In this document: positions 1 through 64,000 of the stretch, one piece after another | Layout: every line of letters starts with the position of its first letter | How positions within the stretch are numbered: position 1 is the stretch's first letter | DNA from: Escherichia coli | Lineage (GTDB): Bacteria; Pseudomonadota; Gammaproteobacteria; Enterobacterales; Enterobacteriaceae | Assembly: GCF_048403405.1 (NCBI RefSeq) | Contig: NZ_CP183129.1 | Direction: 5' to 3' (one strand) | Length of the DNA stretch: 64,000 bases | Position numbers and translations under genes: made by a program | Notes under the pieces: model-generated | The model's input: only the letters and a program-made list of their open reading frames with translations | Told to the model about the DNA's origin: nothing | The model's database searches: none

Positions 1-108
1 TAATAACTAGTTAATTAAAGTGGCATCCTCCCGCATCCTCTCTGATAATGACGGGATGCCGGGAGCAATCATGTCTGCTTCCTGAACTTTCTTCTGACAG
101 ATCAATGG

Positions 109-1083
109 ATGCCAGTAATGATTAGCGGCGTGCTGTACGCCCTGTTAGCAGGGTTGATGTGGGGGCTTATTTTTGTCGGGCCGTTGATCGTGCCGGAATA
201 CCCGGCGATGTTGCAGTCTATGGGGCGTTATCTGGCGTTAGGGTTAATTGCGCTGCCCATTGCCTGGCTGGGGCGCGTGCGTCTGCGTCAGTTGGCGCGT
301 CGCGACTGGCTTACCGCCTTGATGCTCACTATGATGGGCAACCTCATTTATTACTTCTGCCTTGCCAGTGCCATTCAACGTACTGGCGCGCCTGTTTCCA
401 CGATGATTATCGGCACCCTGCCGGTGGTCATTCCTGTCTTTGCCAATCTGCTTTATAGCCAGCGCGACGGCAAACTCGCGTGGGGAAAACTCGCCCCGGC
501 ACTGATTTGTATTGGCATCGGCCTGGCGAGTGTGAATATTGCTGAGTTAAACCACGGACTCCCCGATTTTGACTGGGCACGTTATACCTCTGGCATCGTG
601 CTGGCGTTAGTTTCCGTGGTCTGCTGGGCATGGTATGCCCTGCGCAACGCCCGCTGGCTGCGGGAAAATCCCGACAAACATCCGATGATGTGGGCGACGG
701 CGCAGGCGCTGGTCACGCTGCCGGTTTCGCTTATCGGCTATCTCGTCGCTTGTTACTGGCTGAATACGCAAACGCCGGACTTCTCCCTACCTTTTGGCCC
801 CCGTCCGCTGGTGTTTATTAGTCTGATGATTGCAATAGCCGTGCTTTGCTCATGGGTTGGCGCACTCTGCTGGAACGTCGCCAGCCAGCGATTACCGACA
901 GTGATTCTCGGGCCGCTGATTGTTTTCGAAACGCTGGCAGGTTTGCTGTACACCTTTTTGTTACGCCAGCAAATGCCGCCACTAATGACGCTGAGCGGTA
1001 TCGCACTGTTAGTGGTTGGCGTGGTCATTGCGGTCAGAGCAAAACCAGAAAAACCTTTAACTGAATCTGTCTCAGAAAGTTGA
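109..1083 (+). CDS. ytfF: DMT/EamA-family inner-membrane transporter YtfF
   Basis: ORF track 109..1083, 324 aa; very hydrophobic multi-helix protein; recognised as enterobacterial YtfF from recollection; alternative in-frame ATG at 118. Confidence 0.85.
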   Translation: MPVMISGVLYALLAGLMWGLIFVGPLIVPEYPAMLQSMGRYLALGLIALPIAWLGRVRLRQLARRDWLTALMLTMMGNLIYYFCLASAIQRTGAPVSTMIIGTLPVVIPVFANLLYSQRDGKLAWGKLAPALICIGIGLASVNIAELNHGLPDFDWARYTSGIVLALVSVVCWAWYALRNARWLRENPDKHPMMWATAQALVTLPVSLIGYLVACYWLNTQTPDFSLPFGPRPLVFISLMIAIAVLCSWVGALCWNVASQRLPTVILGPLIVFETLAGLLYTFLLRQQMPPLMTLSGIALLVVGVVIAVRAKPEKPLTESVSES

Positions 1084-1141
1084 CACGCTGGCAGTGAGTT
1101 AAATAAGCCTCTGCTACGTAAGGGTTATAGCTTTTGCCTTA

Positions 1142-1164
1142 AAGATGCATTTAAAATGCATCTT
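1142..1164. promoter_or_regulatory. NsrR operator: perfect 11-1-11 inverted repeat AAGATGCATTT-A-AAATGCATCTT in the ytfE promoter
   Basis: Perfect palindrome read directly at 1142..1164, 27 nt upstream of the ytfE ATG; matches the NsrR box known for ytfE and hmp. Confidence 0.6.
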
Positions 1165-1190
1165 ATCTTATTAAGAATGAGGTATCAGCT

Positions 1191-1853
1191 ATGGCTTATC
1201 GCGACCAACCTTTAGGTGAACTGGCGCTCTCTATTCCTCGCGCTTCGGCTCTGTTTCGTAAATATGATATGGATTACTGCTGCGGCGGTAAGCAAACGCT
1301 GGCGCGTGCGGCGGCACGTAAAGAACTGGATGTTGAGGTCATTGAAGCTGAGCTGGCAAAGCTTGCTGAACAACCGATTGAGAAAGACTGGCGTAGCGCC
1401 CCGCTGGCAGAAATCATCGACCATATCATCGTGCGCTACCACGATCGTCACCGCGAGCAACTGCCGGAGCTGATCCTGCAAGCGACTAAAGTCGAACGCG
1501 TTCACGCCGACAAACCGAGCGTGCCAAAAGGGCTGACAAAATACCTGACTATGCTGCATGAAGAGCTTTCCAGCCACATGATGAAAGAAGAGCAGATCCT
1601 CTTCCCGATGATCAAACAAGGCATGGGCAGCCAGGCAATGGGGCCAATCAGCGTAATGGAAAGCGAGCACGATGAAGCGGGTGAACTGCTGGAAGTAATC
1701 AAACACACTACCAATAACGTCACACCGCCGCCGGAAGCCTGCACCACCTGGAAAGCGATGTATAACGGCATTAATGAACTGATTGATGACCTGATGGAGC
1801 ACATCAGCCTGGAAAATAATGTGCTGTTCCCGCGCGCACTGGCGGGTGAGTGA
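1191..1853 (+). CDS. ytfE: Iron-sulfur cluster repair di-iron protein YtfE (RIC)
   Basis: ORF 1191..1853, 220 aa; N-terminal MDYCCGG motif and His/Glu-rich hemerythrin-like pattern; recognised as YtfE; NsrR box immediately upstream. Confidence 0.93.
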
Positions 1854-1856
1854 TCT

Positions 1857-1885
1857 AAAAGCTGGATGGCATTGCGCCATCCAGC
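1857..1885. terminator. Hairpin between convergent ytfE and cycA (GCTGGATGGC-ATTGC-GCCATCCAGC), A-run on the upstream side
   Basis: 10-bp perfect stem 1861..1870/1876..1885 with AAAA at 1857..1860, which gives a U-run for the minus-strand cycA transcript; weaker for ytfE. Confidence 0.45.
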
Positions 1886-1897
1886 ATGATAATGCGG

Positions 1898-3310
1898 TTA
1901 TTTCCGCAGTTCAGCAGCCCGCTTCTTACCAATAAACAACCAGCCCAGCCCCAGAGCGATAAACCACAGCGGGGTAACCAGCAGCGCCTGGCGGGTATCA
2001 TCTTCCAGTGTCAGCAGCACGACCACGAACACAAAGAATGCCATACATACCCAGCACATCAGCTTGCCGAGCGGCATCTTGTAGATTGATTTCTCATGCA
2101 AGTGCGGACGCTGTTTGCGATACACCAGGTACGAGCAAAGGATAATCGTCCAGACGAACATAAACAGAATCGCGGAAACGGTCGTGATCATCGTGAACGC
2201 ACCAATCACGCTGGGATTCACATACAGCATCACCACGCCGCCGAGCAGGCAGATGCAGGAGAAGGTCAGCCCTTTCGCGGGTACTGCGCGCTTAGAGAGT
2301 TTAGCGAACGCTTTCGGTGCCACACCTTCCTGCGCCAGACCAAACAGCATACGACTGGTAGAGAAGACGCCGCTGTTAGCGGAAGACGCCGCAGAGGTCA
2401 GCACCACAAAGTTGATCACGCTGGCAGCCGCAGGCAAACCTACCAACACAAACAGCTCAACGAACGGGCTTTTCTCCGGGACTACCGAACTCCACGGCGT
2501 CACGGACATAATCACAATCAGCGCGAAGACGTAGAACATAATGATACGGATCGGAATGGAGTTAATCGCGCGTGGCAGTGATTTCTCTGGATCTTTGGTT
2601 TCCGCAGCTGTTGTACCTACCAGCTCAATCCCTACGAAAGCGAAAACCGCTATCTGGAATCCGGCAAAGAAGCCACTTAAACCTTTCGGGAACCAGCCGC
2701 CATCATTCCACAAATGCGCGAATGACGCTTCCACACCGGTCGGTGACTGAAAGTGCATCGCCACCATGACCAGGCCGACGACAATCAGCGACACAATGGC
2801 GACGATTTTGATCATCGCAAACCAGAACTCCATCTCACCGAACATTTTCACGGTGGCGAGGTTGAGCGTCAGCAGCAGCACTATCACCGCCAGCGAGGCG
2901 ACCCAGTCGGAGAGCTCGGGGAACCAGAACTGAGCATAAGCCGTGATCGCCACCACGTCTGCCATACCGGTTACAACCCAGCAGAACCAGTAAGTCCAGC
3001 CGGTGAAATATCCTGCCCACGGCCCGAGTAAATCGGAAGCGAAGTCACTAAAAGATTTGTATTCCAGATTCGAAAGCAGCAATTCCCCCATTGCCCGCAT
3101 CACGAAAAAGAGCATAAAACCGATGATCATATAAACGAAAATGATCGACGGCCCGGCAAGGCTAATCGTTTTGCCGGACCCCATAAACAACCCCGTACCA
3201 ATGGCACCGCCAATGGCAATAAGCTGAATATGTCGGTTTGTGAGATTGCGCCGTAGCGACTGTTCAGCCGGAGCCTGATCATCGGCAACGACTTTTACCT
3301 GATCTACCAT
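1898..3310 (-). CDS. cycA: D-serine/D-alanine/glycine APC-family permease CycA
   Basis: ORF 1898..3310, 470 aa, 12-TM amino-acid permease; recognised as CycA. Confidence 0.93.
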   Translation of the reverse strand: MVDQVKVVADDQAPAEQSLRRNLTNRHIQLIAIGGAIGTGLFMGSGKTISLAGPSIIFVYMIIGFMLFFVMRAMGELLLSNLEYKSFSDFASDLLGPWAGYFTGWTYWFCWVVTGMADVVAITAYAQFWFPELSDWVASLAVIVLLLTLNLATVKMFGEMEFWFAMIKIVAIVSLIVVGLVMVAMHFQSPTGVEASFAHLWNDGGWFPKGLSGFFAGFQIAVFAFVGIELVGTTAAETKDPEKSLPRAINSIPIRIIMFYVFALIVIMSVTPWSSVVPEKSPFVELFVLVGLPAAASVINFVVLTSAASSANSGVFSTSRMLFGLAQEGVAPKAFAKLSKRAVPAKGLTFSCICLLGGVVMLYVNPSVIGAFTMITTVSAILFMFVWTIILCSYLVYRKQRPHLHEKSIYKMPLGKLMCWVCMAFFVFVVVLLTLEDDTRQALLVTPLWFIALGLGWLFIGKKRAAELRK

Positions 3311-3618
3311 GTTTTTTTCTTCCTGTACCTGTCTGTGTTGTTCAGGCTCTACGGCCTTTAGTCAGTCTATGATACGACGAATCTGTATCGGGACTCATCG
3401 ATATTAGGTAACAATACGCGGGATGAATACTAAGATTTAGATCTAATGTTAATTTTATGTTTAAAGTGAGTGTCATATCACGGTGATAACGCGAAACAGC
3501 TCACAAAAATACACGCTTACGCGGTCTTTGCAACACAAAATAGCGCCGTTTGGCAAACTGAAGGGTTTATTGCTGAATGCCTGCTCCCCTCTGGCTCGAG
3601 GGGAACAGAATGCGCTGC

Positions 3619-4239
3619 TTAGAGGATTTCCAGCAGTTCGACTTCAAACACCAGGGTGCTGAACGGAGGGATGGATGCGCCTGCGCCGCGCTCGCCATAT
3701 GCCAGTTCCTGCGGGATAGTCAGTTCCCATTTAGAACCTACCGGCATCAGAGTCAGTGCTTCAATCCAGCCAGGGATCACGCCATTAACCGGGAATTCAG
3801 CGGGTTCACCACGAGCAACGGAGCTGTCAAACACGGTGCCGTCGATCAGTTTACCGGTGTAATGAACACGAACGCGGTCGGTACGTGCCGGAATTGCGCC
3901 TTCACCCTGGTTGATCACGCGGAATTGCAGGCCAGATTCGGTGCTATTCACACCTTCTTTTTTGGCGTTTTCTTCCAGGTATTTCACACCTTCAGCAGCC
4001 ATCGCCTGGAAACGCTGACGACGAACGGCATCGGCGCGTTCGTGGATTTCACGCAGCGCGCGGTGCACCACATCAACCGGAACAGCCGGATGTTTGCCTT
4101 CCAGCGCATCGGCAATGCCTGCAACCAGTGCTTCTGGCAGCAGCCCTTCCAGGCCAGATTCACTCAGTTGTTGCCCTACCTGCAAACCAATGCCGTAGCT
4201 TGCTTGCGCTTCGATGGTGTCAAAAGTTGGGGTGGTCAT
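3619..4239 (-). CDS. fklB: FKBP-type peptidyl-prolyl cis-trans isomerase FklB
   Basis: Track ORF 3619..4398 extends upstream; internal ATG at 4239 gives MTTPTFD..., 206 aa, matching the FklB N-terminus; FKBP domain in the C-terminal half. Confidence 0.88.
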
Positions 4240-4456
4240 CGTATTTCCTTTCTTAGGGTATAAAGTAGCGGGCAGCATATCAGCCACACTTCTTTGGGTA
4301 AAACTTTGTCGCGGGAATGATGACAAATCCCGGGGAAAAAGAAACAATAGCAATATCCCGTATGAATATAATAAAGGCGGGTTTACCACGGACATCATAG
4401 CGTTAGCTTATTCATAGGCTATGATTGAGGAACAAGACGCGGAGCAGGAGGAAACC

Positions 4457-5095
4457 ATGCCCGGGCGCTTTGAACTAAAACCAACCCTGGAGAAAGTCTG
4501 GCACGCGCCAGACAATTTTCGCTTCATGGACCCGCTGCCGCCGATGCATCGTCGGGGGATCATTATTGCCGCCATTGTATTGGTGGTCGGATTTCTGCTT
4601 CCATCTGATGATACGCCCAACGCGCCGGTGGTGACGCGTGAAGCGCAGTTAGATATTCAGTCGCAATCACAACCACCGACAGAAGAACAGCTGCGGGCGC
4701 AATTAGTCACGCCACAAAATGATCCTGATCAGGTGGCTCCGGTCGCTCCAGAACCAATACAGGAAGGCCAGCCAGAAGAGCAGCCGCAACCCCCCCAAAC
4801 GCAACCATTCCAGCCAGATAGCGGAATTGATAATCAATGGCGCTCTTACCGTGTCGAACCCGGTAAAACGATGGCACAGCTGTTCCGCGACCACGGGCTG
4901 CCCGCTACCGATGTCTATGCAATGGCGCAGGTAGAAGGCGCGGGTAAGCCGCTGAGTAATTTGCAAAACGGGCAGATGGTGAAAATCCGCCAGAACGCCA
5001 GCGGCGTGGTGACGGGCTTAACCATTGATACGGGGAATAATCAACAGGTCTTGTTTACCCGCCAGCCGGATGGCAGTTTTATTCGTGCGCGGTAG
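4457..5095 (+). CDS. ytfB: Cell-division-associated OapA/LysM-domain protein YtfB
   Basis: Track ORF starts 4421; ATG at 4457 is preceded by AGGAGGA (4446..4452); 212 aa with one TM helix, a Pro/Gln-rich linker and a C-terminal OapA-like domain. Confidence 0.85.
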
Positions 5096-5404
5096 ATGAA
5101 GGGTCAACCAAAAGCCAGCTAAGGATTGTCTCTTTGATGACCTTACGTCTGGCTTCCAGTGCCTGGGGGAAACCATACTGATATGATAAACCAGGCCAAG
5201 CGTATGCTGGTTGATCAAATAATATCCCCCAAGCGCAGCAATATTAATATACACCTGCAATGGGTCGATATCTGGCTTAAAAATATTGTGTTTCTTCCCT
5301 TCATCCAATAAGGATTCCATTAACTGCAAGTGCGCATGATTAATTTCTAAGAGACGCTGTGATTTTGCATAATGCACACCTTTACTTTGGTTTTCACTAT
5401 GCAC
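5018..5404 (-). pseudogene. ytfA: Decayed TetR-family regulator remnant (ytfA-like); only the C-terminal effector-domain-like part is encoded
   Basis: ORF 5018..5404, 128 aa; central segment resembles TetR C-terminal domains but no HTH N-terminus is encoded, and the frame runs 78 nt into the 3-prime end of ytfB. Confidence 0.45.
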
Positions 5405-5751
5405 AATTTTTAAAAACCTGGGATTAGCAATATAATAATTCCATGTAAAATCAATAATTTCTCAATGGCACTTGTGTCTGGTTAACCTGCTGATTAACGA
5501 ACTTACCGATACCGACAGCGTAGAATAATTACATACCGCACAACAAGAATGTATGGTGTAAGGCGTTGTCAGTCATCTCCCTCCCTGGGTGCATCGTTAT
5601 ATCCGTGATGAGCGATTTTTGATATTAATATCTTTTACTATCCGCTATTTTCACCACTTCAGAAAACAAACTTATTTTTATTAATATCAACTCTTTTTCT
5701 TTGAACATTCAACTGCGATATTTGTAAAAATATTAAACAGGCAACAATAAA

Positions 5752-6546
5752 ATGACATTACCAACCACTATTTATTCATTTCCTGCATATTCACCCCGTT
5801 TTTCGTCCACCGACAAACCAGTAAAATTAAAATTTCATCAATACGCACGCGCTACATTACTTTCAAATCGTGGAAGAGACCATAATTGCGATGGCAGACA
5901 TACTGTTGAGATCCACAAACTAGATCTCTCAGACTGGCAAGCATTCAATAAGTTAGCGACGAGGTGTAATACTTACGATGGAATAACAATGAATGGTGAT
6001 AATTCTTTTGGATGGAACCATGAAGCTACATTAGATAATATTCACGCCCAGAAATACAATAAAGCTTACGCGGGTGCGAGGTTAACCGCAGAACTGAAAT
6101 ATTTATTGCAAGATGTTGAATCCTTCGAACCCAACAGTAAATACACAATACACGAGGTTGTTTTGGGACCTGGTTATAGTACTCCAGACTATACCGGCCA
6201 AACGATAGGATACGTTGTAACCCTTCCTGCCCAAATGCCTAATTGCTGGTCATCTGAACTACCAACAATCGATCTTTATATCGACCAACTTCGCACTGTT
6301 ACAGGCGTTTCTAATGCCCTCGGATTCATCATTGCTGCATTGCTAAACGCGTATTCTGATTTACCCCATGATTTGAAAATTGGTCTGCGTTCCTTATCAA
6401 GTTCAGCAGCAATCTACTCGGGTTTGGGTTTCGAGCGAGTGCCGCAGGAGCGAGACATAAGGAGTGATCGTATGCATCTAACGCCAGCAAACCATCCTGA
6501 ATTATGGACACAAGAGAATGGTGAATGGATCTACTTGCGAAACTAA
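5752..6546 (+). CDS. yjfZ: Uncharacterized protein YjfZ (DUF2686 family)
   Basis: ORF 5752..6546, 264 aa, preceded by about 350 nt of very AT-rich sequence; recognised as YjfZ, function unknown. Confidence 0.8.
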   Translation: MTLPTTIYSFPAYSPRFSSTDKPVKLKFHQYARATLLSNRGRDHNCDGRHTVEIHKLDLSDWQAFNKLATRCNTYDGITMNGDNSFGWNHEATLDNIHAQKYNKAYAGARLTAELKYLLQDVESFEPNSKYTIHEVVLGPGYSTPDYTGQTIGYVVTLPAQMPNCWSSELPTIDLYIDQLRTVTGVSNALGFIIAALLNAYSDLPHDLKIGLRSLSSSAAIYSGLGFERVPQERDIRSDRMHLTPANHPELWTQENGEWIYLRN

Positions 6547-6568
6547 TACCTAACGAAAAATAGAAAGC

Positions 6569-6596
6569 AAAACGCCGACCAGTGGTCGGCGTTTTT
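6569..6596. terminator. Bidirectional intrinsic terminator between convergent yjfZ and rplI
   Basis: AAAACGCCGACC-AGTG-GTCGGCGTTTTT: 10-12 bp GC stem flanked by an A-run and a T-run, so it serves both strands. Confidence 0.65.
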
Positions 6597-6616
6597 ACGT
6601 CTCGTTGAATAACGAA

Positions 6617-7078
<462 letters not shown>

Positions 7079-7107
7079 TCAAAGTCGTATTAATGGACCG
7101 TGACCGA

Positions 7108-7654
<547 letters not shown>

Positions 7655-7660
7655 CAGAAA

Positions 7661-8074
<414 letters not shown>

Positions 8075-8382
8075 TTATTCAGCCTCCTGTCTGGGTCAGC
8101 CGAATCCCGGGGAGGCAAGGAACGTGTTAAAGGTCGGCTGAAAAATGACGCGTTATAGTACTGACATACCCCGCTAAACTCAAGGCCAGCCGACAAATAA
8201 ATCTCATCTTTCACCAAATCGTACTAACACGCTGATTTGAAGTTCATCACACTTCATCATGGTGTTTTTTTGAACAACTGCATCAGAAATGGTCACCATC
8301 AACTTCTTTATCATTGATTAAAATTAAATCAGAAGATCATCACAGAGGAGAGCACACAAAGTCAGCCGTTGAGGAGGTATCT

Positions 8383-8658
8383 ATGTTCAGTCGTGTTTTA
8401 GCCCTTCTGGCTGTGCTTTTGCTAAGTGCAAATACATGGGCAGCCATTGAAATTAATAACCACCAGGCCAGAAATATGGACGATGTGCAAAGCTTAGGCG
8501 TGATTTATATCAACCATAACTTCGCCACTGAAAGTGAAGCACGTCAGGCATTAAATGAAGAGACAGATGCGCAGGGCGCAACGTACTACCATCCGATCCT
8601 GATACGGGAACCGGGAAGTAACGGCAATATGCACGCCAGCGCGGATATTTATCGCTAG
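8383..8658 (+). CDS. yjfY: Small secreted DUF1471 (YhcN-family) protein YjfY
   Basis: Track ORF starts 8314; ATG at 8383 is preceded by GAGGAGG; 91 aa with an N-terminal signal peptide (MFSRVLALLAVLLLSANTWA). Confidence 0.8.
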   Translation: MFSRVLALLAVLLLSANTWAAIEINNHQARNMDDVQSLGVIYINHNFATESEARQALNEETDAQGATYYHPILIREPGSNGNMHASADIYR

Positions 8659-8698
8659 CACCAGGTATAACCAACGAAACATTGCCATAGTTTGCTTT

Positions 8699-8723
8699 GC
8701 CCCCTTCGCAGGGGGCTTTTTTT
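8699..8723 (+). terminator. Intrinsic terminator downstream of yjfY
   Basis: GCCCCC-TTCGCA-GGGGGC hairpin followed by TTTTTTT at 8717..8723. Confidence 0.65.
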
Positions 8724-8786
8724 GAAAAACGGCTGCGGAATTAGACCAGTTATCTCCCGAAGAAGGAAATTTCCGCAGCGCGTGTT

Positions 8787-9473
8787 TTACTTCTGCCCGT
8801 AATAAGCGTTGGGACCGTGCTTACGCATGAAGTGTTTATTCATGAGGTAGCTGTCGATGTGATTCAATTGTGGGTTAATGCCGCGGGCAATCCACGCCAT
8901 TTTTGCCACTTCTTCCATCACCACCGCGTTATGCACCGCATCGTGAGCATCTTTCCCCCAGGCGAACGGCCCGTGCTGGTACACCACAATCCCCGGTGTA
9001 TGCAGAGGCTCGGCGTTGCCCAGCGTTTCGATAATCACTTTGCCGGTGTTCAGTTCGTACTCACCCTGCACCTCTTCTTCGCTTAATCCGCGCGTACACG
9101 GGATATCACCAAAGAAGTAGTCGGCGTGCGTAGTGCCTAACGCCGGGATCGCCAGCCCCGCCTGCGCCCATGCGGTAGCATGAGTGGAGTGGGTATGGAC
9201 AATGCCGCCAAGCGACGGATAACGACGGTAGAGTTCGAGATGCGTCGCGGTGTCGGAAGACGGGCGATATTCCCCTTCCACCACCTTGCCGCTCATATCA
9301 ACCACCACCATATCGGCCGCTTTCATGGTTTCGTAGGCAACGCCGCTGGGCTTGATCACCACCAGCCCGCGTTCGCGGTCAATGGCGCTGACGTTGCCCC
9401 AGGTAAAGGTCACCAGCCCGTAGCGCGGCAGATCCATGTTGGCTTCAAATACCTGCTGTTTTAGCTTTTGCAT
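8787..9473 (-). CDS. ulaF: L-ribulose-5-phosphate 4-epimerase UlaF
   Basis: Track ORF 8787..9521; ATG at 9473 (MQKLKQQVF...) gives 228 aa; class II aldolase/epimerase fold; start overlaps the ulaE stop in TAATG. Confidence 0.9.
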
Positions 9474-10327
9474 TATGCCGCCTCCACCATGCCCGCTTTC
9501 GCCATGCGCGCTTTCACCCAATCACGCGCTTTCGCCACTTCTGCCGCCGGGTCTTCCGCCGTTTCGCTCCACATCTCAATCAGGTACGGCCCGCAATAGC
9601 CACTCTGTTTGAGCGTTTCGAAGCAACGTTCGAAATCCACCACACCTTCGCCAAACGGCACGTTTTTGAAGACGCCTGGTTTGGTGTCTTTCACATGCAC
9701 CGCGACGATATGCCCAATTCCGGCCTGCAATTCCATCTGCACGTCGTTGTCCCACGCCGACAGGTTGCCGATATCCGGGTAGAGCTGGAACCACGGGTTG
9801 TTGAGATAGTGCGCGTAACCCAACGCCTTACTGATGGAGTTCATCAACGGGTAATCCATGATCTCCATCGCCAGCGTCACCTGCGCGCGGCTTGCCATCT
9901 CAACGCTCTCTTTCAGGCCGTCACGGAAACGACGACGCGTTTCGTTATTGGCTTCCTGATAGTAAACGTCATAGCCCGCCAGTTGGATTACGCGAATGCC
10001 AACGTCCTGGGCGAACTGGATAGCTTTACGCATAATCTCCAGCCCCTGCGCCCGTACCGCGTCATCTTCGCTGCCCAGCGGGAAACGACGATGAGCAGAA
10101 AGGCACATGGACGGTACGCGCACGCCGGTTTCAACAATCGCATTCACCAGCGCCAGACGCTGCTCGCGGCTCCAGTCGAGGCGCGACAGGCGATCGTCTG
10201 TTTCATCTACCGACATCTCGACAAAATCGAAGCCTAACGTTTTTGCCAGTTGCAGCCGTTCCAGCCAGCACTCCCCGGCGGGAAGCGCTTTTTCATAGAT
10301 GCCAAGCGGGATTTGTTTGGACAACAT
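9473..10327 (-). CDS. ulaE: L-xylulose-5-phosphate 3-epimerase UlaE
   Basis: ORF 9473..10327, 284 aa, TIM-barrel sugar epimerase; recognised as UlaE. Confidence 0.9.
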
Positions 10328-10336
10328 ATCCGCTCC

Positions 10337-10987
10337 TTAGCCCCACAGTTCGGCAATGGAACGTTTGAACTGACGCGCAGCTTCAACCGGAGAAGCGGCA
10401 TCACGGATACTGCGACCAGCGATAAACACATGAATCGGAATGCCTTTGAACAGCGGCAGATCTTCCAGCGCCAGGCCACCGGTGACGGTCACTTTAAAGC
10501 CCATATCGGACAGACGTTTGATCGCGGTAATGTCAGCTTCGCCCCACGCCACGCCTGCGGCCTGCGCGTCACGGCTGCGGTGATAAACCACCTGCTGAAT
10601 ACCTGCGTCGCGCCACTGTTGCGCCTGTTCCCAGGTCCAGTAACCGGTCAGTTCGATCTGCACGTCGCCGTTAAACTCTTTTGCCACGTCCAGCGCACCT
10701 TTGGCGGTGTTGATATCCGCACAGCAAATCACGGTCACCCAGTCAGCGTTGGCTTCAAAGCACATACGAGAAAGGATTTTGCCCGCATCGGCAATTTTGG
10801 CGTCTGCCAGCACGATTTTGTGCGGGTAAAGCGCTTTCAGATCGCGAACCGCACGCACGCCTTCGCCCACGCACAGAATGGTACCCACTTCGATAATGTC
10901 GACTTCTTCGGCAATCAGGCGAGTGGTTTCATAGGCGCTATCCATAGTCTGGTTGTCCAGCGCGACCTGCAACATCGGTAATGACAT
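10337..10987 (-). CDS. ulaD: 3-keto-L-gulonate-6-phosphate decarboxylase UlaD
   Basis: Track ORF to 11026; ATG at 10987 gives [11 protein letters not shown]..., 216 aa, OMP-decarboxylase-like fold. Confidence 0.9.
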
Positions 10988-11000
10988 GTTCAATTCCTTC

Positions 11001-11465
11001 TTAAGCTGCCGCGTTGGTGCGGTCAATTAAATCCAGTACTTCCTGCTCGGTACGGCAGGCACGTAAACGGTCGAAATTCTCTTCATCTTCAAACAGATTG
11101 ACGATCTGCATGATGCCCACTTCCTGGTGAGTGTTGGCATCGACCGCCGCCATGGTGATGAGGATATCCACCGGATCGTTATCTTCGTGGTTGAACTCCA
11201 GCGGCTTTTTCAGCGTCACTAGCGCAAAACCGGTTTTCTTAACGCCCTCTTCCGGGCGACCGTGCGGCATTGCCAGGCCTGGTGCGAGCACAAAGTACGG
11301 ACCGTGCTGTTCAACCGCATCCAGAATCGCCTGGTAGTAACGCGGCTCGACAACATCCGCCGCTACCAGCAGGTCAACGCCGATTTTTACTGCGTCCTGC
11401 CATGTCTCAGCTTCAGCCTGCAGGCGGATGGATTTATTTTCCGCCAGCGAATCACGTAATTTCAT
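11001..11465 (-). CDS. ulaC: Ascorbate-specific PTS enzyme IIA UlaC
   Basis: ORF 11001..11465, 154 aa; recognised as UlaC. Confidence 0.9.
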
Positions 11466-11474
11466 GGCGCGTCC

Positions 11475-11780
11475 TTACTTCACATCCTGCGGGAAATGCG
11501 CTTTGATCACTTCCAGCAGTTTCGGGCCAAAGTCAGCAGGAGAGAGCATGTTGCGCACGCCAACCACGTATTTGTTGCCGGTCACGGTGATTTCGCCCGC
11601 AATGTGCGTAGAAGCGATGATGATATCCGCGCCGCTCAACTCGCTTTTGTATTCGCCAACCGCGCAGCTGTTTACCGTGTGGTCAATGTTTGATTGGGTT
11701 AAAAACTGGTCCACTTTCATCTTCATGATCATGGAACTGCCTTGTCCGTTGCCACACACAGCCAGAATACGTACGGTCAT
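11475..11780 (-). CDS. ulaB: Ascorbate-specific PTS enzyme IIB UlaB
   Basis: ATG at 11780 gives [16 protein letters not shown]..., 101 aa, with the active Cys in the CGNG motif. Confidence 0.9.
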
Positions 11781-11795
11781 AATCAAAACTCCTTA

Positions 11796-13547
<1,752 letters not shown>

Positions 13548-14612
13548 ATGAGTAAAGTGAAAAGTATCACCCGTGAATCCTGGATCCTGAGCACTTTCCC
13601 GGAGTGGGGTAGCTGGCTGAATGAAGAAATTGAACAAGAGCAGGTCGCCCCTGGCACATTTGCGATGTGGTGGCTAGGCTGCACCGGGATCTGGCTGAAA
13701 TCAGAAGGTGGCACCAACGTTTGCGTTGATTTCTGGTGCGGCACTGGCAAACAAAGTCACGGTAACCCGTTAATGAAACAGGGTCACCAGATGCAGCGCA
13801 TGGCTGGCGTGAAAAAACTGCAGCCAAACCTGCGCACCACCCCGTTTGTTCTTGATCCGTTTGCGATTCGCCAGATCGACGCGGTACTGGCGACTCACGA
13901 TCACAACGATCATATCGACGTTAACGTCGCTGCTGCCGTGATGCAGAACTGTGCTGATGACGTACCGTTCATTGGACCGAAAACCTGCGTTGATTTGTGG
14001 ATTGGCTGGGGCGTACCGAAAGAGCGTTGCATCGTGGTCAAACCGGGCGATGTTGTAAAAGTGAAAGACATTGAAATTCATGCGCTTGACGCTTTCGACC
14101 GTACTGCACTGATCACCCTGCCTGCCGATCAAAAAGCGGCTGGCGTACTGCCAGATGGCATGGACGATCGCGCAGTAAACTACCTGTTCAAAACCCCTGG
14201 CGGTTCCCTGTATCACAGTGGCGATTCCCACTACTCTAACTATTATGCGAAGCACGGTAACGAACATCAGATCGATGTGGCGTTAGGATCGTACGGTGAG
14301 AACCCGCGCGGTATTACCGACAAAATGACCAGCGCCGATATGCTGCGTATGGGTGAAGCCCTGAATGCGAAAGTGGTTATCCCGTTCCACCACGACATCT
14401 GGTCAAACTTTCAGGCCGATCCGCAAGAAATCCGCGTGCTGTGGGAGATGAAAAAAGATCGTCTGAAGTATGGCTTCAAGCCGTTTATCTGGCAGGTGGG
14501 CGGCAAATTTACCTGGCCGTTGGATAAAGACAACTTCGAGTACCACTATCCGCGTGGTTTCGATGATTGCTTCACTATTGAACCGGATCTGCCGTTCAAG
14601 TCATTCCTGTAA
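13548..14612 (+). CDS. ulaG: L-ascorbate-6-phosphate lactonase UlaG (metallo-beta-lactamase fold)
   Basis: ATG at 13548 gives [10 protein letters not shown]..., 354 aa; HDHNDH metal-binding motif present. Confidence 0.9.
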
Positions 14613-14625
14613 TCTGTCGTTTATA

Positions 14626-14657
14626 CCGGATAGCGTGGAGTAGTTCGCGCTATCCGG
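14626..14657 (+). terminator. REP-like hairpin downstream of ulaG (CCGGATAGCG ... CGCTATCCGG)
   Basis: 10-bp inverted repeat with a 12-nt loop, 14 nt after the ulaG stop; only a weak T-tract follows. Confidence 0.4.
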
Positions 14658-14719
14658 CGTAGTATTTCCTGGCTATTTCAAATATCATCTAAAAAAATCA
14701 AATTTTATCGGAATAGCTC

Positions 14720-15475
14720 ATGACTGAAGCACAAAGACATCAAATCCTCCTGGAAATGCTCGCACAATTGGGCTTTGTGACCGTTGAGAAAGTCGTTGAG
14801 CGTCTGGGAATTTCGCCTGCCACTGCGCGACGCGATATCAATAAACTTGACGAAAGCGGCAAACTGAAAAAAGTGCGCAATGGCGCAGAAGCTATTACCC
14901 AGCAGCGCCCACGCTGGACGCCGATGAATCTGCATCAGGCGCAGAATCACGATGAAAAAGTACGTATTGCTAAAGCGGCCTCGCAGCTGGTTAATCCGGG
15001 CGAAAGCGTAGTCATCAACTGCGGCTCCACCGCGTTTCTGCTTGGGCGGGAAATGTGTGGCAAGCCTGTGCAAATCATCACTAATTATCTACCGCTGGCA
15101 AATTACCTGATCGATCAGGAGCATGACAGCGTGATCATTATGGGCGGACAATACAACAAAAGTCAGTCCATCACTTTAAGCCCGCAAGGCAGCGAAAACA
15201 GTCTCTATGCCGGGCACTGGATGTTTACCAGCGGCAAAGGGCTGACAGCAGAAGGGTTGTATAAAACCGATATGCTGACGGCAATGGCAGAGCAGAAGAT
15301 GCTAAGCGTGGTAGGGAAACTGGTGGTACTGGTTGATAGCAGTAAGATTGGCGAACGCGCGGGAATGCTTTTTAGCCGTGCCGATCAAATCGATATGCTG
15401 ATCACCGGCAAAAATGCTAACCCGGAAATCCTGCAACAACTGGAAGCGCAAGGGGTCAGCATTCTGCGTGTTTAA
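14720..15475 (+). CDS. ulaR: DeoR-family HTH repressor of the ula operon, UlaR
   Basis: ORF 14720..15475, 251 aa; N-terminal HTH and DeoR C-terminal sugar-phosphate-binding domain. Confidence 0.9.
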
Positions 15476-16221
15476 AGATGCTGCCGGAAAAATGTCACGG
15501 CAGCATCTAACGCCTCAGGCGTAATGCGGTGACGCACGCCTGGCTGCCATGAACAGGTTAGCAGTTTATCCCGTCCCGTCTCGCTTAAGGCCTGCTGCAA
15601 ACGTAGTGATTCGTCGGCAGGCACGACGTCATCGTCAAGGCCATGCCACAGCAGTAGAGGTCTGTCACCAAGTTGTTCCAGGTGGTTTGTCGCTTCCCAC
15701 TCTGCCAGCGGCGCGACAATGTTATTGAATTCATTCTGCTGTGCTGCCGTTTCAGGTATCAGCGGTGGAAACAGTGAACGGGCGAGCGATGTAAAATAGC
15801 CCGATCCCATCATGCTGGCGGTACATTTCACCGTGGGGTGGCGAGCGGTAATTCCCAGTGCCGTCATCGCGCCCATCGACGCGCCACCGACTGCCAGACG
15901 GTCAGCAAGCAGCCAGTTTTCTTCGGCTATTGCCGCACGTAACGTAGTGAATTCCTGCATGCTTTGTAGCAAAATTTGCCAAAATTGATTTAACCGCCGC
16001 GCTGCGTCGCCCCTAAAACGGCTACCGTGATCGGGCGCATCCGGCATGATCACTCGCAAACCAGCCTGCGCCAGCGCAACGGCAAAATAGCTATACACCA
16101 GACTGGACGAAGTAAAGCCGTGATAAAAAATCGCGCACGGTAACGGGGTATCTTTTTGCCCGGCAGGATAAGCATGAAGAACGGGAATATCTGCCAGCTC
16201 GCGTGATTCTATTTCAATCAT
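15472..16221 (-). CDS. yjfP: Alpha/beta-hydrolase esterase YjfP
   Basis: ORF 15472..16221, 249 aa; GASMG serine-hydrolase motif; stop codon overlaps the ulaR stop on the opposite strand (TTAA). Confidence 0.85.
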
Positions 16222-16402
16222 CTGTCTCTCCTTTTTGTCTGGTATGACATGAAGAAATCCTTAGCACAAGTTTCTGCTGGCGGTATTAGTTCATAATGTT
16301 GAGATGTGGGTTACGCTTTCGTCACGTTTTCATTCGAAAATCGCGTACCAGGTAACAATTCGGGAACATTCCCCCAAAGTTAAATTAATAAGGCACTACA
16401 CT

Positions 16403-16732
16403 ATGGTTAGCAGGAAACGTAATAGCGTTATTTACCGGTTTGCCAGTTTATTATTGGTGTTGATGTTAAGTGCCTGTAGCGCACTGCAAGGTACGCCACA
16501 GCCAGCACCGCCAGTAACGGACCATCCGCAAGAGATTCGCCGCGACCAGACGCAAGGGTTACAGCGAATAGGTAGCGTAAGCACGATGGTTCGGGGTTCT
16601 CCGGATGACGCATTAGCAGAAATCAGAGCGAAAGCTGTCGCTGCAAAAGTTGATTATTACGTTGTCGTCATGGTGGACGAAACCATCGTGACAGGACAGT
16701 GGTATTCACAAGCCATTTTGTACCGTAAATAA
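16403..16732 (+). CDS. bsmA: DUF1471 lipoprotein BsmA (YjfO)
   Basis: Track ORF from 16304; ATG at 16403 gives MVSRKRNSVIYRFASLLLVLMLSAC... with a lipobox; 109 aa. Confidence 0.8.
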   Translation: MVSRKRNSVIYRFASLLLVLMLSACSALQGTPQPAPPVTDHPQEIRRDQTQGLQRIGSVSTMVRGSPDDALAEIRAKAVAAKVDYYVVVMVDETIVTGQWYSQAILYRK

Positions 16733-16880
16733 ATCAGACAACTTACATAGTCAGCTTTACATTGCTTTGCGTCCCTATGCGTTTACCTGTGCACAATAAA
16801 TTACCGGCTGGAAGCTCGGGCGTTTATTACCGCGATGGAATGCCCTGCAACATGTGGGGAAACGAAAAATGGAGCTGACG

Positions 16881-17156
16881 ATGAAACAATTACTTGCCTC
16901 ACCCTCGCTGCAATTAGTGACTTATCCTGCGAGCGCCACGGCACAGTCTGCAGAATTCGCCAGTGCTGACTGCGTGACAGGCCTGAATGAAATAGGTCAG
17001 ATCTCAGTTAGCAATATTTCAGGGGATCCGCAGGACGTGGAACGTATCGTGGCGTTAAAGGCCGATGAACAAGGTGCGTCATGGTACCGCATTATTACCA
17101 TGTACGAAGACCAGCAGCCTGATAACTGGCGCGTACAGGCGATACTGTATGCATGA
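16881..17156 (+). CDS. yjfN: DUF1471 small periplasmic protein YjfN
   Basis: ATG at 16881 gives MKQLLASPSLQL..., 91 aa; paralogous to BsmA and YjfY. Confidence 0.8.
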   Translation: MKQLLASPSLQLVTYPASATAQSAEFASADCVTGLNEIGQISVSNISGDPQDVERIVALKADEQGASWYRIITMYEDQQPDNWRVQAILYA

Positions 17157-17181
17157 GTATCATCTACAGCAAATGAACAAT

Positions 17182-17215
17182 GCCGGATGCGGCGCGAGCG
17201 CCTTGTCCGGCCTAT
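17182..17215. repeat. REP (repetitive extragenic palindromic) element between convergent yjfN and aidB
   Basis: GCCGGATGCGGCGCGAGCGCCTTGTCCGGCCTAT closely matches the enterobacterial REP consensus. Confidence 0.65.
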
Positions 17216-17272
17216 AATTTTCACATATTTCATTGAGTTAATTGAAACCAGCGTTGCATCAGTCGTATACGC

Positions 17273-18898
17273 TTACACACACACTCCCCCCGTCGCCCGC
17301 AGCAATAAATCATTCTGGATCTGCTCTGACAACCGTACGCCGCCGCGCGTATCTAACATCACCTGACACCACGCCTGCGCCATTGGCGGAGAGGCATATT
17401 TCAACATTTGCGCACCGCAGCCCAGCAGGAATAGCTGATGAGTAATCTCTCGCCCCAGTTCTTCAGCAGGCTTACGCAGCTGCTGCTGTAAACGACGTAC
17501 CGCGCGATCAAAATAGCGATCCTGCCCTTTCACTTCCACAAATGCTTCCGACAATAAGTCGTATACACCCGCTTGCTTATTGAGCACGCGCAGTACATCC
17601 AGGCACATAATATTACCGGAACCTTCCCAAATACTGTTTACCGGTATCTCCCGGTAAAGCCGCGGCAGCTCGCTCTCCTCGCAATAACCAATGCCGCCCA
17701 GCACCTCCATCGCTTCGGCCACAAACGGCATACCTCGTTTGCAGATCACAAATTTCGCCGCAGGCGTAAATAAACGCGCCCACAGAGCTTCTTTGGCATC
17801 GGCACGCCGGTCCCACGCTCGCGCAAGACGAAACAGCAACGCCGTTTGCCCTTCAAGCTGAAGTGCCATGCGACTTAAGACATGACGCATAAGGGGCTGT
17901 TGGATCAATGGATTACCAAAAACATGGCGTTGATGTGCATGATAAATCGCTAGCGAAAATGCACGGCGCATCATGGCATGGCTACCCAGGGCGCAATCAA
18001 AACGCGTCATCCCACCCATTTTCAGGATCAGACGAATTCCTTCCCCTTCCTGCCCCAACAACCAGCCAATGGCATCCTGAAACTCCACTTCGCAGCTGGC
18101 GTTAGAGCGATTACCCAGCTTATCTTTCAGCCGCTCGAGGCGAATCGCGTTGCGTTGCCCGTCAGGCAAAAAGCGCGGCACAAAAAAGCAGGACAAACCG
18201 CCCGTAGTCTGCGCCAGCACCAGATGCGCATCGCTTTGCGGCACCGAGAAAAACCATTTATGCCCCACCAGCCGATAAGAGCCATCTTCCAGGCGCTCTG
18301 CGCGGGTGGTGTTGCTCATGACATCGGAACCGCCCTGCTTTTCCGTCATTCCCATGCCAATCAACAAACCGCGTTTTTGCCCACCTGGCAATAAGTGAGA
18401 ATCGTAGCGATCGCTCAACAGCGGCGTGGTCCAGTCCTGAAACGGCGCGGGTAACATCTGTAACAGCAATGGCATGGCGGCAAAGGTCATCGTTATCGGA
18501 CATAACGACCCTGCCTCAACCTGTGCGTGCAACATAAAACGCGCCGCGCGCGCCACAAATGCGCCGGAGCGAGCGTCTTCTTCCCAGGCAAGATTGTGCA
18601 CCCGATTGGTACATAGCGCCTGCATCAGCAGGTGCCAGGCGGGGTGAAAACGCACATCGTCCAGACGCCGCCCCTGGGCATCGTAGCGCAATAATTCAGG
18701 CGGATTCACATTCGCCAGCCGCCCCAGTTCAAGGGATTCAGCCGTCCCTAACTGCTGACCAATACTGGCTAGAAAATCGCTATCCCAGCCAGCACCTTCA
18801 CGCGTTACCGCTTCGCAGAGCGCGCCATCAGACAGGTATAAGTTGCTGTTATTTAATGGCATAGGTTGATTAAAAACGGTGTGAGTTTGCCAGTGCAC
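17273..18898 (-). CDS. aidB: Acyl-CoA dehydrogenase-family adaptive-response protein AidB
   Basis: ORF 17273..18916; conventional GTG start at 18898 gives MVHWQTHTVF..., 541 aa; in-frame ATG at 18913 is an alternative. Confidence 0.9.
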   Translation of the reverse strand: MHWQTHTVFNQPMPLNNSNLYLSDGALCEAVTREGAGWDSDFLASIGQQLGTAESLELGRLANVNPPELLRYDAQGRRLDDVRFHPAWHLLMQALCTNRVHNLAWEEDARSGAFVARAARFMLHAQVEAGSLCPITMTFAAMPLLLQMLPAPFQDWTTPLLSDRYDSHLLPGGQKRGLLIGMGMTEKQGGSDVMSNTTRAERLEDGSYRLVGHKWFFSVPQSDAHLVLAQTTGGLSCFFVPRFLPDGQRNAIRLERLKDKLGNRSNASCEVEFQDAIGWLLGQEGEGIRLILKMGGMTRFDCALGSHAMMRRAFSLAIYHAHQRHVFGNPLIQQPLMRHVLSRMALQLEGQTALLFRLARAWDRRADAKEALWARLFTPAAKFVICKRGMPFVAEAMEVLGGIGYCEESELPRLYREIPVNSIWEGSGNIMCLDVLRVLNKQAGVYDLLSEAFVEVKGQDRYFDRAVRRLQQQLRKPAEELGREITHQLFLLGCGAQMLKYASPPMAQAWCQVMLDTRGGVRLSEQIQNDLLLRATGGVCV

Positions 18899-18981
18899 TG
18901 TGTCTCCCTCCATCAATGGCAGTCACCATTAGTATGGTCACTGCCATGGATTCATGACAGAAAGAGATTGCTAAAACATTC

Positions 18982-20145
18982 TTATCCAGCAATGTAATGC
19001 GGAACGAAACGTGAGGTGTCTTTGGTGATCAGCGTGTTATCTTCACGGATCCCCATTCCGCACGCTTCATCATCGACAATCCAGCTACCGATGAGTGTGT
19101 AGCTATCGCCAAATCGCGGCAGAGGTTGAAACGCCTGGTAGATCATCGGTTCATCGGCGTAATCACCATCAGCGTGGTCAACGACGTTATTCTGACCGTC
19201 GAAAATGGTGACGTTTCCGCCTTCGCGTGAGTAGATCGGTTTACGCACATAGCTTTCGCCAGCGGCAATCTGCGGTTTTTCGCCCTCAAACCAGGATGCA
19301 AGAAGGTTAGGATGACCAGGAAAGAAGCGCCAAAGCAGCGGCATTAACCCTTTGTTGCTCAAGATACTTTTCCATAACGGCTCCACCCATTGCTCGCGGC
19401 GCTTGCGCAGCAGCGGACCGTTATCGTCACGCATCATCCACTCCAGCGGATACAGCTTAAATGCACGCTGGATGACATTATCATCAAGATCGGTCAGTAC
19501 GCCGCCGACGCCCAAACCGAGATCTTCAATGTAGATAAACCGCGACTCCTGCCCTGCCTGCTGGGCGCAGTCCTGCAAGTACAGCACGGTACTCCTGTCT
19601 TCATCGGTGTCCTGACAGCAGCAAAAATAAAACGGTTCCCGACTGTAAAGCTCGCTAAAGCGCGAAATCAGGCGTTCCTGAATGGCATTGTACTGATCGG
19701 CATCACGCGGAATAATGCCGCTGCGCCGGGCATCCTCCAGCCACAGCCACTGGAAATAAGCCGATTCATACAACGAGGTTGGCGTATCGGCGTTGTACTC
19801 CAGCAGCTTCACCGGCGCATTGCCACACCAGGCAAAATCCATCCGGCCATAGAGCGAAGGATCGCGTGCGCGCCAGCTTTCGGCGATCACATCCCAGTAC
19901 AACGGCGGGATCGCCAGTTGCGTCAGGATCTCTTCGTCTTTAACCGCGCAATCCACCACCTCAAGGCACATCTGATGCAGTTCCGCAGTTGGTTTTTCGA
20001 TCTGCTCTTCAATCTGACGCAGGGTAAAGCGGTAAGCCCGACTCTCATCCCAATAGATTTCATTGTCGATGATATGAAAGTCGAAACCGTTGTCAGCGGC
20101 GATCTGGTCCAGATCCCGCCGCACAGGAACGTTGTGTCTCAGCAT
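18982..20145 (-). CDS. yjfC: ATP-grasp ligase of the glutathionylspermidine-synthetase-like family, YjfC
   Basis: Track ORF to 20160; ATG at 20145 gives MLRHNVPVRRD..., 387 aa; last gene of the yjfI-C cassette. Confidence 0.85.
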   Translation of the reverse strand: MLRHNVPVRRDLDQIAADNGFDFHIIDNEIYWDESRAYRFTLRQIEEQIEKPTAELHQMCLEVVDCAVKDEEILTQLAIPPLYWDVIAESWRARDPSLYGRMDFAWCGNAPVKLLEYNADTPTSLYESAYFQWLWLEDARRSGIIPRDADQYNAIQERLISRFSELYSREPFYFCCCQDTDEDRSTVLYLQDCAQQAGQESRFIYIEDLGLGVGGVLTDLDDNVIQRAFKLYPLEWMMRDDNGPLLRKRREQWVEPLWKSILSNKGLMPLLWRFFPGHPNLLASWFEGEKPQIAAGESYVRKPIYSREGGNVTIFDGQNNVVDHADGDYADEPMIYQAFQPLPRFGDSYTLIGSWIVDDEACGMGIREDNTLITKDTSRFVPHYIAG

Positions 20146-20147
20146 GA

Positions 20148-20786
20148 TTAGCCTCCCCAATGCCCACGGGCGCTGGAAGAACGACCATAGCCGCCGCGAG
20201 AAACGGTTGACGCTTTTTTGGTGGTAAAGCCGCCCGAAGAGTAAGACTCTTTTTTGCCAGAACCGGAGCGCCAGGAGTAATCACCAGAAGTGTTGCGCCA
20301 GACGGGGCGCGAAGCAAAAGAGGAACCGCCGCTGTTATACACAAACTGCTCGTCGCGATCTTTACGAATAACCCGGCTTAACAAAAATCCAGAAACAACC
20401 GGGATCCAACTCTGTTCAACGTTGTCGTAGTAACAATTTTCATACTTAGACTGACAATTCTGCTGAGTCATATTCTTCGGAACATCGGCATAAAACGCCG
20501 CTTTGGCGTTGTTCCAGCCATGAGCACAGATATCTGAATTATTACCGTCATCAATACAATCCTGCACAGTCGAGTAAAACGTTCCGTCGCCGTCGTTATC
20601 GACATCGCCATTATCGCCACAACCTTTCAATACGAAAAAAGCGGCACCGCCCATTAGCACCAACGTTAAGTATTTTTGTGCGTAGCGATTGCGGCGCGGC
20701 TCAAAAGGATTATGCGGTCTTCCAATGCGACTGATCGCTCCGTGACCAATTTTACTGTTATTTCTTGATTTGCGTTTTCTGGCCAT
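20148..20786 (-). CDS. yjfM: DUF1190 bitopic membrane protein YjfM
   Basis: ORF 20148..20786, 212 aa; basic N-terminus, one TM helix, Asp-rich GDNGDVDNDGDG loop, Cys-containing domain, Gly/Ser/Tyr/Arg-rich tail. Confidence 0.8.
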   Translation of the reverse strand: MARKRKSRNNSKIGHGAISRIGRPHNPFEPRRNRYAQKYLTLVLMGGAAFFVLKGCGDNGDVDNDGDGTFYSTVQDCIDDGNNSDICAHGWNNAKAAFYADVPKNMTQQNCQSKYENCYYDNVEQSWIPVVSGFLLSRVIRKDRDEQFVYNSGGSSFASRPVWRNTSGDYSWRSGSGKKESYSSGGFTTKKASTVSRGGYGRSSSARGHWGG

Positions 20787-20795
20787 GATCGTCCA

Positions 20796-21194
20796 TTACC
20801 ATGTCATACAAGCTGCGTTAAAAATACCGCCAGCCAGTGCGGCGGTTCCCATAAACATTCCTGCTGCGGTATTGTGATTAATAATTTTTTCGCTTAATGC
20901 GGGCATATAAAGTCTGACGCCAGCAAAAACGAGTAACTGAATCACCAGTGCGATCCCGCCCCAGGCGAAATAGTCTGGAATACTCACCGCATTGATTGCC
21001 GCACTGGATAACGGGATCACGTAACCCAACAATGTACCGCTGAACGCCAGTGACGCCGCGGTATTATTGTTTTTGATTAACTGCCATTCGTTGTGCGGTG
21101 TAATTTTAGAATAGATAAACAGAAAAATAATCACCATAGCCACGCCAATAAAAAAATAGGCACTAAAGGCAAGAAGTGAATCCAGTATATGCAT
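20796..21194 (-). CDS. yjfL: DUF350 inner-membrane protein YjfL
   Basis: ATG at 21194 gives MHILDSLLAFSAYFFIGVAMV..., 132 aa, about 4 TM helices. Confidence 0.8.
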   Translation of the reverse strand: MHILDSLLAFSAYFFIGVAMVIIFLFIYSKITPHNEWQLIKNNNTAASLAFSGTLLGYVIPLSSAAINAVSIPDYFAWGGIALVIQLLVFAGVRLYMPALSEKIINHNTAAGMFMGTAALAGGIFNAACMTW

Positions 21195-21211
21195 TGTAAA
21201 CGTCCTTGTAA

Positions 21212-21871
21212 TTAACCAATAATATGAAGTGATGTCAGCGGGATATCGACACCCAACGCGCGCGAAAATAACCACTCTGGCTCGCCGAGATCGTTAAAAG
21301 ATTCCTCACCATTTAGCAGCAAATATTCGTAAGTATCTTCGGTTACTTGCCGTTGGTAGCCCATGGTAAAATTATGGACCTCCCATTTGGCATGGTTTTG
21401 ATTTTCTACTTTTTCCAGCATGTAGACGGGTTCGATATTTCCCGGTTCTTCGCTGTTAAAAAATCGCTGCCAGCGTTTTTCCTGCCAGTTTAAGGTCATT
21501 GCCCCTATCGCTTTGGCATTGATCGTCTCGCGCCAGTGACTCTCTTTACTAATACCGTAGCTCTCTTCATAGACAAAGAGCTTGATATCATCAATGTCAT
21601 CAATATTTTCGCCGCCGGTGGTATTGATTTGCAGAAATTCATCGCCCGAAGTGTAGTAGCGGAAAATCTGGCTACCGCCGCCCAGATCGATGCGGCTGAC
21701 GGCGGCTACCGTAAATTCCTCACCCGGCAGCGCAATCAGCAATTCATCTTCCAGCAAACGAAACGCTAACGTGTCGAGCGTAAAACCACTATTGAGATGC
21801 AGACCCAGCGGACCGCGAGCGATAGCAGGCTTATTATCCTTGCCAAACAGACGCTGGAAAAAACCAGACAT
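21212..21871 (-). CDS. yjfK: DUF2491 protein YjfK
   Basis: ORF 21212..21871, 219 aa, soluble; recognised as YjfK. Confidence 0.8.
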   Translation of the reverse strand: MSGFFQRLFGKDNKPAIARGPLGLHLNSGFTLDTLAFRLLEDELLIALPGEEFTVAAVSRIDLGGGSQIFRYYTSGDEFLQINTTGGENIDDIDDIKLFVYEESYGISKESHWRETINAKAIGAMTLNWQEKRWQRFFNSEEPGNIEPVYMLEKVENQNHAKWEVHNFTMGYQRQVTEDTYEYLLLNGEESFNDLGEPEWLFSRALGVDIPLTSLHIIG

Positions 21872-21891
21872 ATTTTATCCTTAAAATAGTT

Positions 21892-21914
21892 GCCAGCCTT
21901 GCAGTGAGGCTGGC
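21892..21914 (-). other. Intra-operon stem-loop between yjfJ and yjfK (GCCAGCC-9 nt-GGCTGGC)
   Basis: 7-bp GC stem directly after the yjfJ stop codon, preceded on the transcript by U7 and followed 5 nt later by UUUU. Confidence 0.4.
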
Positions 21915-21921
21915 AAAAAAA

Positions 21922-22620
21922 TTACTCGCCCTGTTGGCGTTGCAGTCTTGCTAATACATCCTGGGCGCTACTTTTATTGCTACCGCCTATTCCGGCTTCC
22001 GCCAGCTTTTCATCAAGATCGCGACCGTCTGCGACTTTTTCCAACTGTGCAGCAGCATCCAGACGAGCCTGACGTTCGGCCTGACGCGTTTGCAGGCGTT
22101 TTAAGGATTCTGCCGCTGTCGAAACGCTGGAAGATGCGCCAACGGTAGAGGTCGTTACAGCCTGTTGTGCACGCTGCATGGCTTCAGTGGCTTTAACGAC
22201 TTCCATTTGCTGCTCAAACTGAGCGATACGCTGCGCTGTCGCTGTAACTGCTTTTTCCACGCCATCACGAGAGACTTCCAGATTCGACAACACTTGCTCT
22301 TCAGCGGTAATGAGATTCTCAAGGCGCGCGATTTCTTCAGCAACTTCGTTAATCAACGACGGATTAACGTTCTTGCTTAACGCTTCCAGCGCACGGGCTT
22401 CCAGACTGGCTTTGCGCTCACGTAAATCTTTCAGCTTATCGTGACTTAATTTCACCCGCGCCAGCAGATCAACGCGAGATTTTCCGGCTTTATCGAGTTC
22501 AGCTTTAGCGTCACGGATATGCTGTTCCAGCATGCGCACGCCCTGGGTTTCTTCAATGGATTCTTCCGCCTGGGAGATAAACGATTTCCCCAGCGTAAAT
22601 AAACTTTTTAAAATTCCCAT
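21922..22620 (-). CDS. yjfJ: PspA/IM30-family coiled-coil protein YjfJ
   Basis: ORF 21922..22620, 232 aa; MGILKSLF... N-terminus and heptad-rich Ala/Glu/Lys/Arg sequence resemble PspA/Vipp1. Confidence 0.85.
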   Translation of the reverse strand: MGILKSLFTLGKSFISQAEESIEETQGVRMLEQHIRDAKAELDKAGKSRVDLLARVKLSHDKLKDLRERKASLEARALEALSKNVNPSLINEVAEEIARLENLITAEEQVLSNLEVSRDGVEKAVTATAQRIAQFEQQMEVVKATEAMQRAQQAVTTSTVGASSSVSTAAESLKRLQTRQAERQARLDAAAQLEKVADGRDLDEKLAEAGIGGSNKSSAQDVLARLQRQQGE

Positions 22621-22638
22621 AAATACCCGTCCTTGTAA

Positions 22639-23040
22639 TTAGAGTGAATATTCTTCTGTAATTTCAGCCAGATCCAATGCGTTATCTACCAGCGAGGTTA
22701 TCTCAAGCAGGATATCTTCAAGAGAAGATTTAAGCGATAACGCCCCGAAAACAATGTAATACTCTTCATGTTGCACGCTGGAGATCCCTACCGATGACAA
22801 CGGCATCATCTTCTGATTTCTTAATAAGAAGGTATTAAATTCATCTGGATTGCTGATACTACTTACCGGACAAATAAAGGTTTCGATAATCATTTGGCGG
22901 GAAGTAAATAGAATATTGATTTGCAAATCGCCATAATCATTCATTTTAATAATTAATGCGTTCTCGCCATTTGTTACATCAATATTTTGTTCAGGTACAG
23001 TTTGCAGCGCCGTCGCCAGCGCCAACGGATTCCATGTCAT
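22639..23040 (-). CDS. yjfI: DUF2170 protein YjfI
   Basis: ORF 22639..23040, 133 aa, acidic small protein; first gene of the cassette. Confidence 0.8.
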   Translation of the reverse strand: MTWNPLALATALQTVPEQNIDVTNGENALIIKMNDYGDLQINILFTSRQMIIETFICPVSSISNPDEFNTFLLRNQKMMPLSSVGISSVQHEEYYIVFGALSLKSSLEDILLEITSLVDNALDLAEITEEYSL

Positions 23041-23119
23041 ATATTATTCCATATAAATTAAGTTTAAATATTAATAAAATGAATATTTGCAGTACGTAAT
23101 TATCTTACCAGCTATAGAC

Positions 23120-23151
23120 AAAAAAAAACCATCCAAATCTGGATGGTTTTT
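23120..23151 (-). terminator. Strong intrinsic terminator after rlmB (A9-CCATCCA-AATC-TGGATGG-T5; symmetric, bidirectional in form)
   Basis: 7-bp stem flanked by a 9-nt A-run and a T-run; read on the minus strand it is hairpin plus U9, directly downstream of the rlmB stop. Confidence 0.65.
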
Positions 23152-23166
23152 CATAATTCAGAGGAA

Positions 23167-23898
23167 CTAGCTGCGCTGTCGCACCGCTTCAAATAAGCAA
23201 ATCCCTGTCGCCACAGAAACGTTCAGCGAAGAAACACTTCCTGCCATTGGGATGCTGATCAACTCGTCGCAATGTTCACGGGTCAGGCGACGCATACCTT
23301 CACCTTCCGCGCCCATCACCAGCGCCAGGCGTCCGGTCATTTTGCTCTGATAGAGTGTATGATCTGCCTCGCCTGCCGTACCGACGATCCAGATATTCTC
23401 TTCCTGCAACATACGCATGGTGCGCGCCAGATTAGTCACCCGAATCAGCGGAACGCTTTCTGCCGCACCACAGGCCACTTTTTTCGCCGTGGCGTTGAGC
23501 TGTGCGGAGCGATCTTTCGGCACAATCACCGCATGAACACCAGCGGCGTCCGCGCTACGCAGGCACGCGCCGAGGTTGTGCGGATCGGTTACGCCGTCGA
23601 GGATCAGCAGGAACGGTTGATCGAGCGAAGCGATCAGATCCGGCAGATCGTTTTCCTGATACTGCCGTCCTGGCTTCACACGGGCGATAATGCCCTGATG
23701 CACGGCACCGTCGCTTTTCTCGTCGAGATACTGACGGTTCGCCAACTGGATAACCACGCCCTGGGACTCAAGGGCGTGAATCAGCGGTAACAGACGTTTA
23801 TCTTCACGGCCTTTTAAAATAAAGACTTCCTGAAAACGTTCAGGGGCGCGCTCCAGCAGGGCCTGCACTGCGTGGATGCCGTAAATCATTTCGCTCAT
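23167..23898 (-). CDS. rlmB: 23S rRNA (guanosine2251-2-prime-O)-methyltransferase RlmB
   Basis: ORF 23167..23898, 243 aa, SpoU/TrmH-class methyltransferase. Confidence 0.9.
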
Positions 23899-23988
23899 TA
23901 ATGTACTCGTTGTTTACGTTTTGCCGGGAGCGCCACGCTTGCCCGGCCTACGGATAATTCACCCTCTTCTGTTTGAAGAGGGTTATGA

Positions 23989-26430
23989 TCACTCTGCCAC
24001 TTTTTTCTTCGCCGCACGCTTCGCTTTGGTCGCTGCAGCTATTTTCTGCGTTTTCGCCGATGGCTTTTTCGCTTTTCTCGCGTCTTTCTTCGCCGCTTTC
24101 GGCTTCGTTTTTTTCTCGCCGCGGAAGGCGCTGTCTGGCTCAAAGTTTACCTTTTTACCGACCTGACGACGCTTGCCGCCTTTTTTACCTGCATCGCCTT
24201 TTTTCGCTTTCTCGCGCGCCGTTTTACCGACGTTGCGCGGTGCGCGTTCGCTGGAGATCAGGCTAAAGTCGATTTTGCGCTCGTCCATATTAACCGCTTC
24301 GACGCGAACTTCTACGCGATCGCCCAGGCGATAAGTCTGGCCACTGGATTCACCCATCAGGCGTTGCCCTACCTGGTCAAAGCGATAGTAGTCATTGTCC
24401 AGCGAAGAGACATGGACCAGACCATCAATGAACAAGTCGTCCAGACGGACAAAGAATCCAAAGCCAGCGACGCTGGAAATTACGCCTTTAAAGACGTTAC
24501 CTACCTGGTCGAGCATGAAGTCACACTTCAGCCAGTCAGCTACATCGCGTGTTGCTTCGTCGGCACGACGTTCCGCCATCGAACAGTGCTGACCCAGTTG
24601 CAGCATCTCTTCCATCGAATAATGGTAACCACCGGTTTCAGTGGTGTTGCCCTGATGCCCCTGCTCTTTCGCCAGCAGATACTTAATGGCGCGGTGCAGC
24701 GTCAGGTCAGGATAACGACGAATCGGCGAAGTAAAGTGCGCATAGGACTGCAATGCCAGGCCGAAGTGACCACGGTTTTCCGGATCGTAAATCGCCTGTT
24801 TCATCGAGCGCAGCAGCATGGTTTGCAGCATTTCTGCATCAGGACGATCGGCAACCGACTCCAGCAGCTCCGCGTAGTCACGCGGTTCCGGCTTGTTACC
24901 GCCCGGCAGTTCCAGCCCCAGCTCCGCCAGCACTGAACGGAAAGAGGTAATCGCTTCGGTGCTCGGCTTATCGTGAATACGGAACAGTGCCGGTTCTTTG
25001 GCTTTCTCAACGAAACGCGCCGCCGAGATATTCGCCAGAATCATGCACTCTTCAATTAATTTGTGTGCGTCGTTACGCTGGGTCTGTTCGATACGTTCAA
25101 TACGGCGTTCAGCGTTGAAAATGAACTTCGCTTCTTCGCTCTCAAATGAGATCCCACCGCGTTCTTCACGGGCTTTATCCAGCACTTTATAGAGGTTATG
25201 TAACTCTTCGAGATGCTTAACCAGCGGGGCGTACTGCTCGCGCAGATCCTGATCGCCCTGCAGAATATGCCAGACTTTGGTGTAGGTCAGACGTGCGTGA
25301 GAGCTCATTACCGCTTCATAGAATTTGTAGCCAGTCAGGCGGCCTTTCGACGAAACCGTCATCTCGCACACCATACACAGGCGGTCTACCTGCGGGTTGA
25401 GCGAACACAGACCGTTAGAGAGTACTTCCGGCAGCATCGGGATAACCTGCGAAGGGAAGTACACCGACGTACCACGGTTACGCGCTTCTCTGTCCAGCGG
25501 TGTTGGCGGACGCACATAGTAGCTGACGTCGGCAATCGCGACCCATAAACGCCAGCCGCCGCCGCGTTTTTTCTCGCAGTAAACTGCATCGTCAAAGTCA
25601 CGGGCGTCTTCGCCATCAATGGTGACCAGCGGTAAATCGCGCAGATCGACACGGCCCGCTTTTGCTTCTTCCGGCACTTCTTCTTTCAGCCCGGCAACCT
25701 GTTGCTCAACGGCCTGCGGCCAGATATACGGAATTTCATGGGTACGCAGAGCGATATCAACTGCCATGCCGGTGCCCATATTGTCGCCAAGTACTTCGAC
25801 GATTTTACCCACCGCTTTGGTACGGCGAGTCGGGCGTTGGGTCAGTTCAACCACCACCACAAAGCCCATCCGCGCGCCCATGATCTGATCGGGCGGGATT
25901 AAGATATCGAAGCTCAAACGACTGTCGTCAGGAACCACAAAGCCGACGCCCGCTTCGGTAAAGTAGCGACCAACAATCTGGCTGGTTTTTGGCACCAGTA
26001 CGCGGACAATACGCGCTTCACGACGACCTTTACGGTCAGCGCCCAGCGGCTGCGCCAGCACCTGATCGCCATGAATGCAGGTTTTCATCTGCTCGCTGGA
26101 GAGATACAAATCATCTTTACGCCCTTCAACCCGCAGAAAGCCGTAGCCATCACGGTGGCCAATAACGGTACCTTTCACCAGGTCGAGGCGTTCCGGCAGC
26201 GCATAGCACTGACGACGAGTGAAGACCAGTTGACCATCGCGCTCCATCGCGCGCAGGCGGCGACGCAGGCCTTCAAGCTGCTCTTCGCCTTCAATGTGCA
26301 GTTCTACCGCCAGCTCATCACGGCTGGCCGGTTTTTCACGTTTGGTTAAATGTTCGAGGATAAATTCCCGACTAGGGATGGGATTCGCGTATTTTTCAGC
26401 TTCGCGTTCCTGGAAAGGATCTTGTGACAT
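23989..26430 (-). CDS. rnr: Exoribonuclease R (RNase R)
   Basis: Track ORF to 26472; ATG at 26430 gives [14 protein letters not shown]..., 813 aa; RNB and S1 domains and Lys-rich C-terminal tail. Confidence 0.9.
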
Positions 26431-26468
26431 CTCGGTTCCTCCGTTGTCATCTCTGATGAAGATTTTCG

Positions 26469-26894
26469 TCACTCCACCAGCAATAATTTATAAAGCGGTT
26501 GATTCTCTTCAACCAAATCGGCAAGCGTGTAGTTATCCAGTTCCGTAAGAAAACTTTGCACGGCCTTAGAAAGCGCCTGTTTCAACCGACAGGCAGGTGT
26601 AATGTGGCAAAACTCACTGCTGCAATTCACCAGCGATAAGGGCTCCAGCTCGCGCACCACATCACCAATACGTATCGCACTCGCCGGTTTACCCAGACGA
26701 ATGCCGCCATTTTTTCCACGAACAGCAGTCACGTAGCCGGCACGACTAAGTTGATTGATTATTTTGACCATATGATTACGGGAGACGCCGTAGACGTCAG
26801 TCACTTCAGAAATACTGGTCATCCGCCCTTCTGGCAATGACGCCATGTAGATCAGCGCACGTAATCCGTAATCAGTGAAACTCGTTAACTGCAC
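26469..26894 (-). CDS. nsrR: Rrf2-family nitric-oxide-sensing repressor NsrR
   Basis: ORF 26469..26894, 141 aa; Rrf2 HTH and three C-terminal Cys; lies 38 nt upstream of rnr. Confidence 0.9.
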
Positions 26895-27098
26895 ATCAAC
26901 CTCAAAAGGGAAATCGGGAAAAAATACATTTATATTGATGATAAACCAGCCACAAGCTGTGTCGCTAATTTATTTCAGTTCGGGGAAGGAAAAAAGCGAG
27001 GATTTAACACTGTGTCGGATAGCGTAATGGCTTACCCGACACAGCAATGTATCACACTGTTAGCCCGGCAGGCAAAATATCTGCCAGGCGTACCAGAA

Positions 27099-28400
<1,302 letters not shown>

Positions 28401-28500
28401 TCAAAATCACCGTTTGCTTAAAAATGGATTCTACCATCGCTTTTTCAGAGTTACAGCACTTTTTGCACTCAAAAATGACCTCGATCAGTCTGTTTTTTGT

Positions 28501-28698
28501 TCAGCCAATCGTTTTCCTCAACATGTAGTAGACCACAACGCCCGCAACCACAAGTCCACCGCCAAAACGACGTAAAATATTATCGGGCAAATTGGTCATC
28601 GCAGAGATCATCTTCTTCCATGCCTTCGGGTAAAGCATCGGCCCTAAACCTTCCAGCACCAAAACCAGGGCAAGCGCCAGCCAGATTGTCGAATTCAT
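28501..28698 (-). CDS. yjeT: DUF2065 small membrane protein YjeT
   Basis: ORF 28501..28698, 65 aa, two hydrophobic helices; AAGGA Shine-Dalgarno 7 nt upstream. Confidence 0.8.
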   Translation of the reverse strand: MNSTIWLALALVLVLEGLGPMLYPKAWKKMISAMTNLPDNILRRFGGGLVVAGVVVYYMLRKTIG

Positions 28699-28712
28699 TC
28701 ATTATCCTTATA

Positions 28713-28750
28713 GAAAAAGAAAACCACCGACATCCCTGAGGATGCGGTGG
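28713..28750 (-). terminator. Intrinsic terminator downstream of hflC
   Basis: On the minus strand: CCACCGCATCC-TCAG-GGATGTCGGTGG followed by UUUUCUUUUUCU. Confidence 0.6.
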
Positions 28751-28779
28751 CTTTATTGACCTGTACCGCGGTCGTTATA

Positions 28780-29784
28780 TTAACGCGTTGCGGAAGTCGG
28801 CGTCTTCATGTAGCGGAAGAAATCGCTATCCGGGCTCATGACCATCACGTCCTGATTGCCAGAGAAGCTGTTCTCATAAGCACGCAGGCTACGGATGAAT
28901 GCGTAGAAGTCCGGATCTTTACTGAATGCATCAGCAAACAGTTTGGCTGCTTCTGCATCGCCTTCACCACGCATGATGCGGCCCTGACGCTCAGCTTCAG
29001 CCAACGTTCTGGTCACTTCATAGTCGGCAGTCGCGCGCAGTTTTTCCGCTTCTTCCTGACCTTGTGAACGGTGACGACGCGCTACCGCTTCACGCTCGGC
29101 GCGCATACGGTTGTAGATCGCTTCAGACACTTCGGTCGGCAGGTTGATCTGCTTAATTCGCACATCGACAACTTCAATACCCAGCGCCGCCATACTGTTC
29201 GGGTTGATGACCGGAACTTTGCCCTTCGTCTCAGCCGTTACGCGCTCTGCCGCTTCGGCAATGGCGTTATCTGCCGCCGGGGTAGTAACTTCATCTTCTG
29301 TACCCGCAGAACCGGAGTTCAGCGCGTCACGTACCTCGAGGGTCAAACGACCACGGGAATCGGTGACGATGTCTTTCACGTCCAGACGACCAATTTCAGA
29401 ACGCAGACGGTCAGAGAACTTACGTTTCAACAGCACTTCCGCTTGCGAAATGTCGCCACCGCCCGTTGCCAGATAGTAACGGCTGAAATCGCTGATGCGC
29501 CATTTGATGTAAGAGTCGACGATCAGGTCTTTCTTCTCTTTGGTCACAAAGCGGTCGGCCTGGTTGTCCATGGTCTGAATACGTGCGTCGAGCATTTTCA
29601 CCGTTTCAATGAACGGTATCTTGAAATGCAGACCCGGCTCATAAACCAGAGGTTTGTTGTCATCGTCACGCAGTACCTTACCAAAACGCAGCGTAATACC
29701 GCGCTCACCTTCTTTGACGACAAAGACAGACATGTAAAGCACTACCAGCACGATGATGATAATCGCGATAACTGACTTACGCAT
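28780..29784 (-). CDS. hflC: FtsH-modulating SPFH protein HflC
   Basis: ORF 28780..29784, 334 aa; band-7/SPFH domain. Confidence 0.95.
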   Translation of the reverse strand: MRKSVIAIIIIVLVVLYMSVFVVKEGERGITLRFGKVLRDDDNKPLVYEPGLHFKIPFIETVKMLDARIQTMDNQADRFVTKEKKDLIVDSYIKWRISDFSRYYLATGGGDISQAEVLLKRKFSDRLRSEIGRLDVKDIVTDSRGRLTLEVRDALNSGSAGTEDEVTTPAADNAIAEAAERVTAETKGKVPVINPNSMAALGIEVVDVRIKQINLPTEVSEAIYNRMRAEREAVARRHRSQGQEEAEKLRATADYEVTRTLAEAERQGRIMRGEGDAEAAKLFADAFSKDPDFYAFIRSLRAYENSFSGNQDVMVMSPDSDFFRYMKTPTSATR

Positions 29785-29786
29785 CG

Positions 29787-31046
29787 TTATTCCCCCTGAC
29801 GCTGGTAGTCGTTACGCTGCGCGTTGGCGCGGCGTTGGTCCATAATATCGCCCTGACTGGTGGACGACGTGTTGCTTGCTCCACTGGTTGTGGAGGAAGA
29901 GGCTGGCGGCAGACGCAGCAGATTGCTGGCACCGTTATCGCTCTTCGCCGCAGGGGCGTTACCACCTTTCAGCATCTGGTCTAACGGCAGAACCATCAGG
30001 TTGCCACCTTTATCGTTAACCAGCACTTTGCGGGTGTTGCCCAACACTTTTTCCATCGTCTCGATATACAGACGCTCGCGAGTAATTTCCGGCGCGGCTT
30101 TATATTCCGGCAGAAGTTTAGCAAAGCGCGCCACTTCACCCTGAGCTTCCAGGATGGTCTGGGCCTTGTACGCACGCGCCTCTTCGAGGATACGTTGCGC
30201 CTGACCGTTCGCACGCGGCTGAACTTCGTTGGTATACGCTTCTGCTTCACGAATATATTGCTGTTCGTTTTCACGCGCGGCAATCGCATCGTCAAACGCC
30301 GCTTTTACTTCTTCCGGCGGACGAGCTGCCTGGAAGTTGACGTCCAGCAGAGTGATACCCATATCATACGGACGAATCGTCTCTTCCAGTTCGCGCTGAG
30401 TATCGCTACGAATCACGGTACGACCTTCCGTCAGAATGCGGTCCATGGTGTATTTACCGATAACCCCACGCAGGGCGCTGTCGGTAGCCTGACGCAGACT
30501 GTCATCCGGGCTGGTTACGCTATACAGATATTTTTCCGGATTGGTGACGCGGTACTGCACGTTCATCTCAACGCGCACTACGTTCTCGTCCGACGTCAGC
30601 ATCACACCAGAAGCGGCCAGTTCACGCACGGCTTCCACGTTCACCGGTTTGACTTCGTCGATAAACGTCGGTTTCCAGTTCAGACCCGGCTCAACCAGAT
30701 GGCTGAATTTACCAAAGCGTGTTACCACGCCACGTTCGGCTTCTTTAATGGTATAGAAACCACTGGCCGCCCAGATAATGACAATCGCTGCCGCTGCGAT
30801 GGTAACGACACGACCGCCAAGCTGCGGGCGCGGGCCTTGCGATGAACTGCCACCGCCAGATCCGGTGCCTTTACCGCCGCCCAGACCACCGAGCTTTTTG
30901 CTCAGTTTGCGGAAGATATCATCTAAATCAGGTGGCCCTTGATCGCGACCGCCTTTGTTTCCATTTCCCTCAGAGTTGCCGCCAGGTTTGCTGCTTCCCC
31001 ACGGGTCGCGGTCTTGTCCGTTATTACCGGGCTGATTCCACGCCAT
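29787..31046 (-). CDS. hflK: FtsH-modulating SPFH protein HflK
   Basis: ORF 29787..31046, 419 aa; Gly-rich N-terminus and SPFH domain. Confidence 0.95.
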   Translation of the reverse strand: MAWNQPGNNGQDRDPWGSSKPGGNSEGNGNKGGRDQGPPDLDDIFRKLSKKLGGLGGGKGTGSGGGSSSQGPRPQLGGRVVTIAAAAIVIIWAASGFYTIKEAERGVVTRFGKFSHLVEPGLNWKPTFIDEVKPVNVEAVRELAASGVMLTSDENVVRVEMNVQYRVTNPEKYLYSVTSPDDSLRQATDSALRGVIGKYTMDRILTEGRTVIRSDTQRELEETIRPYDMGITLLDVNFQAARPPEEVKAAFDDAIAARENEQQYIREAEAYTNEVQPRANGQAQRILEEARAYKAQTILEAQGEVARFAKLLPEYKAAPEITRERLYIETMEKVLGNTRKVLVNDKGGNLMVLPLDQMLKGGNAPAAKSDNGASNLLRLPPASSSTTSGASNTSSTSQGDIMDQRRANAQRNDYQRQGE

Positions 31047-31131
31047 GTTTGTGCTCCATATTTGTTATGCGGTGATCCCTGTTGTCTTTCGACGCCAGAG
31101 GATATGACTCCACGCTTCAGACGCTACGCCG

Positions 31132-32412
31132 TTAGATCAGGTAATCGATCAACGCCGGTTCTTGTTTACAGAGGCGACGCCAGTCAACGATCGGCATACG
31201 AACTTGCAGACTTACGCTGCCGTCCTCCTCCATCCACTCTTTTTCTATTGCCTGAAGCTGATAAAAACGACTTCTCAGACGCCCTTCCTGCGGTGGCAGA
31301 CGCAATGTATGCTGCGCCACCTCGCCGGAAAGCCGCTCCGTCAAAGCCTGAAAAAGCTGTGGTATCCCCGCTCCGGTCTGTGCGGAAAGCCAGACACGGA
31401 TCGGTTTGTTCTCTTCGTCCCGATCAATACGCGGTTCGAAATCTTCCAGCATATCGATCTTGTTCATCACCAGCAGGGTTGGGATCTCGTGAGCGTCGAT
31501 CTCTTCAAGAACCGTATTCACCGCTTCGATGTTTTCTTGTACACGCACATCCGCCGCATCAATGACGTGCAGCAGCAATGTGGCTTGCCGCGTCTCTTGT
31601 AACGTGGCTTTAAATGCCGCCACCAGATCGTGCGGCAGGTGGCGAATAAACCCTACGGTATCAGCCAACACGGTTTCACCGACATCTGCGACGTCAATAC
31701 GCCGCAACGTCGGGTCGAGGGTGGCAAACAACTGGTCTGCCGCGTAGACCCGCGCTTCGGTGATGCGATTGAAAAGGGTAGATTTACCGGCGTTGGTATA
31801 TCCCACCAGCGAAACAGTAGGAACGTCGGCTTTGATACGCGATTGCCGCCCCTGCTCACGCTGCTTTTCAACTCTTTCCAGGCGCGACTGTATCTGCACG
31901 ATGCGATTACGCAACAAACGACGGTCGGTTTCGAGCTGGGTTTCACCCGGACCACGCAAACCTATCCCGCCTTTCTGTCTTTCAAGGTGGGTCCAGCCAC
32001 GCACCAGGCGCGTAGCCAGATGGCGCAGCTGCGCCAGCTCAACCTGCAACTTACCCTCATGGGTACGCGCACGTTGGGCGAAAATATCTAAAATAAGGCC
32101 GGTGCGGTCGATGACACGACACTCGCACAAACGCTCCAGGTTACGCTCTTGCGCCGGACTCAGGGCATGGTCAAAAAGAACGACCGAAGCACCCGTCGCT
32201 TTGACAGCTTCCGCAATTTCAACTGCTTTACCTTCACCTACAAAATACTTTGGGTGCGGCGCTTTACGGCTACCGGTAATCACCTGCAATGCTTCGACAC
32301 CGGCGGAAGAGACCAGAGATTCAAACTCCTGGAGGTCTTCCATATCTTTGTCTTGCGTAAAATAGATGTGTACCAGTACCGCCTGCTCACCAGCATCATA
32401 ACGGTCAAACAA
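31132..32412 (-). CDS. hflX: Ribosome-associated GTPase HflX
   Basis: ORF 31132..32412, 426 aa; [10 protein letters not shown]-loop. Confidence 0.95.
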
Positions 32413-32488
32413 GCGTATAACCCTCTAAATAGATCAGCGGGGAACGCAGGATCGCTGGCTCCCCGTGTAAAAAAAACAGCCCGAAACC

Positions 32489-32809
<321 letters not shown>

Positions 32810-32882
32810 TTATATGCTTATTTGTACTTTGAACCTTTCGATTCTGAAAAAATTGCGCACGATACGTCTCAATTGTACACAT

Positions 32883-33833
32883 TCAGCCTGCGATAGCACC
32901 AACAACCTGTAATACTTCGCCACGCGCTTGTTCTGGTTTTTCACTGTCAAGCCAGTGAACCCCTTCCCAACCACGCAGCCAGGTTATCTGCCGCTTCGCC
33001 AACTGTCTCGTGGCGCAAACACCTCGATAAACCATTTCATCGTATGAGATTTCGCCTTCAAGGTAAGACCACATCTGGCGATAACCCACGCAACGAATGG
33101 AAGGCAAGTCCGTATGCAAATCTCCTCGGGCAAAAAGCGCCCGGACTTCTGCTTCAAAACCTGAAGCCAACATCTGATGAAAACGCTGCTCAATTCGTTG
33201 ATGGAGCAGTTCACGGCTCGCCGGGGCGATGGCGAACTGATGCACCTGATACGGTAGAGCGTCTCCTGACGTTTGCGTCAGTTCCGTTAAAGTTTTACCC
33301 GAAATGAAAAAAACTTCCAGTGCCCGGGAAAGCCTTTGTGGATCATTTGGATGAATCCTTGCTGCCGCAACCGGATCGATCTCCTGAAGTTGACGATGCA
33401 ATGACTCCCAACCTTGCTCTGCCGCCTGTTGCTCAATTCTGGCCCGCACTTCCGGGTCTGCCGACGGTAGCGGCGACAACCCTTCCAGCAATGCCTTGAA
33501 ATACAACATCGTACCGCCCACTAACAGTGGGATCCGCCCCGCCGCGGTGATATCGGCCATTTCCGCCAGCGCATCGCGGCGAAAATCAGCAGCCGAGTAA
33601 GCCTGCGACGGATCGCGAATATCCAGCAATCGGTGCGGCGCGGCGAGTAACTCTTCAGCGTTCGGCTTCGCCGTCCCGATATCCATCCCTTTGTAAATAA
33701 GGGCAGAATCAACGCTTATCAACTCTACTGGTAAAATTTTACGCAGCTCAATGGCTAACGCCGTTTTACCGGAGGCCGTCGGCCCCATCAAAAAAATCGC
33801 CTTAGGCAGGCTCGCCTTACTGATATCACTCAT
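32883..33833 (-). CDS. miaA: tRNA dimethylallyltransferase MiaA
   Basis: ORF 32883..33833, 316 aa, GPTASGKT P-loop; start overlaps the mutL 3-prime end by 8 nt. Confidence 0.95.
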
Positions 33834-35673
33834 CTTTCAGGGCTTTTATCGCCGGATGTAAATCAACAGATTGTAACAGACCACCCGGCGGCGTTTTCAC
33901 AAGTTGCGGACATAACCGTTCCACGTCCGCTAGCAGGGTTATGGCCTGTGCCATTGACCACTGCGCATGTTCGCTCATCAGATTTCGTGCAATCCACTGC
34001 GCAATATTGCCAGGTTCGAATACGGACTGCTTCGCCAGGTAGCCTATCAGTTCAGGAATCAAGATTTGTAAATTTTGTTGGCGTAAGGGTAAAGGCACGG
34101 CCCTGATGGTCACATGCTGTGCATCTGACTGGAAATCAATACCCAATTCCGCCAGGGCAGACTGCGCTTTTTCTAATGCCGATTTTTCTTCGCCAGAAAC
34201 TTTTAGCCGCAACGGAATAAGCAACGGCTGGGCGCAAACTGGCGCTTCACCCGGCGTCAGTTGCGCCTGACGCAGCCAACGTTCTGCCACTGGCAAGGCT
34301 AAAAGTGAAATGTTGCCGTCGCGCTCCAGCAACGCACAGTCGGAATGAACGATAGTCAGTACCCGACCAAAACTCTGACTGTTCGCCGCAAGTGCAGGTT
34401 CCTGCGGTTCTGGCGCTTTTGGTTTTTGCATCGGCGCGGGCGTTTGCAAAAGCTGGCGATACACTTCACCTTGCTGTTTCTGGTAACCTGGCTGCGCATT
34501 CGGCCAGGGGGCAGCCGGACGACTGCCTGAGGCGGGCGCAGGAGTGTAACGCGGAGCTACTGGCTCACGAAATGCCGGTTCAGCAAAATGATTGCGCCCC
34601 GCCGCCACGCGGTTTTCCGGGATGGCGCGCGGTGCAGGTTGTGGTTCATCGTCCAGCGGTAGCGGCGTTTCCAGTTGCTGTTGTAGCACGCTCAGCACGC
34701 CCTGATAGATAAAATCATGCACCAGACGCGACTGATGGAAACGCACTTCGTGTTTGGCAGGGTGCACGTTGACGTCCACCTGATGTGGGTCGATCTCCAG
34801 ATACAGCACAAATGCCGGTTGCTGATCGGCCCCCAGTTTGTCTTCACAGGCCTGGCGGATCGCGTGATTGATCAGGCGATCGCGCATCATGCGACCATTC
34901 ACATAGCAATACTGAATTTCCGCCAGTGCGGGCGTGGTGTGATTCGGATCTGCCACCCAGCCGCGCAGCGTAAGATCGCCGTGTTGCCATTCAATCGCCA
35001 GCGCTTGTTCGAGAAAAGCGGTACCGCAAATCGCGCCTAAGCGCCGTTCTTTTTGCCCGCCTTCCGGCACTGCGCGGTACTGACGCACAATTTTACCGTT
35101 ATGCGACAGGTTGATCGTGACGTCGAAACGCGCCAGTGCAATGCGGCGGATGATCTCATCAATGTGGTTAAATTCGGTTTTCTCGGTGCGCAGGAATTTG
35201 CGCCGCGCCGGGGTGTTGTAGAACAGATCCAGCACCTCCAGCGTCGTTCCCACAGGATGCGCCGCCGGTTTTACCGTCACGTCCATATCGCGCCCTTCGG
35301 CATAGGCCTGCCAGGCTTCCTGCTGTTCTGCGGTACGTGAAGTGAGCGTCAGGCGGGAAACCGAACTGATACTCGCCAGAGCCTCACCGCGAAAGCCCAG
35401 GCTGATAATGGCTTCGAGATCGTCCAGAGAGGCGATTTTACTGGTGGCATGACGAGCCAGCGCCAGCGCCAGCTCATCTTTTTTGATACCGCAGCCGTTA
35501 TCACGAATGCGGATAAGTTTCGCCCCACCGCGTTCGATATCAATATCGATACGCGTCGCACCTGCATCGAGGCTGTTTTCCACCAGTTCTTTGACTACCG
35601 ACGCAGGTCGCTCGACCACCTCACCTGCGGCAATCTGGTTCGCCAGTTGTGGCGGTAAGACCTGAATTGGCAT
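33826..35673 (-). CDS. mutL: DNA mismatch repair protein MutL
   Basis: Track ORF to 35676 starts at TTG; ATG at 35673 gives [23 protein letters not shown]..., 615 aa. Confidence 0.95.
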
Positions 35674-35682
35674 CAATAATCC

Positions 35683-37020
35683 TTAGTTTGGCAGCGTGCG
35701 ATCTGGCGTCGTCACCGTACTGGCCGTTTGTGCCGCTGTACCCTGCGGCGCAGATTGCATCGGATGCGCAAGGAAATAATTACGCAGGCCTTTGTAAATG
35801 GCTTCTGCCAGCTGTTGTTGGTAATCGTCGCTCGCCAGCAAACGTTCTTCGCTGTTGTTGCTGATAAAACCGGTTTCGACCAGTACTGATGGGATATCCG
35901 GCGAGCGCAGAACGCCAAGGCTGGCGTGTTCTGGTCGACGTTTATGAATTTCGCCAATGCGTTGCAACTGACTGATCATACTGGTCGCTACATCATACCC
36001 TACCCGCTGGGAATGACCGAACTGTAAATCCAGCACCGCCTGGCTTAAATAGGGGTCAGACTGACTGTTCGCCAGCACATCGCCCGCTCCGCCCAATAGC
36101 TCCGACTGTTTCTCATGCTGTTCCAGCCAGCTTGCCATCTCGCTGTTTGCACGACGGTTAGAGAGCACCCATACGGAAGCGCCAGTCGCACTGCGGTTTG
36201 GTGCGGCATCAGCGTGAATCGACACGAGGAAATTGGCGTTTTGCTTACGTGCCACATCGCTGCGCCCCATCACCGAAATAAAGTAATCCCCATCACGAGT
36301 TAAAACGCCTTTAAACATCGGATCGTCATTGAGCAAAGTACGCAATTTACGCGCGATGGCGATGGTGACATTTTTCTCCCGCGTACCACCGGGGCCGATA
36401 GCGCCAGGATCCTGACCGCCGTGTCCGGCATCAATAGCGATGATAATTTTATCGCCTGTGTTAGCCGTCGCACGCGCTGCCAGACGCGTTACCGTATTAC
36501 TGCTGATAACACCCGTAGTGCGGTTACTTTCCGTTTTAAACGGATTGCGCGCCGGTTCGCTGACGCGCGGTGCGACAACCGCAGGCGTTTCAACGCGTTT
36601 CGCAACCACAGGCGGCGGAGGAGGCGGTGGCGGCGCATCGGCGTTAATCGTAAAGACGACAGTGTAATTGCTGCCATTCTGCCGCTTCACCGCTTCGGTT
36701 TTACCATTTTCGGTAAGATCGACCACCAGCCGTAGCGTTTGTGCATCTTTAGGCGTTCCAGAGCGAATCGCCTTCACCAGATTATTGCCGCTGAACAACA
36801 ACGGCAGTCCCTGAATCACGCCCGTTTGTTTGATATCGAGCGCCACGGTGCGTTTGCTTTGATGGCTAAACGCATAATCAGGATCGCCAATAAAACTCAA
36901 CGTTATCCGCGCCTGTTGGTTGCCGTTAGAAACCTGAATATCAGAGAGCGTCGCGGCACCCACCGACGCGCACAGCAGCAGCAACGTCGCTACCAACCAA
37001 TTTCTGATGCGATACATCAT
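35683..37020 (-). CDS. amiB: N-acetylmuramoyl-L-alanine amidase AmiB
   Basis: ATG at 37020 gives [23 protein letters not shown]..., 445 aa; contains a PPPPPPPP tract; amidase_3 domain. Confidence 0.9.
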
Positions 37021-37038
37021 CCCGCCACCTTTCAAAGG

Positions 37039-39017
<1,979 letters not shown>

Positions 39018-39019
<2 letters not shown>

Positions 39020-40157
39020 GTCAGAGCCCCTCGATCTCAATCAGTTAGCGCAAAAAATTAAACAGTGGGGGCTGGAACTGGGCTTTCAGCAGGTAGGTAT
39101 TACCGATACCGATCTCAGCGCGTCCGAGCCCAAACTGCAAGCATGGCTGGACAAACAATACCACGGCGAAATGGACTGGATGGCGCGTCACGGTATGCTG
39201 CGTGCTCGTCCTCACGAATTATTGCCCGGTACGCTGCGCGTGATCAGCGTGCGGATGAATTACCTTCCTGCTAACGCCGCATTTGCCAGCACGCTGAAAA
39301 ATCCCAAACTCGGCTATGTTAGCCGTTATGCGCTGGGCCGTGACTATCACAAGCTTCTGCGCAACCGACTCAAAAAGCTGGGCGAGATGATTCAGCAACA
39401 TTGTGTTTCGCTGAATTTTAGACCGTTTGTCGATTCTGCGCCTATTCTCGAGCGCCCGTTAGCTGAAAAAGCAGGACTTGGCTGGACAGGTAAGCACTCA
39501 CTTATCCTCAATCGCGAAGCCGGTTCGTTCTTCTTTTTAGGCGAATTGCTGGTCGATATTCCGCTGCCCGTGGATCAACCAGTCGAGGAAAGATGCGGTA
39601 AATGCGTGGCCTGTATGACGATTTGCCCGACCGGTGCCATCGTCGAGCCATATACCGTAGATGCTCGCCGCTGCATTTCTTATCTGACGATAGAACTGGA
39701 AGGGGCGATCCCGGAAGAGTTACGCCCGTTAATGGGAAACCGTATTTACGGTTGCGATGACTGCCAGCTTATCTGCCCGTGGAATCGCTATTCACAACTC
39801 ACTACAGAAGACGATTTCAGCCCGCGTAAGCCGCTACACGCACCGGAACTCATTGAGTTATTCGCCTGGAGCGAAGAGAAGTTTTTAAAAGTCACGGAAG
39901 GATCGGCGATTCGCCGTATAGGTCACCTGCGCTGGCTGCGTAATATCGCCGTGGCATTAGGCAATGCCCCCTGGGATGAAACGATTCTGGCGGCGCTGGA
40001 GAGTCGCAAAGGTGAGCACCCACTTCTTGATGAGCACATAGCGTGGGCGATTGCGCAGCAAATAGAGAGACGAAATGCGTGCATAGTCGAAGTGCAATTG
40101 CCGAAAAAACAGCGTCTGGTTCGGGTGATTGAAAAAGGGTTACCGCGTGACGCCTGA
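39018..40157 (+). CDS. queG: Epoxyqueuosine reductase QueG
   Basis: Track ORF from 38910; ATG at 39018 gives MSEPLDLNQLAQKIKQ..., 379 aa; two 4Fe-4S Cys clusters (CGKCVACMTICP, CDDCQLICP). Confidence 0.9.
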
Positions 40158-40426
40158 TTCATCCACAGCTTGTGAATAAAAATAAAAACGCATTGCAATT
40201 CAAGACGAATAAAATCGTCAAGTGATCGACTCGACAAAACGAAATCTTAATTTTTAACTTATCTATCAATAGATTAAAAAAATACTATTCACCGTGCGAA
40301 GTTTCTTTGAAATTAAGATTACGGCCTGAGGCTGTGGATAACTCTGTTTACAAGAGTTTGTCAGAGACAACAAAAACCAGCAATAACGCATCGCGTCGCT
40401 GTGGATATTTTATTGAGAGAAGAATT

Positions 40427-40502
<76 letters not shown>

Positions 40503-40537
40503 TTGGGTGGTCTGTGCTTTACAGCACTTTCAAATTT

Positions 40538-40613
<76 letters not shown>

Positions 40614-40770
40614 TTAATCTTCGTCTTTCGAACCGCTACTGCCTTGGCTGCCTTCACTCACCTTAGTCACTTACTTTTGTAAGCTCCCAAGGATTCGTTC
40701 AGTTGCCGCCTTGTCGCAATTCGAAATACTGCGATTGGGTGGTCTGTGCTTTGCAGCACTTTTCAAATTT

Positions 40771-40846
<76 letters not shown>

Positions 40847-40903
40847 GTACTACTTAATTTTGCTTTCGTAATTTTCGCATTTCTGCGTCGTTACGGGAGG
40901 CGC

Positions 40904-40931
40904 ATTATACGAGAAATCTTTCCCTCTGCAA
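40904..40931 (-). promoter_or_regulatory. Stringent-type sigma70 promoter of the tRNA-Gly operon (-35 TTGCAG, 16-nt spacer, -10 TATAAT, GC-rich discriminator)
   Basis: Minus strand reads TTGCAG-16 nt-TATAAT-GCGCCTCCC about 50 nt upstream of the glyV 5-prime end, with an A/T-rich UP-like tract further upstream. Confidence 0.5.
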
Positions 40932-41056
40932 CCCCCCTAAAAAATTTTTTTTGAGTTTTTATCTCAAGTGCTGAAATTATCAGCAAGACGTTCAATTTAG
41001 CGTCAAAATCACGCCGCCGCAAGTGGATTCCGGCGCTTACGTGACCAGGAAAAATT

Positions 41057-41602
41057 TTACAGCTTGATAAAATGCTCGCGGTAGTAAGCCAGCTCCGCCA
41101 CCGACTCACGGATATCATCCATCGCCTGATGCGTCCCCTGCTTGGTAAAACCATCAAGAATTGCCGGCTTCCAGCGGCGCGCCAGCTCTTTCAGTGTGCT
41201 GACATCGAGATAACGGTAGTGAAAGTAGGCTTCCAGCTCCGGCATGTATTTAAACAGGAAGCGACGATCCTGGCCGATGCTGTTACCGCAAATCGGCGAT
41301 TTTCCCGCAGGCACCCACTGTTTTAAGAATTCGAGCGTTGCCAGTTCAGCTTCACGATCGCCCATTGTGCTCGCTTTCACGCGCTCCACCAGCCCGCTGG
41401 CGGTATGGGTGCGCACGTTCCAGTCATCCATCAGCGCCAGCTGTTCATCAGACTGGTGTACTGCAATGGTCGGCCCTTCTGCCAGAATATTCAGGTTGGC
41501 ATCGGTCACCAGCGTGGCAATCTCAATAATGCGATCGCGCTCGGGATCCAGACCGGTCATCTCAAGATCGATCCAAATCAGGTTGTTTTCATTGGCACTC
41601 AT
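41057..41602 (-). CDS. orn: Oligoribonuclease
   Basis: Track ORF to 41746; ATG at 41602 gives [21 protein letters not shown]..., 181 aa, DEDDh exonuclease. Confidence 0.9.
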
Positions 41603-41696
41603 GCTATTTTCCACCCATTCACAGTGACTATATTGATCCACAATTGCGTGTATCATAGATGTTTTGCCCATCAGGGGCGACCAGGAGTCTGTACGA

Positions 41697-42749
41697 TTGA
41701 GTAAAAATAAACTCTCCAAAGGCCAGCAGCGCCGCGTGAACGCCAATCACCAGCGTCGTCTTAAAACGTCTAAGGAGAAGCCCGACTACGACGACAATCT
41801 GTTTGGCGAGCCTGATGAAGGTATCGTCATCAGCCGCTTTGGTATGCACGCTGATGTGGAATCCGCCGATGGCGACGTTCACCGCTGCAATATTCGCCGT
41901 ACCATCCGTTCGCTGGTGACCGGCGACCGCGTAGTCTGGCGTCCGGGTAAACCGGCGGCGGAAGGCGTAAATGTCAAAGGGATCGTGGAAGCGGTGCATG
42001 AGCGCACCTCGGTGTTGACGCGCCCGGACTTCTACGACGGCGTGAAACCTATTGCCGCCAACATCGACCAGATTGTTATTGTCTCCGCCATTTTGCCGGA
42101 GCTGTCGCTCAATATTATCGACCGTTACCTGGTGGCCTGCGAAACCTTGCTGATTGAGCCGATTATTGTGCTCAACAAGATAGACCTGCTGGACGACGAA
42201 GGCATGGAGTTCGTCAACGAACAGATGGATATCTACCGCAACATTGGTTATCGCGTATTGATGGTTTCCAGTCATACTCAGGATGGGCTGAAACCGCTGG
42301 AAGAGGCGTTGACCGGACGCATCAGCATTTTTGCCGGGCAGTCTGGCGTTGGCAAATCCAGCCTGCTTAACACGTTGCTGGGGCTGCAAAAAGAGATCCT
42401 GACCAACGATGTTTCTGACAACTCGGGTCTCGGTCAGCACACCACGACCGCCGCTCGGCTGTATCACTTCCCGCACGGCGGTGATGTGATTGACTCCCCA
42501 GGTGTGCGTGAGTTCGGCCTCTGGCACCTGGAGCCGGAACAAATCACTCAGGGCTTTGTCGAATTCCATGACTATTTAGGTCTGTGTAAATATCGCGATT
42601 GCAAACACGATACCGATCCGGGCTGCGCTATCCGGGAAGCGGTTGAGGAAGGGAAAATCGCGGAAACCCGTTTCGAAAACTATCACCGTATTCTGGAAAG
42701 CATGGCGCAGGTAAAAACGCGTAAAAACTTTTCTGATACGGATGACTGA
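41697..42749 (+). CDS. rsgA: Small-ribosomal-subunit biogenesis GTPase RsgA
   Basis: Track ORF from 41664; TTG at 41697 gives (M)[12 protein letters not shown]..., 350 aa; circularly permuted GTPase with a C-terminal Zn-binding Cys cluster. Confidence 0.85.
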
Positions 42750-42791
42750 CAATTAAGCTAACCGTCGTTAGAATCGTCCCCTTTTTTTCAG

Positions 42792-42813
42792 GATCCGGCA
42801 TGTAGGCCGGATC
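42792..42813. repeat. REP-like palindrome between rsgA and psd (GATCCGGC-ATGTAG-GCCGGATC)
   Basis: 8-bp inverted repeat containing the GTAGGCCGGAT REP core; no T-tract follows on the plus strand. Confidence 0.4.
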
Positions 42814-42845
42814 AGGAACGACAAAACAATGGCCTGGAGGCTACC

Positions 42846-43814
42846 TTGTTAAATTCATTTAAACTTTCGCTACAGTACATTCTGCCGAAACTATGGCTTA
42901 CTCGCCTGGCGGGTTGGGGCGCAAGCAAGCGGGCAGGATGGTTGACAAAACTGGTTATCGATCTGTTCGTTAAATACTACAAGGTCGACATGAAAGAGGC
43001 GCAAAAGCCGGACACCGCCAGCTACCGCACCTTTAACGAATTCTTTGTCCGTCCGCTGCGTGACGAAGTACGCCCAATCGATACCGATCCGAATGTCCTG
43101 GTTATGCCTGCCGATGGCGTTATCAGCCAGTTGGGTAAAATCGAAGAAGATAAAATCCTGCAAGCCAAAGGCCACAACTACAGCCTCGAAGCCCTGCTGG
43201 CAGGCAACTATCTGATGGCGGACCTGTTCCGCAACGGTACGTTTGTGACCACTTACCTCTCCCCGCGTGACTACCACCGCGTACACATGCCGTGCAACGG
43301 TATTCTGCGTGAGATGATCTACGTGCCAGGCGATCTCTTCTCCGTTAACCATCTCACCGCTCAGAACGTGCCGAATCTGTTTGCCCGTAACGAACGCGTG
43401 ATCTGCCTGTTCGATACCGAATTTGGCCCAATGGCGCAGATTCTGGTCGGGGCGACGATTGTTGGCAGCATTGAGACGGTCTGGGCGGGCACCATTACGC
43501 CGCCGCGCGAAGGTATCATCAAGCGCTGGACCTGGCCTGCCGGGGAAAACGACGGTTCTGTGGCACTGCTGAAAGGCCAGGAAATGGGTCGCTTTAAACT
43601 CGGTTCCACCGTTATCAACCTGTTTGCACCGGGTAAAGTGAATCTGGTTGAGCAACTGGAAAGCCTGTCTGTCACGAAAATTGGCCAGCCGCTGGCAGTA
43701 TCTACCGAAACCTTTGTTACGCCAGACGCTGAACCCGCCCCGCTTCCTGCTGAAGAGATCGAAGCAGAACACGACGCCAGCCCATTGGTTGACGACAAAA
43801 AAGACCAGGTCTAA
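42846..43814 (+). CDS. psd: Phosphatidylserine decarboxylase proenzyme
   Basis: ORF 42846..43814, 322 aa; LGST self-cleavage motif. Confidence 0.95.
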
Positions 43815-43835
43815 TCCATCAAAGGAAACGCTGAC

Positions 43836-46800
43836 GTGCGCCTGATTATCACTTTTCTGATGGCCTGGTGCCTCAGTTGGGGGGCGAACGCCGCGACGGC
43901 CCCCGATAGCAAACAAATCTCACAAGAACTGGAGCAGGCAAAAGCGGCGAAACCCGCGCAACCGGAAGTCGTAGAGGCGCTCCAGTCTGCCTTAAATGCG
44001 CTTGAGGAACGGAAAGGTTCCCTTGAGCGCATCAAGCAATATCAAGAAGTCATTGATAATTATCCGAAACTCTCCGCTACTCTGCGCGCGCAATTAAACA
44101 ACATGCGTGACGAGCCGCGCAGCGTGTCACCGGGGATGTCTACCGACGCGCTGAATCAGGAAATTCTCCAGGTCAGCAGCCAGTTGCTGGATAAAAGCCG
44201 TCAGGCCCAGCAAGAGCAGGAACGCGCCCGCGAGATTGCCGATTCGCTGAATCAACTGCCGCAACAGCAAACCGATGCCCGCCGTCAGTTAAATGAAATC
44301 GAGCGCCGCCTGGGGACGCTTACCGGCAATTCCCCGCTCAATCAGGCACAAAATTTCGCGTTGCAGTCTGACTCCGCACGTCTGAAAGCGCTCGTCGATG
44401 AACTGGAACTGGCGCAGCTGTCCGCCAATAACCGCCAGGAATTAGCGCGCTTGCGCTCAGAGCTGGCGGAAAAAGAGAGCCAGCAACTGGATGCGTATTT
44501 GCAGGCCTTACGTAATCAGTTGAATAGCCAACGTCAGCTTGAGGCGGAGCGGGCGCTGGAAAGTACCGAATTACTGGCAGAAAACAGTGCCGATTTGCCG
44601 AAAGATATCGTCGCGCAATTCAAAATTAACCGCGAACTATCGGCAGCGCTGAATCAACAGGCGCAGCGGATGGATCTCGTTGCCTCGCAACAGCGTCAGG
44701 CTGCCAGCCAGACGTTACAGGTCCGGCAGGCGTTGAATACGCTGCGTGAACAGTCGCAATGGCTGGGATCGTCCAATCTGCTCGGCGAAGCGTTGCGGGC
44801 GCAGGTGGCACGGCTGCCGGAAATGCCAAAACCACAACAGCTTGATACCGAAATGGCGCAGTTGCGTGTGCAACGGTTACGCTATGAGGATCTGCTTAAT
44901 AAACAGCCGCAGCTAAGGCAAATTCATCAGGCCGACGGTCAGCCGCTGACCGCCGAGCAAAACCGTATTCTGGAAGCACAGCTACGCACTCAGCGTGAGT
45001 TGCTGAACTCATTGTTGCAGGGTGGAGACACGCTACTACTGGAACTGACCAAGCTGAAAGTCTCCAACGGACAACTGGAGGATGCGCTGAAAGAGGTGAA
45101 TGAAGCGACGCACCGCTATCTGTTCTGGACCTCTGACGTGCGCCCGATGACCATCGCCTGGCCGCTGGAAATCGCCCAGGATCTGCGTCGTCTCATTTCG
45201 CTGGACACCTTCAGTCAGTTGGGCAAAGCCAGTGTGATGATGCTGACCAGTAAAGAGACAATTTTACCGCTGTTTGGCGCGTTGATTCTGGTCGGTTGCA
45301 GTATTTACTCACGCCGCTATTTCACCCGTTTTCTTGAACGTTCGGCGGCGAAAGTCGGCAAAGTGACTCAGGATCACTTCTGGCTGACGTTACGCACTCT
45401 TTTCTGGTCGATTCTCGTCGCGTCACCGCTACCGGTGCTGTGGATGACGCTGGGTTACGGCTTGCGCGAGGCGTGGCCTTATCCGCTGGCGGTAGCGATT
45501 GGTGATGGCGTAACAGCCACCGTACCGCTGCTATGGGTAGTGATGATTTGCGCTACCTTTGCCCGCCCGAACGGCTTATTTATCGCTCATTTTGGCTGGC
45601 CGCGCGAACGGGTTTCCCGTGGGATGCGCTACTACCTGATGAGCATTGGGCTTATCGTGCCGCTGATTATGGCGCTGATGATGTTCGATAATCTCGACGA
45701 CCGCGAGTTTTCCGGTTCGCTGGGACGGCTTTGCTTTATCCTCATTTGCGGTGCGCTGGCGGTGGTCACTCTCAGTCTGAAAAAGGCCGGGATCCCGCTG
45801 TATCTCAACAAAGAAGGCAGCGGTGACAACATTACCAACCATATGCTGTGGAACATGATGATTGGCGCACCGCTGGTTGCCATTCTGGCGTCGGCGGTGG
45901 GTTATCTGGCAACGGCGCAGGCACTGTTAGCGAGGCTTGAAACCTCGGTTGCCATCTGGTTCCTGCTACTAGTGGTTTATCACGTTATCCGCCGCTGGAT
46001 GCTGATCCAGCGCCGCAGGCTGGCGTTTGACCGGGCGAAGCATCGCCGGGCAGAGATGTTAGCGCAACGTGCGCGTGGCGAAGAGGAAGCTCATCATCAC
46101 AGTAGCCCGGAAGGGGCAATTGAAGTCGATGAAAGCGAAGTCGATCTCGATGCCATCAGTGCGCAATCCTTGCGGCTGGTGCGCTCAATTTTGATGTTGA
46201 TCGCCCTGCTTTCGGTCATTGTGCTGTGGTCAGAAATCCATTCCGCTTTCGGCTTCCTCGAAAATATTTCGCTGTGGGATGTCACCTCCACGGTACAGGG
46301 CGTAGAAAGTCTGGAGCCGATTACCCTCGGTGCGGTGCTGATTGCCATTCTGGTGTTTATCATCACCACGCAGCTGGTGCGCAACCTGCCCGCGCTGCTG
46401 GAACTGGCGATTTTGCAGCACCTGGATTTAACGCCGGGTACGGGCTACGCCATCACCACCATCACCAAATATCTGCTGATGCTGATTGGCGGGCTGGTCG
46501 GCTTCTCAATGATTGGTATTGAGTGGTCGAAATTGCAGTGGCTGGTTGCCGCGCTCGGTGTTGGTCTCGGTTTTGGTTTGCAGGAAATTTTCGCCAACTT
46601 TATCTCTGGCCTGATCATCCTGTTCGAAAAACCGATTCGCATTGGCGATACGGTAACGATCCGCGATCTTACTGGTAGCGTGACGAAAATTAACACCCGT
46701 GCCACCACCATCAGCGACTGGGACCGTAAAGAGATAATCGTGCCGAACAAGGCATTTATTACCGAGCAGTTTATCAACTGGTCGCTCTCTGACTCGGTCA

Positions 46801-47159
46801 CGCGCGTGGTGTTGACGATTCCGGCCCCTGCCGATGCCAACAGTGAAGAAGTGACGGAAATCCTGCTCACCGCAGCGCGTCGCTGCTCGCTGGTGATCGA
46901 CAACCCGGCACCGGAAGTCTTCCTGGTGGATCTGCAACAGGGGATTCAGATTTTCGAGCTGCGTATTTACGCCGCTGAGATGGGTCACCGTATGCCGCTA
47001 CGCCATGAGATCCACCAGCTAATTCTGGCAGGCTTCCACGCCCACGGTATCGATATGCCATTCCCGCCCTTCCAGATGCGTCTGGAAAGCCTCAACGGTA
47101 AACAAACGGGGAGAACGCTGACGTCTGCGGGCAAAGGTCGTCAGGCGGGAAGTTTGTAA
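43836..47159 (+). CDS. mscM: Miniconductance mechanosensitive channel MscM (YjeP)
   Basis: ORF 43836..47159 (GTG start), 1107 aa; signal peptide, long coiled-coil periplasmic region, multi-TM region and C-terminal MscS-like domain. Confidence 0.9.
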   Translation: MRLIITFLMAWCLSWGANAATAPDSKQISQELEQAKAAKPAQPEVVEALQSALNALEERKGSLERIKQYQEVIDNYPKLSATLRAQLNNMRDEPRSVSPGMSTDALNQEILQVSSQLLDKSRQAQQEQERAREIADSLNQLPQQQTDARRQLNEIERRLGTLTGNSPLNQAQNFALQSDSARLKALVDELELAQLSANNRQELARLRSELAEKESQQLDAYLQALRNQLNSQRQLEAERALESTELLAENSADLPKDIVAQFKINRELSAALNQQAQRMDLVASQQRQAASQTLQVRQALNTLREQSQWLGSSNLLGEALRAQVARLPEMPKPQQLDTEMAQLRVQRLRYEDLLNKQPQLRQIHQADGQPLTAEQNRILEAQLRTQRELLNSLLQGGDTLLLELTKLKVSNGQLEDALKEVNEATHRYLFWTSDVRPMTIAWPLEIAQDLRRLISLDTFSQLGKASVMMLTSKETILPLFGALILVGCSIYSRRYFTRFLERSAAKVGKVTQDHFWLTLRTLFWSILVASPLPVLWMTLGYGLREAWPYPLAVAIGDGVTATVPLLWVVMICATFARPNGLFIAHFGWPRERVSRGMRYYLMSIGLIVPLIMALMMFDNLDDREFSGSLGRLCFILICGALAVVTLSLKKAGIPLYLNKEGSGDNITNHMLWNMMIGAPLVAILASAVGYLATAQALLARLETSVAIWFLLLVVYHVIRRWMLIQRRRLAFDRAKHRRAEMLAQRARGEEEAHHHSSPEGAIEVDESEVDLDAISAQSLRLVRSILMLIALLSVIVLWSEIHSAFGFLENISLWDVTSTVQGVESLEPITLGAVLIAILVFIITTQLVRNLPALLELAILQHLDLTPGTGYAITTITKYLLMLIGGLVGFSMIGIEWSKLQWLVAALGVGLGFGLQEIFANFISGLIILFEKPIRIGDTVTIRDLTGSVTKINTRATTISDWDRKEIIVPNKAFITEQFINWSLSDSVTRVVLTIPAPADANSEEVTEILLTAARRCSLVIDNPAPEVFLVDLQQGIQIFELRIYAAEMGHRMPLRHEIHQLILAGFHAHGIDMPFPPFQMRLESLNGKQTGRTLTSAGKGRQAGSL

Positions 47160-47265
47160 TGCATGAAGCTGCCAAATGATGTCAACGTGGCTCATTTAGC
47201 AGCTTAACATCATCTTCAGTTATCACCGGCCCTGGAGAGTATCATCCATACGCATTACTTCCTGA

Positions 47266-47294
47266 CAACTCATCGTCGGAGAGACGATGAGTTG
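47266..47294. other. 12-bp perfect hairpin in the mscM / yjeM convergent junction (CAACTCATCGTC-GGAGA-GACGATGAGTTG)
   Basis: Perfect inverted repeat read directly; no flanking T or A run, so not a canonical intrinsic terminator. Confidence 0.5.
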
Positions 47295-47309
47295 CAGGAT
47301 TTCATAGGA

Positions 47310-48812
47310 TCAGTCGAGAGCTAACTCAGGTTTATTCGCCATGCGACTGCAATAGTTCTGGTAAATCGCCATCGCTAACAGCGAGAAGAAGACAGGGCCG
47401 CCAATCATCCACAATGTGCTGTCCCAGTCTCCGGCTTCAACCACAGGCTGAATAATGGTGAAGACGTTCGCAAATGTCACCACCAGAACGACAACCACCG
47501 TCGCAATCATTGCCGACATACGCGTTTTGAAAATCACAAACGGTCTGTCGAGATCCTGACGTGCTTTAAAGAATGGGAAAGCCAGCGCGAGGAACAGGTA
47601 AGGAAGCGTCATAGACACGTTCGCCATCAGCGTCAGCTTGTTAAAGAACGCCGATGCGGTACCGCCACCAAACGAAACCAGCAGGATGAAGACAGTAACC
47701 AACCCGCACTGCATCCACATGGCGATAGACGGCATCCCCATCGCATTCAGGCGCGTCATCGGTTCCGGCCACAACGCTTTCGGCGTCCCCTGGATGATGG
47801 CTTTCAGCGGTGAATAGCAAAGCGTAAAGAACGCACCGGTATAAGCGAGGAACATCGAAAGTCCGGTAATACGCGCAAACCATACGCCCAGCGACAATGA
47901 CGCTTCTGGTGACAAATGCAGTGCGTTACCCAGCGTCACCCCGAGGCTCTTCATCAGCACATAGGTAATATTGCCGAGGTTAACGGAACCATTACTTAAT
48001 ACCTGCTGCCAGTTTGTGCTGACGCCCCATAAAAATATTGCCAGCGAATAACCGATTGAAATAACAATAGCGGCAAAAACAATACCTTTGGCAAAGTTCT
48101 TTTCTGGATTTTCCGTTTTATCGACCAGACCACCAACCGCTTCAATTCCGCCATAGGCAAAAATAGCAAATACCACAAACGATAGCATTGCCAGACCGGA
48201 CTGATAACCTGGGTTCGGTGATGCAAGGAAATTAATATCCTGCGCGAAATGCCCACCATTTAATAACAAAATAGTAATGCTTACTAACAGCAATACTAAA
48301 TTCAGACACATTACTGCAATACCGCCCACCGCAGTAATGCGGGCAATTTTATTAATCCCCTTTGAAGCAACGACGGTGACCAGAATCATCCATGCCACTG
48401 CCAGCAGACCAACCACCTGCGTAGGCTCCAGTCCGGTAATACGCCAGTGCTGGGTCATGTCGCTACCATAGAGGAATGTTGAGAACGGTACCCAAACTTT
48501 CGCGGAGGTACTCACCATCCAGATGATATAAGAGGAAAACCACATAAATGTACCAATGAAGGCAAAACGTGGTCCGACACTATTATTCATCCAGGAATAG
48601 ATACCACCTTCTTCTTTGCGATAAGCAGCTCCCATTTCAGCCATCATTAAGGCGAATGGAATAAAGAATAACAATGCAGAAAATATATAAAAGGGAATCG
48701 CACTATAACCCATTAAGTAATAAGCCGATGGGCTATTGGCAAATCCAAATACGGAAGTAAAGATCATCAATATGAGTCCTATCAGACTCATCTTTTTTAT
48801 CGTGTGAGGCAT
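47310..48812 (-). CDS. yjeM: APC-superfamily amino-acid transporter YjeM
   Basis: Track ORF to 48854; ATG at 48812 gives MPHTIKKMSLIGLILM..., 500 aa polytopic. Confidence 0.85.
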   Translation of the reverse strand: MPHTIKKMSLIGLILMIFTSVFGFANSPSAYYLMGYSAIPFYIFSALLFFIPFALMMAEMGAAYRKEEGGIYSWMNNSVGPRFAFIGTFMWFSSYIIWMVSTSAKVWVPFSTFLYGSDMTQHWRITGLEPTQVVGLLAVAWMILVTVVASKGINKIARITAVGGIAVMCLNLVLLLVSITILLLNGGHFAQDINFLASPNPGYQSGLAMLSFVVFAIFAYGGIEAVGGLVDKTENPEKNFAKGIVFAAIVISIGYSLAIFLWGVSTNWQQVLSNGSVNLGNITYVLMKSLGVTLGNALHLSPEASLSLGVWFARITGLSMFLAYTGAFFTLCYSPLKAIIQGTPKALWPEPMTRLNAMGMPSIAMWMQCGLVTVFILLVSFGGGTASAFFNKLTLMANVSMTLPYLFLALAFPFFKARQDLDRPFVIFKTRMSAMIATVVVVLVVTFANVFTIIQPVVEAGDWDSTLWMIGGPVFFSLLAMAIYQNYCSRMANKPELALD

Positions 48813-49030
48813 GAAACCATCCTTCATTTCAGCGCGTGTATAAAACGCGCCCACTGAACTGCACTGCCCAACATTGAGCGGGCAGCGTAAAAACCAATAC
48901 AGAATTGATACCTGGATGATATCAAATATCCAGTCTTAAATTGTGGCCTTTAGCGGAAAAATGAAAACATATGCTACAGAATGGCGCTTATCACGCCATT
49001 CTTCGCGGTTAATTCAGTAATTTTTCAGAA

Positions 49031-50008
49031 TTATGCCCGGTCAACGCTAAAGGCGATGACTTCAGCCAGTGTCTCCGCGCCCAGCGCCAACATCACCAGA
49101 CGATCAACGCCTAATGCCACGCCGGAACAGTCAGGCATACCGACTTTCAAGGCTTCAATCAGATTCTGGTCAATGGGGTGCTGCGGCAAACCGCGCGCCG
49201 CGCGCTTACGGTTATCTTGTTCAAAGCGTTGTTGCTGCTCACGGGCATCCGTCAATTCATGGAAACCATTCGCCAGCTCAATACCTTTATAATAAACCTC
49301 AAAGCGTTCAGCGACCCGATGATCTTCGGTACTGATTTGCGCCAGTGATGCCTGGCTGGCTGGAAAGTGGTACACAAAGGTCGGTTTTTCTTTACCAATA
49401 TTTGGCTCTACGCCAAAGGTAAACAGCAATTGTAGCAACGTGTCACGGTCTTCTTCGGTATCTGCAACGTTGCTCAAATCCAGTTTCGCTGCCACTTCCC
49501 GCAGTTGCGTTTTGTCGGCAGAGAGCGGGTCAATTTCCAGATAACGCAAGAAAGCTTGTTGATAAGAAAGGCTTTCTGCTGCCGGGCAGTCCAGCACTTG
49601 TTGTAAGAGATCGTCCACCTCGTTCATCAACCGGTACATATCATAGTGCGGTCGATACCACTCAAGCATAGTGAACTCAGGGTTGTGATAACGCCCCATC
49701 TCTTCATTACGGAAGCTGCGGCACAGCTGGAATACCGGCCCACAACCGGCAACCAGCAGGCGCTTCATATGGTATTCCGGGCTGGTCATTAACCAGAGAT
49801 TCATCCCCTGCGAATGCCCGGGGCCAACGAAACGTGTCTCAAACGGGACCAAATGAATATCGGTTACCGTCGCCTGGCTCATACAAGGCGTCTCCACCTC
49901 CAGCACTCCACGATCGGCAAAGAAACGACGGATCTCCGCCATAATCGCCGCGCGTTTTAATAAGTTAGGAATGGATGCGCTCGGCTGCCAGGATGCCGTT
50001 TCGCTCAT
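49031..50008 (-). CDS. epmA: EF-P lysine-34 (R)-beta-lysine ligase EpmA
   Basis: Track ORF to 50053; ATG at 50008 gives [20 protein letters not shown]..., 325 aa, class II aaRS-like catalytic core. Confidence 0.9.
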
Positions 50009-50185
50009 AGTTAAATCTCCAGTTTTTGACAAGGGCACGAAGTCTACTCGCAACGCGACGGCGAGACAAATTTTACGCAGGAATCAAACAAGGGTGGGCA
50101 GTGACTAAAAAAAGCACGATCTGATGGTTTAGTAATTAAATTAATCATCTTCAGTGATAATTTAGCCCTCTTGCGCACTAAAAAA

Positions 50186-50227
50186 ATCGATCTCGTCAAA
50201 TTTCAGACTTATCCATCAGACTATACT
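50186..50227 (+). promoter_or_regulatory. frdA promoter: FNR-type site (ATCGATCTCGTCAAA, 50186..50200) and -10 TATACT (50222..50227)
   Basis: TTGAT-N4-ATCAA-like dyad centred about 41 bp upstream of the inferred start point, with a -10 hexamer at the right distance. Confidence 0.5.
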
Positions 50228-50332
50228 GTTGTACCTATAAAGGAGCAGTGGAATAGCGTTCGCAGACCGTAACTTTCAGGCACTTACCCTGAAGTACGGG
50301 GCTGTGGGATAAAAACAATCTGGAGGAATGTC

Positions 50333-52133
50333 GTGCAAACCTTTCAAGCCGATCTTGCCATTGTAGGCGCCGGTGGCGCGGGATTACGTGCTGCAATTGC
50401 TGCCGCGCAGGCAAATCCAAATGCAAAAATCGCACTAATCTCAAAAGTATACCCGATGCGTAGCCATACCGTTGCTGCAGAAGGGGGCTCCGCCGCTGTC
50501 GCGCAGGATCATGACAGCTTCGAATATCACTTTCACGATACAGTAGCGGGTGGCGACTGGTTGTGTGAGCAGGATGTCGTGGATTATTTCGTCCACCACT
50601 GCCCAACTGAAATGACCCAACTGGAACTGTGGGGATGCCCATGGAGCCGTCGCCCGGATGGTAGCGTCAACGTACGTCGCTTCGGCGGCATGAAAATCGA
50701 GCGTACCTGGTTCGCCGCCGATAAGACCGGCTTCCATATGCTGCACACGCTGTTCCAGACCTCTCTGCAATTCCCGCAGATCCAGCGTTTTGACGAACAT
50801 TTCGTGCTGGATATTCTGGTTGATGATGGTCATGTTCGCGGCCTGGTAGCAATGAACATGATGGAAGGCACGCTGGTGCAGATCCGTGCTAACGCGGTCG
50901 TTATGGCTACCGGCGGTGCGGGTCGCGTTTATCGTTACAACACCAACGGCGGCATCGTTACCGGTGACGGTATGGGTATGGCGCTAAGCCACGGCGTTCC
51001 GCTGCGTGACATGGAATTCGTTCAGTATCACCCAACCGGTCTGCCAGGTTCCGGTATCCTGATGACAGAAGGCTGCCGCGGTGAAGGTGGTATTCTGGTC
51101 AACAAAAATGGCTACCGTTATCTGCAAGATTACGGCATGGGCCCGGAAACTCCGCTGGGCGAGCCGAAAAACAAATATATGGAACTGGGTCCACGCGACA
51201 AAGTCTCTCAGGCCTTCTGGCACGAATGGCGTAAAGGCAACACCATCTCCACGCCGCGTGGCGATGTGGTTTATCTCGACCTGCGTCACCTCGGCGAGAA
51301 AAAACTGCATGAACGTCTGCCGTTCATCTGCGAACTGGCGAAAGCGTACGTTGGCGTCGATCCGGTTAAAGAACCGATTCCGGTACGTCCGACCGCACAC
51401 TACACCATGGGCGGTATCGAAACCGATCAGAACTGTGAAACCCGCATTAAAGGTCTGTTCGCCGTGGGTGAATGTTCCTCTGTTGGTCTGCACGGTGCAA
51501 ACCGTCTGGGCTCCAACTCCTTGGCGGAACTGGTGGTCTTCGGCCGTCTGGCCGGTGAACAAGCGACAGAGCGTGCAGCAACTGCCGGTAATGGCAACGA
51601 AGCGGCAATTGAAGCGCAGGCAGCTGGCGTTGAACAACGTCTGAAAGATCTGGTTAACCAGGATGGCGGCGAAAACTGGGCGAAGATCCGCGACGAAATG
51701 GGCCTGGCTATGGAAGAAGGTTGCGGTATCTACCGTACGCCGGAACTGATGCAGAAAACCATCGACAAGCTGGCTGAGCTGCAGGAACGCTTCAAGCGCG
51801 TGCGCATCACCGACACCTCCAGCGTGTTCAACACCGACCTGCTCTACACCATTGAACTGGGCCACGGTCTGAACGTTGCTGAATGTATGGCGCACTCCGC
51901 AATGGCACGTAAAGAGTCCCGCGGCGCGCACCAGCGTCTGGACGAAGGTTGCACCGAGCGTGACGACGTCAACTTCCTCAAACACACCCTCGCCTTCCGC
52001 GATGCTGATGGCACAACTCGCCTGGAGTACAGCGACGTGAAGATTACTACGCTGCCGCCAGCTAAACGCGTTTACGGTGGCGAAGCGGATGCAGCCGATA
52101 AGGCGGAAGCAGCCAATAAGAAGGAGAAGGCGA

Positions 52134-52141
<8 letters not shown>
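50333..52141 (+). CDS. frdA: Fumarate reductase flavoprotein subunit
   Basis: ORF 50333..52141 (GTG start after GGAGGAA), 602 aa; FAD-binding GAGGAG motif. Confidence 0.96.
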
Positions 52142-53274
<1,133 letters not shown>

Positions 53275-53284
53275 GGAGCCTGAG

Positions 53285-54840
<1,556 letters not shown>

Positions 54841-54928
54841 AATTTCATCGGGTCCAAATTTTTGGACCTTTTCTCCGCTTTTCCTTGCTGTCATCTACAC
54901 TTAGAAAAAAGCCAGTAAGGAAACATTT

Positions 54929-55462
54929 ATGCGCCTGCTCCCTCTCGTTGCCGCAGCGACAGCTGCATTTCTGGTCGTTGCCTGCAGTTCTCCTACGCCG
55001 CCGCGTGGCGTGACCGTAGTGAATAATTTCGACGCTAAACGCTATCTCGGTACCTGGTATGAGATTGCCCGTTTTGATCACCGTTTTGAACGTGGACTGG
55101 AAAAAGTCACCGCAACATACAGCCTGCGGGATGATGGCGGCCTGAATGTCATTAATAAAGGCTATAACCCTGACAGAGAAATGTGGCAGCAGAGTGAAGG
55201 GAAAGCGTACTTTACCGGCGCACCAACTCGCGCTGCGCTGAAAGTGTCATTCTTTGGTCCTTTCTATGGCGGTTATAACGTTATTGCACTCGATCGGGAA
55301 TACCGCCATGCGCTGGTTTGCGGCCCGGACCGCGACTACCTGTGGATACTCTCCCGCACGCCAACCATTTCTGACGAAGTGAAACAGGAGATGCTGGCAG
55401 TCGCGACCCGGGAAGGGTTTGATGTCAGTAAGTTTATTTGGGTACAGCAGCCCGGTAGTTAG
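54929..55462 (+). CDS. blc: Outer-membrane lipocalin lipoprotein Blc
   Basis: ORF 54929..55462, 177 aa; lipobox VVACSSP; lipocalin fold recognised. Confidence 0.9.
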
Positions 55463-55776
55463 TGAGTGCTGAGTTTCAGACCAATAATCCCCAATACGAT
55501 TAACGCCAGACTCGCCAGGCGCATCGGGTTAGCGGACTCGCCGAGCAGCACAATGCCGGTGATGGCCGCGCCGACTGCGCCAATACCCGTCCACACGGCA
55601 TAAGCCGTCCCTACTGGTAACGATTTCATCGCCCAGGCAAGTAGCGCCATACTGACAATCATCGCCGTCACAGTAATAACACTTGGCGTCAAACGACTAA
55701 AGCCGTGGGTATATTTCAGGCCAACGGCCCATACCACTTCCAGCAGACCAGCAATAACTAAGATAATCCAGGACAT
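55459..55776 (-). CDS. sugE: SMR-family guanidinium exporter Gdx (SugE)
   Basis: Track ORF to 55839; ATG at 55776 gives [21 protein letters not shown]..., 105 aa, four TM helices with a conserved Glu in TM1. Confidence 0.9.
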
Positions 55777-55794
55777 ATCAGGCTCCGGAGAATT

Positions 55795-55840
55795 GGGGCC
55801 GTCCCCGGTGAAAAGAGGCGTTTGCAGGTCGTCCTGCAAA
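55795..55840 (-). ncRNA. Guanidine-II (mini-ykkC) riboswitch in the sugE leader: two hairpins with ACGR loops
   Basis: Minus-strand RNA reads UUUGCAGG-ACGA-CCUGCAAA, then a 14-nt linker, then GGGG-ACGG-CCCC, ending about 18 nt before the GGAG Shine-Dalgarno and AUG of sugE. Confidence 0.65.
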
Positions 55841-55907
55841 GCTGATGGTTGAACGGATATTTTGCCAGGTGGCAGGGGAATTTCAACTATTACCTTTGTG
55901 ACTATCG

Positions 55908-55944
55908 CAAAAAAACAAACGGCACGACATAACTGTCGTACCGT
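55908..55944 (-). terminator. Intrinsic terminator downstream of ecnB
   Basis: On the minus strand: ACGGTACGACA-GTTA-TGTCGTGCCGT followed by UUUGUUUUUUUG. Confidence 0.6.
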
Positions 55945-55950
55945 TATTGC

Positions 55951-56097
55951 TTACTGCTGCGCTTTCGTTGCTGCGCCAGAAATCGCGTTACCGCCATCAG
56001 AAATGTCTTCACCAACGCCACGCGTGGTGTTGCAGGCAGTTAATACTGTTGAAAGCACCAGAACAGAAAAGATCGCTGCAATTGTCTTCTTCACCAT
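55951..56097 (-). CDS. ecnB: Entericidin B small lipoprotein (48 aa)
   Basis: Below the 60-aa track cutoff; manual translation from ATG 56097 gives [48 protein letters not shown] with a lipobox, ending at TAA 55951. Confidence 0.75.
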
Positions 56098-56207
56098 AAC
56101 GTCTTCCTTTTAGGTAATGTTATTTATGTTTGCCTATAGCAAATTAATAATAGACAACATCACCAAAAATGATGGAAATCTGATGATTTTTCGGAAGAGA
56201 AGAAAAA

Positions 56208-56333
56208 TTAGCTGGCAGCGCGGGAGATGGAATTACCGAGATGTTTAATGTCTTCACCAAAACCGCGAGCGGTGTTACAGCCCGTGAGCAGCGCACTGGC
56301 AAGCAAAACAAGAACGATAAGGCGTTTCATCAT
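56208..56333 (-). CDS. ecnA: Entericidin A small lipoprotein (41 aa)
   Basis: Manual translation from ATG 56333 gives MMKRLIVLVLLASALLTGCNTARGFGEDIKHLGNSISRAAS, ending at TAA 56208; paralogous to ecnB. Confidence 0.75.
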   Translation of the reverse strand: MMKRLIVLVLLASALLTGCNTARGFGEDIKHLGNSISRAAS

Positions 56334-56384
56334 CTCTAACCTGAATAAGTGATGGTGCAGCCTGCAGGCCGCACCACAACCGCA

Positions 56385-56951
56385 TTACTTCACGCGAGAG
56401 ACGTATTCACCAGAGCGGGTATCCACTTTGATGACTTCGCCGATTTGTACGAACAGCGGAACTTTAACCACAGCGCCAGTAGACAGGGTAGCCGGTTTGC
56501 CGCCAGTACCTGCGGTATCACCTTTCAGGCCCGGATCGGTATCCACGATTTCCAGTTCAACGAAGTTCGGCGGAGTAACGGAGATCGGCTGACCATTCCA
56601 CAGAGTTACGATACACTCTGCCTGATCCAGCAACCATTTAGCGTTGTCGCCAATTGCTTTTGCATCAGCAGACAGTTGCTCGAAAGTTTCGTTGTTCATG
56701 AAGTGCCAGAACTCACCGTCGTTGTACAGGTAAGTCAGGTTCATATCGACAACATCAGCACCTTCAGCGGAATCAGTAGATTTGAAGGTTTTTTCTACGC
56801 GAGTACCGGTCAGCAGACGACGCAGTTTAACGCGAGCAAATGCCTGGCCTTTACCCGGTTTTACGAATTCACTCGCTTCAACCGCGTAAGGTTCGCCGTC
56901 TAACATGATTTTAAGACCAGCACGAAAATCGTTGCTATAGTACGTTGCCAT
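56385..56951 (-). CDS. efp: Translation elongation factor P
   Basis: ORF 56385..56951, 188 aa, [15 protein letters not shown]... with the modified Lys34 in the KPGKGQA loop. Confidence 0.97.
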
Positions 56952-56992
56952 AAGGCCCTCTGAAATTTGTTAATTGGTAGCTAAGCCACAAA

Positions 56993-58021
56993 ATGGCGCA
57001 TATTGTAACCCTAAATACCCCATCCAGAGAAGATTGGTTAACGCAACTTGCCGATGTTGTGACCGATCCTGATGAACTTCTGCGTCTTTTGAATATAGAC
57101 GCGGACGAAAAACTGTTGGCCGGACGCAGCGCCAAAAAGCTGTTTGCCCTGCGTGTGCCCCGCTCATTTATCGATCGCATGGAGAAAGGCAATCCGAACG
57201 ATCCGCTTTTGCGTCAGGTAATTACCTCGCAAGATGAGTTTGTCGTCGCGCCCGGATTCTCCACCGACCCGCTGGAAGAACAGCACAGCGTAGTGCCAGG
57301 TTTGTTGCATAAATACCACAACCGGGCGCTTTTGCTGGTCAAAGGCGGCTGCGCGGTAAATTGCCGCTATTGCTTCCGTCGCCACTTCCCCTATGCCGAA
57401 AATCAGGGCAACAAGCGTAACTGGCAAACTGCACTTGAGTATGTTGCTGCGCATCCGGAACTGGACGAGATGATTTTCTCCGGCGGCGATCCGCTGATGG
57501 CGAAAGATCACGAGCTGGACTGGTTGCTCACACAACTGGAAGCCATCCCGCATATCAAACGTCTGCGGATTCACAGCCGTCTGCCGATTGTGATCCCGGC
57601 ACGCATCACAGATGCGCTGGTTGAACGCTTTTCACATTCTACGCTGCAAATCTTGCTGGTGAATCACATCAACCATGCCAATGAGATAGATGAAACATTC
57701 CGTCAGGCGATGGCTAAGTTGCGCCGGGTCGGCGTTACTTTGCTCAACCAGAGCGTTCTGTTACGTGGCGTGAACGATAACGCGCAAACGCTGGCAAACC
57801 TGAGTAATGCGTTGTTCGATGCCGGCGTGATGCCGTATTACCTGCATGTGCTCGATAAAGTACAGGGCGCGGCGCATTTTATGGTGAGTGATGACGAAGC
57901 ACGGCAGATTATGCGTGAGTTGCTGACACTGGTGTCGGGATATCTGGTGCCTAAACTGGCGCGAGAAATTGGCGGCGAACCCAGCAAAACGCCGCTGGAT
58001 CTCCAGCTACGCCAGCAGTAA
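56993..58021 (+). CDS. epmB: EF-P beta-lysylation lysine 2,3-aminomutase EpmB
   Basis: ORF 56993..58021, 342 aa, radical-SAM CxxxCxxC (CAVNCRYC) motif; divergent from efp. Confidence 0.9.
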   Translation: MAHIVTLNTPSREDWLTQLADVVTDPDELLRLLNIDADEKLLAGRSAKKLFALRVPRSFIDRMEKGNPNDPLLRQVITSQDEFVVAPGFSTDPLEEQHSVVPGLLHKYHNRALLLVKGGCAVNCRYCFRRHFPYAENQGNKRNWQTALEYVAAHPELDEMIFSGGDPLMAKDHELDWLLTQLEAIPHIKRLRIHSRLPIVIPARITDALVERFSHSTLQILLVNHINHANEIDETFRQAMAKLRRVGVTLLNQSVLLRGVNDNAQTLANLSNALFDAGVMPYYLHVLDKVQGAAHFMVSDDEARQIMRELLTLVSGYLVPKLAREIGGEPSKTPLDLQLRQQ

Positions 58022-58255
58022 CTGATTAAACAGGGAAGTTTAATCTTTACACGTTGCATTACCTTTAATTATTCATATATATTGTTGTTATTACTTTTTA
58101 TATAACCAACACCAATAATTAACCTTTCTTTTCTGTTTATATAGAGTGAGCACGGCTATTTATGTTATTTTAACAACTATTACTACCAAGCCCATTTATC
58201 TGGCTTATAAATTAAAATTAATTATTTAATTGAGAAATGGTTAGGGAGAACCTAC

Positions 58256-59125
58256 ATGGCCATAAGCATCAAGGGTGTTAATACCGGTGTTATTCGCAAG
58301 AGCAATAATTTCATTGCACTGGCGTTGAAAATTAAAGAGCCTCGCAATAAAGAATCGTTGTTCTTTCTGTCTGTCATGGAACTGCGCGACCTTCTGATTG
58401 CGCTGGAAAGCCGTTTGCATCAAAAGCATAAACTGGATGCTGCTGCACGCCTTCAGTATGAGCAAGCTCGCGATAAAGTCATTAAGAAAATGGCAGAAAA
58501 TATCCCAGAAATTCTGGTTGATGAGCTTAAAAATGCCGATATTAATCGTCGGGTTAACACGCTGGAACTTACCGATAATCAGGGTGAAAATCTTACCTTC
58601 GTATTAACGCTACATGACGGTAGCAAATGTGAGTTAGTCATCAATGAATTGCAGATTGAAATGCTGGCGCGAGCAATCATTCATGCAATTAATAATGCGG
58701 AAATGCGTGAACTGGCATTACGTATTACCTCACTGTTAGATTTCCTGCCGTTATACGACGTTGACTGCCAGGACAATGGCAATCTGGAATATGACACCTA
58801 TTCCCAACCGGAATGGAAACATAACTTGTTCAACCATTATCTGGCGGTGCTTTACCGCTTTAAAGATGAAAGTGGCAAAGAACAATTTAGCGGCGCAGTG
58901 GTGAAAACGCGTGAAGCAACGCCGGGTAAAGAAGTGGAGGCGATCACTCGCCGAATGCTTGATTTCAGCCCACGACTGAAAAAACTCGCGGGTGTACCAT
59001 GTCAGGTCTATGTTCGCACCGTAGCGGCAAATAACGCCCAACCGCTAACCCAGGATCAATGCTTACGCGCGCTACATCACTTACGTGTTCAATCCACCAG
59101 CAAAACTGCACCACAGGCGAAATAA
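58256..59125 (+). CDS. yjeJ: Uncharacterized protein YjeJ
   Basis: ORF 58256..59125, 289 aa, AT-rich gene with a very AT-rich upstream region; function unknown. Confidence 0.8.
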   Translation: MAISIKGVNTGVIRKSNNFIALALKIKEPRNKESLFFLSVMELRDLLIALESRLHQKHKLDAAARLQYEQARDKVIKKMAENIPEILVDELKNADINRRVNTLELTDNQGENLTFVLTLHDGSKCELVINELQIEMLARAIIHAINNAEMRELALRITSLLDFLPLYDVDCQDNGNLEYDTYSQPEWKHNLFNHYLAVLYRFKDESGKEQFSGAVVKTREATPGKEVEAITRRMLDFSPRLKKLAGVPCQVYVRTVAANNAQPLTQDQCLRALHHLRVQSTSKTAPQAK

Positions 59126-59174
59126 TCCCATCTGTTTTACTACGAGGCTGGAAGTATCCAGCCTCTGGATCCCA

Positions 59175-59528
59175 TCAGTTCGGGCACTTATATACCTGGC
59201 CGATAATCTGGCTATCCGTCGGGACAAAACTGGACAACATCCCCTGCGACGGGCTGCTGATGCCATAAATCACGTTACCGCCCATTGCAGCCGCCTGGTT
59301 GCGCAGATCGTTTGCTGCGCCGCGCATAGAACCGCCCTCTTCACCGTGTTGCCCGGAAAGCCAGTTGCTTTGCTTACCTGTCGCAGTACCAATCAGCTGG
59401 CACTCTGCGCCTGGCTGCTCGTCCACAATGCGTACACTCTGACCGGCAGCACTCAATTCGTTGCTGGAGCTACAACCCGCCATCAGTAGCGCGGCACCGA
59501 CAATCCCTGCTAAGTATTTTACGTGCAT
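59175..59528 (-). CDS. yjeI: DUF4156 lipoprotein YjeI
   Basis: Track ORF to 59561; ATG at 59528 gives MHVKYLAGIVGAALLMAGCSSS... with a lipobox, 117 aa. Confidence 0.8.
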   Translation of the reverse strand: MHVKYLAGIVGAALLMAGCSSSNELSAAGQSVRIVDEQPGAECQLIGTATGKQSNWLSGQHGEEGGSMRGAANDLRNQAAAMGGNVIYGISSPSQGMLSSFVPTDSQIIGQVYKCPN

Positions 59529-59602
59529 GTTATTCCCCATAATCAATGAGCTGGACGCCACTCGCGTCGTCCGTGTCTGAATCTTATACTAGAAAGATGA
59601 CC

Positions 59603-59638
59603 AAAAGAAAAACCCCCAGACATTTCTGCCCGGGGGTT
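59603..59638 (-). terminator. Intrinsic terminator downstream of groL
   Basis: On the minus strand: CCCCC(GGG)CAG-AAATGT-CTGGGGG bulged hairpin followed by UUUUUCUUUU. Confidence 0.6.
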
Positions 59639-59665
59639 TGTTTATTTCTGCGAGGTGCAGGGCAA

Positions 59666-61324
<1,659 letters not shown>

Positions 61325-61355
61325 TTAAATTCGTATGTTCAGTGTCGTGCGCGGA

Positions 61356-61700
<345 letters not shown>

Positions 61701-61728
61701 TTACGTGGTTTCCCGGCTGGTGACCAGA

Positions 61729-61762
61729 GAAATGGGGATGAGGCTTCGCCCCTTCAAGGGGG
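61729..61762 (-). promoter_or_regulatory. Sigma32 heat-shock promoter of groESL (-35 CCCCCTTGAAGG, -10 CCCCATTTC)
   Basis: Minus strand reads CCCCCTTGAAGGGG-N-CCCCATTTC about 80 nt upstream of the groS ATG. Confidence 0.6.
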
Positions 61763-61923
61763 AAAAGAAAAAAAATCCTGATCAGCACAAAATCGGGTGA
61801 AAACCCTGATTCACCTCACATTTCATCGCAATTTCTTCATCACCGGCATAAGCGAATCTGATTGTGCTACCATCGAAAATCTACGCAGTTGCCCATAATT
61901 TGGGCGCAATCGGACATCAACCC

Positions 61924-63180
61924 ATGAGTGGACTCAAACAAGAACTGGGGCTGGCCCAGGGCATTGGCCTGCTATCGACGTCATTATTAGGCACCGGCGT
62001 GTTTGCCGTTCCTGCGTTAGCTGCACTGGTAGCAGGCAATAACAGCCTGTGGGCGTGGCCCGTTTTGATTATCTTAGTGTTCCCGATTGCGATTGTGTTT
62101 GCGATTCTGGGTCGCCACTATCCCAGCGCAGGCGGCGTCGCGCACTTCGTCGGTATGGCGTTTGGTTCGCGGCTTGAGCGAGTCACCGGCTGGCTGTTTT
62201 TATCAGTCATTCCCGTGGGTTTGCCTGCCGCACTACAAATTGCAGCCGGATTCGGCCAGGCAATGTTTGGCTGGCATAGCTGGCAACTGTTGTTGGCAGA
62301 ACTCGGTACGCTGGCGCTGGTGTGGTATATCGGTACTCGCGGTGCTAGTTCCAGTGCTAATCTACAAACAGTTATTGCCGGACTTATCGTCGCGCTGATT
62401 GTCGCTATCTGGTGGGCGGGCGATATCAAACCTGCGAATATCCCCTTCCCTGCACCTGGTAATATCGAACTTACCGGGTTATTTGCTGCGTTATCAGTGA
62501 TGTTCTGGTGCTTTGTCGGTCTGGAGGCATTTGCCCATCTTGCCTCGGAATTTAAAAATCCAGAGCGTGATTTTCCTCGTGCTTTGATGATTGGTCTGCT
62601 GCTGGCAGGATTAGTCTACTGGGGCTGTACGGTAGTCGTCTTACACTTCGACGCCTATGGTGAACAAATGGCGGCAGCAGCATCGCTTCCAAAAATTGTA
62701 GTGCAACTGTTCGGTGTAGGAGCGTTATGGATTGCCTGCGTGATTGGCTATCTGGCCTGCTTTGCCAGTCTCAACATTTATATACAGAGCTTCGCCCGCC
62801 TGGTCTGGTCGCAGGCGCAACATAATCCTGACCACTACCTGGCACGCCTCTCTTCTCGTCATATCCCGAATAATGCCCTCAATGCGGTGCTCGGCTGCTG
62901 CGTGGTGAGCACGTTGGTGATTCATGCTTTAGGGATCAATCTGGACGCACTTATCATCTATGCCAATGGCATCTTTATTATGATTTATCTGTTATGCATG
63001 CTGGCAGGCTGTAAATTATTGCAAGGTCGTTATCGACTACTGGCGGTGGTTGGCGGGCTGTTATGCGTTCTGTTACTGGCAATGGTCGGCTGGAAAAGTC
63101 TCTATGCGCTGATCATGCTGGCGGGGTTATGGCTGTTTCTGCCAAAACGAAAAACGCCGGAAAATGGCATAACCACATAA
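61924..63180 (+). CDS. yjeH: APC-family amino-acid exporter YjeH
   Basis: Track ORF from 61864; ATG at 61924 gives MSGLKQELGLAQGIGLL..., 418 aa polytopic. Confidence 0.85.
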   Translation: MSGLKQELGLAQGIGLLSTSLLGTGVFAVPALAALVAGNNSLWAWPVLIILVFPIAIVFAILGRHYPSAGGVAHFVGMAFGSRLERVTGWLFLSVIPVGLPAALQIAAGFGQAMFGWHSWQLLLAELGTLALVWYIGTRGASSSANLQTVIAGLIVALIVAIWWAGDIKPANIPFPAPGNIELTGLFAALSVMFWCFVGLEAFAHLASEFKNPERDFPRALMIGLLLAGLVYWGCTVVVLHFDAYGEQMAAAASLPKIVVQLFGVGALWIACVIGYLACFASLNIYIQSFARLVWSQAQHNPDHYLARLSSRHIPNNALNAVLGCCVVSTLVIHALGINLDALIIYANGIFIMIYLLCMLAGCKLLQGRYRLLAVVGGLLCVLLLAMVGWKSLYALIMLAGLWLFLPKRKTPENGITT

Positions 63181-63195
63181 TCCGGCGTTTTGGCA

Positions 63196-63672
63196 TTAAT
63201 CCTGGCGATCGTCTTTATGATCAAGGCGGTCGCGGTCATCATCCTTTCGCTGGTACTCACCATCAAAAGTATTACCGCCACCGGTCCCGGCGCTAAAACC
63301 GCCGCCTGGCATGCGAGAAAAGCGCAAATGCGGCATCAACTTCACTGTCAGATGCTTTTGCACCGGCGGTAATAAAAGCAGAAGACCGAGGAAGTCGGTG
63401 AAAAAGCCCGGTAATAAAAGCAGCAAACCGGCAATGATCAGCGAAACACTTTTAATCATCTCCGCCGCTGGGTTTTCACCTGCCGCCATTTTTTGCTGCA
63501 TCAGCACGAAATTCTTAAAGCCCTGGTTGCGTACCAGTGACATACCGATAACTGACGTGAATATAACCAGCACGAGGGTCAGCAATACCCCCAATACATG
63601 GGCAACCTGAATAAAGATTGAAATCTCAATATAGACATAAAGGAAAATGGCAATAAAAGGTAACCAGCGCAA
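63196..63672 (-). CDS. fxsA: Inner-membrane protein FxsA (suppressor of F-plasmid-mediated phage exclusion)
   Basis: ORF 63196..63672, 158 aa, two N-terminal TM helices and a Gly/Asp-rich tail. Confidence 0.85.
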   Translation of the reverse strand: MRWLPFIAIFLYVYIEISIFIQVAHVLGVLLTLVLVIFTSVIGMSLVRNQGFKNFVLMQQKMAAGENPAAEMIKSVSLIIAGLLLLLPGFFTDFLGLLLLLPPVQKHLTVKLMPHLRFSRMPGGGFSAGTGGGNTFDGEYQRKDDDRDRLDHKDDRQD

Positions 63673-64000
63673 AGGTTTCTCCTGTAATAGCAGCCGGTTA
63701 ACCCCGGCTACCTGAATGGGTTGCGAATCGCGTTCAGCTTATATTGTGGTCATTAGCAAAATTTCAAGATGTTTGCGCAACTATTTTTGGTAGTAATCCC
63801 AAAGCGGTGATCTATTTCACAAATTAATAATTAAGGGGTAAAAACCGGCACTTAAAGTGATCCAGATTACGGTAGAAATCCTCAAGCAGCATATGATCTC
63901 GGGTATTCGGTCGATGCAGGGGATAATCGTCGGTCGAAAAACATTCGAAACCACATATATTCTGTGTGTTTAAAGCAAATCATTGGCAGCTTGAAAAAGA

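Follow-up and report, generated by a model that had tools for sequence, protein, structure and literature searches.

A classical NsrR operator at ytfE in Escherichia coli and the natural allele that makes it a perfect palindrome

NsrR is an iron-sulfur (Fe-S) repressor that is inactivated by nitric oxide (NO) (PMC5320621; PMC9052748). A binding site upstream of ytfE (dnrN) was predicted by Rodionov et al. 2005 (PMC1274295), and the corresponding operator of E. coli K-12 has been described (Bodenmiller & Spiro 2006; Partridge et al. 2009). The closest published counterpart of the locus analyzed here is that of E. coli CFT073, in which the top entry for NsrR sites in Table 4 of Mehta et al. 2015 (PMC5320621), with the best score in the strain (ln P -25.13), is a 23-mer upstream of ytfE. 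In this strain, an NsrR ChIP-seq peak with 9.65-fold enrichment was located 50 bp upstream of ytfE, and transcription of the gene increased 69.6-fold in the presence of nitrate (PMC5320621). Furthermore, loss of nsrR in Salmonella raised ytfE expression 544-fold, placing the gene among the most strongly derepressed members of the regulon. In EHEC, a PytfE reporter gave no signal until an NO donor was supplied, which induced it strongly (PMC7336997). The promoter also serves as a nitric-oxide biosensor promoter, e.g., in EHEC (PMC7336997).

Like the E. coli protein, NsrR of Streptomyces coelicolor, which acts at the hmpA1, hmpA2 and nsrR operators, is a [4Fe-4S] repressor of the Rrf2 family that loses DNA binding in the presence of NO. 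Its mechanism has been characterized biochemically, it shares approximately 39% protein identity with E. coli NsrR (PMC9052748), and its regulon consists of three promoters, its own included. In other Gammaproteobacteria and in Bacillaceae, operators of hmp and nsrR follow the same 23-mer pattern as the ytfE operator, often as a perfect palindrome (Rodionov et al. 2005). These operators usually represent the T/A version AAGATGTATTT-N-AAATACATCTT and are positioned 12-100 bp upstream of the homologues in Acinetobacter, Legionella, Methylobacter, Virgibacillus and others, their target being hmp or nsrR, whereas it is ytfE in the DNA studied here. In many of those genomes nsrR adjoins the target and is probably autoregulated; in contrast, E. 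coli nsrR lies 25 kb away from ytfE and is preceded by a lone half-site.

The DNA under study, hereafter the window, is the whole analyzed stretch of 64,000 nucleotides from an E. coli chromosome (contig NZ_CP183129.1). Its chromosomal origin was evident from the 301 bp around the operator, which were matched in 5,416 of 5,426 complete E. coli genomes. Within the window, the following features of the ytfE region were distinguished:

109..1083, plus strand: ytfF, gene of a DMT-family transporter and upstream neighbour of ytfE; its stop codon lies 59 bp before the operator.
1119..1131, plus strand: upstream block TAAGGGTTATAGC, conserved in Enterobacterales ytfE promoters (consensus AAAGGGkTATAkC from 42 aligned upstream regions).
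1142..1164, no strand: NsrR operator of ytfE, a perfect 11-1-11 inverted repeat, AAGATGCATTT-A-AAATGCATCTT.
1142..1152, plus strand: promoter-distal half-site AAGATGCATTT, scoring 15.53 of a possible 15.64 bits.
1154..1164, minus strand: promoter-proximal half-site (AAGATGCATTT on this strand), likewise scoring 15.53 of a possible 15.64 bits.
1152..1157, plus strand: candidate -10 hexamer TAAAAT in the centre of the operator, proposed from its sequence.
1158, plus strand: polymorphic base, position 17 of the operator; G here, giving the perfect repeat, and A in K-12, O157:H7 and most E. coli.
1179..1182, plus strand: Shine-Dalgarno sequence GAGG of ytfE, conserved, 8 nt before the ATG.
1191..1853, plus strand: ytfE, encoding the di-iron RIC protein of 220 aa; annotated as ytfE in matching genomes.

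A preceding sequence-only reading of the window had noted a perfect 23-bp palindrome of 11-1-11 architecture at ytfE, and both parts of this statement were reproduced. A repeat search returned arms of 11 nt each (1142-1152 and 1154-1164) that are 100% complementary and separated by a 1-nt spacer; pairing of the arms stops at 11 nt because positions 1141 and 1165 are both A. The layout is that of an E. coli-type NsrR operator, with both halves reading AAGATGCATTT. The repeat ends 27 bp before the ATG of the downstream gene, whose product matches the NCBIfam YtfE equivalog NF008221 with 417.3 bits (cut-off 254). Compared to K-12, YtfE differs at a single residue, namely Glu203 in place of Asp (codon 1797..1799), which is a conservative replacement near the C-terminus.

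The operator was also considered unusually ideal in that reading, and this assessment held up quantitatively. Allowing up to three mismatches, the window contains a single instance of the 23-mer pattern, and 100 shuffles that preserved the dinucleotide composition contained none. A weight matrix was built from the 25 other distinct NsrR sites of Table 4 in PMC5320621 (50 half-sites), i.e., with ytfE excluded. On this matrix the ytfE operator reaches 31.06 bits, followed among the published sites by hcp with 26.4 bits; no other published site thus comes as close to the NsrR consensus. The top scores of the 100 shuffled windows averaged 14.0 bits (sd 2.1), and the largest of them, 20.8 bits, lies 10 bits below the score of the operator. 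The full 23-mer, AAGATGCATTTAAAATGCATCTT, agrees with the CFT073 operator in sequence, downstream gene and distance to the start codon; the site itself is without differences, the window originating from another lineage. Hence, 1142..1164 is the classical NsrR operator of ytfE, and its exact sequence has already been published.

The regulator is encoded in the same window. The corresponding features are:

26469..26894, minus strand: nsrR (141 aa, GTG start), encoding the Rrf2-family [Fe-S] NO-sensing repressor; directly upstream of rnr.
23989..26430, minus strand: rnr (RNase R), immediately downstream of nsrR.

The identification and location of nsrR upstream of rnr, as put forward previously, were borne out. 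Its product matches the NCBIfam NsrR equivalog NF008240 over the full length (1-141) with 292.8 bits (cut-off 182). The protein is identical to that of K-12, the gene carrying three silent nucleotide differences, and Cys91, Cys96 and Cys102, the three conserved C-terminal ligands of the Fe-S cluster, are present. As in K-12, the start codon is GTG (26892..26894, minus strand). Concerning rnr, the mechanically called open reading frame begins with a GTG at 26472 and overlaps the nsrR stop codon by 4 nt. This overlap is probably not real, since the match to the RNase R profile starts at residue 15 and the rnr ATG of K-12 is situated 38 nt past the nsrR stop; judged by these comparisons, the ATG at 26430 is probably the true start.

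The distance of approximately 25 kb between nsrR and ytfE, likewise pointed out in the sequence-only reading, is found in K-12 with the same spacing (nsrR at 4,406,190 and ytfE at 4,431,983). The linkage is simply conserved E. coli gene order. A functional meaning of the distance was considered and discarded, as the spacing is the same in K-12 and nothing assigns a role to it.

The motif scan of the whole window that had been suggested for finding further NsrR sites yielded none above chance. The second-best full site scored 12.5 bits, which is below the mean shuffle maximum of 14.0 bits. Half-sites with up to two mismatches numbered 16 in the window compared to 24.7 expected, i.e., they are not enriched. 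Outside ytfE, the best lone half-site is AAAATACATTT at 26921..26931 (plus strand, 13.3 bits), located 27-37 bp in front of the GTG start codon of nsrR, where it overlaps a TATAAAT sequence that resembles a -10 element. K-12 has the same half-site sequence. The partner half matches in 4 of 11 bases, and a half-site as good or better was obtained in 89% of the shuffles, so that the score is within chance expectation for 64 kb. The ChIP-seq paper on CFT073 reports no NsrR peak upstream of nsrR and never mentions purA (PMC5320621). Autoregulation of E. coli nsrR via AAAATACATTT is therefore unsupported in view of the poorly matching partner half, the chance-level score and the missing CFT073 peak. 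In Legionella, Methylobacter and others, full operators were observed upstream of nsrR homologues.

Further elements of the window were recorded as follows:

6570..6596: palindrome AAAACGCCGACC-AGT-GGTCGGCGTTTT with a GC-rich stem, preceded by an A-run and followed by a T-run.
8054..8138, minus strand: RpsF leader, Rfam match at the gathering threshold.
40430..40846, minus strand: three identical-scoring tRNA genes in tandem, Rfam match at the gathering threshold.
55794..55840, minus strand: Guanidine-II (mini-ykkC) riboswitch aptamer, Rfam match at the gathering threshold.

The first of these contains, at 6571, the only further perfect palindrome of 11-1-11 layout in the window and represents an ordinary intrinsic terminator that probably works in both directions. 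The RpsF leader, the tRNA trio and the Guanidine-II aptamer are all expected in this region of the E. coli chromosome. The haplotype of positions 1..25000 is rare: across these 25 kb, identity of 99% or more was reached by only eight complete E. coli genomes, the rest being 95-99% identical. Six genomes, including strains 4621, TUM1226, TUM14771, GN02461 and MS 69-1, match this part of the window at approximately 100%.

Independent support for the motif as an NsrR operator was obtained across species. Scanning one genome per species for AAGATGYATTTNAAATRCATCTT returned at least 120 loci from other species. Among the 120 loci listed, 106 lie no more than 250 bp upstream of, and are oriented toward, a homologue of ytfE, hmp or nsrR; since the loci were picked by the motif itself, these numbers bear on association and position rather than on conservation of the site. 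The 106 loci are distributed over ytfE (41), hmp (33), divergently arranged hmp and nsrR (10) and nsrR (22). The taxa among the loci listed range from Enterobacterales to Acinetobacter, Legionella, Methylobacter and Bacillaceae, and this association, as far as comparative sequence data go, supports the assignment of the motif as an NsrR operator across bacteria. Perfect palindromes accounted for 71 of the 120 loci listed; judged by this sample, perfect versions of the motif are commonplace.

For a closer comparison, 42 ytfE-linked sequences, i.e., the window and the 41 other-species loci among the matches listed, were oriented by the gene. In these Enterobacterales ytfE promoters, the distance between repeat and start codon is fixed at 23-27 bp, even though the genera have unrelated DNA farther upstream. 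Considering the polymorphic position in the distal and proximal half, 20 operators are of the C/G type (perfect, as in the window), 18 of the C/A type (as in K-12), three are T/G and one is T/A. In imperfect operators, the mismatch is nearly always promoter-proximal (18 C/A compared to 3 T/G), a raw count in which kinship is ignored. The conserved block at 1119..1131 sits 11-23 bp upstream of the operator between variable flanks. In several genera it reads AGGGGTA, resembling a NarL/NarP heptamer, and it could also be a promoter element. Moreover, in Enterobacter, Kluyvera and a Citrobacter-like genome, a CRP-like palindrome, TTTGTGA-N6-TCACA, was observed approximately 50 bp upstream of the NsrR operator (loci L010, L023, L040, L060, L069, L077, L100, L103 and L113). 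In E. coli, the end of ytfF occupies the position of this palindrome, so that the architecture of the ytfE promoter may differ between genera.

Regarding the promoter itself, a consensus scan of positions 1000..1950 found no canonical sigma-70 promoter upstream of ytfE, and TAAAAT at 1152..1157 is the sole good -10-like hexamer at the operator. The inverted repeat reportedly shares bases with the -10 element at the promoters of ytfE, hmp and ygbA. The ytfE operator of the window may likewise cover its -10 element. In this case, the polymorphic base would directly follow the -10 element and could affect promoter strength as well as repressor binding.

The following mode of action is proposed. 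A homodimeric NsrR carrying an iron-sulfur cluster would shut off the ytfE promoter at the palindrome, presumably with one monomer per 11-bp half-site (consensus AANATGCATTT) and the halves 1 bp apart. As the operator probably covers the -10 element, bound NsrR would exclude RNA polymerase by occlusion. Nitrosylation by NO of the cluster held by the three cysteine ligands would then release NsrR from the DNA and lead to strong induction of ytfE, the repressor being supplied in trans from the distant minus-strand gene. It is almost certain that the palindrome is the operator through which NsrR represses ytfE and that NO relieves this repression. Nothing was found that contradicts the assignment as an NsrR operator.

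The sequence-only reading had called ytfE an Fe-S repair gene. This is one proposed function; biochemically, Crack et al. 2022 have shown YtfE to be an NO-generating nitrite reductase, and YtfE and NsrR were suggested to monitor cytoplasmic nitrite jointly (PMC9052748). The same reading had concluded from the perfection of the repeat that ytfE is tightly repressed and strongly NO-inducible. The behaviour as such is documented in CFT073, Salmonella and EHEC. Its derivation from perfection is weak, because strains of the K-12 type already show tight repression despite one mismatch, and the scores of the two alleles lie only about 0.6 bit apart.

Two other explanations of the palindrome were weighed against its function as a protein-binding site. 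It might mainly act as an RNA hairpin, i.e., as a weak intrinsic terminator or attenuator of read-through from ytfF. A scan indeed flagged the plus strand as terminator-like (10 pairs and a loop of three, followed by ATCTTATT), the palindrome lies shortly behind the ytfF stop codon with no other plus-strand terminator between ytfF and ytfE, and the folded RNA reaches -11.4 kcal/mol (z-score -2.85). However, the G+C-rich stem and U-run of a Rho-independent terminator were not found in the operator palindrome: three of the 10 stem pairs are G-C, and the tail, ATCTTATTAA, contains no proper U-run. Moreover, the distance to the ytfE start codon is kept where the upstream sequence is unrelated, a terminator of ytfF leaves unexplained why the palindrome also precedes hmp and nsrR homologues in distant taxa, and in CFT073 the identical sequence is occupied by NsrR in vivo (PMC5320621). 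Termination as the main function is thus very improbable and was rejected on account of the weak stem and tail and the position across species; a minor secondary role is possible. The idea that the repeat is a chance product of AT-rich intergenic DNA, or the site of a different regulator such as IscR, FNR or Fur, is hardly credible at all. It could draw on a review according to which ytfE is derepressed in fnr and fur mutants, but the review sees no recognizable FNR or Fur site at ytfE, and the effects are thought to be indirect. Chance is excluded by the complete lack of matches in the 100 shuffles and by the 10-bit lead over the best of them, and the motif tracks genes of the NsrR regulon across phyla.

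Comparison with K-12 MG1655, one O157:H7 strain and two other strains revealed what could not be seen from the window alone, namely that, by these alignments, the perfection of the palindrome is a matter of allele. The intergenic region is otherwise almost invariant, and all four aligned strains read ...AAAATACATCTT, with A at 1158 where the window has G. The K-12 operator represents the same locus with the same 11-1-11 layout and shares 22 of 23 bases, the surrounding 126 bp being otherwise identical, as is the NsrR protein. The A of K-12 converts the proximal half-site to AAGATGTATTT, which has one mismatch. The K-12 allele is already the strongest NsrR site of its genome.

The frequencies of both alleles were determined in 5,426 complete E. 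coli genomes by exact searches with 30-mers designed so that a match requires the allele. Of the genomes searched, 959 (17.7%) carried the G allele, which makes the repeat perfect, and 4,176 (77.0%) the A allele. Independent searches with 60-mers gave 884 and 3,396 exact matches, respectively. Carriers of the G allele include Nissle 1917, an O121 STEC, CFT073 and many others, and according to these counts G at 1158 is a common natural allele. Beyond E. coli, representatives of E. albertii, Citrobacter and Kluyvera carry A, and many of Enterobacter, Lelliottia and Pseudescherichia carry G. On the weight matrix, the G allele scores 31.06 and the A allele 30.44 bits, both being far above all other published sites and above chance.

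Whether this base matters to the cell has to be judged from several lines of evidence. The G allele might differ functionally from the K-12 allele, with tighter NsrR binding, lower basal ytfE expression, a higher NO threshold and more repressor sequestered. This is unlikely, though some observations would fit. Both alleles segregate at appreciable frequency (18% and 77% of the 5,426 genomes), G is found on several genomic backgrounds, as follows from there being a mere eight genomes with at least 99% identity to the window over 25 kb, and C is favoured over T at the half-site position (0.59 vs 0.34 in the 50 published half-sites). Furthermore, the excess of proximal over distal mismatches in imperfect Enterobacterales ytfE operators (18 vs 3) hints at a competing constraint, e.g., promoter function, and a constraint on the base behind the putative -10 element might explain this bias. 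On the other hand, the asymmetry is a raw count that ignores shared ancestry, T is itself common at the half-site position, and the predicted gap between the alleles amounts to just 0.6 of about 31 bits. The early NsrR consensus, gATGyAT-N5-ATrCATc, accepts either base at the polymorphic position. Strains with the A allele (EHEC EDL933, K-12) already combine tight repression with strong inducibility, and the related genera show 20 perfect and 21 imperfect operators, as near-neutral drift predicts. Slightly more doubtful still is the specific proposal that A/G at 1158 is a functional cis-regulatory variant, possibly trading repressor affinity against promoter strength. Such a trade-off could arise because the base belongs to a half-site and at the same time directly follows the probable -10 element.

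The amount of repressor would also come into play. Translation of nsrR is said to be inefficient, which would keep NsrR scarce. If it is scarce, strong operators such as that of ytfE can titrate it, and the allele could shift the amount of free repressor left for the rest of the regulon.

In summary, a textbook regulatory site was recognized from raw sequence; this adds nothing new to the biology, and the window was confirmed to carry an intact NsrR-ytfE circuit. If the A/G variant were functional, basal YtfE and the NO threshold would differ between E. coli lineages, among them those of the uropathogen CFT073 and of the probiotic Nissle 1917. The polymorphism would then provide a clean natural case of single-base tuning of a stress-response threshold, with a small predicted effect. 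For the design of biosensors, the availability of two natural operator alleles (18% perfect and 77%) may help with leakiness or with shifting the threshold.

Follow-up and report, generated by a model that had tools for sequence, protein, structure and literature searches.

The ytfA gene (b4205) of Escherichia coli K-12 is recorded in RefSeq as a TetR/AcrR family gene that is 'incomplete; missing N-terminus' and has been treated as a pseudogene (preprint 10.64898/2025.12.20.695731). Its presence varies among E. coli strains, and it is also found in E. albertii and E. fergusonii (PMC6790063). The adjacent yjfZ has been put forward as a PCR marker specific to E. coli/Shigella (PMC11057252), and the yjfZ/ytfA spacer of K-12 was found by in-vitro genomic SELEX to carry an H-NS site and an RpoD-holoenzyme site (PMC3946193). 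We analysed the corresponding locus in a 64,000-nt stretch of an E. coli chromosome, hereafter the window, where the gene order is cycA-fklB-ytfB-remnant-yjfZ-rplI-rpsR-priB-rpsF with rplI to rpsF on the minus strand (Table 1). The closest complete genome is that of strain TUM14771 (99.9% identity over 4900-6700), and K-12 MG1655 is 96.5% identical to the window over the same interval.

K-12 ytfA occupies the same locus and bears the same two deletion scars as the window. It differs in that its longest ORF is of 108 aa, opens at an internal GTG and ends at the ancestral stop codon, and in that its second scar (junction 2) is of the alpha type, whereas the window has two extra 1-nt deletions, a 128-aa ORF ending at 5018 and a junction 2 of the beta type. 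The locus encoding the intact regulator WP_001299246.1 in other strains has the same position and the same convergent overlap with ytfB as the remnant; it differs by encoding both the TetR_N and TetR_C_29 domains and by having a promoter region, an operon and a transporter, whereas the window keeps an 85-nt relic alone. On these comparisons, the locus is very probably the deletion scar of a lost TetR-linked operon, with yjfZ as a separate insert.

Table 1. Coordinates of the ytfB-rplI interval and its flanking genes in the window
Feature	Position	Strand	Basis or remark
cycA	1898-3310	minus	
ytfB (cell division protein)	4457-5095	plus	RefSeq annotation of a 99.9%-identical locus (L001); ORF list
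128-aa ORF	5018-5404	minus	ORF list; GTG start, internal (Val of ...KIVHSENQ...)
tetR 3' remnant (ytfA)	5079-5478	minus	tblastn, alignments to intact alleles, Pfam
G5 run (G6 in all other alleles examined, including TUM14771)	5165-5169		Allele alignments
IS200/IS605-family (TnpB) insertion site, empty in the window	5185		
Junction 1, scar of the 541-bp deletion, now mutated	5474-5481		8-bp direct repeats GTGGCGGA
Reductase relic (SDR, annotated 3-ketoacyl-ACP reductase; first operon gene)	5482-5566 (85 nt)	plus	blastn, codon analysis
Junction 2, scar of the ~7.33-kb deletion	5560-5590		
yjfZ upstream region	5567-5751	plus	Common to strains keeping operon and yjfZ
yjfZ, DUF2686 orphan, 264 aa	5752-6546	plus	Pfam PF10887, 503.5 bits against a cut-off of 25, residues 5-264
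rplI terminator, perfect hairpin with 13-bp arms	6569-6595		Fixed right border of the cargo slot
rplI, right-flank core gene	6617-7066	minus	ORF list, annotation

The tetR remnant and its lesions

The first-pass annotation had described the 128-aa minus-strand ORF as encoding only a TetR-C-like domain without an HTH, and a Pfam search bore this out by returning TetR_C_29 as the sole match (E 1.4e-17, profile positions 27-106 of 119). The ORF is genuine and does not owe its existence to chance. No TetR_N (PF00440) or HTH match was obtained for this ORF in Pfam, whereas the intact allele of strain SC516 matched both TetR_N (E 1.9e-14) and TetR_C_29. Translation of the three minus-strand frames between 4990 and 5760 revealed no HTH segment, and re-examination of the frames of the window gave no intact regulator. 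The view that a regulator had decayed here was upheld by comparison with other genomes, in which an intact 215-aa TetR is encoded at the same position.

The intact TetR protein aligned to the window from residue ~83-89 through 215 across two frames, and the remnant as a whole corresponds to about codons 83-215 and the stop codon of the intact 215-aa TetR/AcrR gene. Downstream of ~5165, the 128-aa ORF is out of the ancestral frame, and the last part of the TetR C-terminal domain sits in a different frame from this ORF. The remnant has neither an HTH nor a start codon at its truncated end; the first 81-88 codons have been deleted together with the promoter region, and an in-frame stop is found upstream of the homologous region.

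In addition, the remnant in the window carries two 1-nt deletions, one near 5457 that is common to TUM14771 and one in the G-run at 5165-5169 that is private to the window. When the region 5140-5230 was compared with the 5,426 complete E. coli genomes that formed our population sample, the best full-length match did not exceed 98.9% identity. The missing G could be a real private deletion or a homopolymer sequencing error. ytfB and the tetR remnant are convergent, and the 3' end of the remnant overlaps ytfB. The 78-nt overlap reported earlier was confirmed, with the ORF extending from 5018 and ytfB ending at 5095, and was found to be secondary: because of the missing G, the ORF reads past the homologous stop at 5079-5081, and the ancestral tetR frame would overlap ytfB by 17 nt (stop at 5079).

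The remnant combines homology to part of a positionally equivalent intact gene with disabling lesions. Among the hallmarks of a functional TetR/AcrR regulator, the C-terminal domain is retained, and the HTH and an unbroken frame with start codon and promoter are missing. By these sequence features, ytfA is a TetR/AcrR pseudogene, the predicted nonfunctional tail of a repressor gene.

The intact locus and the two deletion scars

An intact gene for the 215-aa TetR/AcrR protein WP_001299246.1 adjoins ytfB in strains SC516, SFE8, 06-00048 and ATCC 25922. This gene is divergent, over a 212-bp spacer, from an operon of five enzymes and a transporter of either MFS or TRAP type, after which rplI follows. 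The enzymes are an SDR annotated as 3-ketoacyl-ACP reductase, a TIM-barrel protein resembling xylose isomerase, an enoyl-CoA hydratase, a fused CoA-transferase and a flavoprotein of 690 aa that resembles fumarate reductase; where the transporter is of the TRAP type, it has Q, M and P subunits. An intact TetR gene with the operon was also found beside ytfB in E. whittamii, E. albertii, Klebsiella spallanzanii and Entomohabitans teleogrylli, which indicates that the operon-bearing state is the older one. In E. whittamii, K. spallanzanii and Entomohabitans teleogrylli, where the contig reaches the far end of the locus, the MFS gene is followed by rplI with no yjfZ; the contig of E. albertii is shorter. 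The intact TetR gene was divergently paired with the operon at every E. coli and related-species locus examined, and from this conserved divergent arrangement within the Enterobacteriaceae we infer that TetR represses the operon. The distant TetR homologues of Alphaproteobacteria (34-40% identity) were mostly not located beside the operon and are thus uninformative on the regulon. The TetR hits on plasmids were set aside as chromosome fragments with ytfB adjacent, and not true plasmids.

Searched against NCBIfam, the operon enzymes hit generic models such as the PRK12745 reductase and no specific equivalog, and no PDB relative of the flavoprotein was found at E up to 1e-10. The literature, searched by the RefSeq protein accessions of the operon, returned nothing. 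The MFS protein falls within the D-galactonate/hexuronate (ACS) transporter group, and the TRAP binding protein encoded by the intact allele matched 4X8R, 4N8Y, 4N91, 4MHF and STM3169 of Salmonella with E values of 1e-60 to 1e-72. The closest solved relatives of this binding protein bind glucuronate or galacturonate (PMC11668362, PMC7660916). The likeness to hexuronate-type TRAP systems belongs to the intact allele and is absent from the window, and the enzymes of the known Uxu/Uxa hexuronate route differ from the CoA-transferase, enoyl-CoA hydratase and flavoprotein of the operon. At the level of a reasonable guess, the lost operon may have acted on a sugar-acid-like substrate via CoA thioesters.

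The distribution of these forms was monitored in the population sample. Essentially all of the 5,426 genomes matched the region 4900-6700 by megablast, and 2,227 of them contained the stretch in one piece. The segment deleted at junction 1, which comprises the intact 5' end of tetR and its promoter, was present in 3,153 genomes (58%), and yjfZ in 2,538 (47%). The MFS-type operon was found in 1,693 genomes, the TRAP-type operon in ~1,450-1,480, and an MFS gene contiguous with yjfZ in 288. Expressed as approximate shares, TRAP without yjfZ accounted for 27%, MFS without yjfZ for 26%, MFS with yjfZ for 5% and the truncated form with yjfZ for 41-42%.

Intact alleles have the octamer GTGGCGGA twice, at tetR codons 81-84 and at reductase codons 27-29, at a distance of 541 bp. 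The pair with this spacing was seen in loci L004 and L006, whereas L007 yielded no matching pair. The truncated alleles have one copy left, which has since mutated; the 541-bp deletion took away the part of tetR that encodes the HTH, all of the 212-bp divergent promoter region and the 5' end of the reductase gene. Junction 2 fuses what remains of the reductase gene to DNA that in strain 06-00048 lies 76-82 nt past the stop codon of the MFS gene, and the microhomology at this junction is of 4-7 bp (GCGT or TCCCTGC) with copies ~7.33 kb apart. Short direct repeats at both breakpoints and one copy at the junction are the pattern of a microhomology deletion, and the junction copies have since mutated. 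Gradual erosion of a yjfZ regulator does not agree with these scars, which point to loss by deletions of 541 bp and ~7.33 kb at short direct repeats.

The relic enclosed by the two junctions corresponds to about codons 30-58 of the reductase gene and is ~81% identical to intact alleles; blastn of window positions 5482-5587 against the reductase gene gave 78-82% identity. It contains two in-frame stops, of which a TAA is common to the window, K-12 and Escherichia sp. E1V33 and the second is common to the window and K-12. Its pN/pS was 0.6-1.2, as compared with 0.03-0.29 between intact reductase genes.

The tetR remnant gave lower ratios, with a dN/dS of 0.10-0.25 in remnant-intact and remnant-remnant comparisons alike, and these values would suit an HTH-less YtfA fragment that is still made and selected in some lineages, as a ligand-binding or a TetR-dimer-poisoning protein. 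The alignments showed no indels in the remnants of K-12 and E1V33, and expression changes upon ytfA CRISPRi have been reported (preprint 10.64898/2025.12.20.695731). However, polarity on the convergent and overlapping ytfB may account for the CRISPRi results, the remnant offers no start codon at its truncated end apart from such internal GTG codons as the one used by the K-12 ORF, and in the window it is broken by two frameshifts. Furthermore, an IS element interrupts the remnant in ~77% of its carriers, a 1.75-kb IS200/IS605-family element being found at the 5185 site in ~1,750 other truncated-form genomes. The dS of the remnant to the intact SC516 allele is 0.044, as low as that of the flanking core genes; its DNA is 97.5-98.8% identical to the 3' 60% of this allele, the fklB and ytfB flanks are equally so, and the divergence from intact alleles jumps exactly at junction 1. 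The low dS and the flank-like identity, set against the 81% of the relic, argue for recent recombination and not for long-term constraint. A selected YtfA fragment is therefore considered very improbable. The simplest reading of the low dN/dS is that recombination with operon-bearing strains may have refreshed the ytfB-proximal part of the remnant, DNA that would thus have belonged to a working gene until recently, while the relic between the two junctions could not have been refreshed by recombination with intact alleles.

Junction 2 was found in two forms, both of them common. The alpha form, present in K-12, O157:H7 and Escherichia sp. E1V33, breaks at TCCCTGC (reductase codon 65), and the beta form, present in the window, TUM14771 and DETEC-P649, breaks at GCGT (codon 58). 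Beta keeps ~25 nt more of the post-MFS sequence and alpha keeps reductase sequence absent from beta, so that neither is a simple derivative of the other. This could mean that the truncated form arose more than once, if an intermediate with the 541-bp deletion had persisted and the dead operon had been removed independently to give alpha and beta. On the other hand, no genome with junction 1 alone was seen among the loci inspected, and at either end the two breakpoints are no more than ~25 nt from one another, which fits one event in an imperfect 30-nt repeat with alternative resolution of the heteroduplex, or a later conversion. The shared substitutions in the relic group K-12 (alpha) with the window (beta) and not with E1V33 (alpha). 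A repeated origin is considered rather unlikely, though conceivable. In Escherichia sp. E1V33, both scars are present and the yjfZ upstream region continues to window position 5714, but the yjfZ ORF is missing; the deletion haplotype is therefore old and has undergone further decay in E1V33.

yjfZ and the variable cargo slot

The gene yjfZ lies in a slot between the transporter terminator and the rplI hairpin, the borders of which are constant among strains. The slot is empty in AHM9C68I, contains a hipBA-like module in ATCC 25922 and GPEC1035, and holds a ~1-kb yjfZ module in all truncated strains and in 06-00048, where yjfZ is situated between the MFS gene and rplI. The ~1-kb module is not flanked by mobility genes or repeats. 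The rplI hairpin was the sole standout of the promoter and terminator scan, in which promoter-like sites were not enriched over shuffles (5 vs 4.7), and Rfam, searched with the interval 4800-6800 (E up to 1), returned just two sub-threshold chance matches near the rplI terminator.

The presence of YjfZ relatives was searched exhaustively with HMMER in 1.84 billion representative proteins, giving 21 matches that were mostly fragments; a word-indexed search gave 6. The nearest full-length relative is from E. albertii with 43% identity, and the distribution of yjfZ is patchy and restricted to Escherichia. DUF2686 was the only Pfam match of YjfZ at E up to 10, and when its profile was compared with the sequences in the PDB, nothing came up beyond ribosomal protein uS12 at chance level (E 0.78). 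The AlphaFold model, built from a shallow alignment, had a mean pLDDT of 35 and was unusable. A GNAT-like look of the C-terminal half of YjfZ was considered and dropped, as no tool backed the idea.

Base composition set the interval apart from its flanks, as the first-pass annotation had held. The islet 5096-6560 has a GC content of 39.6% against a window mean of 51.7%, and a GC content as low as this was found in just 0.16% of windows of equal size. The identification of an AT-rich yjfZ of the DUF2686 family next to the remnant also stands, its GC content being 41.9% and its GC3 35.5%. The ~350 nt of AT-rich non-coding DNA described between the two was correct in extent and composition (347 nt at 5405-5751, GC content of 33.1%); its description as non-coding DNA needs amending, since it is partly tetR- and reductase-derived. 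The stretch from 5405 to ~5478 comes from tetR and 5482-5566 from the reductase gene. As judged from these alignments, about half of the ~350-nt spacer is pseudogene debris, and the native yjfZ upstream region is confined to the remaining part (Table 1). Within this upstream region, the segment 5588-5751 has a GC content of 28%, and a motif containing ATTAATATC is present in two copies at 5616-5632 and 5672-5688. The H-NS site found by SELEX in K-12 agrees with this 28%-GC region.

The two genes had been taken together as one old acquired cassette whose regulator decayed. On such a reading, the TetR-like protein would once have been a dedicated regulator of yjfZ and would then have decayed in place. 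It draws on the adjacency, divergent orientation and AT-richness of ytfA and yjfZ, and the intact tetR gene itself has a GC content of 39-40%. The reading is contradicted by the arrangement in other strains. In the 288 genomes that have both genes, the intact tetR and yjfZ are separated by six genes, ~7.9 kb and a terminator; tetR and the operon occur without yjfZ in roughly 2,900 of the 5,426 E. coli genomes and in related species; and the yjfZ slot is empty or has other cargo in other strains. The present adjacency of ytfA and yjfZ was created by the ~7.33-kb deletion, and the intact tetR is paired with the operon, as also reflected in the counts of tetR 5' ends, of yjfZ and of MFS-contiguous yjfZ given above. 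A single cassette is thus regarded as highly improbable, and yjfZ appears, from its position and distribution, to be independent cargo unrelated to tetR and the operon.

The AT-richness of the islet and the patchy distribution of yjfZ, which is found in 47% of the complete genomes, are those of H-NS-silenced xenogeneic DNA. The likeness to the H-NS-bound AT-rich orphan genes of E. coli is one of composition (low GC), distribution (patchy and Escherichia-restricted) and an in-vitro site (the SELEX H-NS site in the K-12 spacer), and no mobility genes or repeats flank the yjfZ module. The yjfZ upstream region, which abuts the scar, is probably bound and silenced by H-NS, as the first-pass annotation had suggested, the support for this being at the level of in-vitro binding in K-12.

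Proposed history of the locus and its meaning

The earlier state of the locus would have comprised ytfB, a convergent and slightly overlapping tetR of 215 aa, the 212-bp promoter region, the operon, the transporter, an optional slot and the rplI terminator. In this arrangement, TetR would have repressed the operon in response to a substrate or intermediate of the sugar-acid type. The ancestor of the truncated form is proposed to be of the MFS plus yjfZ type, the direction of change being deduced from sequence logic and not from a dated tree. The scars show that a 541-bp deletion between the 8-bp repeats took out the HTH half of tetR along with the promoter region and the beginning of the reductase gene, and that a further deletion of ~7.33 kb at a microhomology of 4-7 bp took away what was left of the operon, up to a point just short of yjfZ. 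The tail of tetR was kept because its end overlaps ytfB.

The pseudogene status of ytfA is already known, and the course of the deletions, the reductase relic and the separate nature of yjfZ are added detail and no new kind of biology. The proposed PCR marker yjfZ is absent from 53% of complete genomes. For annotation, these results suggest that in K-12-type strains ytfA is a scar left by the loss of an operon; it does not regulate yjfZ and ought to be left out of lists of transcription factors. Furthermore, ~58% of complete E. coli genomes keep an uncharacterised and putatively TetR-controlled operon, probably for CoA-dependent catabolism of a sugar-acid-type substrate, which is lacking in K-12 and may merit study.

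Divergent alleles and the operon in other genera

The ytfB-tetR region of strain SFE8 shares an identity of only 76.7% with the corresponding stretch of the window, in contrast to rplI, which is 99.8% identical between the two. SFE8 thus has an allele here that is either very deeply diverged or introgressed. Among 5,426 complete E. coli genomes, a megablast match to the window interval 5140–5230 was absent in approximately 435, and these genomes may carry SFE8-like divergent alleles. In Klebsiella spallanzanii, the TetR protein and the operon enzymes are 80–91% identical to those of E. coli, whereas YtfB, which is encoded next to tetR and the operon, is only 64.5% identical. This identity gap between YtfB and the operon reflects either fast evolution of ytfB or transfer of the operon between genera at the same site.

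The yjfZ upstream region, its protein and its slot

The region upstream of yjfZ contains a ATTAATATC-containing motif twice, with a spacing of 56 nt, and copy 1 is the perfect palindrome GATATTAATATC. Both copies are retained in K-12 and 06-00048. The paired motif could be an operator or simply a reflection of AT-rich sequence. Another AT-rich dip in the window (34–36% GC) is expected, from synteny with two comparison loci (L003 and L006), to correspond to the promoter region between the divergent genes ulaG and ulaA, and an “HNS” mark is also given for this promoter region in PMC3946193.

Coordinates of the features in the window and in comparison loci
Feature	Locus	Position
YtfB/operon identity contrast	L015, Klebsiella spallanzanii	
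TetR gene and operon next to ytfB	L017, Entomohabitans teleogrylli	
SFE8 ytfB-tetR region	L007	1483–2809
Stretch compared with SFE8	window	4400–5470
hipBA-like pair	L008	3921–5684
hipBA-like pair	L010	3916–5677
Equivalent slot	window	5567–6560
ATTAATATC-containing motif copies	window	5616–5632 and 5672–5688
Inverted pair of the motif	window	5619–5630/5679–5690
IS1-broken TRAP binding-protein gene, SC516	L005	10382–11959
IS1 copy, AHM9C68I	L009	1662–2359
Second AT-rich dip	window	~13200–13650

The N-terminal residues 21–66 of YjfZ gave a weak profile match to residues ~52–96 of the ribosomal protein uS12 (E 0.78), which is chance-level and is remarked only because yjfZ adjoins the ribosomal-protein operon. 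The yjfZ gene, at 5752–6546 of the window, has been put forward as a qPCR marker specific to E. coli/Shigella (PMC11057252). It is missing from 2,888 of the 5,426 complete genomes, and therefore such an assay would overlook many strains. ATCC 25922 and GPEC1035 have a hipBA-like toxin–antitoxin pair, rather than yjfZ, in the slot that separates the MFS gene from the rplI terminator, and the HipA-like gene is annotated as frameshifted.

IS1 insertions in the operon

In SC516, the TRAP binding-protein gene is broken by IS1 copies, and in AHM9C68I an IS1 copy sits between the flavoprotein and MFS genes. Thus, disruption of the operon is ongoing also in strains counted as “intact.”

Follow-up and report, generated by a model that had tools for sequence, protein, structure and literature searches.

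yjfY, bsmA and yjfN of Escherichia coli: a probably ancient DUF1471 gene neighbourhood with a probable later insertion of the ula cassette

The yjfY-yjfN region

Positions 8000-17500 of the window (the whole 64-kb stretch of E. coli DNA analysed here) were 100% identical to the chromosome of E. coli strain 4621, from which the RefSeq annotation was carried over to give the gene coordinates in Table 1. The ends assigned to yjfY, bsmA and yjfN in a preliminary description of this DNA agreed with these coordinates exactly. The same region was found in 5425 of 5426 complete E. coli genomes. That description had recognized three DUF1471 genes inside 9 kb, and both the annotation and matches to Pfam PF07338 confirmed them. 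It had also seen the trio as bracketing the ascorbate-utilisation (ula) genes. The ula genes do lie between yjfY and bsmA, but not alone: the esterase gene yjfP occupies the same interval, and it is yjfP, not ula, that is the constant neighbour of the trio.

Table 1. Genes and other features of the yjfY-yjfN region, in window coordinates
Feature	Position	Strand	Description and basis
yjfY	8383-8658	+	91-aa DUF1471 protein; RefSeq annotation, Pfam PF07338 67.1 bits
yjfY intrinsic terminator	8699-8725	+	GCCCCC-loop-GGGGGC followed by T7; terminator scan
ula cassette	8787-15475		One block in the yjfY/yjfP interval; RefSeq annotation and presence/absence counts
ulaF	8787-9473	-	RefSeq annotation
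ulaE	9473-10327	-	RefSeq annotation
ulaD	10337-10987	-	RefSeq annotation
ulaC	11001-11465	-	RefSeq annotation
ulaB	11475-11780	-	RefSeq annotation
ulaA	11796-13193	-	RefSeq annotation
ulaG	13548-14612	+	RefSeq annotation
ulaR	14720-15475	+	RefSeq annotation
yjfP	15472-16221	-	249-aa alpha/beta-hydrolase esterase without signal peptide, divergent from bsmA; annotation and Pfam
yjfP-bsmA divergent intergenic region	16222-16402		Site of the bsmA promoter recognised by sigma-S in published work
bsmA (yjfO)	16403-16732	+	109-aa DUF1471 lipoprotein precursor; annotation, Pfam PF07338 50.7 bits, NCBIfam 150.9 bits
bsmA-yjfN spacer	16733-16880	+	148 bp; no terminator predicted by scan
yjfN	16881-17156	+	91-aa DUF1471 periplasmic protein; annotated 'protease activator YjfN', Pfam PF07338 63.2 bits

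Family membership and fold

All three products scored above the PF07338 (YdgH_BhsA-like, i.e. DUF1471) gathering score of 27 bits, and BsmA also passed the cut-off of 100 bits for the NCBIfam BsmA equivalog. A six-frame HMM scan of the 64-kb window recovered these three genes and no fourth DUF1471 reading frame. The family is small and restricted to Enterobacterales, with 585 clusters at 50% identity in 1.84 × 10^9 representatives. Its C-terminal motif is A-x-x-Y-[KR], in which the A and Y were invariant across 12 E. coli domains; YjfY ends the motif with IYR and BsmA with LYRK, while YjfN retains A-x-x-Y with A in place of K/R. Export signals were judged by eye in alignments of 62-70 orthologues: the N-termini of YjfY and YjfN are hydrophobic and end in A-x-A or A-Q-S, and BsmA has an invariant lipobox, L-[ST]-[AGS]-C. 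Lengths, profile scores and N-termini thus bear out the earlier view of these proteins as secreted or lipoprotein family members of about 90-110 aa. In length, export signal, single alpha+beta domain and A-x-x-Y motif they resemble the family described by Eletsky et al. 2014 (PMC4092069), and at that level nothing sets the trio apart. The same study counts YjfY, YjfO and YjfN, one subfamily each, among some 12 DUF1471 subfamilies and cites the adjacency of yjfN and yjfO as evidence that the family expanded by duplication.

Structure was modelled for YjfN. The AF2 model (mean pLDDT 79.8; 88-91 over residues 31-90) has the topology E-H-E-E, and its top Foldseek matches in the PDB were the DUF1471 structures 2JNA, 2M2J, 2MA8 and 4EVU, with a TM score of 0.86 and an rmsd of 1.6 Å against 4EVU. 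YjfN is predicted from this model to have the small alpha+beta fold of SrfN, YahO and the YdgH domains. The next match after the DUF1471 structures was the outer-membrane lipoprotein sensor RcsF (2Y1B; E 0.012, TM 0.51), to which similarity has likewise been reported for RclB (PMC12096828). RcsF is a lipoprotein, as is BsmA. However, it is 12% identical in sequence to YjfN, has no Pfam relationship to it, and has a lipidated linker and disulfides that YjfN is missing; the likeness is a resemblance rather than family membership. In published work, removal of six DUF1471 genes from Klebsiella gave no phenotype (PMC11057644), and double mutants of E. coli that combined ydgH with either yjfN or bsmA revealed no interaction (PMC11705850).

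Clustering and relatedness of the three genes

The ten family genes of E. coli K-12 occupy 7 places on the chromosome. The tightest group of three genes spanned 8.5 kb (P = 0.0012), and gaps of 10 kb or less separated neighbouring family genes in three cases (P = 0.0005), each value being taken from 1e6 random placements in a post hoc test that assumes uniform placement. The genes are therefore not evenly scattered (P ~0.001); yjfY, bsmA and yjfN sit closer together than chance allows, and the local clustering proposed in the preliminary description stands. Further close pairs in K-12 are ybiJ-mcbA (4.1 kb apart) and rclB-yahO (28 kb). Comparable groupings include, besides ybiJ/mcbA, the adjacent yhcN and ycfR-like genes of Salmonella, an unrelated tandem DUF1471 pair on a 42%-GC contig (L096), and YdgH, where three DUF1471 domains are fused in one protein. 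Close or fused paralogues of this kind fit growth of the family through local duplication. YbiJ, McbA and BhsA are 40-50% identical and hence clearly recent relatives, whereas pairwise identity within the yjf trio is 20-29%; the trio is at least as old as the split between Enterobacteriaceae and Yersiniaceae.

Alignment showed the three proteins to be related at profile level. The one pairing that resembled sisters, and then weakly, was that of BsmA and YjfN. YjfN was the best paralogue of BsmA (BLAST E 5e-8; hhalign score 86), and the two were mutual best or second-best paralogues, the single best match of YjfN being YhcN, not BsmA. They formed sister clades in a neighbour-joining tree of 168 domains (bootstrap 36%) and have in common the C-terminal motif W-x-x-Q-A-I-L-Y. 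Their genes form a same-strand tandem separated by a conserved spacer of ~150 bp, and the end-to-end distance was 404-436 bp in nearly all loci. On these sequence grounds, local duplication is plausible for the bsmA-yjfN pair.

YjfY stands apart. BLAST detected no similarity between YjfY and YjfN and marginal similarity to BsmA (E 0.016), and the scores of both pairings were among the lowest within the family. A clade of all three proteins received 3% neighbour-joining bootstrap; with just 67 aligned columns, the domain carries little phylogenetic signal. The repeated duplication suggested earlier is plausible for bsmA and yjfN but not supported for all three; position aside, no positive link joined YjfY to the other two. 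The best matches of YjfY were instead YhcN (BLAST 2e-10; hhalign 66), SrfN (2JNA, E 7e-6) and domain I of YdgH. These matches, together with flanks in which extra genes are frequent (TauE, MFS, DUF1440, ula), would fit a history in which bsmA and yjfN are the only local duplicates and yjfY is a relocated YhcN/SrfN-like copy, brought close by chance or by a permissive site distal to rpsF. We regard this history as doubtful, though a real possibility. YhcN gave the top score against almost every subfamily and so looks like a 'central', slowly evolving sequence and not like a sister specific to YjfY, and a longer last loop is common to YjfY, BsmA, YjfN and the YdgH domains. Moreover, once one pair is fixed, the chance arrival of a third member of the ten within the ancestral spacing of ~2 kb is very unlikely, given P ~0.001 even at 8.5 kb.

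History of the ula cassette

Across more than 15 genera of Enterobacteriaceae, all 71 complete loci had the same gene order, yjfY / yjfP / bsmA-yjfN, and the same orientations; 54 of them carried the ula cassette and 17 did not. Where ula was absent the trio spanned 1.9-2.1 kb, or 3.3 kb in two cases. Outside the Enterobacteriaceae, Yersinia kristensenii has the order rpsF / yjfY-like / yjfP / bsmA-like / aidB and Serratia has yjfY-like / yjfP / bsmA-like / yjfN-like / ... / aidB, both with no ula at the site. The outer neighbours rpsF and aidB were conserved as strongly as yjfP. Conservation on this scale points to inheritance of the arrangement from one ancestral event rather than to repeated assembly.

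Among the ula-positive loci, 50 of 54 had the same 4-bp overlap of coding sequences at the ulaR/yjfP junction. Two ula-negative genomes retained traces of the cassette, namely 44 nt from the 3' end of ulaR in E. vonholyi and ulaR fragments in a Citrobacter, and these traces show secondary loss. In one further locus (L044) recombination had replaced ulaF-ulaG while leaving the flanks unaffected. Polarized by four Yersiniaceae contexts and by the identity of the junction, this distribution suggests one gain of ula followed by losses. The terminator hairpin of yjfY was kept downstream of the gene in Enterobacter, Citrobacter, Cedecea and Pluralibacter, regardless of whether ula was present.

The flanks of yjfY were rich in extra genes: Citrobacter has TauE, Klebsiella and Raoultella have MFS, Pseudocitrobacter and E. 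whittamii have DUF1440, and ula is a further example.

The preliminary description had raised possible stress or biofilm roles for the trio tied to this neighbourhood, which would mean a tie to the ascorbate genes. Bracketing of ula is indeed present in E. coli and the other ula-positive Enterobacteriaceae loci, and the Salmonella locus tags STM4378/4379 and STM4389 (PMC4092069) imply the same layout there. We nevertheless consider such a tie very improbable. The cassette is not co-inherited with the DUF1471 genes: the order of the trio is kept without any ula gene in 17/71 loci, and in Yersinia and Serratia the trio or a duo occurs with no ula at the site. Deletion removes ula and leaves the flanking genes in place, and the replacement in L044 likewise did not involve them. 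Within the locus, yjfY converges on ulaF and has its own terminator, and the reported links of bsmA and yjfN are to sigma-S and Cpx, respectively, not to UlaR. Because ula would have entered an older cluster, its flanking by DUF1471 genes appears to be an accident of insertion with no functional tie.

YjfP and the divergent promoter region

The gene yjfP occupied the yjfY-bsmA interval in every one of the 71 loci, as it did in Yersinia, Serratia and an Edaphovirga-like contig. Its product matched the Pfam families Hydrolase_4 and Peptidase_S9; as an alpha/beta-hydrolase without a signal peptide it is presumably cytoplasmic, whereas the DUF1471 proteins are exported. A common divergent control region of ~180 bp serves yjfP and bsmA. 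Scanning of 16222-16402 found no consensus sigma-70 promoter, and an E-sigmaS ChIP-seq peak has been reported between the two genes, with an open complex formed by E-sigmaS only (PMC4447067).

The invariant position of yjfP and the sigma-S peak in the region it shares with bsmA could be taken to mean that yjfY-yjfP-bsmA-yjfN is a functional module with the esterase, maintained by selection for co-inheritance or shared regulation rather than by mere duplication history. This reading seems to us quite improbable, given the presumed difference in compartment between YjfP and the DUF1471 proteins. Syntenic inertia explains the data equally well, because rpsF and aidB are just as conserved, and no evidence of co-expression or interaction of yjfP with the DUF1471 genes was found in the literature searched.

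Divergence of the three copies

By inspection, YjfY has a cleavable signal peptide, MFSRVLALLAVLLLSANTWA / AIE..., and the C-terminus ...DIYR; both the signal peptide and a Y-R/K/Q end were conserved in 70 orthologues. BsmA has the lipobox L-S-A-C25 and the C-terminus ...AILYRK. The lipobox Cys did not vary among 67 orthologues or in the relatives from Yersinia, Serratia and Nissabacter, and the C-terminal residue of the orthologues was K, R or Q. YjfN, identical in the window and in K-12, has a mature start near AEFASADC and ends in ...AILYA. Its C-terminus was hydrophobic in 71 of 71 orthologues (Y-A in 66, Y-V in 5), a character found in neither YjfY nor BsmA.

This difference bears on a reported function. 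YjfN is reported to be a suicide activator of DegP/DegQ (bioRxiv 10.1101/2024.12.25.630354; PMC12096828), a role credited for DegP to Kim et al. (2018, J Bacteriol 200:e00519-17) by citing papers, and a hydrophobic C-terminal residue has been published as what determines DegP activation. YjfN of the window carries the C-terminal Ala (A91) said to engage DegP, whereas its neighbours YjfY and BsmA end in Arg or Lys, as does most of the family. YjfN-like proteins of Yersiniaceae end in Arg (Edaphovirga-like and Nissabacter-like) or Leu (Serratia), so that the activator tail looks, from sequence, like an acquisition of one lineage. The genes are also regulated separately according to the literature, bsmA from a sigma-S-recognised promoter (PMC4447067) and yjfN as part of the CpxR iModulon (PMC7657598).

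A scenario that we would rate as unlikely combines these points: yjfY-yjfP-bsmA-yjfN would be an ancient four-gene envelope module held together by function and not by inertia, dating at least to the common ancestor of Enterobacteriaceae and Yersiniaceae, in which a bsmA-like lipoprotein gene duplicated and its soluble copy, yjfN, gained a hydrophobic C-terminal residue on the way to the Enterobacteriaceae and became a DegP activator. The Arg-ending Yersiniaceae orthologues would then represent the pre-activator state.

Reconstructed order of events

The history that we consider likely is one of an old, compact neighbourhood built by ancient local duplication, a single later insertion of ula, and specialisation of the copies. 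Originally, genes for small Sec-exported envelope proteins, each with a single DUF1471 (beta-alpha-beta-beta) domain, would have come to lie in the order rpsF / yjfY / yjfP / bsmA-yjfN / aidB before the Enterobacteriaceae and Yersiniaceae separated. Ancient local duplication is the most likely origin of this cluster; bsmA and yjfN have the appearance of a tandem duplicate pair, and yjfY could be either a local copy of greater age or a YhcN/SrfN-like one that relocated. Next, within the Enterobacteriaceae, the 6.7-kb ula cassette would have been inserted once between yjfY and yjfP, to be lost afterwards on several occasions and exchanged by recombination. The copies themselves probably took separate paths. 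BsmA would have become a lipoprotein expressed from a sigma-S-type promoter. YjfN would be a soluble periplasmic protein that groups with the Cpx response and, as published, activates DegP through its hydrophobic C-terminal residue while being degraded itself. YjfY, also predicted to be soluble and periplasmic, has a basic C-terminus of the kind usual in the family, and its gene has its own terminator.

The names of the three genes, their family, its growth by duplication and the adjacency of yjfN and bsmA are already published, and roles have been reported for two of the three proteins. The placement of yjfY in the same ancient neighbourhood and the later insertion of ula were not found stated in the literature searched. 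The main correction is that ula appears to be an insertion that can be lost again from an older yjfY-yjfP-bsmA-yjfN neighbourhood, so that bracketing gives no ground for an ascorbate-linked function. The importance of this result beyond housekeeping is little, though it offers two leads. One is the invariant position of yjfP among genes for exported DUF1471 proteins. The other is the contrast between the conserved hydrophobic tail of YjfN and the basic ones carried by its neighbours and by some Yersiniaceae orthologues, a contrast which may serve as a natural experiment on the evolution of a DegP activator.

Organization of the locus

Between positions 8000 and 17500 the window is 100% identical to E. 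coli strain 4621, from which the RefSeq annotation was transferred to obtain gene coordinates. Of 5426 complete E. coli genomes, 5425 contain this stretch and 5347 hold at least 80% of it uninterrupted; the K-12 layout has the same gene order. YjfY, BsmA (YjfO), and YjfN all scored above the 27-bit cut-off of PF07338 (YdgH_BhsA-like, formerly DUF1471), and a six-frame HMM scan of the 64-kb window found no fourth DUF1471 ORF. The preliminary description of three DUF1471 genes flanking the ula operon was thus correct, coordinates included.

Features of the trio neighbourhood and other elements observed in the window
Feature	Position	Strand	Remarks
rplI-rpsR-priB-rpsF		-	first in order, before yjfY
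RpsF leader	8054-8138	-	Rfam RF02893, 110 bits; rpsF-yjfY divergent spacer, directly upstream of rpsF
yjfY	8383-8658	+	91 aa; PF07338 67 bits
ulaFEDCBA	8787-13193	-	RefSeq annotation
ulaG	13548-14612	+	RefSeq annotation
ulaR	14720-15475	+	RefSeq annotation
yjfP	15472-16221	-	RefSeq annotation
bsmA	16403-16732	+	109 aa; PF07338 51 bits
yjfN	16881-17156	+	91 aa; PF07338 63 bits
REP-like palindrome	17157-17272		GCCGGATGCGGCG...CGCCTTGTCCGGCC, spotted by eye in this yjfN-aidB convergent spacer
aidB		-	last in order, after yjfN
three tRNA genes	40430-40846	-	equal Rfam scores; inside about 420 bp
guanidine-II (mini-ykkC) riboswitch	55794-55840	-	farther along

In the intergenic regions of the trio, an Rfam scan detected no RNA family other than the RpsF leader beside yjfY. 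E. coli K-12 carries ten DUF1471 genes (PMC4092069, PMC12096828), all of which were placed in the K-12 record: rclB, yahO, ybiJ, mcbA, bhsA, ydgH, yhcN, yjfN, bsmA, and yjfY. In a post hoc test, ten points were placed at random on the chromosome 1e6 times; P was 0.0012 for three of them falling inside 8.5 kb and 0.0005 for three neighbour gaps of at most 10 kb. The family is therefore not evenly scattered in K-12; ybiJ and mcbA, for instance, lie 4.1 kb apart.

Conservation of the neighbourhood and history of the ula cassette

A genome scan anchored on YjfY, with one genome per species, returned 80 loci from Escherichia, Citrobacter, Enterobacter, Klebsiella, Raoultella, Kluyvera, Lelliottia, Leclercia, Cedecea, Buttiauxella, Pluralibacter, and other genera. 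The anchor was a three-sequence YjfY alignment, which confined the scan to Enterobacteriaceae; a six-sequence version including relatives at 27-41% identity had no conserved stretch. Of these loci, 71 were of sufficient length to be judged, and every one of them had the order and strands yjfY(+), yjfP(-), bsmA(+), yjfN(+). The eight ula genes (ulaFEDCBA, ulaG, and ulaR) were all found between yjfY and the esterase gene yjfP in 54 of these loci and were entirely missing from the other 17, where the trio spans only 1.9-2.1 kb (3.3 kb in two).

Contexts in Yersiniaceae were located by exact-protein look-ups, with taxa assigned from the names of cluster members. Yersinia kristensenii has rpsF, yjfY-like, yjfP, bsmA-like, and aidB in succession; a Serratia contig has yjfY-like, yjfP, bsmA-like, yjfN-like, a DUF350 gene, and aidB; and Edaphovirga-like and Nissabacter-like contigs carry bsmA-like followed by yjfN-like genes. 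The ula genes were absent from the site in all four contexts. Judging from these comparisons, the constant unit is yjfY-yjfP-bsmA(-yjfN), older than the split between Enterobacteriaceae and Yersiniaceae, with yjfP, rather than ula, the constant companion of the trio. In some relatives (L089, 825-1136; L091, 8001-8309), comprising Yersinia and a 59%-GC contig, yjfP, a bsmA-like gene, and aidB occur without yjfN, which may either have been lost from these relatives or have yet to arise in their lineage.

The invariant order, the 17 loci lacking ula, and the Yersiniaceae contexts together argue that ula would be a later, removable insertion, lost several times. The same 4-bp overlap of ulaR and yjfP in 50 of the 54 loci with ula points to one origin of the cassette at this site. 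Remnants of ulaR persist in two loci without the cassette: Enterobacter vonholyi (L045) retains 44 nt from the 3' end of the gene, and Citrobacter sp. (L041) retains fragments; the cassette was therefore lost there by deletion.

Two loci invited other readings. In Pseudocitrobacter faecalis (L044, 11015-16800), the ulaF-ulaG DNA is 93-96% identical to that of Escherichia and the Ula proteins 97-100% identical to those of E. coli, as against 60-67% DNA identity for the yjfY, yjfP, and bsmA flanks (59-76% for their proteins). Entry of ula into an empty slot was considered for this locus and rejected, since a sliding-window comparison placed the end of the high-identity block before ulaR, which is only 79-83% identical. 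The event was therefore replacement inside an existing cassette instead of a new insertion, and the pattern indicates inter-genus recombination over most of the ula cassette. The locus of Klebsiella pneumoniae ATCC 13883 (L068) was likewise rejected as a case of different gene order: at about 14367-14600 a truncated ulaB is joined to mid-yjfN (...DCVTGLNE), with no Ns at the junction, by a deletion that takes out ulaA, ulaG, ulaR, yjfP, bsmA, and the 5' end of yjfN. Either a strain-specific deletion or an assembly error could account for this junction.

Additional genes and elements were observed around the trio. Klebsiella michiganensis (L076, 10394-11587) has some 1.4 kb of additional DNA separating yjfY from the gene that follows, with coding capacity for a 397-aa MFS transporter (Pfam MFS_1, 1.7e-42); eight further loci (L021, L066, L068, L077, L082, L083, L086, and L013) have a gap of equal size. 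A 192-aa DUF1440 membrane protein gene lies between yjfY and ulaF in P. faecalis (L044, 10324-10902, minus strand), and the yjfY-ulaF gap of E. whittamii (L008) is equal to it in size. In Citrobacter loci, including L017 (8939-9724, minus strand), the rpsF-yjfY interval holds a gene for a 261-aa membrane protein of the TauE/SafE family and is about 1.2 kb longer than in E. coli. These genes mark the flanks of yjfY as a hot spot for inserted genes. Between bsmA and yjfN, at the extreme 3' end of bsmA, one or two copies of a 190-270-bp ERIC/IRU-like element were seen in E. whittamii (L008, 18944-19284) and, at loci L009 and L012, in Escherichia sp. E1V33 and a single strain of E. coli; the insertion alters the last bsmA codons (the L008 protein ends in LYSK) and duplicates TACCGTAAATAA.

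Relationships among the three proteins

Pairwise identity among YjfY, BsmA, and YjfN was 20-29% over a 67-column core; the three are not unrelated on alignment, but their kinship is at the family level only. By BLAST and profile-profile comparison, the top paralogue of BsmA is YjfN (E 5e-8; profile-profile score 86), that of YjfN is YhcN with BsmA second, and those of YjfY are YhcN and domain I of YdgH. BLAST matched YjfY to BsmA marginally (E 0.016) and did not detect YjfN. The closest solved structure for YjfY is Salmonella SrfN (2JNA, E 7e-6). A longer last loop is common to the trio and the YdgH domains, and a C-terminal W-x-x-Q-A-I-L-Y motif to BsmA and YjfN alone.

A neighbour-joining tree was built from 168 domains in 150 representatives drawn from the 585 clusters of the family at 50% identity (E-value ≤ 0.001). 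The YjfN and BsmA subfamilies were sisters (bootstrap 36%), a clade of all three received 3%, and bootstrapping gave no resolution of the deep branching among the 168 domains. Given the sisterhood and the shared motif, origin of bsmA and yjfN by tandem duplication is reasonable but weakly supported; for yjfY, the sequence is neutral, saying nothing either way about local duplication. Of the repeated duplication suggested earlier, what stands is old local paralogy, and that weakly for bsmA-yjfN; a three-gene clade does not. Tandem copies do occur elsewhere in the family, as in an unrelated DUF1471 pair (89 and 93 aa) beside an AraC-type regulator on a 42%-GC Enterobacterales contig (L096, 4707-5367).

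Export, regulation, and function

The trio had been described as secreted or lipoprotein products of about 90-110 aa, in agreement with the tabulated lengths and with N-terminal export signals conserved across 62-70 orthologues. Orthologue alignments gave signal-peptidase-I-type signals for YjfY and YjfN and an invariant lipobox cysteine for BsmA, kept in its Yersiniaceae relatives. The AlphaFold model of YjfN (domain pLDDT 88-91; strand-helix-strand-strand) matches the solved DUF1471 domains 4EVU (TM 0.86), 2M2J, and 2JNA, followed by RcsF.

The three genes seem to be regulated separately: a conserved terminator of its own follows yjfY, sigma-S recognises the promoter of bsmA (PMC4447067), and yjfN belongs to the CpxR iModulon (PMC7657598). 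A consensus sigma-70 promoter scan upstream of each gene gave no match, a result made uninformative by the sigma-S type reported for bsmA.

The clearest sign of specialisation within the trio is the last residue. YjfN ends in Y-A in 66 and Y-V in 5 of 71 orthologues; YjfY ends in Y-R/K/Q and BsmA in Y-R-K, as does most of the family. According to papers citing the original work, the hydrophobic C-terminus of YjfN engages DegP and activates its proteolysis, making YjfN a "suicide activator", and YjfN makes it possible for DegP and DegQ to break down CsgA in vitro. In YjfN-like proteins of Yersiniaceae the last residue is Leu (Serratia) or Arg (two others), and the activator tail may thus have been gained later. 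DUF1471 phenotypes are elusive; a six-fold deletion in Klebsiella produced no defect (PMC11057644).

Eletsky et al. 2014 (PMC4092069) already presented the trio genes, the DUF1471 family with its ten paralogues, the idea of duplication, and the adjacency of yjfN and yjfO. The additions made here are small, namely that yjfY shares the old neighbourhood of bsmA and yjfN, that yjfP is the constant companion, and that ula would be an insertion lost several times. The clustering is real but ordinary, and its initial interpretation was partly right, holding for old local paralogy and failing for roles tied to ula, since the order of the trio is kept without ula in 17 of 71 loci and in Yersiniaceae. 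The bracketing of ula by these genes thus probably carries no functional message.

Follow-up and report, generated by a model that had tools for sequence, protein, structure and literature searches.

Stop codons of the convergent ulaR and yjfP genes of Escherichia coli interlock on a four-nucleotide TTAA overlap

Overlaps between prokaryotic genes have a modal length of 4 bp, and four tetramers, i.e. CTAA, TTAA, CTAG and TTAG, have been named for opposite-strand genes whose stop codons interlock within a single tetranucleotide (Lillo & Krakauer 2007, PMC2174442). The same study found 58 convergent overlaps in E. coli, with an intrinsic terminator being predicted for 23 of the 116 genes involved (20%), and it already raised the point that convergent overlap forces terminators into coding sequence (PMC2174442). 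A second related system is the convergent excludon, in which neighbouring genes on opposite strands have overlapping transcripts. ExcludonFinder (2025, PMC12288877) placed yjfP-ulaR among 165 convergent excludons of MG1655, the pairs being listed if their transcripts overlap in at least 50% of 58 MG1655 RNA-seq samples. Bidirectional terminators are described as hairpins lacking intrinsic-terminator features which act independently of Rho as pause sites positioning head-on collisions of RNA polymerases (10.1101/2022.10.23.513370); such terminators between convergent E. coli genes, with termination driven by collision, were reported by Ju et al. 2019, as summarised in Wang et al. 2022 (10.1101/2022.10.23.513370). 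Finally, MG1655 4415796 on the minus strand is listed as a region of Rho termination that lies antisense to the aidB 3' end (PMC7815308, supplementary file 2).

Here we analysed the junction of ulaR and yjfP in a 64,000-nucleotide stretch of E. coli DNA, in the following called the window. Direct reading of positions 15470-15479 (gtttaaagat) and both open reading frames bear out the preliminary description according to which the two stop codons overlap on TTAA (Table 1). The stops can interlock in this way because TAA is self-complementary with an offset of one base. Both genes make use of all four bases, which leaves two substitutions that are silent in both: T1 to C, which turns the Leu codon CTT of yjfP into CTC and the ulaR stop TAA into TAG, and A4 to G, which turns the yjfP stop TAA into TAG and the Val codon GTT of ulaR into GTC. 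The pair thus belongs exactly to the 4-nt class of Lillo & Krakauer and shows no material difference from it, the phylogenetic depth of the pair and the observation of the doubly silent variants being what is added here.

Table 1. Features at and around the ulaR/yjfP junction, in window coordinates.
Feature	Position	Strand	Details and source
Terminator-like hairpin with 14-bp stem, CCGGATAGCG...CGCTATCCGG, in the ulaG-ulaR spacer	14626..14657	+	Scan; bounds the ulaR unit upstream
ulaR coding sequence	14720..15475	+	251 aa, end GVSILRV; stop TAA at 15473-15475; ORF list
C-rich, G-poor stretch, candidate rut-like Rho-loading region	15232..15391	-	Composition scan
Tetramer TTAA, both stop codons, 4-nt tail-to-tail overlap	15472..15475	.	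Sequence and conservation
yjfP coding sequence	15472..16221	-	249 aa, end TFFRQHL; stop TAA is the complement of 15472-15474; ORF list
Perfect 11-bp inverted repeat AGATGCTGCCG / CGGCAGCATCT with 11-nt spacer	15476..15508	.	Arms 15476-15486 and 15498-15508
Divergent bsmA/yjfP promoter region, source of yjfP transcription	16222..16402	.	Annotation; bsmA at 16403-16732

Pfam, NCBIfam and RefSeq identify ulaR as encoding the DeoR-family repressor of the L-ascorbate ula regulon and yjfP as encoding an alpha/beta-hydrolase esterase. UlaR carries the Pfam domains HTH_DeoR and DeoRC and matches the NCBIfam equivalog PRK13509 over residues 1-251 of 251, and YjfP matches Hydrolase_4/Peptidase_S9/Abhydrolase in Pfam and the esterase equivalog PRK10566 over residues 1-249 of 249. 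Of 5426 complete E. coli genomes, 5422 contain the 1.8 kb around the junction, which are 100% identical to strain GN02461; the RefSeq annotation of that strain shows the same arrangement of ulaR and yjfP. In K-12 MG1655, RefSeq gives the identical 4-nt overlap (yjfP 4416952..4417701, plus strand; ulaR 4417698..4418453, minus strand). The tail-to-tail overlap joins two genuine protein-coding genes and not open reading frames that arose spuriously by chance. It is not unusual, representing the commonest kind of convergent overlap in prokaryotes. Within 41.8 kb of annotation around the junction, two of the seven convergent pairs overlap, i.e. yjfP/ulaR and ytfB together with a TetR-family pseudogene. 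In the latter pair, ytfB (plus strand) and the TetR/AcrR-family pseudogene (minus strand) share a 17-nt tail-to-tail overlap at about window positions 5078-5094 according to RefSeq for the identical strain.

We used loci from a species-level genome scan with YjfP and from look-ups of further homologues, counting the 19 loci in which an intact ulaR of 251 codons adjoins yjfP. These took in the window, K-12, five other Escherichia lineages, five Citrobacter species, two Salmonella lineages, two Leclercia contigs, one metagenome-derived locus (JGI) and Huaxiibacter. On the yjfP strand, most of the 19 loci have TTAA, while Escherichia sp. E1V33 has TTAG and both C. gillenii and Citrobacter FP75 have CTAA; no other variants are present among them, so that all 19 tetramers belong to the set TTAA/TTAG/CTAA/CTAG. 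Because the overlap is exactly 4 nt in 19 of 19 loci with an intact adjacent ulaR, it is older than the split of Escherichia, Salmonella and Citrobacter. YjfP (FF-x-x-x-L before the stop) terminates at the identical residue also in Kosakonia, Pluralibacter, Intestinirhabdus and an Enterobacter species, in which ulaR is non-adjacent; in Pluralibacter and Intestinirhabdus, yjfP is followed by a spacer with obvious G+C-rich hairpins. Judged from these comparisons, selection on the two conserved protein C-termini suffices to explain the persistence of the overlap.

Enterobacter sp. EA-1 (locus L017, 3241-3290) has a 12-nt gap together with apparent frameshifts in both ulaR and yjfP, which are possibly assembly indels, and Kosakonia oryzendophytica (locus L011, 3248-3275) has lost ulaR, the last approximately seven codons of which (KILRV and stop) still abut the yjfP stop. 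We considered both as exceptions to the overlap and rejected them as uninformative, the genes being frameshifted in the one and ulaR being a remnant in the other. The two proteins diverge very unequally: among Escherichia species, UlaR identity is 99.6-100%, falling to 96% against Citrobacter, whereas YjfP reaches only 87-92% and 71-74% in the respective comparisons. One Logan contig (locus L028, 3001-3669; protein P0105) codes for a chimeric protein in which YjfP(1-158) is joined to UlaR(187-251), the fusion point being located at a stretch of approximately 20 nt that aligns to ulaR and yjfP in opposite orientation and the contig ending 89 nt later; this represents either a real inversion across the TTAA junction or an assembly fold-back.

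Since there is no intergenic DNA, a ulaR mRNA including its own stop codon necessarily takes in four bases of yjfP, and vice versa, so that each 3' end lies inside the partner gene and the 3' regions are mutually antisense. A ribosome at translation termination needs some mRNA 3' of the stop codon, and real transcripts therefore run further into the partner gene. We show by this geometry that short antisense 3' regions are obligatory for both transcripts, in agreement with the earlier claim that each transcript must end inside the other gene. The accompanying claim of no space for terminators stands in that there are zero intergenic nucleotides, but has to be qualified in that, in the strain of the window, a strong hairpin is located in the yjfP tail directly past the ulaR stop; this hairpin is neither a canonical terminator nor conserved.

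With a consensus scan, no intrinsic terminator was detected around the junction. Canonical terminators of the intrinsic type were also rejected for the approximately 760 nt following each stop, where a permissive scan yielded only weak, chance-level candidates; the region 14400-16500 holds four terminator-like sites compared to 2.9 +/- 1.8 expected, which is chance level. Past the yjfP stop, from +81 to +240 and antisense to ulaR, the candidate rut-like stretch has a C content of 0.33-0.38 and a G content of 0.12-0.17 (C/G 1.9-3.0), and the sequence downstream of ulaR has a C/G ratio of about 1.0-1.1 for 280 nt and is not clearly C-rich. A known RNA family at the junction was rejected as well, Rfam showing no match there at E <= 1. 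Between yjfN and aidB, at 17138-17212, Rfam gives a sub-threshold match to the REP-derived naRNA4 on both strands (30.6 bits, gathering threshold 59.5). Upstream of ulaR, binding of UlaR to the ulaG-ulaR spacer in front of its own gene has been reported (PMC5934670).

In the curated Term-seq and Rho tables published by Adams et al. 2021 (PMC7815308), neither yjfP nor ulaR is listed, and no coordinate falls within MG1655 4417400-4417999. The nearest 3' ends listed in these tables are 4416702, inside bsmA, and 4425120, at rpsF, with none in between, and this gap over the yjfP-ula segment probably reflects low expression under the conditions used. At the neighbouring convergent junction of yjfN and aidB, the recorded region shows that Rho ends such antisense read-through locally. 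The ulaR/yjfP junction resembles this situation, as the RNA past each stop is untranslated and antisense and a C-rich, G-poor stretch follows yjfP, but differs in that the aidB antisense has a recorded Rho region, whereas yjfP and ulaR are without a recorded bicyclomycin-sensitive region in the MG1655 data of Adams et al., where low expression could mask one. The aidB-antisense Rho region corresponds to about window position 17377, assuming no indels relative to K-12, and presumably reflects read-through from the convergent neighbour yjfN/bsmA.

The hairpin begins 1 nt past the ulaR stop and lies within the last 11 codons of yjfP, its arms encoding the YjfP residues D-A-A and R-Q-H-L. It is predicted to fold on both strands with dG values of -21.7 and -21.1 kcal/mol (z -7.6 and -8.0 compared to shuffles), two pairs being added to the 11-bp stem and a 6-nt loop being left, and 3000 of 3000 synonymous recodings of this peptide were less stable. 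The stem is not followed by a U tract, the plus strand continuing with AACGCCTC and the minus strand with TTAAACAC. On the yjfP strand the stem finishes 1 nt before the stop codon, so that a transcript terminated just after it would carry hardly any RNA beyond the stop. The 64-kb window holds four perfect inverted repeats of this kind (11 bp or longer, loop 3-15 nt) compared to 0.23 expected, three of the four being located at convergent gene junctions. Elsewhere in the window, a 12-bp perfect repeat (CAACTCATCGTC-GGAGA-GACGATGAGTTG, 47266-47294) without U tract lies in the 150-nt gap between the convergent open reading frames 43836..47159 (plus strand) and 47310..48854 (minus strand) and looks like a non-canonical bidirectional terminator hairpin. 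Textbook terminators with A and U tracts are present at 6569-6595 and 23124-23151; the AAAACGCCGACC..GGTCGGCGTTTT terminator lies between the convergent yjfZ and rplI genes and the AAAAACCATCC..GGATGGTTTTT terminator downstream of rlmB.

The exact 60-nt junction containing the perfect stem is found in 25 of 5426 complete E. coli genomes. The majority allele (3331 of 5426, including K-12) has CGC in place of the CGG of the window in one Arg codon (position 15500), which results in a C-C mismatch in the stem and a dG of -13.9, and in other Escherichia species most of the stem pairing is lost. In an alignment of 17 taxa, the E. coli register is paired to 57% with no compensatory pairs, which is equalled by shuffles. 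An alternative register, GCTGGCGG/CCGCCAGC, in C. koseri and Salmonella shows 73.5% pairing and one compensatory pair in Salmonella; it was matched by 21 of 500 shuffles, which is inside the stated false-positive range of the tool, follows from the codons most commonly used for Leu, Ala, Arg and Gln and is also found in Intestinirhabdus, where there is no overlap. A conserved terminator hairpin was therefore rejected, the allele being rare and lost in other Escherichia and covariation being absent in either register. Using a null model of synonymous codons, the yjfP tail has a mean stability z of -1.4 in 17 genomes with the overlap compared to -0.7 on the yjfP strand and -0.1 on the ulaR strand in seven genomes without it. 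This contrast (Mann-Whitney p = 0.14 for the yjfP strand and p = 0.02 for the ulaR strand, uncorrected for phylogeny) is weak. Compared across genomes, the hairpin is a rare one-SNP variant and not a conserved element, and we do not treat it as selected.

Different readings of the junction have to be weighed against these data. That one of the two open reading frames is not a real gene or ends elsewhere, leaving no true overlap, is extremely improbable, nothing having been found in its favour. An earlier in-frame stop, which according to the preliminary description would refute the overlap, is inapplicable as an open reading frame by definition ends at its first in-frame stop, and both frames do so here; together with the end-to-end matches of UlaR and YjfP to curated equivalog models and the C-terminal peptides of both proteins being kept across genera, this rules out a mis-annotated gene end. 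Moreover, UlaR is a repressor that was studied experimentally (PMC5934670), and YjfP carries a carboxylesterase annotation in RefSeq. We regard it as doubtful that the hairpin acts as a bidirectional terminator or pause element within the coding sequence, setting both 3' ends by pausing and head-on collision. Like the bidirectional terminators, it is a palindromic hairpin at a convergent meeting point, folding on both strands in the absence of a U tract; those terminators lack intrinsic features, act Rho-independently and function as collision-positioning pauses (10.1101/2022.10.23.513370). The perfect 11-bp stem with a dG of about -21 kcal/mol and a z of about -8 on both strands, its stability exceeding that of all synonymous recodings, and the enrichment of such repeats in the window, with three of four at convergent junctions, are consistent with such a role. 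However, the hairpin is located inside a coding sequence and not in a spacer, has no mapped 3' ends and is perfect in just 25 genomes, most E. coli including K-12 carrying the mismatched, less stable allele. Its loss in other Escherichia species, the 57% pairing without covariation in 17 taxa and the marginal alternative register of Citrobacter and Salmonella, which is shared by the overlap-free Intestinirhabdus, argue against it. So does the position of the stem on the yjfP strand, where almost no RNA would remain past the stop, as well as the lack of a recorded Term-seq 3' end in K-12, which carries the mismatched allele and in which the region appears poorly expressed under the conditions used. 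It is quite unlikely that the hairpin is a bidirectional pause/collision terminator that also protects the 3' end of the ulaR mRNA, its alleles tuning the antisense run and hence the UlaR level. The natural alleles concerned are the perfect 11-bp stem, present in about 0.5% of E. coli genomes, and the mismatched stem, present in about 61%, with weaker forms elsewhere.

Another reading is that of a functional excludon: yjfP transcription, possibly driven by sigma-S from the bsmA/yjfP region, would run antisense into ulaR and lower UlaR, the reverse also being possible. Colliding RNA polymerases and/or cleavage of the duplex by RNase III would bring this about, thereby tying esterase expression to de-repression of the ascorbate genes. 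We consider this unlikely. The listing of the pair among the 165 convergent excludons, with overlap in at least 50% of the 58 MG1655 transcriptomes (PMC12288877), is in line with it, but such a label is nearly automatic for genes the coding sequences of which already overlap. Excludons are defined by mutually exclusive expression and RNase III processing, whereas yjfP-ulaR was classed by transcript overlap alone; both share neighbouring opposite-strand genes with overlapping transcripts, but for yjfP-ulaR the transcripts overlap as a necessary result of the overlapping coding sequences and not through long 3' UTRs. In the literature searched we found no report on reciprocal expression or RNase III cleavage for yjfP-ulaR, and the literature mentioning yjfP contained no duplex-RNA data on it. 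The zero-gap arrangement is kept across at least five genera, which counts in favour of this reading, but this conservation is fully explained by selection on both protein termini. A ChIP-seq peak of sigma-S RNA polymerase has been assigned to bsmA/yjfP (PMC4447067), supporting a possible sigma-S input, whereas the lack of Term-seq 3' ends and Rho regions at the locus points to low expression and hence to rare collisions. An overlapping functional RNA imposing additional synonymous constraint was considered and rejected: among 11 ulaR sequences, the last 30 codons show a synonymous divergence of 0.267 per codon compared to 0.334 for the whole gene, a slight lowering that favours a functional excludon but is small, the 5' end of ulaR being lower still, and the yjfP tail shows no dip (0.282 compared to 0.269), which speaks against it. 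Of the consequences anticipated beforehand, antisense 3' UTRs are thus upheld by the geometry and the excludon listing, while convergent interference is not, synonymous constraint being not clearly in excess. Nothing in the present analysis demonstrates regulatory coupling of yjfP and ulaR.

Taking these data together, we consider it likely that ulaR/yjfP represents a neutral but constrained, ancient and ordinary 4-nt stop-stop overlap of two real, unrelated genes. Once formed, the arrangement would be held by protein-level selection on the C-termini, i.e. FFRQHL in YjfP and ILRV in UlaR, each followed directly by the stop. Weighing somewhat against this reading are the tendency to more stable yjfP tails in genomes with the overlap and the slight synonymous dip at the ulaR end, the latter possibly hinting at additional constraint. 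It follows from the geometry that each mRNA has to run into the coding sequence of its partner, giving rise to short antisense 3' regions. Past each stop the antisense RNA is untranslated and is most likely ended by Rho, a rut-like stretch following the yjfP stop, and subsequent trimming may bring the ends back to local structure; in the strain of the window, the perfect hairpin right past the ulaR stop could add a pause or a structure protecting the 3' end. We infer that the transcripts are ended by Rho and local structure and not by dedicated terminators.

The arrangement is already known at three levels, i.e. reference annotation, the overlap class as analysed in 2007 and the excludon catalogue, and the junction as such matters little, being an annotated overlap of a described class in a catalogued pair. 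It is of modest value as a clean natural test case, since no gap separates the convergent genes and the hairpin within the coding sequence occurs in a series of alleles. The perfect and the one-mismatch stem differ by a single synonymous base and could be used to probe whether hairpins of this kind determine where RNA 3' ends or polymerase collisions are located at a junction without intergenic space.

Follow-up and report, generated by a model that had tools for sequence, protein, structure and literature searches.

The locus described here raises the question of whether YjfM, an Escherichia coli protein with a basic, Gly/Ser-rich C-terminal tail, is a substrate or a partner of YjfC, the ligase whose gene lies immediately downstream. 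The window analyzed is a 64,000-nucleotide stretch of E. coli contig NZ_CP183129.1 (RefSeq assembly GCF_048403405.1). The minus-strand open reading frame at 20148–20786 (212 codons followed by a TAA stop at 20148–20150) was identified from the list of open reading frames and its translation as E. coli yjfM, encoding 212 amino acids, and carries the RefSeq annotation yjfM, 'DUF1190 domain-containing protein'. Within yjfIJKLMC it occupies the fifth place: yjfL, yjfK, yjfJ, and yjfI lie upstream (20796–23040, minus strand), their products showing Pfam matches to a DUF350 membrane protein, DUF2491, PspA/IM30, and DUF2170 (CesT-like), respectively, and yjfC (18982–20145, minus strand), encoding a GspS-like ATP-grasp ligase (Pfam GSP_synth, E 1e-148), follows it. 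A 4.2-kb query running from yjfC to yjfI had a match in 5425 of 5426 complete E. coli genomes, and gene order of the yjfIJKLMC type was also found in Endozoicomonas, Kosakonia, Photorhabdus, Rhodanobacter, Dyella, and metagenomic contigs. A scan for promoters and terminators returned sites no more numerous than in shuffled sequence. YjfM, the product of an annotated K-12 gene and a member of a named Pfam family, is not new as an object, and both its place in the envelope and its tie to the ligase operon have been published before.

What the ligase acts on is a different matter, since, according to a 2025 review, it is unknown which substrate YgiC and YjfC use physiologically (PMC11762307). The same review reports peptide-spermidine ligase activity of YjfC/YgiC on peptides in vitro and describes YgiC as devoid of glutathionylspermidine synthetase activity (PMC11762307). 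YjfC matches PDB entries 7uk6 and 7uk7 ('Putative acid--amine ligase YjfC'), for which the crystal structure has been solved, and is homologous to GspS and trypanothione synthetase; it carries no signal peptide and needs ATP. Its paralogue bears the RefSeq product name 'peptide--spermidine ligase YgiC'.

Residues 69–211 of YjfM align to positions 5–159 of the 159-position Pfam DUF1190 profile (PF06693) with 65.9 bits (cut-off 22, E 7e-18). Against NCBIfam NF008655 (PRK11653), the equivalog model of YgiB-type DUF1190 proteins, YjfM scores 48.3 bits, far below the cut-off of 223, which makes it a paralogue of YgiB and not its equivalog; the data strongly indicate that YjfM is an Enterobacterales-specific paralogue of YgiB within DUF1190. 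The two proteins share the four Cys, the FWMPxMxG[FY]M core, and a GspS-like ligase encoded directly downstream, YgiC following YgiB (b3037, DUF1190/UPF0441; tolC-ygiB-ygiC) after a 5-nt gap as the second such pair of E. coli, and the YgiB tail reads T-V-T-R-G-G-F-G ... M-G-G-COOH. They differ in that YgiB, a predicted outer-membrane lipoprotein (PMC11762307), has the canonical lipobox LAGC (Cys37), whereas YjfM has L-K-G-C behind its basic extension; that ygiBC stands alone, whereas yjfMC is embedded in a PspA-type six-gene operon; and that only YjfM carries the Asp-rich DNDGDG loop. Loss of YgiBC and YjfMC worsens the growth defect of a tolC deletion in minimal glucose, according to a preprint and a review (PMC11762307), and this effect fits related roles of the two pairs.

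The position of YjfM in the cell bears directly on any reaction with a cytoplasmic enzyme. The protein begins with a basic extension (residues 1–38; 20673–20786, minus strand) of net charge +11, predicted to be cytoplasmic and specific to the YjfM subfamily in the orthologue alignment, and continues with its only strongly hydrophobic segment, YLTLVLMGGAAFFVLK (residues 39–54; 20625–20672, minus strand), whose Kyte-Doolittle 15-residue maximum is 2.13. Conservation was counted over 113 DUF1190 representatives sharing less than 50% identity with one another. Most family members start with MKRS and have a lipobox Cys at about residue 23; this Cys is present in 107 of the 113, preceded by Leu at −3 in 96 and by Gly, Ala, or Ser at −1 in 109, with Ala, Thr, and Ser the commonest residues at −2. 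A PROSITE-style lipobox rule of the PS51257 type ([LVI]-[ASTVI]-[GAS]-C after an uncharged h-region, with the Cys within approximately the first 35 residues) was passed by 90/113 representatives. YjfM and its subfamily fail it: the degenerate lipobox of YjfM (L-K-G-C, residues 53–56; 20619–20630, minus strand) has Lys at −2 and places the Cys only at residue 56, and the YjfM-type orthologues P0101, P0102, and P0143 have no lipobox Cys. L42, M45, and L53 of the hydrophobic segment are conserved in the family; by this alignment, residues 39–54 are homologous to the h-region of the DUF1190 lipoprotein signal peptide, and they probably act as an uncleaved signal anchor. Most DUF1190 proteins appear from their sequences to be canonical lipoproteins with four invariant Cys, and in YjfM the signal has, on strong comparative evidence, gained a basic extension of about 35 residues and lost a proper lipobox. 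The degenerate lipobox and the long basic extension together indicate that YjfM is probably a signal-anchored inner-membrane protein, and the +11 N-terminus predicts an N-in, C-out orientation; YjfM is most likely a type-II inner-membrane protein with a cytoplasmic N-terminus and a domain and tail predicted to be periplasmic.

These results bear out the basic N-terminus and single transmembrane segment proposed in the earlier note, and its description of a membrane-anchored extracytoplasmic protein is well supported by the lipoboxes of the family, the invariant Cys, and the charge of the N-terminus. Another topology, in which residues 126–140 (SWIPVVSGFLLSRVI) form a second transmembrane helix and the protein runs in-out-in with a cytoplasmic tail, had been suggested by the hydrophobicity of this stretch together with the +8 charge of the tail; it was rejected, as the run of hydrophobic residues spans only some 12 positions and is broken by a conserved Arg, and AlphaFold2 predicts two core beta strands there (pLDDT >90). 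With residues 126–137 forming core strands, and given the lipoprotein signals and the invariant Cys, the mature tail should be periplasmic.

The DUF1190 core (residues 69–175; 20262–20582, minus strand) is predicted to be a compact alpha+beta domain. YjfM contains five Cys (56, 77, 87, 111, and 118), one before the Asp-rich stretch and four after it, and not the six previously counted; C77, C87, and C111 are present in all 113 representatives and C118 in 112. P129 is likewise found in 113/113, and YjfM carries the core motif [WF]-x-P-x-x-x-G-[FY] (P129, G133, F134), the Cys and core columns being conserved in 110–113 of the 113. The core also contains a hydrophobic W127–L136 hairpin and an S159-R-P-V-W163 motif. 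These four Cys are consistent with an exported domain that contains disulfide bonds. In the AlphaFold2 model, built from a 124-sequence alignment, residues 141–170 are predicted as beta strands (pLDDT 87–94), and residues 150–175 belong to the confidently predicted domain. The plan of the family, strongly supported by these comparisons, begins with a lipoprotein signal, followed by a short acidic linker and a Cys4 alpha+beta domain of about 110 residues, and closes with a basic Gly/Ser-rich tail that bears T-x-S-R-G-G-[FY]-G and terminates in [WF]-G-G-COOH.

The tail carries the features most relevant to the question posed. The last 62 residues of YjfM, which the earlier note correctly saw as compositionally biased, consist of 26% Ser, 21% Gly, and 10% Arg, with a net charge of +8. 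The accompanying idea of a disordered low-complexity tail agrees with the prediction for residues 176–212 (20151–20261, minus strand; pLDDT 52–56 with YjfM modeled alone) and has to be given up for residues 150–175, which are predicted to be folded. Although flexible in the model, the segment 176–212 carries two motifs conserved in the alignment. The first, T-V-S-R-G-G-Y-G in YjfM (residues 194–201; 20184–20207, minus strand), contains the predicted YjfC docking strand; as T-x-S-R-G-G-[FY]-G it is nearly invariant and is the most conserved motif of the family (T194 in 90, R197 and G199 in 110 each, F/Y200 in 111, and G201 in 112 of the 113). The second is the free C-terminus W-G-G (residues 210–212; 20151–20159, minus strand), a candidate acyl-donor carboxylate for the ligase: 97 of the 113 representatives end in GG, 13 in GS, and three otherwise, Gly being penultimate in 110 and an aromatic residue standing at −3 in 76, whereas a GG end would be expected by chance in about 4%, Gly making up about 20% of tail residues. 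YgiB (SMGG) and phage homologues (FGG, MGG, SGG) also have the GG end, and from Escherichia through to Klebsiella the final 17 residues hardly differ, while whole-protein identity is only 56–75%. The earlier note had named a lack of conservation of the tail among orthologues as counting against its proposal; both the motif and the GG end are conserved. Across the 113 diverse representatives, these features are under selection beyond chance.

The gene pair itself is conserved as well. The yjfC start codon (ATG, 20145–20143) lies 2 nt beyond the yjfM stop on the same strand, so that it is the start of yjfC, downstream, and not its stop, as had been thought, that adjoins yjfM. Loci were sampled with a degenerate DNA pattern for GGFG-x8-WGG-stop, which biases the sample toward canonical tail spacing and yielded 55 loci, approximately 37 of them true DUF1190 members. 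A YjfC homologue (46–89% identity) was present at all of these approximately 37 reference-genome loci with enough flanking sequence, usually encoded directly downstream of the DUF1190 gene and often with a TAATG or TGATG overlap. The same pairing occurs in independent metagenomic lineages with the orders K-channel-DUF350-DUF1190-GSP_synth, DUF1190-GSP_synth, and DUF350-DUF1190-GSP_synth; the exceptions are phage copies. The DUF1190 gene is therefore almost always paired, and usually translationally coupled, with a gene for a GspS-like ligase (YjfC/YgiC). Apparent natural YjfM-YjfC fusions (P0254–P0258, P0301, and P0305) were considered as a physical link and rejected as frameshifts in which the tail is replaced by out-of-frame sequence.

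A contact between the two proteins was modeled with AlphaFold2 as a fusion of YjfC, a G30 linker, and the tail. In a single run with 13 paired rows and without a scrambled-tail control, YjfM residues 189–198 were predicted with a pLDDT of 86, with a strand at T194–R197, as against about 53–56 when YjfM was modeled alone. The linker remained at 28–40 and the last eight residues (SARGHWGG) below 50; the input alignment was clean. The model thus places the T-V-S-R motif on YjfC, as a prediction.

Taken together, the gene pair, the conserved Gly-Gly end, the chemistry of the enzyme family, and the modeled docking of TVSR lend support to the suggestion of the earlier note that the tail may be a substrate or partner of YjfC, and they make YjfM a testable candidate for the natural substrate of this ligase. 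In the reading that we favor, YjfM would be YjfC's own protein substrate: the TVSRGG motif would dock onto the enzyme as an added beta strand, and the last 11 flexible residues would bring the terminal Gly carboxylate to the active site, where it would be activated by ATP and then amidated with spermidine. The chemistry would be that of GspS on the Gly carboxylate of glutathione; both GspS and trypanothione synthetase join spermidine by an amide bond to a C-terminal Gly whose carboxylate they have activated. Amidation would take place while the C-terminus is still in the cytoplasm, prior to or in the course of Sec export; it would yield an envelope protein that is polycationic at its C-terminus and acts within the PspA-type membrane-stress module YjfIJKL. 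The corresponding candidate substrate peptide from YjfM is TVSRGGYGRSSSARGHWGG. We hold this reading tentatively and give YjfM as the cognate substrate, docked through TVSRGG and amidated with spermidine at its terminal Gly before or during export, a little less than an even chance.

Comparison with known systems places the proposal between several precedents. YjfC is homologous to the synthetase domain of GspS and trypanothione synthetase, and YjfM offers X-Gly-Gly-COOH, but the acyl donor of GspS is a cytoplasmic tripeptide (glutathione) and not, as proposed here, a 212-residue exported protein. RimK acting on S6, LysX/ArgX acting on LysW, and tubulin tyrosine ligase are ATP-grasp enzymes that work on a conserved protein C-terminus, as is proposed for YjfC, and LysW and LysX are encoded side by side; their substrates, in contrast to YjfM, are cytoplasmic and end in Glu, and the nucleophile is an amino acid and not a polyamine. 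Like substrates of this kind, YjfM has a conserved extreme C-terminal residue and genetic linkage to its ligase; it departs from them in its compartment: the predicted location of the mature tail is the periplasm, and YjfC is a cytoplasmic enzyme. The earlier note had listed a tail out of reach of YjfC among the outcomes that would speak against its proposal, and this condition partly applies. The mismatch keeps YjfM a candidate, and the substrate idea can be reconciled with it only if modification precedes or accompanies export. HMW1C/HMW1 and Aah/AIDA-I are precedents for a cytoplasmic modification that comes ahead of Sec export; in them, as is proposed for yjfMC, a cytoplasmic modifier is encoded beside its exported substrate, and such a route would resolve the compartment problem; these systems are not homologous and involve glycosylation of internal residues, not C-terminal amidation. 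Braun's lipoprotein Lpp is another small envelope lipoprotein whose extreme C-terminal residue reacts covalently, its C-terminal Lys being linked to peptidoglycan by periplasmic L,D-transpeptidases, but it shows no homology to YjfM and involves neither an ATP-grasp enzyme nor a polyamine.

The same compartment prediction, with domain and tail outside the cytoplasm, favors another reading, in which YjfM, tethered to the membrane on its periplasmic side, serves the YjfIJKL membrane-stress module as a sensor or scaffold and is a pathway partner of YjfC, not its substrate. Its basic tail would act in the periplasm, for example on anionic lipids, LPS, peptidoglycan, or the DUF350 protein YjfL, and YjfC would make a small peptidyl-polyamine in the cytoplasm, gene adjacency reflecting co-regulation and stoichiometry. 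A DUF350 gene indeed lies almost always immediately upstream of the DUF1190 gene, and the tail is almost free of acidic residues (an Asp or Glu residue occurs C-terminal to the RGGFG motif in only 3/109 homologues) and polycationic even when unmodified. Moreover, the 136 phage records with DUF1190 homologues keep the tail without an adjacent ligase gene, so that the tail may have a ligase-independent role, and activity on peptides in vitro is what has been reported for YjfC/YgiC. This reading nevertheless leaves unexplained the exact Gly-Gly-COOH end in 86% of very diverse homologues and the modeled docking of TVSR on a cytoplasmic enzyme; in addition, co-regulation alone rarely keeps a stop/start overlap across alpha- and gammaproteobacteria or a second minimal two-gene copy such as ygiBC. 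We regard it as a serious possibility that falls clearly short of an even chance.

Metal binding, suggested by the description of DUF1190 as 'a metal-chelating lipoprotein' (Ravi et al., 2024; PMC11237479), would make YjfM an envelope protein in which the four invariant Cys and/or a DxDxDG-like loop bind Zn, Fe, Cu, or Ca; this would be the core function of DUF1190, with the tail as an accessory linker. The Asp-rich stretch noted previously is indeed present at G55–G68 (GCGDNGDVDNDGDG), and within it the Asp/Gly/Asn-rich linker GDNGDVDNDGDG (residues 57–68; 20583–20618, minus strand) matches the calcium-loop pattern D-x-[DN]-x-[DN]-G twice, as D61-V-D-N-D-G66 and D63-N-D-G-D-G68. DNDGDG is kept in close Enterobacterales orthologues only, however, and the loop is absent from most of DUF1190, its columns being gaps in 60–96 of the 113 sequences; the AlphaFold2 pLDDT is below 50 at residues 46–61 and 74 at residues 61–70, so that by alignment and model the loop appears as a lineage-specific part of a low-confidence linker. 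The Cys spacing, C-x9-C-x23-C-x6-C, contains no CxxC, and two disulfides would be the simpler reading for an exported protein. A Pfam search of YjfM gave no metal-binding domain at E≤0.01, a sequence search of solved structures gave none at E≤1, and no structural relative of the domain was found among solved structures. As metal binding would also leave the conserved tail and the ligase pairing unaccounted for, we consider it unlikely as the function of YjfM.

It is highly improbable, finally, that the 3' end of yjfM is conserved only as a ribosome-binding or coupling signal of yjfC, the remaining tail being tolerated low complexity: the Gly211-Gly212 codons do hold a GGAGG Shine-Dalgarno sequence (20152–20156, minus strand; ...CAT TGG GGA GGC TAA TC ATG), which precedes the yjfC start codon by 6 nt in E. 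coli, Kosakonia, and Citrobacter, but the WGG end persists in Sphingomonas loci L028 and L033 as TGG GGC GGC TGA, with the L028 genes divergent, in Photorhabdus and Veronia despite an intergenic gap of >100 nt, and in phages; T.SRGGFG, 30–50 nt upstream of the stop, is too distant for a Shine-Dalgarno role; and the GG codons vary synonymously between lineages (GGA GGC, GGT GGT, GGC GGC, GGG GGA), which argues that selection acts on the protein, so that this explanation of the Gly-Gly was rejected.

Three new observations, the near-universal Gly-Gly-COOH end, the T.SRGGFG motif that AlphaFold2 places on the enzyme, and the strict gene pairing, point to the upstream neighbor of the ligase, and the comparison adds a sharp and cheaply testable hypothesis to the open question of the YgiC/YjfC substrate. 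Its extension to the whole family, by which DUF1190 proteins of Proteobacteria and large phages would dock through T-x-S-R-G-G-F-G and have spermidine coupled to their C-terminal Gly by the neighboring ligase, either before export or in the course of it, is rather doubtful. Should the C-terminal Gly prove to be amidated with spermidine, this would be a new protein modification and the first case of a bacterial protein polyaminated at its C-terminus by an enzyme. It would also reveal which substrate YgiC/YjfC act on in the cell, a long-standing question, and connect polyamines with a membrane-stress module of the PspA type and with the growth defect that tolC deletion mutants show.

The gene encoding YjfM (window 20148-20786, minus strand; 212 residues) belongs to the yjfI-yjfJ-yjfK-yjfL-yjfM-yjfC cluster (18982-23040, minus strand), identified from E. 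coli annotations on matched genomes, and a 4.2-kb cluster query found matches in 5425 of 5426 complete E. coli genomes. The encoded proteins are assigned to the Pfam families DUF2170 (YjfI), PspA/IM30 (YjfJ), DUF2491 (YjfK), DUF350 (YjfL), DUF1190 (YjfM, 65.9 bits against a cut-off of 22), and GSP_synth (YjfC, E 1e-148). Between the yjfJ stop codon (21922) and the yjfK start codon (21871) lies a 10-bp GC-rich hairpin with a T-rich tract after it (TTGCCAGCC...GGCTGGCAA CTATTTT; 21890-21916, minus strand), which could serve as an internal attenuator dividing yjfIJ from yjfKLMC; one paper uses the term 'yjfIJ operon'.

As a family member, YjfM is already known, including its extracytoplasmic reading, and the earlier sequence-only observation was partly confirmed. 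The protein has the described basic N-terminus (residues 1-38, net charge +11), a hydrophobic segment (residues 39-54), an Asp-rich stretch (GCGDNGDVDNDGDG), and a Ser/Gly/Arg-rich C-terminal third (net charge +8), together with five cysteines (56, 77, 87, 111, and 118) instead of the six reported. In the AlphaFold2 model, built on a 124-sequence alignment, residues 71-170 (pLDDT at least 87, mostly >90) comprise three helices and then a beta sheet. The tail had been described as disordered, which holds for residues 176-212 (pLDDT 52-56) but not for residues 150-175, modeled as strands at pLDDT 92-94. An in-out-in topology with a cytoplasmic tail is unsupported, because the second hydrophobic stretch (residues 126-137) is modeled as two strands of the sheet.

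An exhaustive HMMER search for DUF1190 proteins gave 152 cluster representatives, and family counts were made on 113 full-length representatives with pairwise identity <50%. Most members start with MKRS and carry a modified Cys at about residue 23; Cys occupies the lipobox column in 107 of the 113, and 90 pass the PROSITE-style lipobox rule. This family lipobox and the topology evidence support the proposed membrane-anchored extracytoplasmic protein. YjfM and its close orthologs carry a basic N-terminal extension, roughly 35 residues long, ahead of the hydrophobic segment, and in their lipobox position -2 is Lys, Arg, or Asn, the Cys itself being absent from a few orthologs. Since YjfM (LKGC, in contrast to LAGC in its E. 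coli paralog YgiB) fails the lipoprotein rule, its sequence makes a signal-anchored inner-membrane protein more likely. Within the signal, the n-region and the start of the h-region (M-K-R-S-x-x-[ILV]-x-L-x-x-M, columns equivalent to YjfM 35-46) are conserved (R in 85/113, S in 82/113), an unusual feature in a peptide destined only for cleavage, and where the leader is longer, as in YgiB and phage copies among others, the MKRS-type motif is still present as its own N-terminal element. A small clade (P0172, P0186, P0210, P0238, and P0252) shows a Tat-like [ST/D]-R-R-x-F upstream of the h-region; if these were true Tat substrates, folding, and possibly modification, would take place in the cytoplasm ahead of export.

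The cysteines equivalent to YjfM 77, 87, 111, and 118 are invariant among the 113 representatives, as is P129 within a [WF]-x-P-x-x-x-G-[FY] motif. The best-conserved stretch belongs to the tail, with T194 retained in 90, R197 and G199 each in 110, F/Y200 in 111, and G201 in 112 of 113 sequences. An alignment-free count showed C-terminal Gly-Gly in 97/113 and Gly-Ser in 13/113, with an aromatic residue at -3 in 76, and acidic residues follow RGGFG in only 3 of 109 homologs. YgiB follows the general plan of the family, with four such cysteines, TVTRGGFG, and a terminal SMGG. The terminal S-W-G-G is duplicated in P0150, P0157, P0163, P0198, P0208, and P0230 (e.g., ...ARGSWGGGKSWGG), as though a short repeat module made up the end of the tail. 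DUF1190 proteins have been regarded as metal-chelating lipoproteins (PMC11237479), a less likely view that accounts for neither the conserved tail nor the ligase pairing described below; DNDGDG in the Asp-rich loop fits the DxDxDG calcium-loop pattern, and is kept only in close Enterobacterales orthologs, with these columns gapped in 60-96 of the 113 sequences.

The yjfC gene lies downstream of yjfM on the same strand (...CAT TGG GGA GGC TAA TC ATG...), and the 2-nt gap, previously described as stop to stop, separates the yjfM stop from the yjfC start. The GGAGG Shine-Dalgarno sequence of yjfC (20152-20156, minus strand), 6 nt before the ATG, coincides with the Gly211-Gly212 codons of yjfM, a double use found in E. 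coli, Kosakonia, and Citrobacter. Conservation of the tail end solely as a ribosome-binding site was rejected, as WGG is kept even when yjfC does not follow directly, and synonymous Gly codons vary by lineage. An A6 run (20214-20219, minus strand) forms codons K190-K191. Public assemblies contain 474-601-residue open reading frames with both DUF1190 and GSP_synth (P0254-P0258, P0301, and P0305; P0258 represents 130 sequences), which are not true fusions: frameshifts at or upstream of the A6 run, several earlier in the tail, exchange the conserved tail for out-of-frame sequence that enters the TTG-started yjfC frame, and could be sequencing errors or genuine pseudogene alleles.

A search of reference genomes with a degenerate DNA pattern (GGFG-x8-WGG-stop) gave 55 loci, about 37 of them true family members, and every true DUF1190 locus with enough flanking sequence contained a YjfC homolog (46-89% identity), nearly always directly downstream and often with a TAATG or TGATG overlap. 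The paired taxa include Endozoicomonas, Photorhabdus, Kosakonia, Atlantibacter, Citrobacter, Rhodanobacter, Dyella, Veronia, Pontibacterium, and Sphingomonas, where the genes are rearranged and the locus with sufficient flank (L028) still has the ligase. In MG1655, ygiC, whose product is named peptide--spermidine ligase in RefSeq, starts 5 nt after ygiB. Four unrelated metagenomic representatives showed K-channel-DUF350-DUF1190-GSP_synth, the full six-gene operon, DUF1190-GSP_synth alone, and DUF350-DUF1190-GSP_synth; the sole exception to pairing was a phage-like contig. The potassium-channel gene (Ion_trans_2) lies beside DUF350-DUF1190-GSP_synth on two unrelated contigs (L057, 1584-2645; L058, 7849-8919), in agreement with an operon arrangement that Ravi et al. 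(2024; PMC11237479) reported. DUF1190 homologs (phrog_3739) also occur, with no adjacent ligase, in 136 phage records, comprising large myoviruses and jumbo phages of Klebsiella, Erwinia, Cronobacter, Citrobacter, and others (e.g., L056, 2302-2814; L063, 1501-2070; L064, 1501-2118; L065, 1483-2079), and these copies keep the lipobox, the four cysteines, and the T-x-[ST]-R-[GS]-G-F-G ... G-G-COOH tail.

GspS and trypanothione synthetase activate glutathione by phosphorylating its C-terminal Gly carboxylate, which they then amidate with spermidine. YjfC, with solved structures (7uk6/7uk7), is a homolog of their synthetase domains. Given this Gly-carboxylate chemistry, the conserved X-Gly-Gly-COOH end of YjfM, and its gene immediately upstream, YjfM is an obvious candidate substrate. 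An AlphaFold2 fusion model of YjfC, 30 Gly, and YjfM(176-212), based on 13 paired and 80 unpaired alignment rows, gave pLDDT of about 82-98 for the enzyme and 28-40 for the linker. The 189-198 block reached 86, with a beta strand at T194-R197, compared with 53-56 in YjfM alone, whereas the following block had 57 and the last eight residues <50. This single run, on the native tail only, favors the idea that the ligase recognizes the invariant T.SRGG motif, but does not establish that the terminal Gly enters the active site.

All topology evidence puts the mature tail in the periplasm, whereas YjfC lacks a signal peptide and, as an ATP-grasp enzyme, works in the cytoplasm; the hypothesis therefore needs the YjfM C-terminus to be modified by YjfC before or during Sec export. 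Cytoplasmic modification preceding export has precedents in HMW1C/HMW1 and Aah/AIDA-I, and would fit the tight yjfM-yjfC translational coupling. The main rival reading is that YjfM acts as a periplasmic sensor or scaffold of a PspA-type module, with YjfC making a small conjugate. The earlier proposal that the tail is a substrate or partner of YjfC is strengthened by the Gly-Gly end, the gene pairing, and the fusion model, although it is unproven, the mature tail being predicted periplasmic, and we regard it as a tentative possibility; actual C-terminal spermidinylation of YjfM seems rather doubtful. According to a 2025 review (PMC11762307), YgiC has no glutathionylspermidine synthetase activity and acts as a peptide-spermidine ligase whose natural substrate is unknown, and a 2023 paper, as cited there, ascribes the same ligase activity to YjfC. 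For the substrate question of YgiC and YjfC, the YjfM tail provides a concrete, testable lead.

Follow-up and report, generated by a model that had tools for sequence, protein, structure and literature searches.

It is well established for E. coli that 3′ hairpins can protect transcripts and that segments of one operon can decay at different rates (PMC5927463); in the malE-malF type a stable stem-loop 3′ of the upstream cistrons is followed by an AU-rich single-stranded stretch, the prediction being that upstream genes are more abundant than downstream genes. Leaky intra-operon Rho-independent terminators likewise place a GC-rich stem-loop between cistrons, and partial read-through is expected of them. 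A third system to which the present locus can be compared comes from Ravi et al. (bioRxiv 10.1101/2020.09.24.301986), whose conserved yjfI-yjfJ-(K+ channel)-yjfK-yjfL-yjfM-yjfC operon type assembles CesT/Tir-like DUF2170, PspA, DUF2491, DUF350, DUF1190 and ATP-grasp ligase families.

Here we analysed a hairpin between yjfJ and yjfK in a 64-kb stretch of the E. coli chromosome, referred to as the window. As in the malE-malF type, a stable hairpin lies 3′ of the upstream cistrons and is followed by an AU-rich single-stranded stretch, and the same abundance gradient would be predicted; unlike that type, the element is not a REP sequence, and the yjf operon stands outside the published differential-decay list, probably because it is too weakly expressed. 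With leaky terminators the hairpin shares a GC-rich stem of 8–10 bp, a 7-nt loop, an intercistronic position just past a stop codon and an A/U-only stretch with U4 after the stem, and the co-regulation of yjfIJKL matches the partial read-through expected of such elements. It departs from them in that its U-tract is interrupted and starts away from the stem base, that its classical score is negative, and that a U-run rather than an A-run lies upstream. Gene order and families are those of the operon of Ravi et al., except that in most Escherichia a 50-nt hairpin spacer stands exactly where the channel gene would be.

Layout and structure of the yjfJ-yjfK spacer

The 1-kb region around the hairpin has matches in 5339 of 5426 complete E. 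coli genomes, and the names yjfJ and yjfK follow from 100% matches to annotated E. coli genomes together with the Pfam families of the products (PspA_IM30 and DUF2491). Read along the minus strand, the junction is GGC GAG TAA TTTTTTT GCCAGCC TCACTGCAA GGCTGGC AACTATTTT AAGGA TAAAAT ATG (Table 1). The initial annotation, which had described a yjfJ stop followed by U7, a GCCAGCC/GGCUGGC hairpin and then the yjfK start, was exact on this point. Within the spacer, NC_000913.3 carries no annotation, neither a repeat nor a binding site. The upstream gene itself varies in length: E. coli YjfJ ranges from 227 to 243 aa (coding positions 21925-22620 in the window) through short in-frame tandem duplications and deletions that involve the repeats LEARA (1–3 copies), TATA and RLQTRQAERQA.

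Table 1 Features of the yjfJ-yjfK junction; positions refer to the window unless a locus is named
Feature	Coordinates	Strand	Basis
yjfJ CDS (PspA/IM30 family)	21922..22620	-	ORF list, translation, Pfam PF04012 E=5e-58, RefSeq annotation
yjfJ stop TAA	21924-21922	-	
T7 run directly 3′ of the yjfJ stop	21915..21921	-	sequence, allele survey, fold
Hairpin, extended 10-bp stem (21916-21907 / 21899-21890, loop 21906-21900)	21890..21916	-	RNAfold
5′ arm GCCAGCC	21914-21908	-	
Loop TCACTGCAA	21907-21899	-	
3′ arm GGCTGGC	21898-21892	-	
Tail AACTATTTT, an interrupted U-tract	21883..21891	-	sequence
Shine-Dalgarno AAGGA of yjfK	21882-21878	-	
AU-only palindrome TATTTTA-AGGA-TAAAATA	21871..21888	-	RNAfold (second, weak hairpin)
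yjfK ATG	21871-21869	-	
yjfK CDS (DUF2491)	21212..21871	-	ORF list, translation, Pfam, RefSeq
Deletion scar, 47 nt replacing the 1063-nt channel gene	21874..21920	-	BLAST breakpoints, residual similarity
Channel gene, L018 (equivalent of window 21920-21874)	3671-4741		
Channel gene, L019 (same equivalent)	671-1741		
Channel gene, L005 (same equivalent)	3070-4140		

Judging from the RNAfold predictions, the core stem has 7 perfect base pairs, 6 of them GC (dG −13.9 kcal/mol), while the extended 10-bp stem UUGCCAGCCU/AGGCUGGCAA with its 7-nt loop reaches about −16.5 kcal/mol for the hairpin alone; in this fold the last two T of the T7 run pair with the AA after the 3′ arm. The hairpin is a non-chance feature of the junction. 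When the 50-nt spacer was dinucleotide-shuffled 20000 times, stems of at least 7 perfect base pairs with at least 5 GC pairs arose in 55 shuffles (0.3%), and the minimum free energy of the spacer was −17.1 vs −8.9 ± 2.5 in the shuffles (z −3.3, p about 0.005). Hairpins of equal criteria number 15 in the whole window, so that finding one somewhere in 64 kb is unremarkable, and it is position and conservation that carry the weight. Downstream of the hairpin, the AU-only palindrome is predicted to hold the yjfK Shine-Dalgarno sequence in its loop and to end at the A of the ATG; across 54 E. coli contigs this stretch has no segregating site.

A sensitive blastn search recovered the element in 5316 of the 5426 complete E. 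coli genomes, with a median of 1 place per genome and never more than 2. A REP/BIME or other dispersed palindromic repeat was ruled out, as the element is single-copy and has no REP consensus, and Rfam 15 covariance models gave no match at the site even at E ≤ 10.

Relation of the spacer to a potassium-channel gene

Among the yjfJ relatives from other genomes, the 50-nt spacer was found only in Escherichia, namely in E. coli, Escherichia sp. MOD1, E. whittamii and E. marmotae. Citrobacter, Enterobacter sp. ENT03 and Atlantibacter have a 355–357-aa potassium-channel gene between yjfJ and yjfK (Pfam Ion_trans_2, TLGFGD filter). The same gene occurs in the GTDB representative 'E. coli SCPM-O-B-8794' and, intact and exactly at the hairpin site, in 19 of the 5426 complete E. 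coli genomes (0.35%; 356 aa, WP_000466338.1). Natural isolates with the channel gene include EC42405 and 2013C-4282. The gene overlaps both neighbours, by TAATG at the yjfJ end in every lineage and by ATGA at the yjfK end in most, the channel-bearing Escherichia alleles included. Kosakonia has no spacer and a TGATG overlap, Phytobacter has 5 nt, the Citrobacter-like metagenome lineage L097 has an independent 58-nt spacer, and Salmonella enterica has a 78-codon remnant in which both ends of the channel gene, 5′ and 3′, survive. Since Ravi et al. describe proteobacterial operons of this type as regularly including a potassium channel, presence of the channel gene is the ancestral state. The rationale first offered for the hairpin, a stoichiometry control between YjfJ and the products of the downstream genes, is no general requirement of the operon, because Kosakonia and Phytobacter do without the spacer and the ancestral arrangement is a channel gene with overlapping stop and start codons.

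We next compared the spacer with the channel-bearing Escherichia alleles (L018, L019 and L005), against which BLAST breakpoints fall at window positions 21921 and 21873. In end-anchored alignments the spacer resembles both ends of the channel gene, over ~24 nt at the start and ~27 nt at the end, with scores of 7–15 vs a null of −3 to −4.5 ± 4. The corresponding p-values are 0.01 for the window allele against L018 and 0.027 for the window allele against L005, and for the MG1655 and E. marmotae alleles against L018 none of 300 shuffles (0/300) reached the end-anchored score. An ungapped model gave p = 0.0015–0.042, and with cheap gaps significance falls to p = 0.01–0.07. Given this similarity to both ends of the channel gene, the 50-nt spacer is, by sequence comparison, the scar of a channel-gene deletion. 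An assignment of the hairpin arms to specific channel codons was rejected, because three alignments are about equal: a 5′ arm from channel codons 10-12 (TGCCAGC), the whole hairpin from channel-gene nt 29-63 with a 9-nt deletion, or a 3′ arm from the C-terminal GCATGGCAG. We therefore claim only the end-anchored similarity.

Several neighbouring observations concern other states of the same site. The channel-bearing E. coli haplotype is 91.5–96.9% identical to the window in yjfJ, ~93% in yjfK and 98% in yjfI, a local divergence that suggests either import by recombination or an old polymorphism. The Salmonella enterica remnant (L095 3187-3423) consists of the 5′ ~85 nt and the 3′ ~80 nt of the channel gene and is interrupted by a 22-nt perfect palindrome, GGTAGCGCGAAAGCGCGCTACC, which is absent from intact channel genes. 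In lineage L097 (3200-3257) the channel gene was lost independently, and the 58-nt spacer contains a CCTGCC/GGCAGG stem; its use as a convergent hairpin in evidence for selection was dropped, since its folding energy does not stand out from that of shuffles (z −0.75). In S. enterica subsp. arizonae (L017 3016-3493) most of the operon is deleted, and yjfJ breaks off at about codon 75, where it is fused to part of yjfL, with aidB directly after.

Constraint on stem, tail and ribosome-binding region

To place the spacer against a local yardstick, changes relative to the window were counted per part of the spacer and compared with the divergence at four-fold degenerate sites of yjfJ and yjfK. In Escherichia sp. 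MOD1, with 23% four-fold divergence, 1 of 14 stem positions and 1 of the 34 positions of stem, tail and Shine-Dalgarno sequence have changed, vs 2 of 9 in the loop. E. whittamii (29%) gave the same non-loop counts (1/14 and 1/34) with 3/9 in the loop, and in E. marmotae (37%, or more precisely 36.8%) the stem is unchanged (0/14), with 2/34 and 2/9 for the other two classes. For E. marmotae this amounts to P = 0.0016 for the stem and P = 4e-5 for the 34 non-loop positions, and for E. whittamii to P = 1e-4 for the latter; these values weaken to about 0.05 if the lowest local third-position rate (0.18) is used. Between Escherichia species the loop changes at about the neutral rate. All four Escherichia lineages that have the spacer, E. 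coli included, keep the hairpin itself, at z values from −2.5 to −3.6.

A survey of 78 Escherichia copies, taken from 73 metagenome contigs and the reference loci, yielded 11 spacer alleles. The T-run after the yjfJ stop is T6 or T7 in natural alleles, and the loop has three co-varying polymorphic sites. Variation in the stem is confined to GGCTGGT (G.U), GCCAGTC (U.G) and one C.A mismatch in E. whittamii; together with the change of the outer U-A pair to U.G in E. marmotae, 3 of 4 stem changes thus still pair as G.U. Within E. coli, nucleotide diversity (pi) is 0.17 in the loop, 0.01–0.02 in the arms and 0.036–0.081 at neighbouring third codon positions; taken alone, this variable loop and quiet stem fit constraint at a level that is statistically non-significant. 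The 11 nt before the ATG have no segregating sites, and across species 0–2 changes are found in the 20 nt of tail and Shine-Dalgarno sequence. The stem, the tail and the ribosome-binding region therefore appear, on these sequence comparisons, to be under purifying selection from which the loop is exempt. Such constraint suggests that the element is functional, and the contrast between a constrained stem and a drifting loop argues against a purely neutral relic.

One further copy of the spacer comes from a 394-nt contig assigned to 'Methylobacillus sp. MM3' (L016, NZ_LXTQ01000038.1), in which the yjfJ 3′ end is a 100% protein match and the spacer is identical to the E. coli K-12 allele. This contig is almost certainly E. 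coli contamination in the Methylobacillus assembly, judging from these identities.

Termination, transcript protection and competing roles

Given that a partial terminator or RNA-stabilising element had been proposed at this site, we examined whether the hairpin looks like one. As a GC-rich stem-loop it lies within the range of Rho-independent terminators (about 5–14 bp, loop 3–10 nt). At the 3′ base of the stem there is no uninterrupted U-tract, the tail being AACUAUUUU, or CUAUUUUAA if counted after the extended stem, and a permissive rule (5 T in 8) is the only terminator rule that this tail passes. A permissive terminator scan ranked the site first in an 8-kb region, and the predicted 8–9-nt hybrid, AACUAUUUU, is A/U everywhere except at one position. 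A d'Aubenton-Carafa-type score, in an approximate re-implementation, was −30 to −48 vs about +40 for a nearby comparison, the rlmB terminator 1.2 kb upstream. A tail variant with T->A (TATTAT) is present in 4 of the 78 natural copies; it is tolerated in nature, and this counts against the reading favoured below. Altogether the hairpin looks like a weak terminator at best, and a non-canonical intrinsic one. A terminator for the opposite strand was ruled out, as the plus strand reads hairpin and then A7. With respect to transcript protection, a stable structure does stand at the 3′ boundary, 5–7 nt past the yjfJ stop, and a candidate RNase E-type site, AU↓UUU at 21887-21883, read by eye, fits the RN↓WUU preference.

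Published data on the operon bear on the same question. Operon lists give nsrR-rnr-rlmB-yjfIJ or yjfIJ (PMC3946193, PMC10948618); they stop at yjfJ and thus place a boundary at the hairpin. In independent-component analysis of PRECISE-1K and heat-evolved strains, yjfIJKL form a single co-regulated operon (PMC12492005), which implies that transcription crosses the hairpin efficiently, so that a strong block is excluded and termination, if it occurs, can only be leaky. Adams et al. 2021 give curated Term-seq lists in which neither the junction nor the remaining yjf operon has an entry by gene name or coordinate; rlmB is likewise absent from these lists, and the absence of the junction therefore says little. 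The TERMITe and SMRT-Cappable-seq supplements have no junction entry either, and with an operon that is weakly expressed in wild type such missing 3′-end entries carry little information. The operon set of Dar & Sorek 2018 (PMC5927463) lists only nsrR-rnr-rlmB-yjfI, and the other supplementary files searched contain no yjf name. The proposal of a partial terminator or stabilising hairpin thus holds in a reduced form: the constraint on stem, tail and Shine-Dalgarno sequence and the operon lists that end at yjfJ speak for it, the poor U-tract and the negative score speak against termination, and the co-regulation of yjfIJKL leaves room for leaky termination only.

Two other hairpins of the operon deserve mention here. 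In heat-evolved E. coli, a (T)9->8 change at MG1655 4,410,053 was described as a 'yjfI promoter' mutation that up-regulates yjfIJKL (PMC12492005). The mutated T9 run corresponds to window 23120-23128 on the minus strand and is the U-tract of the rlmB intrinsic terminator, whose hairpin occupies 23152-23123 (GAAAAACCATCC-AGAT-TTGGATGGTTTTTTTTT); it lies about 35–45 nt upstream of the −35 (TTAATA) of a constitutive promoter reported by Shimada et al. (PMC3946193). Since the run is the rlmB U-tract and lies near the −35, the up-regulation could result from altered terminator read-through or UP-element phasing rather than from a change in the core promoter. The second is a terminator-like hairpin, ACCGCCG-CACTGGC-TGGCGGT followed by ATTTTTAA, on the minus strand at window 20826-20846, near the end of the yjfL coding sequence and about 30–50 nt before its stop, with an approximate d-score of −22. 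It might be related to the iModulon, which covers yjfIJKL but not yjfM/yjfC.

The reading that we tentatively favour for the yjfJ-yjfK hairpin, with confidence somewhat short of even, is that a selectively maintained intercistronic structure causes leaky intrinsic termination and/or protects the 3′ end of yjfI-yjfJ transcripts. On this reading, the common ancestor of E. coli and the cryptic Escherichia clades lost a channel gene that had been translationally coupled between yjfJ and yjfK, and the hairpin lies in the spacer that arose there, within the yjfI-yjfJ-yjfK-yjfL-yjfM-yjfC transcript. A minority of RNA polymerases would stop at (C)UAUUUU, the weak tail immediately 3′ of the stem, and RNAs with an end or a cut in the AU-rich tail would keep the hairpin as a barrier to 3′-exonucleases. 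As a consequence, the level of the yjfI-yjfJ segment, read-through from nsrR-rnr-rlmB included, would lie somewhat above that of yjfK-C, and most polymerases would continue past the hairpin. Termination, 3′-end protection and the effect on the expression ratio are what we infer from the observed structure, stability and conservation. It is conceivable, if rather doubtful, that the scar of channel loss was then exapted into a conserved regulatory hairpin that uncouples the expression of yjfI-yjfJ, the products of which are a chaperone-like and an ESCRT-III-like protein, from that of yjfK-C. For this exaptation the 19 channel-bearing E. coli genomes would offer a natural control.

An unlikely alternative, and the one that survives best, assigns the hairpin a role in translation. 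The deletion would have broken the stop/start coupling, so that yjfK needs an AU-rich tract, an AAGGA and an ATG of its own; the GC hairpin would then lock up the sequence that precedes them, so that the AU-rich initiation region remains unpaired and is shielded from the coding sequence of yjfJ, and ribosomes ending at the UAA would be released rather than scan onwards. The tail and Shine-Dalgarno region are indeed the most conserved parts of the spacer, the Shine-Dalgarno sequence is predicted to sit in the loop of the AU-only palindrome, and the overlapping TAATG and ATGA junctions of all channel-bearing relatives imply that a new initiation region was needed after the loss. This role leaves unexplained why a strong GC stem is conserved where any unstructured sequence would serve, and Kosakonia achieves coupling by a plain TGATG overlap.

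Quite improbable, in our estimate, is a neutral by-product, whether an accident of the deletion junction or a quasi-palindrome perfected by template switching, that persists because the scar is young or homogenised by recombination. Its appeal is that the spacer is the scar of a lost gene, that the independent loss in L097 also left a hairpin-folding spacer and the Salmonella remnant gained a palindromic insertion, and that the deficit of stem polymorphism within E. coli alone is non-significant. Against this, the scar is older than the E. marmotae split, at a four-fold divergence of 0.37, over which the stem has remained unchanged next to a drifting loop, and the poor z of the L097 fold indicates that such losses do not automatically yield hairpins.

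A role at the DNA level, with the 10-bp perfect inverted repeat TTGCCAGCCT-N7-AGGCTGGCAA as an operator for a dimeric protein or part of an internal yjfK promoter, is highly improbable: conserved arms around a variable spacer of fixed length would also fit a dimer site, and TTGCCA equals the −35-like TTGACA at 5 of 6 positions, but a promoter scan found no promoter-like site in the spacer, inspection by eye gave no acceptable −10 at 16–18 nt downstream (GCAACT), neither a known regulator motif nor, in NC_000913.3, an annotated binding site was found, and 3 of 4 stem substitutions are G.U-compatible transitions that break the DNA symmetry, four events being too few for a test.

Regardless of its exact mode of action, the element is, judging from its conservation and its tail, probably functional and a poor terminator. 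Beyond its origin as a scar it is an ordinary intercistronic hairpin of an already known kind; what is new is that the spacer is the remnant of a potassium-channel gene still present in neighbouring genera. The hairpin lies exactly at a disputed operon boundary, which published lists draw differently (yjfIJ vs yjfIJKL(MC)), in an operon that is a candidate heat-tolerance and membrane-stress module (PMC12492005, PMC11472167). For those who engineer, annotate or compare this operon, it is useful that the spacer is conserved in Escherichia, makes a poor terminator and marks the site of a lost channel gene. Should the exaptation reading prove true, a gene deletion would here have given rise to a regulatory element.

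Follow-up and report, generated by a model that had tools for sequence, protein, structure and literature searches.

The eight-proline run of Escherichia coli AmiB as a probable interdomain spacer at which ribosomes stall unless EF-P helps

The closest described systems are the stall motifs of elongation factor P (EF-P), namely PPP, PPG and XPPX, with CadC, AtpD and ValS among their examples, and the amiB gene of Escherichia coli likewise carries successive proline codons. In E. coli, the activity of EF-P depends on EpmA and EpmB. According to Martens et al. (2015), the longest run of proline codons in any E. coli gene is that of amiB, and this run of eight, unlike the other stall motifs, is the longest reported in E. 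coli K-12 (PMC4402525). Whereas a regulatory role has been demonstrated for CadC, that of the amiB tract is putative at most. Another point of comparison is given by the motifs at domain boundaries described by Qi et al. (2018, PMC5811046), within whose zone of -2 to +9 residues from domain ends the amiB tract falls, three residues past the end of a domain; those data are statistical and a folding pause was proposed on their basis, whereas the length of the amiB tract varies even within the species. As for the protein itself, the division amidases AmiB and AmiC have in common the order of signal peptide, AMIN domain, flexible linker and Amidase_3 domain, and septal cleavage is described as a task common to AmiA, AmiB and AmiC (PMC12440217).

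The window, that is, the whole stretch of 64,000 nucleotides of E. coli DNA analysed here, contains the following features of amiB.

35683 to 37020, minus strand: amiB, N-acetylmuramoyl-L-alanine amidase AmiB, 445 aa (NCBIfam NF007751 equivalog; an identical gene is annotated by RefSeq in strain TUM14771)
36640 to 36951, minus strand: AMIN domain, about residues 24-127 (Pfam PF11741 at residues 27-112; AlphaFold2 model)
36610 to 36633, minus strand: tract of eight prolines (P8), AmiB residues 130-137 (translated in frame)
36448 to 36639, minus strand: inter-domain linker, residues 128-191, with P8 at its start (low pLDDT; predicted to be disordered)
35767 to 36447, minus strand: Amidase_3 catalytic domain, about residues 192-418 (Pfam PF01520 at residues 194-413; PDB 8c0j; model)

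The assignment to AmiB is supported by a match to the NF007751 equivalog over the full length of the protein (970.5 bits for a cut-off of 532, residues 1-445 covered), by the presence of both the AMIN and the Amidase_3 domains, and by the tsaE-amiB-mutL context; over the amiB region, the identity is 100% with strain TUM14771 and 97.4% with K-12. An AlphaFold2 model, computed with a 40-sequence alignment as input (mean pLDDT of 80.9), places the strands of the AMIN domain at residues 24-127 with block-mean pLDDT values of about 86-95, the last β-strand being formed by residues 118-127, and the start of the catalytic domain at residue 192. Between them, the mean pLDDT falls to 63 over residues 131-140, and most of the values for residues 141-187 are under 50. 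The P8 tract thereby starts three residues past the last AMIN β-strand, at the beginning of a low-confidence linker of about 64 residues, which is probably disordered according to this model. The solved AmiB structure (PDB 8c0j) comprises residues 190-422 only and, in the FtsEX-EnvC-AmiB complex of P. aeruginosa, the AmiB linker of about 40 residues was described as flexible and left unbuilt (PMC10214136).

Some observations on the window concern its comparison with TUM14771, its closest strain, with which 59,307 of the 64,000 bases agree position by position. The coordinates of ytfF and cycA are shifted by one base relative to that strain, which suggests an indel of 1 bp somewhere below about position 5,700, and the window probably stems from another strain closely related to TUM14771. 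At the other end, yjeH (61924-63180, plus strand) is an intact 1257-nt open reading frame in the window, starting with MSGLKQELG, while the TUM14771 gene is a 1256-nt feature marked as frameshifted by RefSeq. Besides, the TUM14771 annotation indicates the remnant of a TetR/AcrR-family regulator between yjfZ and ytfB (about 5078-5461), which lacks its N-terminus and is marked as a pseudogene.

An octa-proline tract in amiB had been announced by an earlier note on this DNA, and its presence is confirmed by in-frame translation of positions 36610-36633 of the minus strand, which yields PPPPPPPP from the codons CCG CCA CCG CCT CCT CCG CCG CCT (amiB codons 130-137). The coordinates given at that time, 36611-36634, were displaced by one base, a frame in which the translation would read AATASSAA. 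Polyproline stall sites are recognised by at least three successive in-frame proline codons, and amiB has eight of them. Proline accounts for 4.54% of the 18,367 residues of the 66 annotated proteins in the window, and the P8 run can hardly be due to chance, since the number of such runs expected there is only about 3e-7 (18,367 x 0.0454^8). Among these 66 proteins, PPP or PPG motifs are found only in AmiB (P8), YtfE (PPP) and MutL (PPG). The YtfE motif reads TPPPE (ytfE at 1190-1852, approximate to one base) and that of MutL reads TPPG (mutL at 33826-35673); for the PPP of ytfE, the published asymmetry score increases merely from 0.75 to 2.63 in Δefp. An open reading frame on the plus strand at 36421-36735 (104 aa, with the stretch RRRRRRW) was considered as a separate gene and rejected, being the antisense mirror of the proline codons inside the well-supported amiB.

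As regards ribosome stalling, a sharp rise in ribosome footprints at the amiB tract was already seen in wild-type cells by Martens et al. (2015), who also noticed a low expression level of the gene (PMC4402525). More recently, asymmetry scores at PPP/PPV positions were provided by the profiling of E. coli BW25113 by Sieber et al. (2024; PMC11611912, Supplementary Data 3B). There, the amiB score is 1.0-1.24 in the wild type, 6.7-10.5 in Δefp, 1.0-2.9 in ΔefpL, and 3.8-6.7 in Δefp cells overexpressing EfpL. This behaviour is like that of cadC, in that the amiB asymmetry, about 1 with EF-P, reaches 7-10 upon its loss and is partially rescued by EfpL overexpression. An asymmetry that goes up on efp deletion, by which EF-P-dependent stall sites are recognised, is therefore found in published data for the K-12 allele, from which the tract of the window differs solely in its preceding residue (A instead of V). 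The EF-P dependence of stalling at the amiB run, as proposed in the earlier note, thus finds support in published Δefp ribosome profiling.

The amiB response can be placed among those of other genes in the span of the same table running from aas to creB, where it is comparable to changes in score from 2.6 to 10.8 for the PPP of cadC, from 1.1 to 13.6 for apbC, and from about 2 to 16-19 for atpD in Δefp (PMC11611912). Within that span, Δefp scores of at least 10 are reached by nine genes, namely acnB, amiB, apbC, araC, atpD, bcsB, cadC, clcB and cpxA, and, despite its eight residues, the effect of amiB is no larger than that of some three-residue motifs (cpxA, bcsB, atpD). The amiB gene is thus a strong EF-P client without being an exceptional one. 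For comparison, a PPPPPP stretch inserted in GFP gives a wild-type/Δefp ratio of 16-21-fold (PMC3638311). It should be kept in mind that the asymmetry score reflects ribosome distribution and not protein output, and, because amiB expression is low, the loss of protein through the pause may be smaller than a 7-10-fold asymmetry would lead one to believe. In vitro translation of AmiB with and without EF-P was reportedly carried out by Doerfel et al. in 2013, and is not used as evidence here. No discussion of amiB was found in the main text of Sieber et al. (2024, PMC11611912), nor any mention of it in the supplements of Elgamal 2014 or of AmiB in Starosta 2014, and neither a measurement of the AmiB protein nor a cell-separation phenotype in EF-P pathway mutants, nor phenotype data for the natural alleles of the tract, were found in the accessible literature, outside which Peil 2013 and Woolstenhulme 2015 fall. 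The tract and its stalling without EF-P are already published, so that the prediction is not new; what is new here is the placement of the tract after the AMIN domain, its pattern of conservation in the Enterobacteriaceae and the allelic series within E. coli.

Concerning conservation, one genome per species was scanned in the Enterobacteriaceae, yielding 80 loci, and a proline tract is present at the same position in all of them (80/80), directly after YTVVFTI[ND]A[DE]x. The longest run comprises 3 prolines in 1 locus, 4 in 2 loci, 5 in 12, 6 in 15, 7 in 14, 8 in 30 (the commonest class), 9 in 5 and 10 in 1; examples are P10 in Raoultella planticola, P6 in E. albertii, and P5 in Salmonella enterica subsp. 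arizonae and diarizonae. At the DNA level, 81 distinct versions of the tract occur in 88 loci, synonymous codons varying freely, while proline is encoded by 609 of the 617 tract codons in these 88 loci when a pattern tolerating one interruption is used. So many spellings for a nearly invariant residue argue for selection at the level of the amino acid and not of a repeat in the DNA. Outside the family, 123 distant homologues were considered as representatives at 50% identity clustering with the N-terminal region kept, and the longest proline run before the catalytic DAGHGG is of 1 residue in 61 of them, 2 in 49, 3 in 9 and at least 4 in 4. In other words, 119 of the 123 have no proline run longer than three before the catalytic domain, and two of the four others (P0121 and P0148) retain the enterobacterial FTI[ND]AD context. 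In the same way, an AmiB of Yersiniaceae is devoid of the tract and displays a Ser/Gly-rich VVFTLSGQGSSSTVSRSAPAAP at that position. Judging from these sequences, the long proline run in the linker, confined to Enterobacteriaceae and lacking in a Yersiniaceae AmiB and most of the 123 distant homologues, is a lineage-specific feature, which AmiB in general does not require. Turning to the rest of the linker, Escherichia whittamii (L009) has a 10-residue tandem duplication right after P8, which suggests that the linker evolves through duplications of a unit similar to PVVA(K/P)RVE; the linker of E. coli already resembles two degenerate copies, the first of them PVVAKRVET.

The tract is also polymorphic within E. 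coli. Full-gene alignments give P8 for the window and K-12, P6 for strain EC100, and PPSPPP for strains AVS0578, GmM077 and E19; in addition, PPSPPP is found in an O25b:H4-ST131 strain, P6 in MS8320 and P5 in 2022H048. When a 75-nt P8-specific query was compared with 5426 complete E. coli genomes, a P8-length allele was found at no less than 95% identity in 4417 of them (about 81%), and 899 genomes fell in the band of 80-95% identity, in which six sampled full-query matches measured 69 nt in the record, that is, two codons fewer. The PPSPPPM allele has an exact match in 698 genomes and a close one in 149. Overall, about 16% of E. coli genomes, ST131 included, have a tract that is shorter or interrupted, and the alleles seen differ only by whole codons or by single substitutions (e.g., CCA to TCG, giving serine). 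Besides, some AmiB proteins of E. coli and Shigella (P0006-P0015) are only 414-420 aa long, keep P8 and miss about 25-31 linker residues, and the length of the linker 3' of the tract is thus also variable in nature.

The window also holds three genes of the EF-P pathway, as the earlier note had pointed out.

56385 to 56951, minus strand: efp, elongation factor P, which acts in trans (NCBIfam efp, 253.6 bits for a cut-off of 185.8; annotation)
56993 to 58021, plus strand: epmB, lysine 2,3-aminomutase for EF-P beta-lysylation (TIGR03821, 533 bits for a cut-off of 369; annotation)
49031 to 50008, minus strand: epmA, EF-P--(R)-beta-lysine ligase, 325 aa (NF006828, 604 bits for a cut-off of 264; annotation)

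All three score above the equivalog cut-offs. The wording of that note, according to which both EF-P modification enzymes are encoded there, holds for the presence of epmA and epmB, but not for the number of enzymes, since a third one exists, the hydroxylase EpmC/YfcM (reviewed in PMC12856214), whose gene was not found among the annotated genes of the window. The genes efp and epmB lie next to each other in divergent orientation, an arrangement in which amiB has no part: it belongs to the same-strand run nnr-tsaE-amiB-mutL-miaA-hfq-hflX, apart from efp/epmB and epmA, with 12.4 kb between it and epmA and 19.8 kb between it and efp/epmB. The interval between amiB and epmA contains tsaE, nnr, queG, three tRNA-Gly genes, orn, rsgA, psd, mscM and yjeM, and the one between epmA and efp contains frdABCD, ampC, blc, sugE and ecnAB. 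The amiB gene is thus neither adjacent to efp, epmA or epmB nor in a common transcription unit with them, and a functional cluster of amiB with efp/epmAB was rejected on the basis of gene order.

Other translation-related genes of the window encode ribosomal proteins S6, S18 and L9, HflX (a ribosome-rescue GTPase), RsgA, RNase R, RlmB, MiaA, TsaE and QueG; their coordinates include rplI 6617-7066, rlmB 23167-23898, rnr 23989-26430, hflX 31132-32412, miaA 32883-33833, tsaE 37039-37500, queG 39018-40157, three tRNA-Gly genes at about 40427-40846, and rsgA 41697-42749. L9, the product of rplI, is reported to help cells deficient in EF-P to grow. No sign was found that the clustering of translation genes exceeds the known map of this chromosome region.

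Taken together, P8 is very probably a linker spacer at which ribosomes stall unless EF-P helps, its proximity to the EF-P genes being a coincidence. Its position and the predicted disorder of the linker suggest that the most likely role of the tract is that of a stiff and extended spacer between the AMIN and catalytic domains. During translation, as with other series of proline codons, ribosomes stall there unless EF-P aids the formation of Pro-Pro bonds. When EF-P is available, hardly anything of this stall remains, whereas, in its absence, ribosomes accumulate at the tract and AmiB synthesis should fall, leading one to expect less AmiB in mutants of efp, epmA or epmB. The EF-P dependence of amiB is due to the proline codons and not to their map position, which adds nothing to the prediction since every Pro-Pro site of the cell is served in trans by EF-P.

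Could the tract instead be a selected pause after AMIN, giving time for folding of the domain or for the signal peptide and export machinery? Its location exactly at the domain boundary of the model would fit such a role, as would the enrichment of polyproline at -2 to +9 residues from domain ends, for which an aid to co-translational folding was proposed by Qi et al. (2018, PMC5811046), the footprint peak already seen at the tract in the wild type (PMC4402525), and the retention of a proline run in 80/80 Enterobacteriaceae loci despite its cost. However, the wild-type asymmetry of about 1.0-1.2 indicates that EF-P largely removes the delay, the length is unfixed (3-10 prolines across species; P8, P6, P5 and PPSPPP within E. 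coli), AmiB proteins of the same architecture outside the Enterobacteriaceae do without the tract, and a structural spacer explains the same conservation, all of which makes a selected pause unlikely. The variation by whole codons, within E. coli (8, 6 or 5) as well as between species (3-10), could also evoke a hypermutable simple-sequence repeat, i.e. a contingency locus maintained by replication slippage and not by selection on the protein. This is highly improbable: the codons are mixed (CCG, CCA, CCT) and form no perfect DNA repeat, the reading frame is intact in every tract allele examined, proline is kept although third positions are free (81 DNA versions in 88 loci), and one length class dominates in E. 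coli (4417 of 5426 at P8 length). The perfect repeat and frame-shifting length changes that characterise phase-variable contingency loci are both absent from the amiB tract in the loci examined, and a repeat acting at the DNA level was rejected on account of the mixed codons, the whole-codon differences and the retention of proline.

A last reading would unite amiB with efp, epmA and epmB in one regulon or functional neighbourhood, with a CadC-like coupling of cell separation to EF-P. The gene with the longest E. coli proline run does lie less than 20 kb from efp, for which the chance is about 1% when calculated post hoc for one pre-chosen gene on a chromosome of 4.6-5 Mb, and cadC shows that tuning through polyproline exists (PMC12856214). 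Against this stand the unrelated genes between amiB and efp, about 20 in number, which belong to both strands and to separate transcription units, the fact that the conserved neighbours of amiB in full-gene strain comparisons are tsaE and mutL, the shorter or interrupted tract that about 16% of the E. coli genomes carry, ST131 among them, and the division of septal cleavage among three amidases. In addition, no paper joining EF-P with amidases or cell separation was found in the literature searched. Such a coupling is hardly credible, and the meaning that the earlier note had seen in amiB sharing a window with the EF-P genes is unsupported, given the 12.4 and 19.8 kb and the many unrelated genes that separate them; these 12-20 kb reflect a coincidence of the enterobacterial gene map. 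In more general terms, it seems improbable that the proline run is kept as a working translational device, be it a pause timing folding or export, or a way to make the AmiB supply sensitive to EF-P. Such a device is compatible with the presence of the tract in 80/80 loci, the retention of proline as codons vary and the domain-boundary site, but it has no positive support over a plain structural spacer.

The proline run of amiB is thus a published, textbook-style polyproline stall, whose EF-P dependence at the ribosome was already in public data. The importance of the present analysis beyond confirmation is little, with two modest additions, namely a lineage-specific feature of the linker and a natural allelic series. 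A strong phenotype of EF-P mutants arising from amiB alone is not expected, because AmiB overlaps AmiA and AmiC in function. The P8, P6, P5 and PPSPPP series can be used to ask how the strength of the stall relates to the length of the proline run in a native gene, and could help to tell a spacer role from a pause role. If the tract did turn out to be a translational device, the AmiB level or its sensitivity to EF-P would be set differently by P8, P6, P5 and the PPSPPP of ST131.
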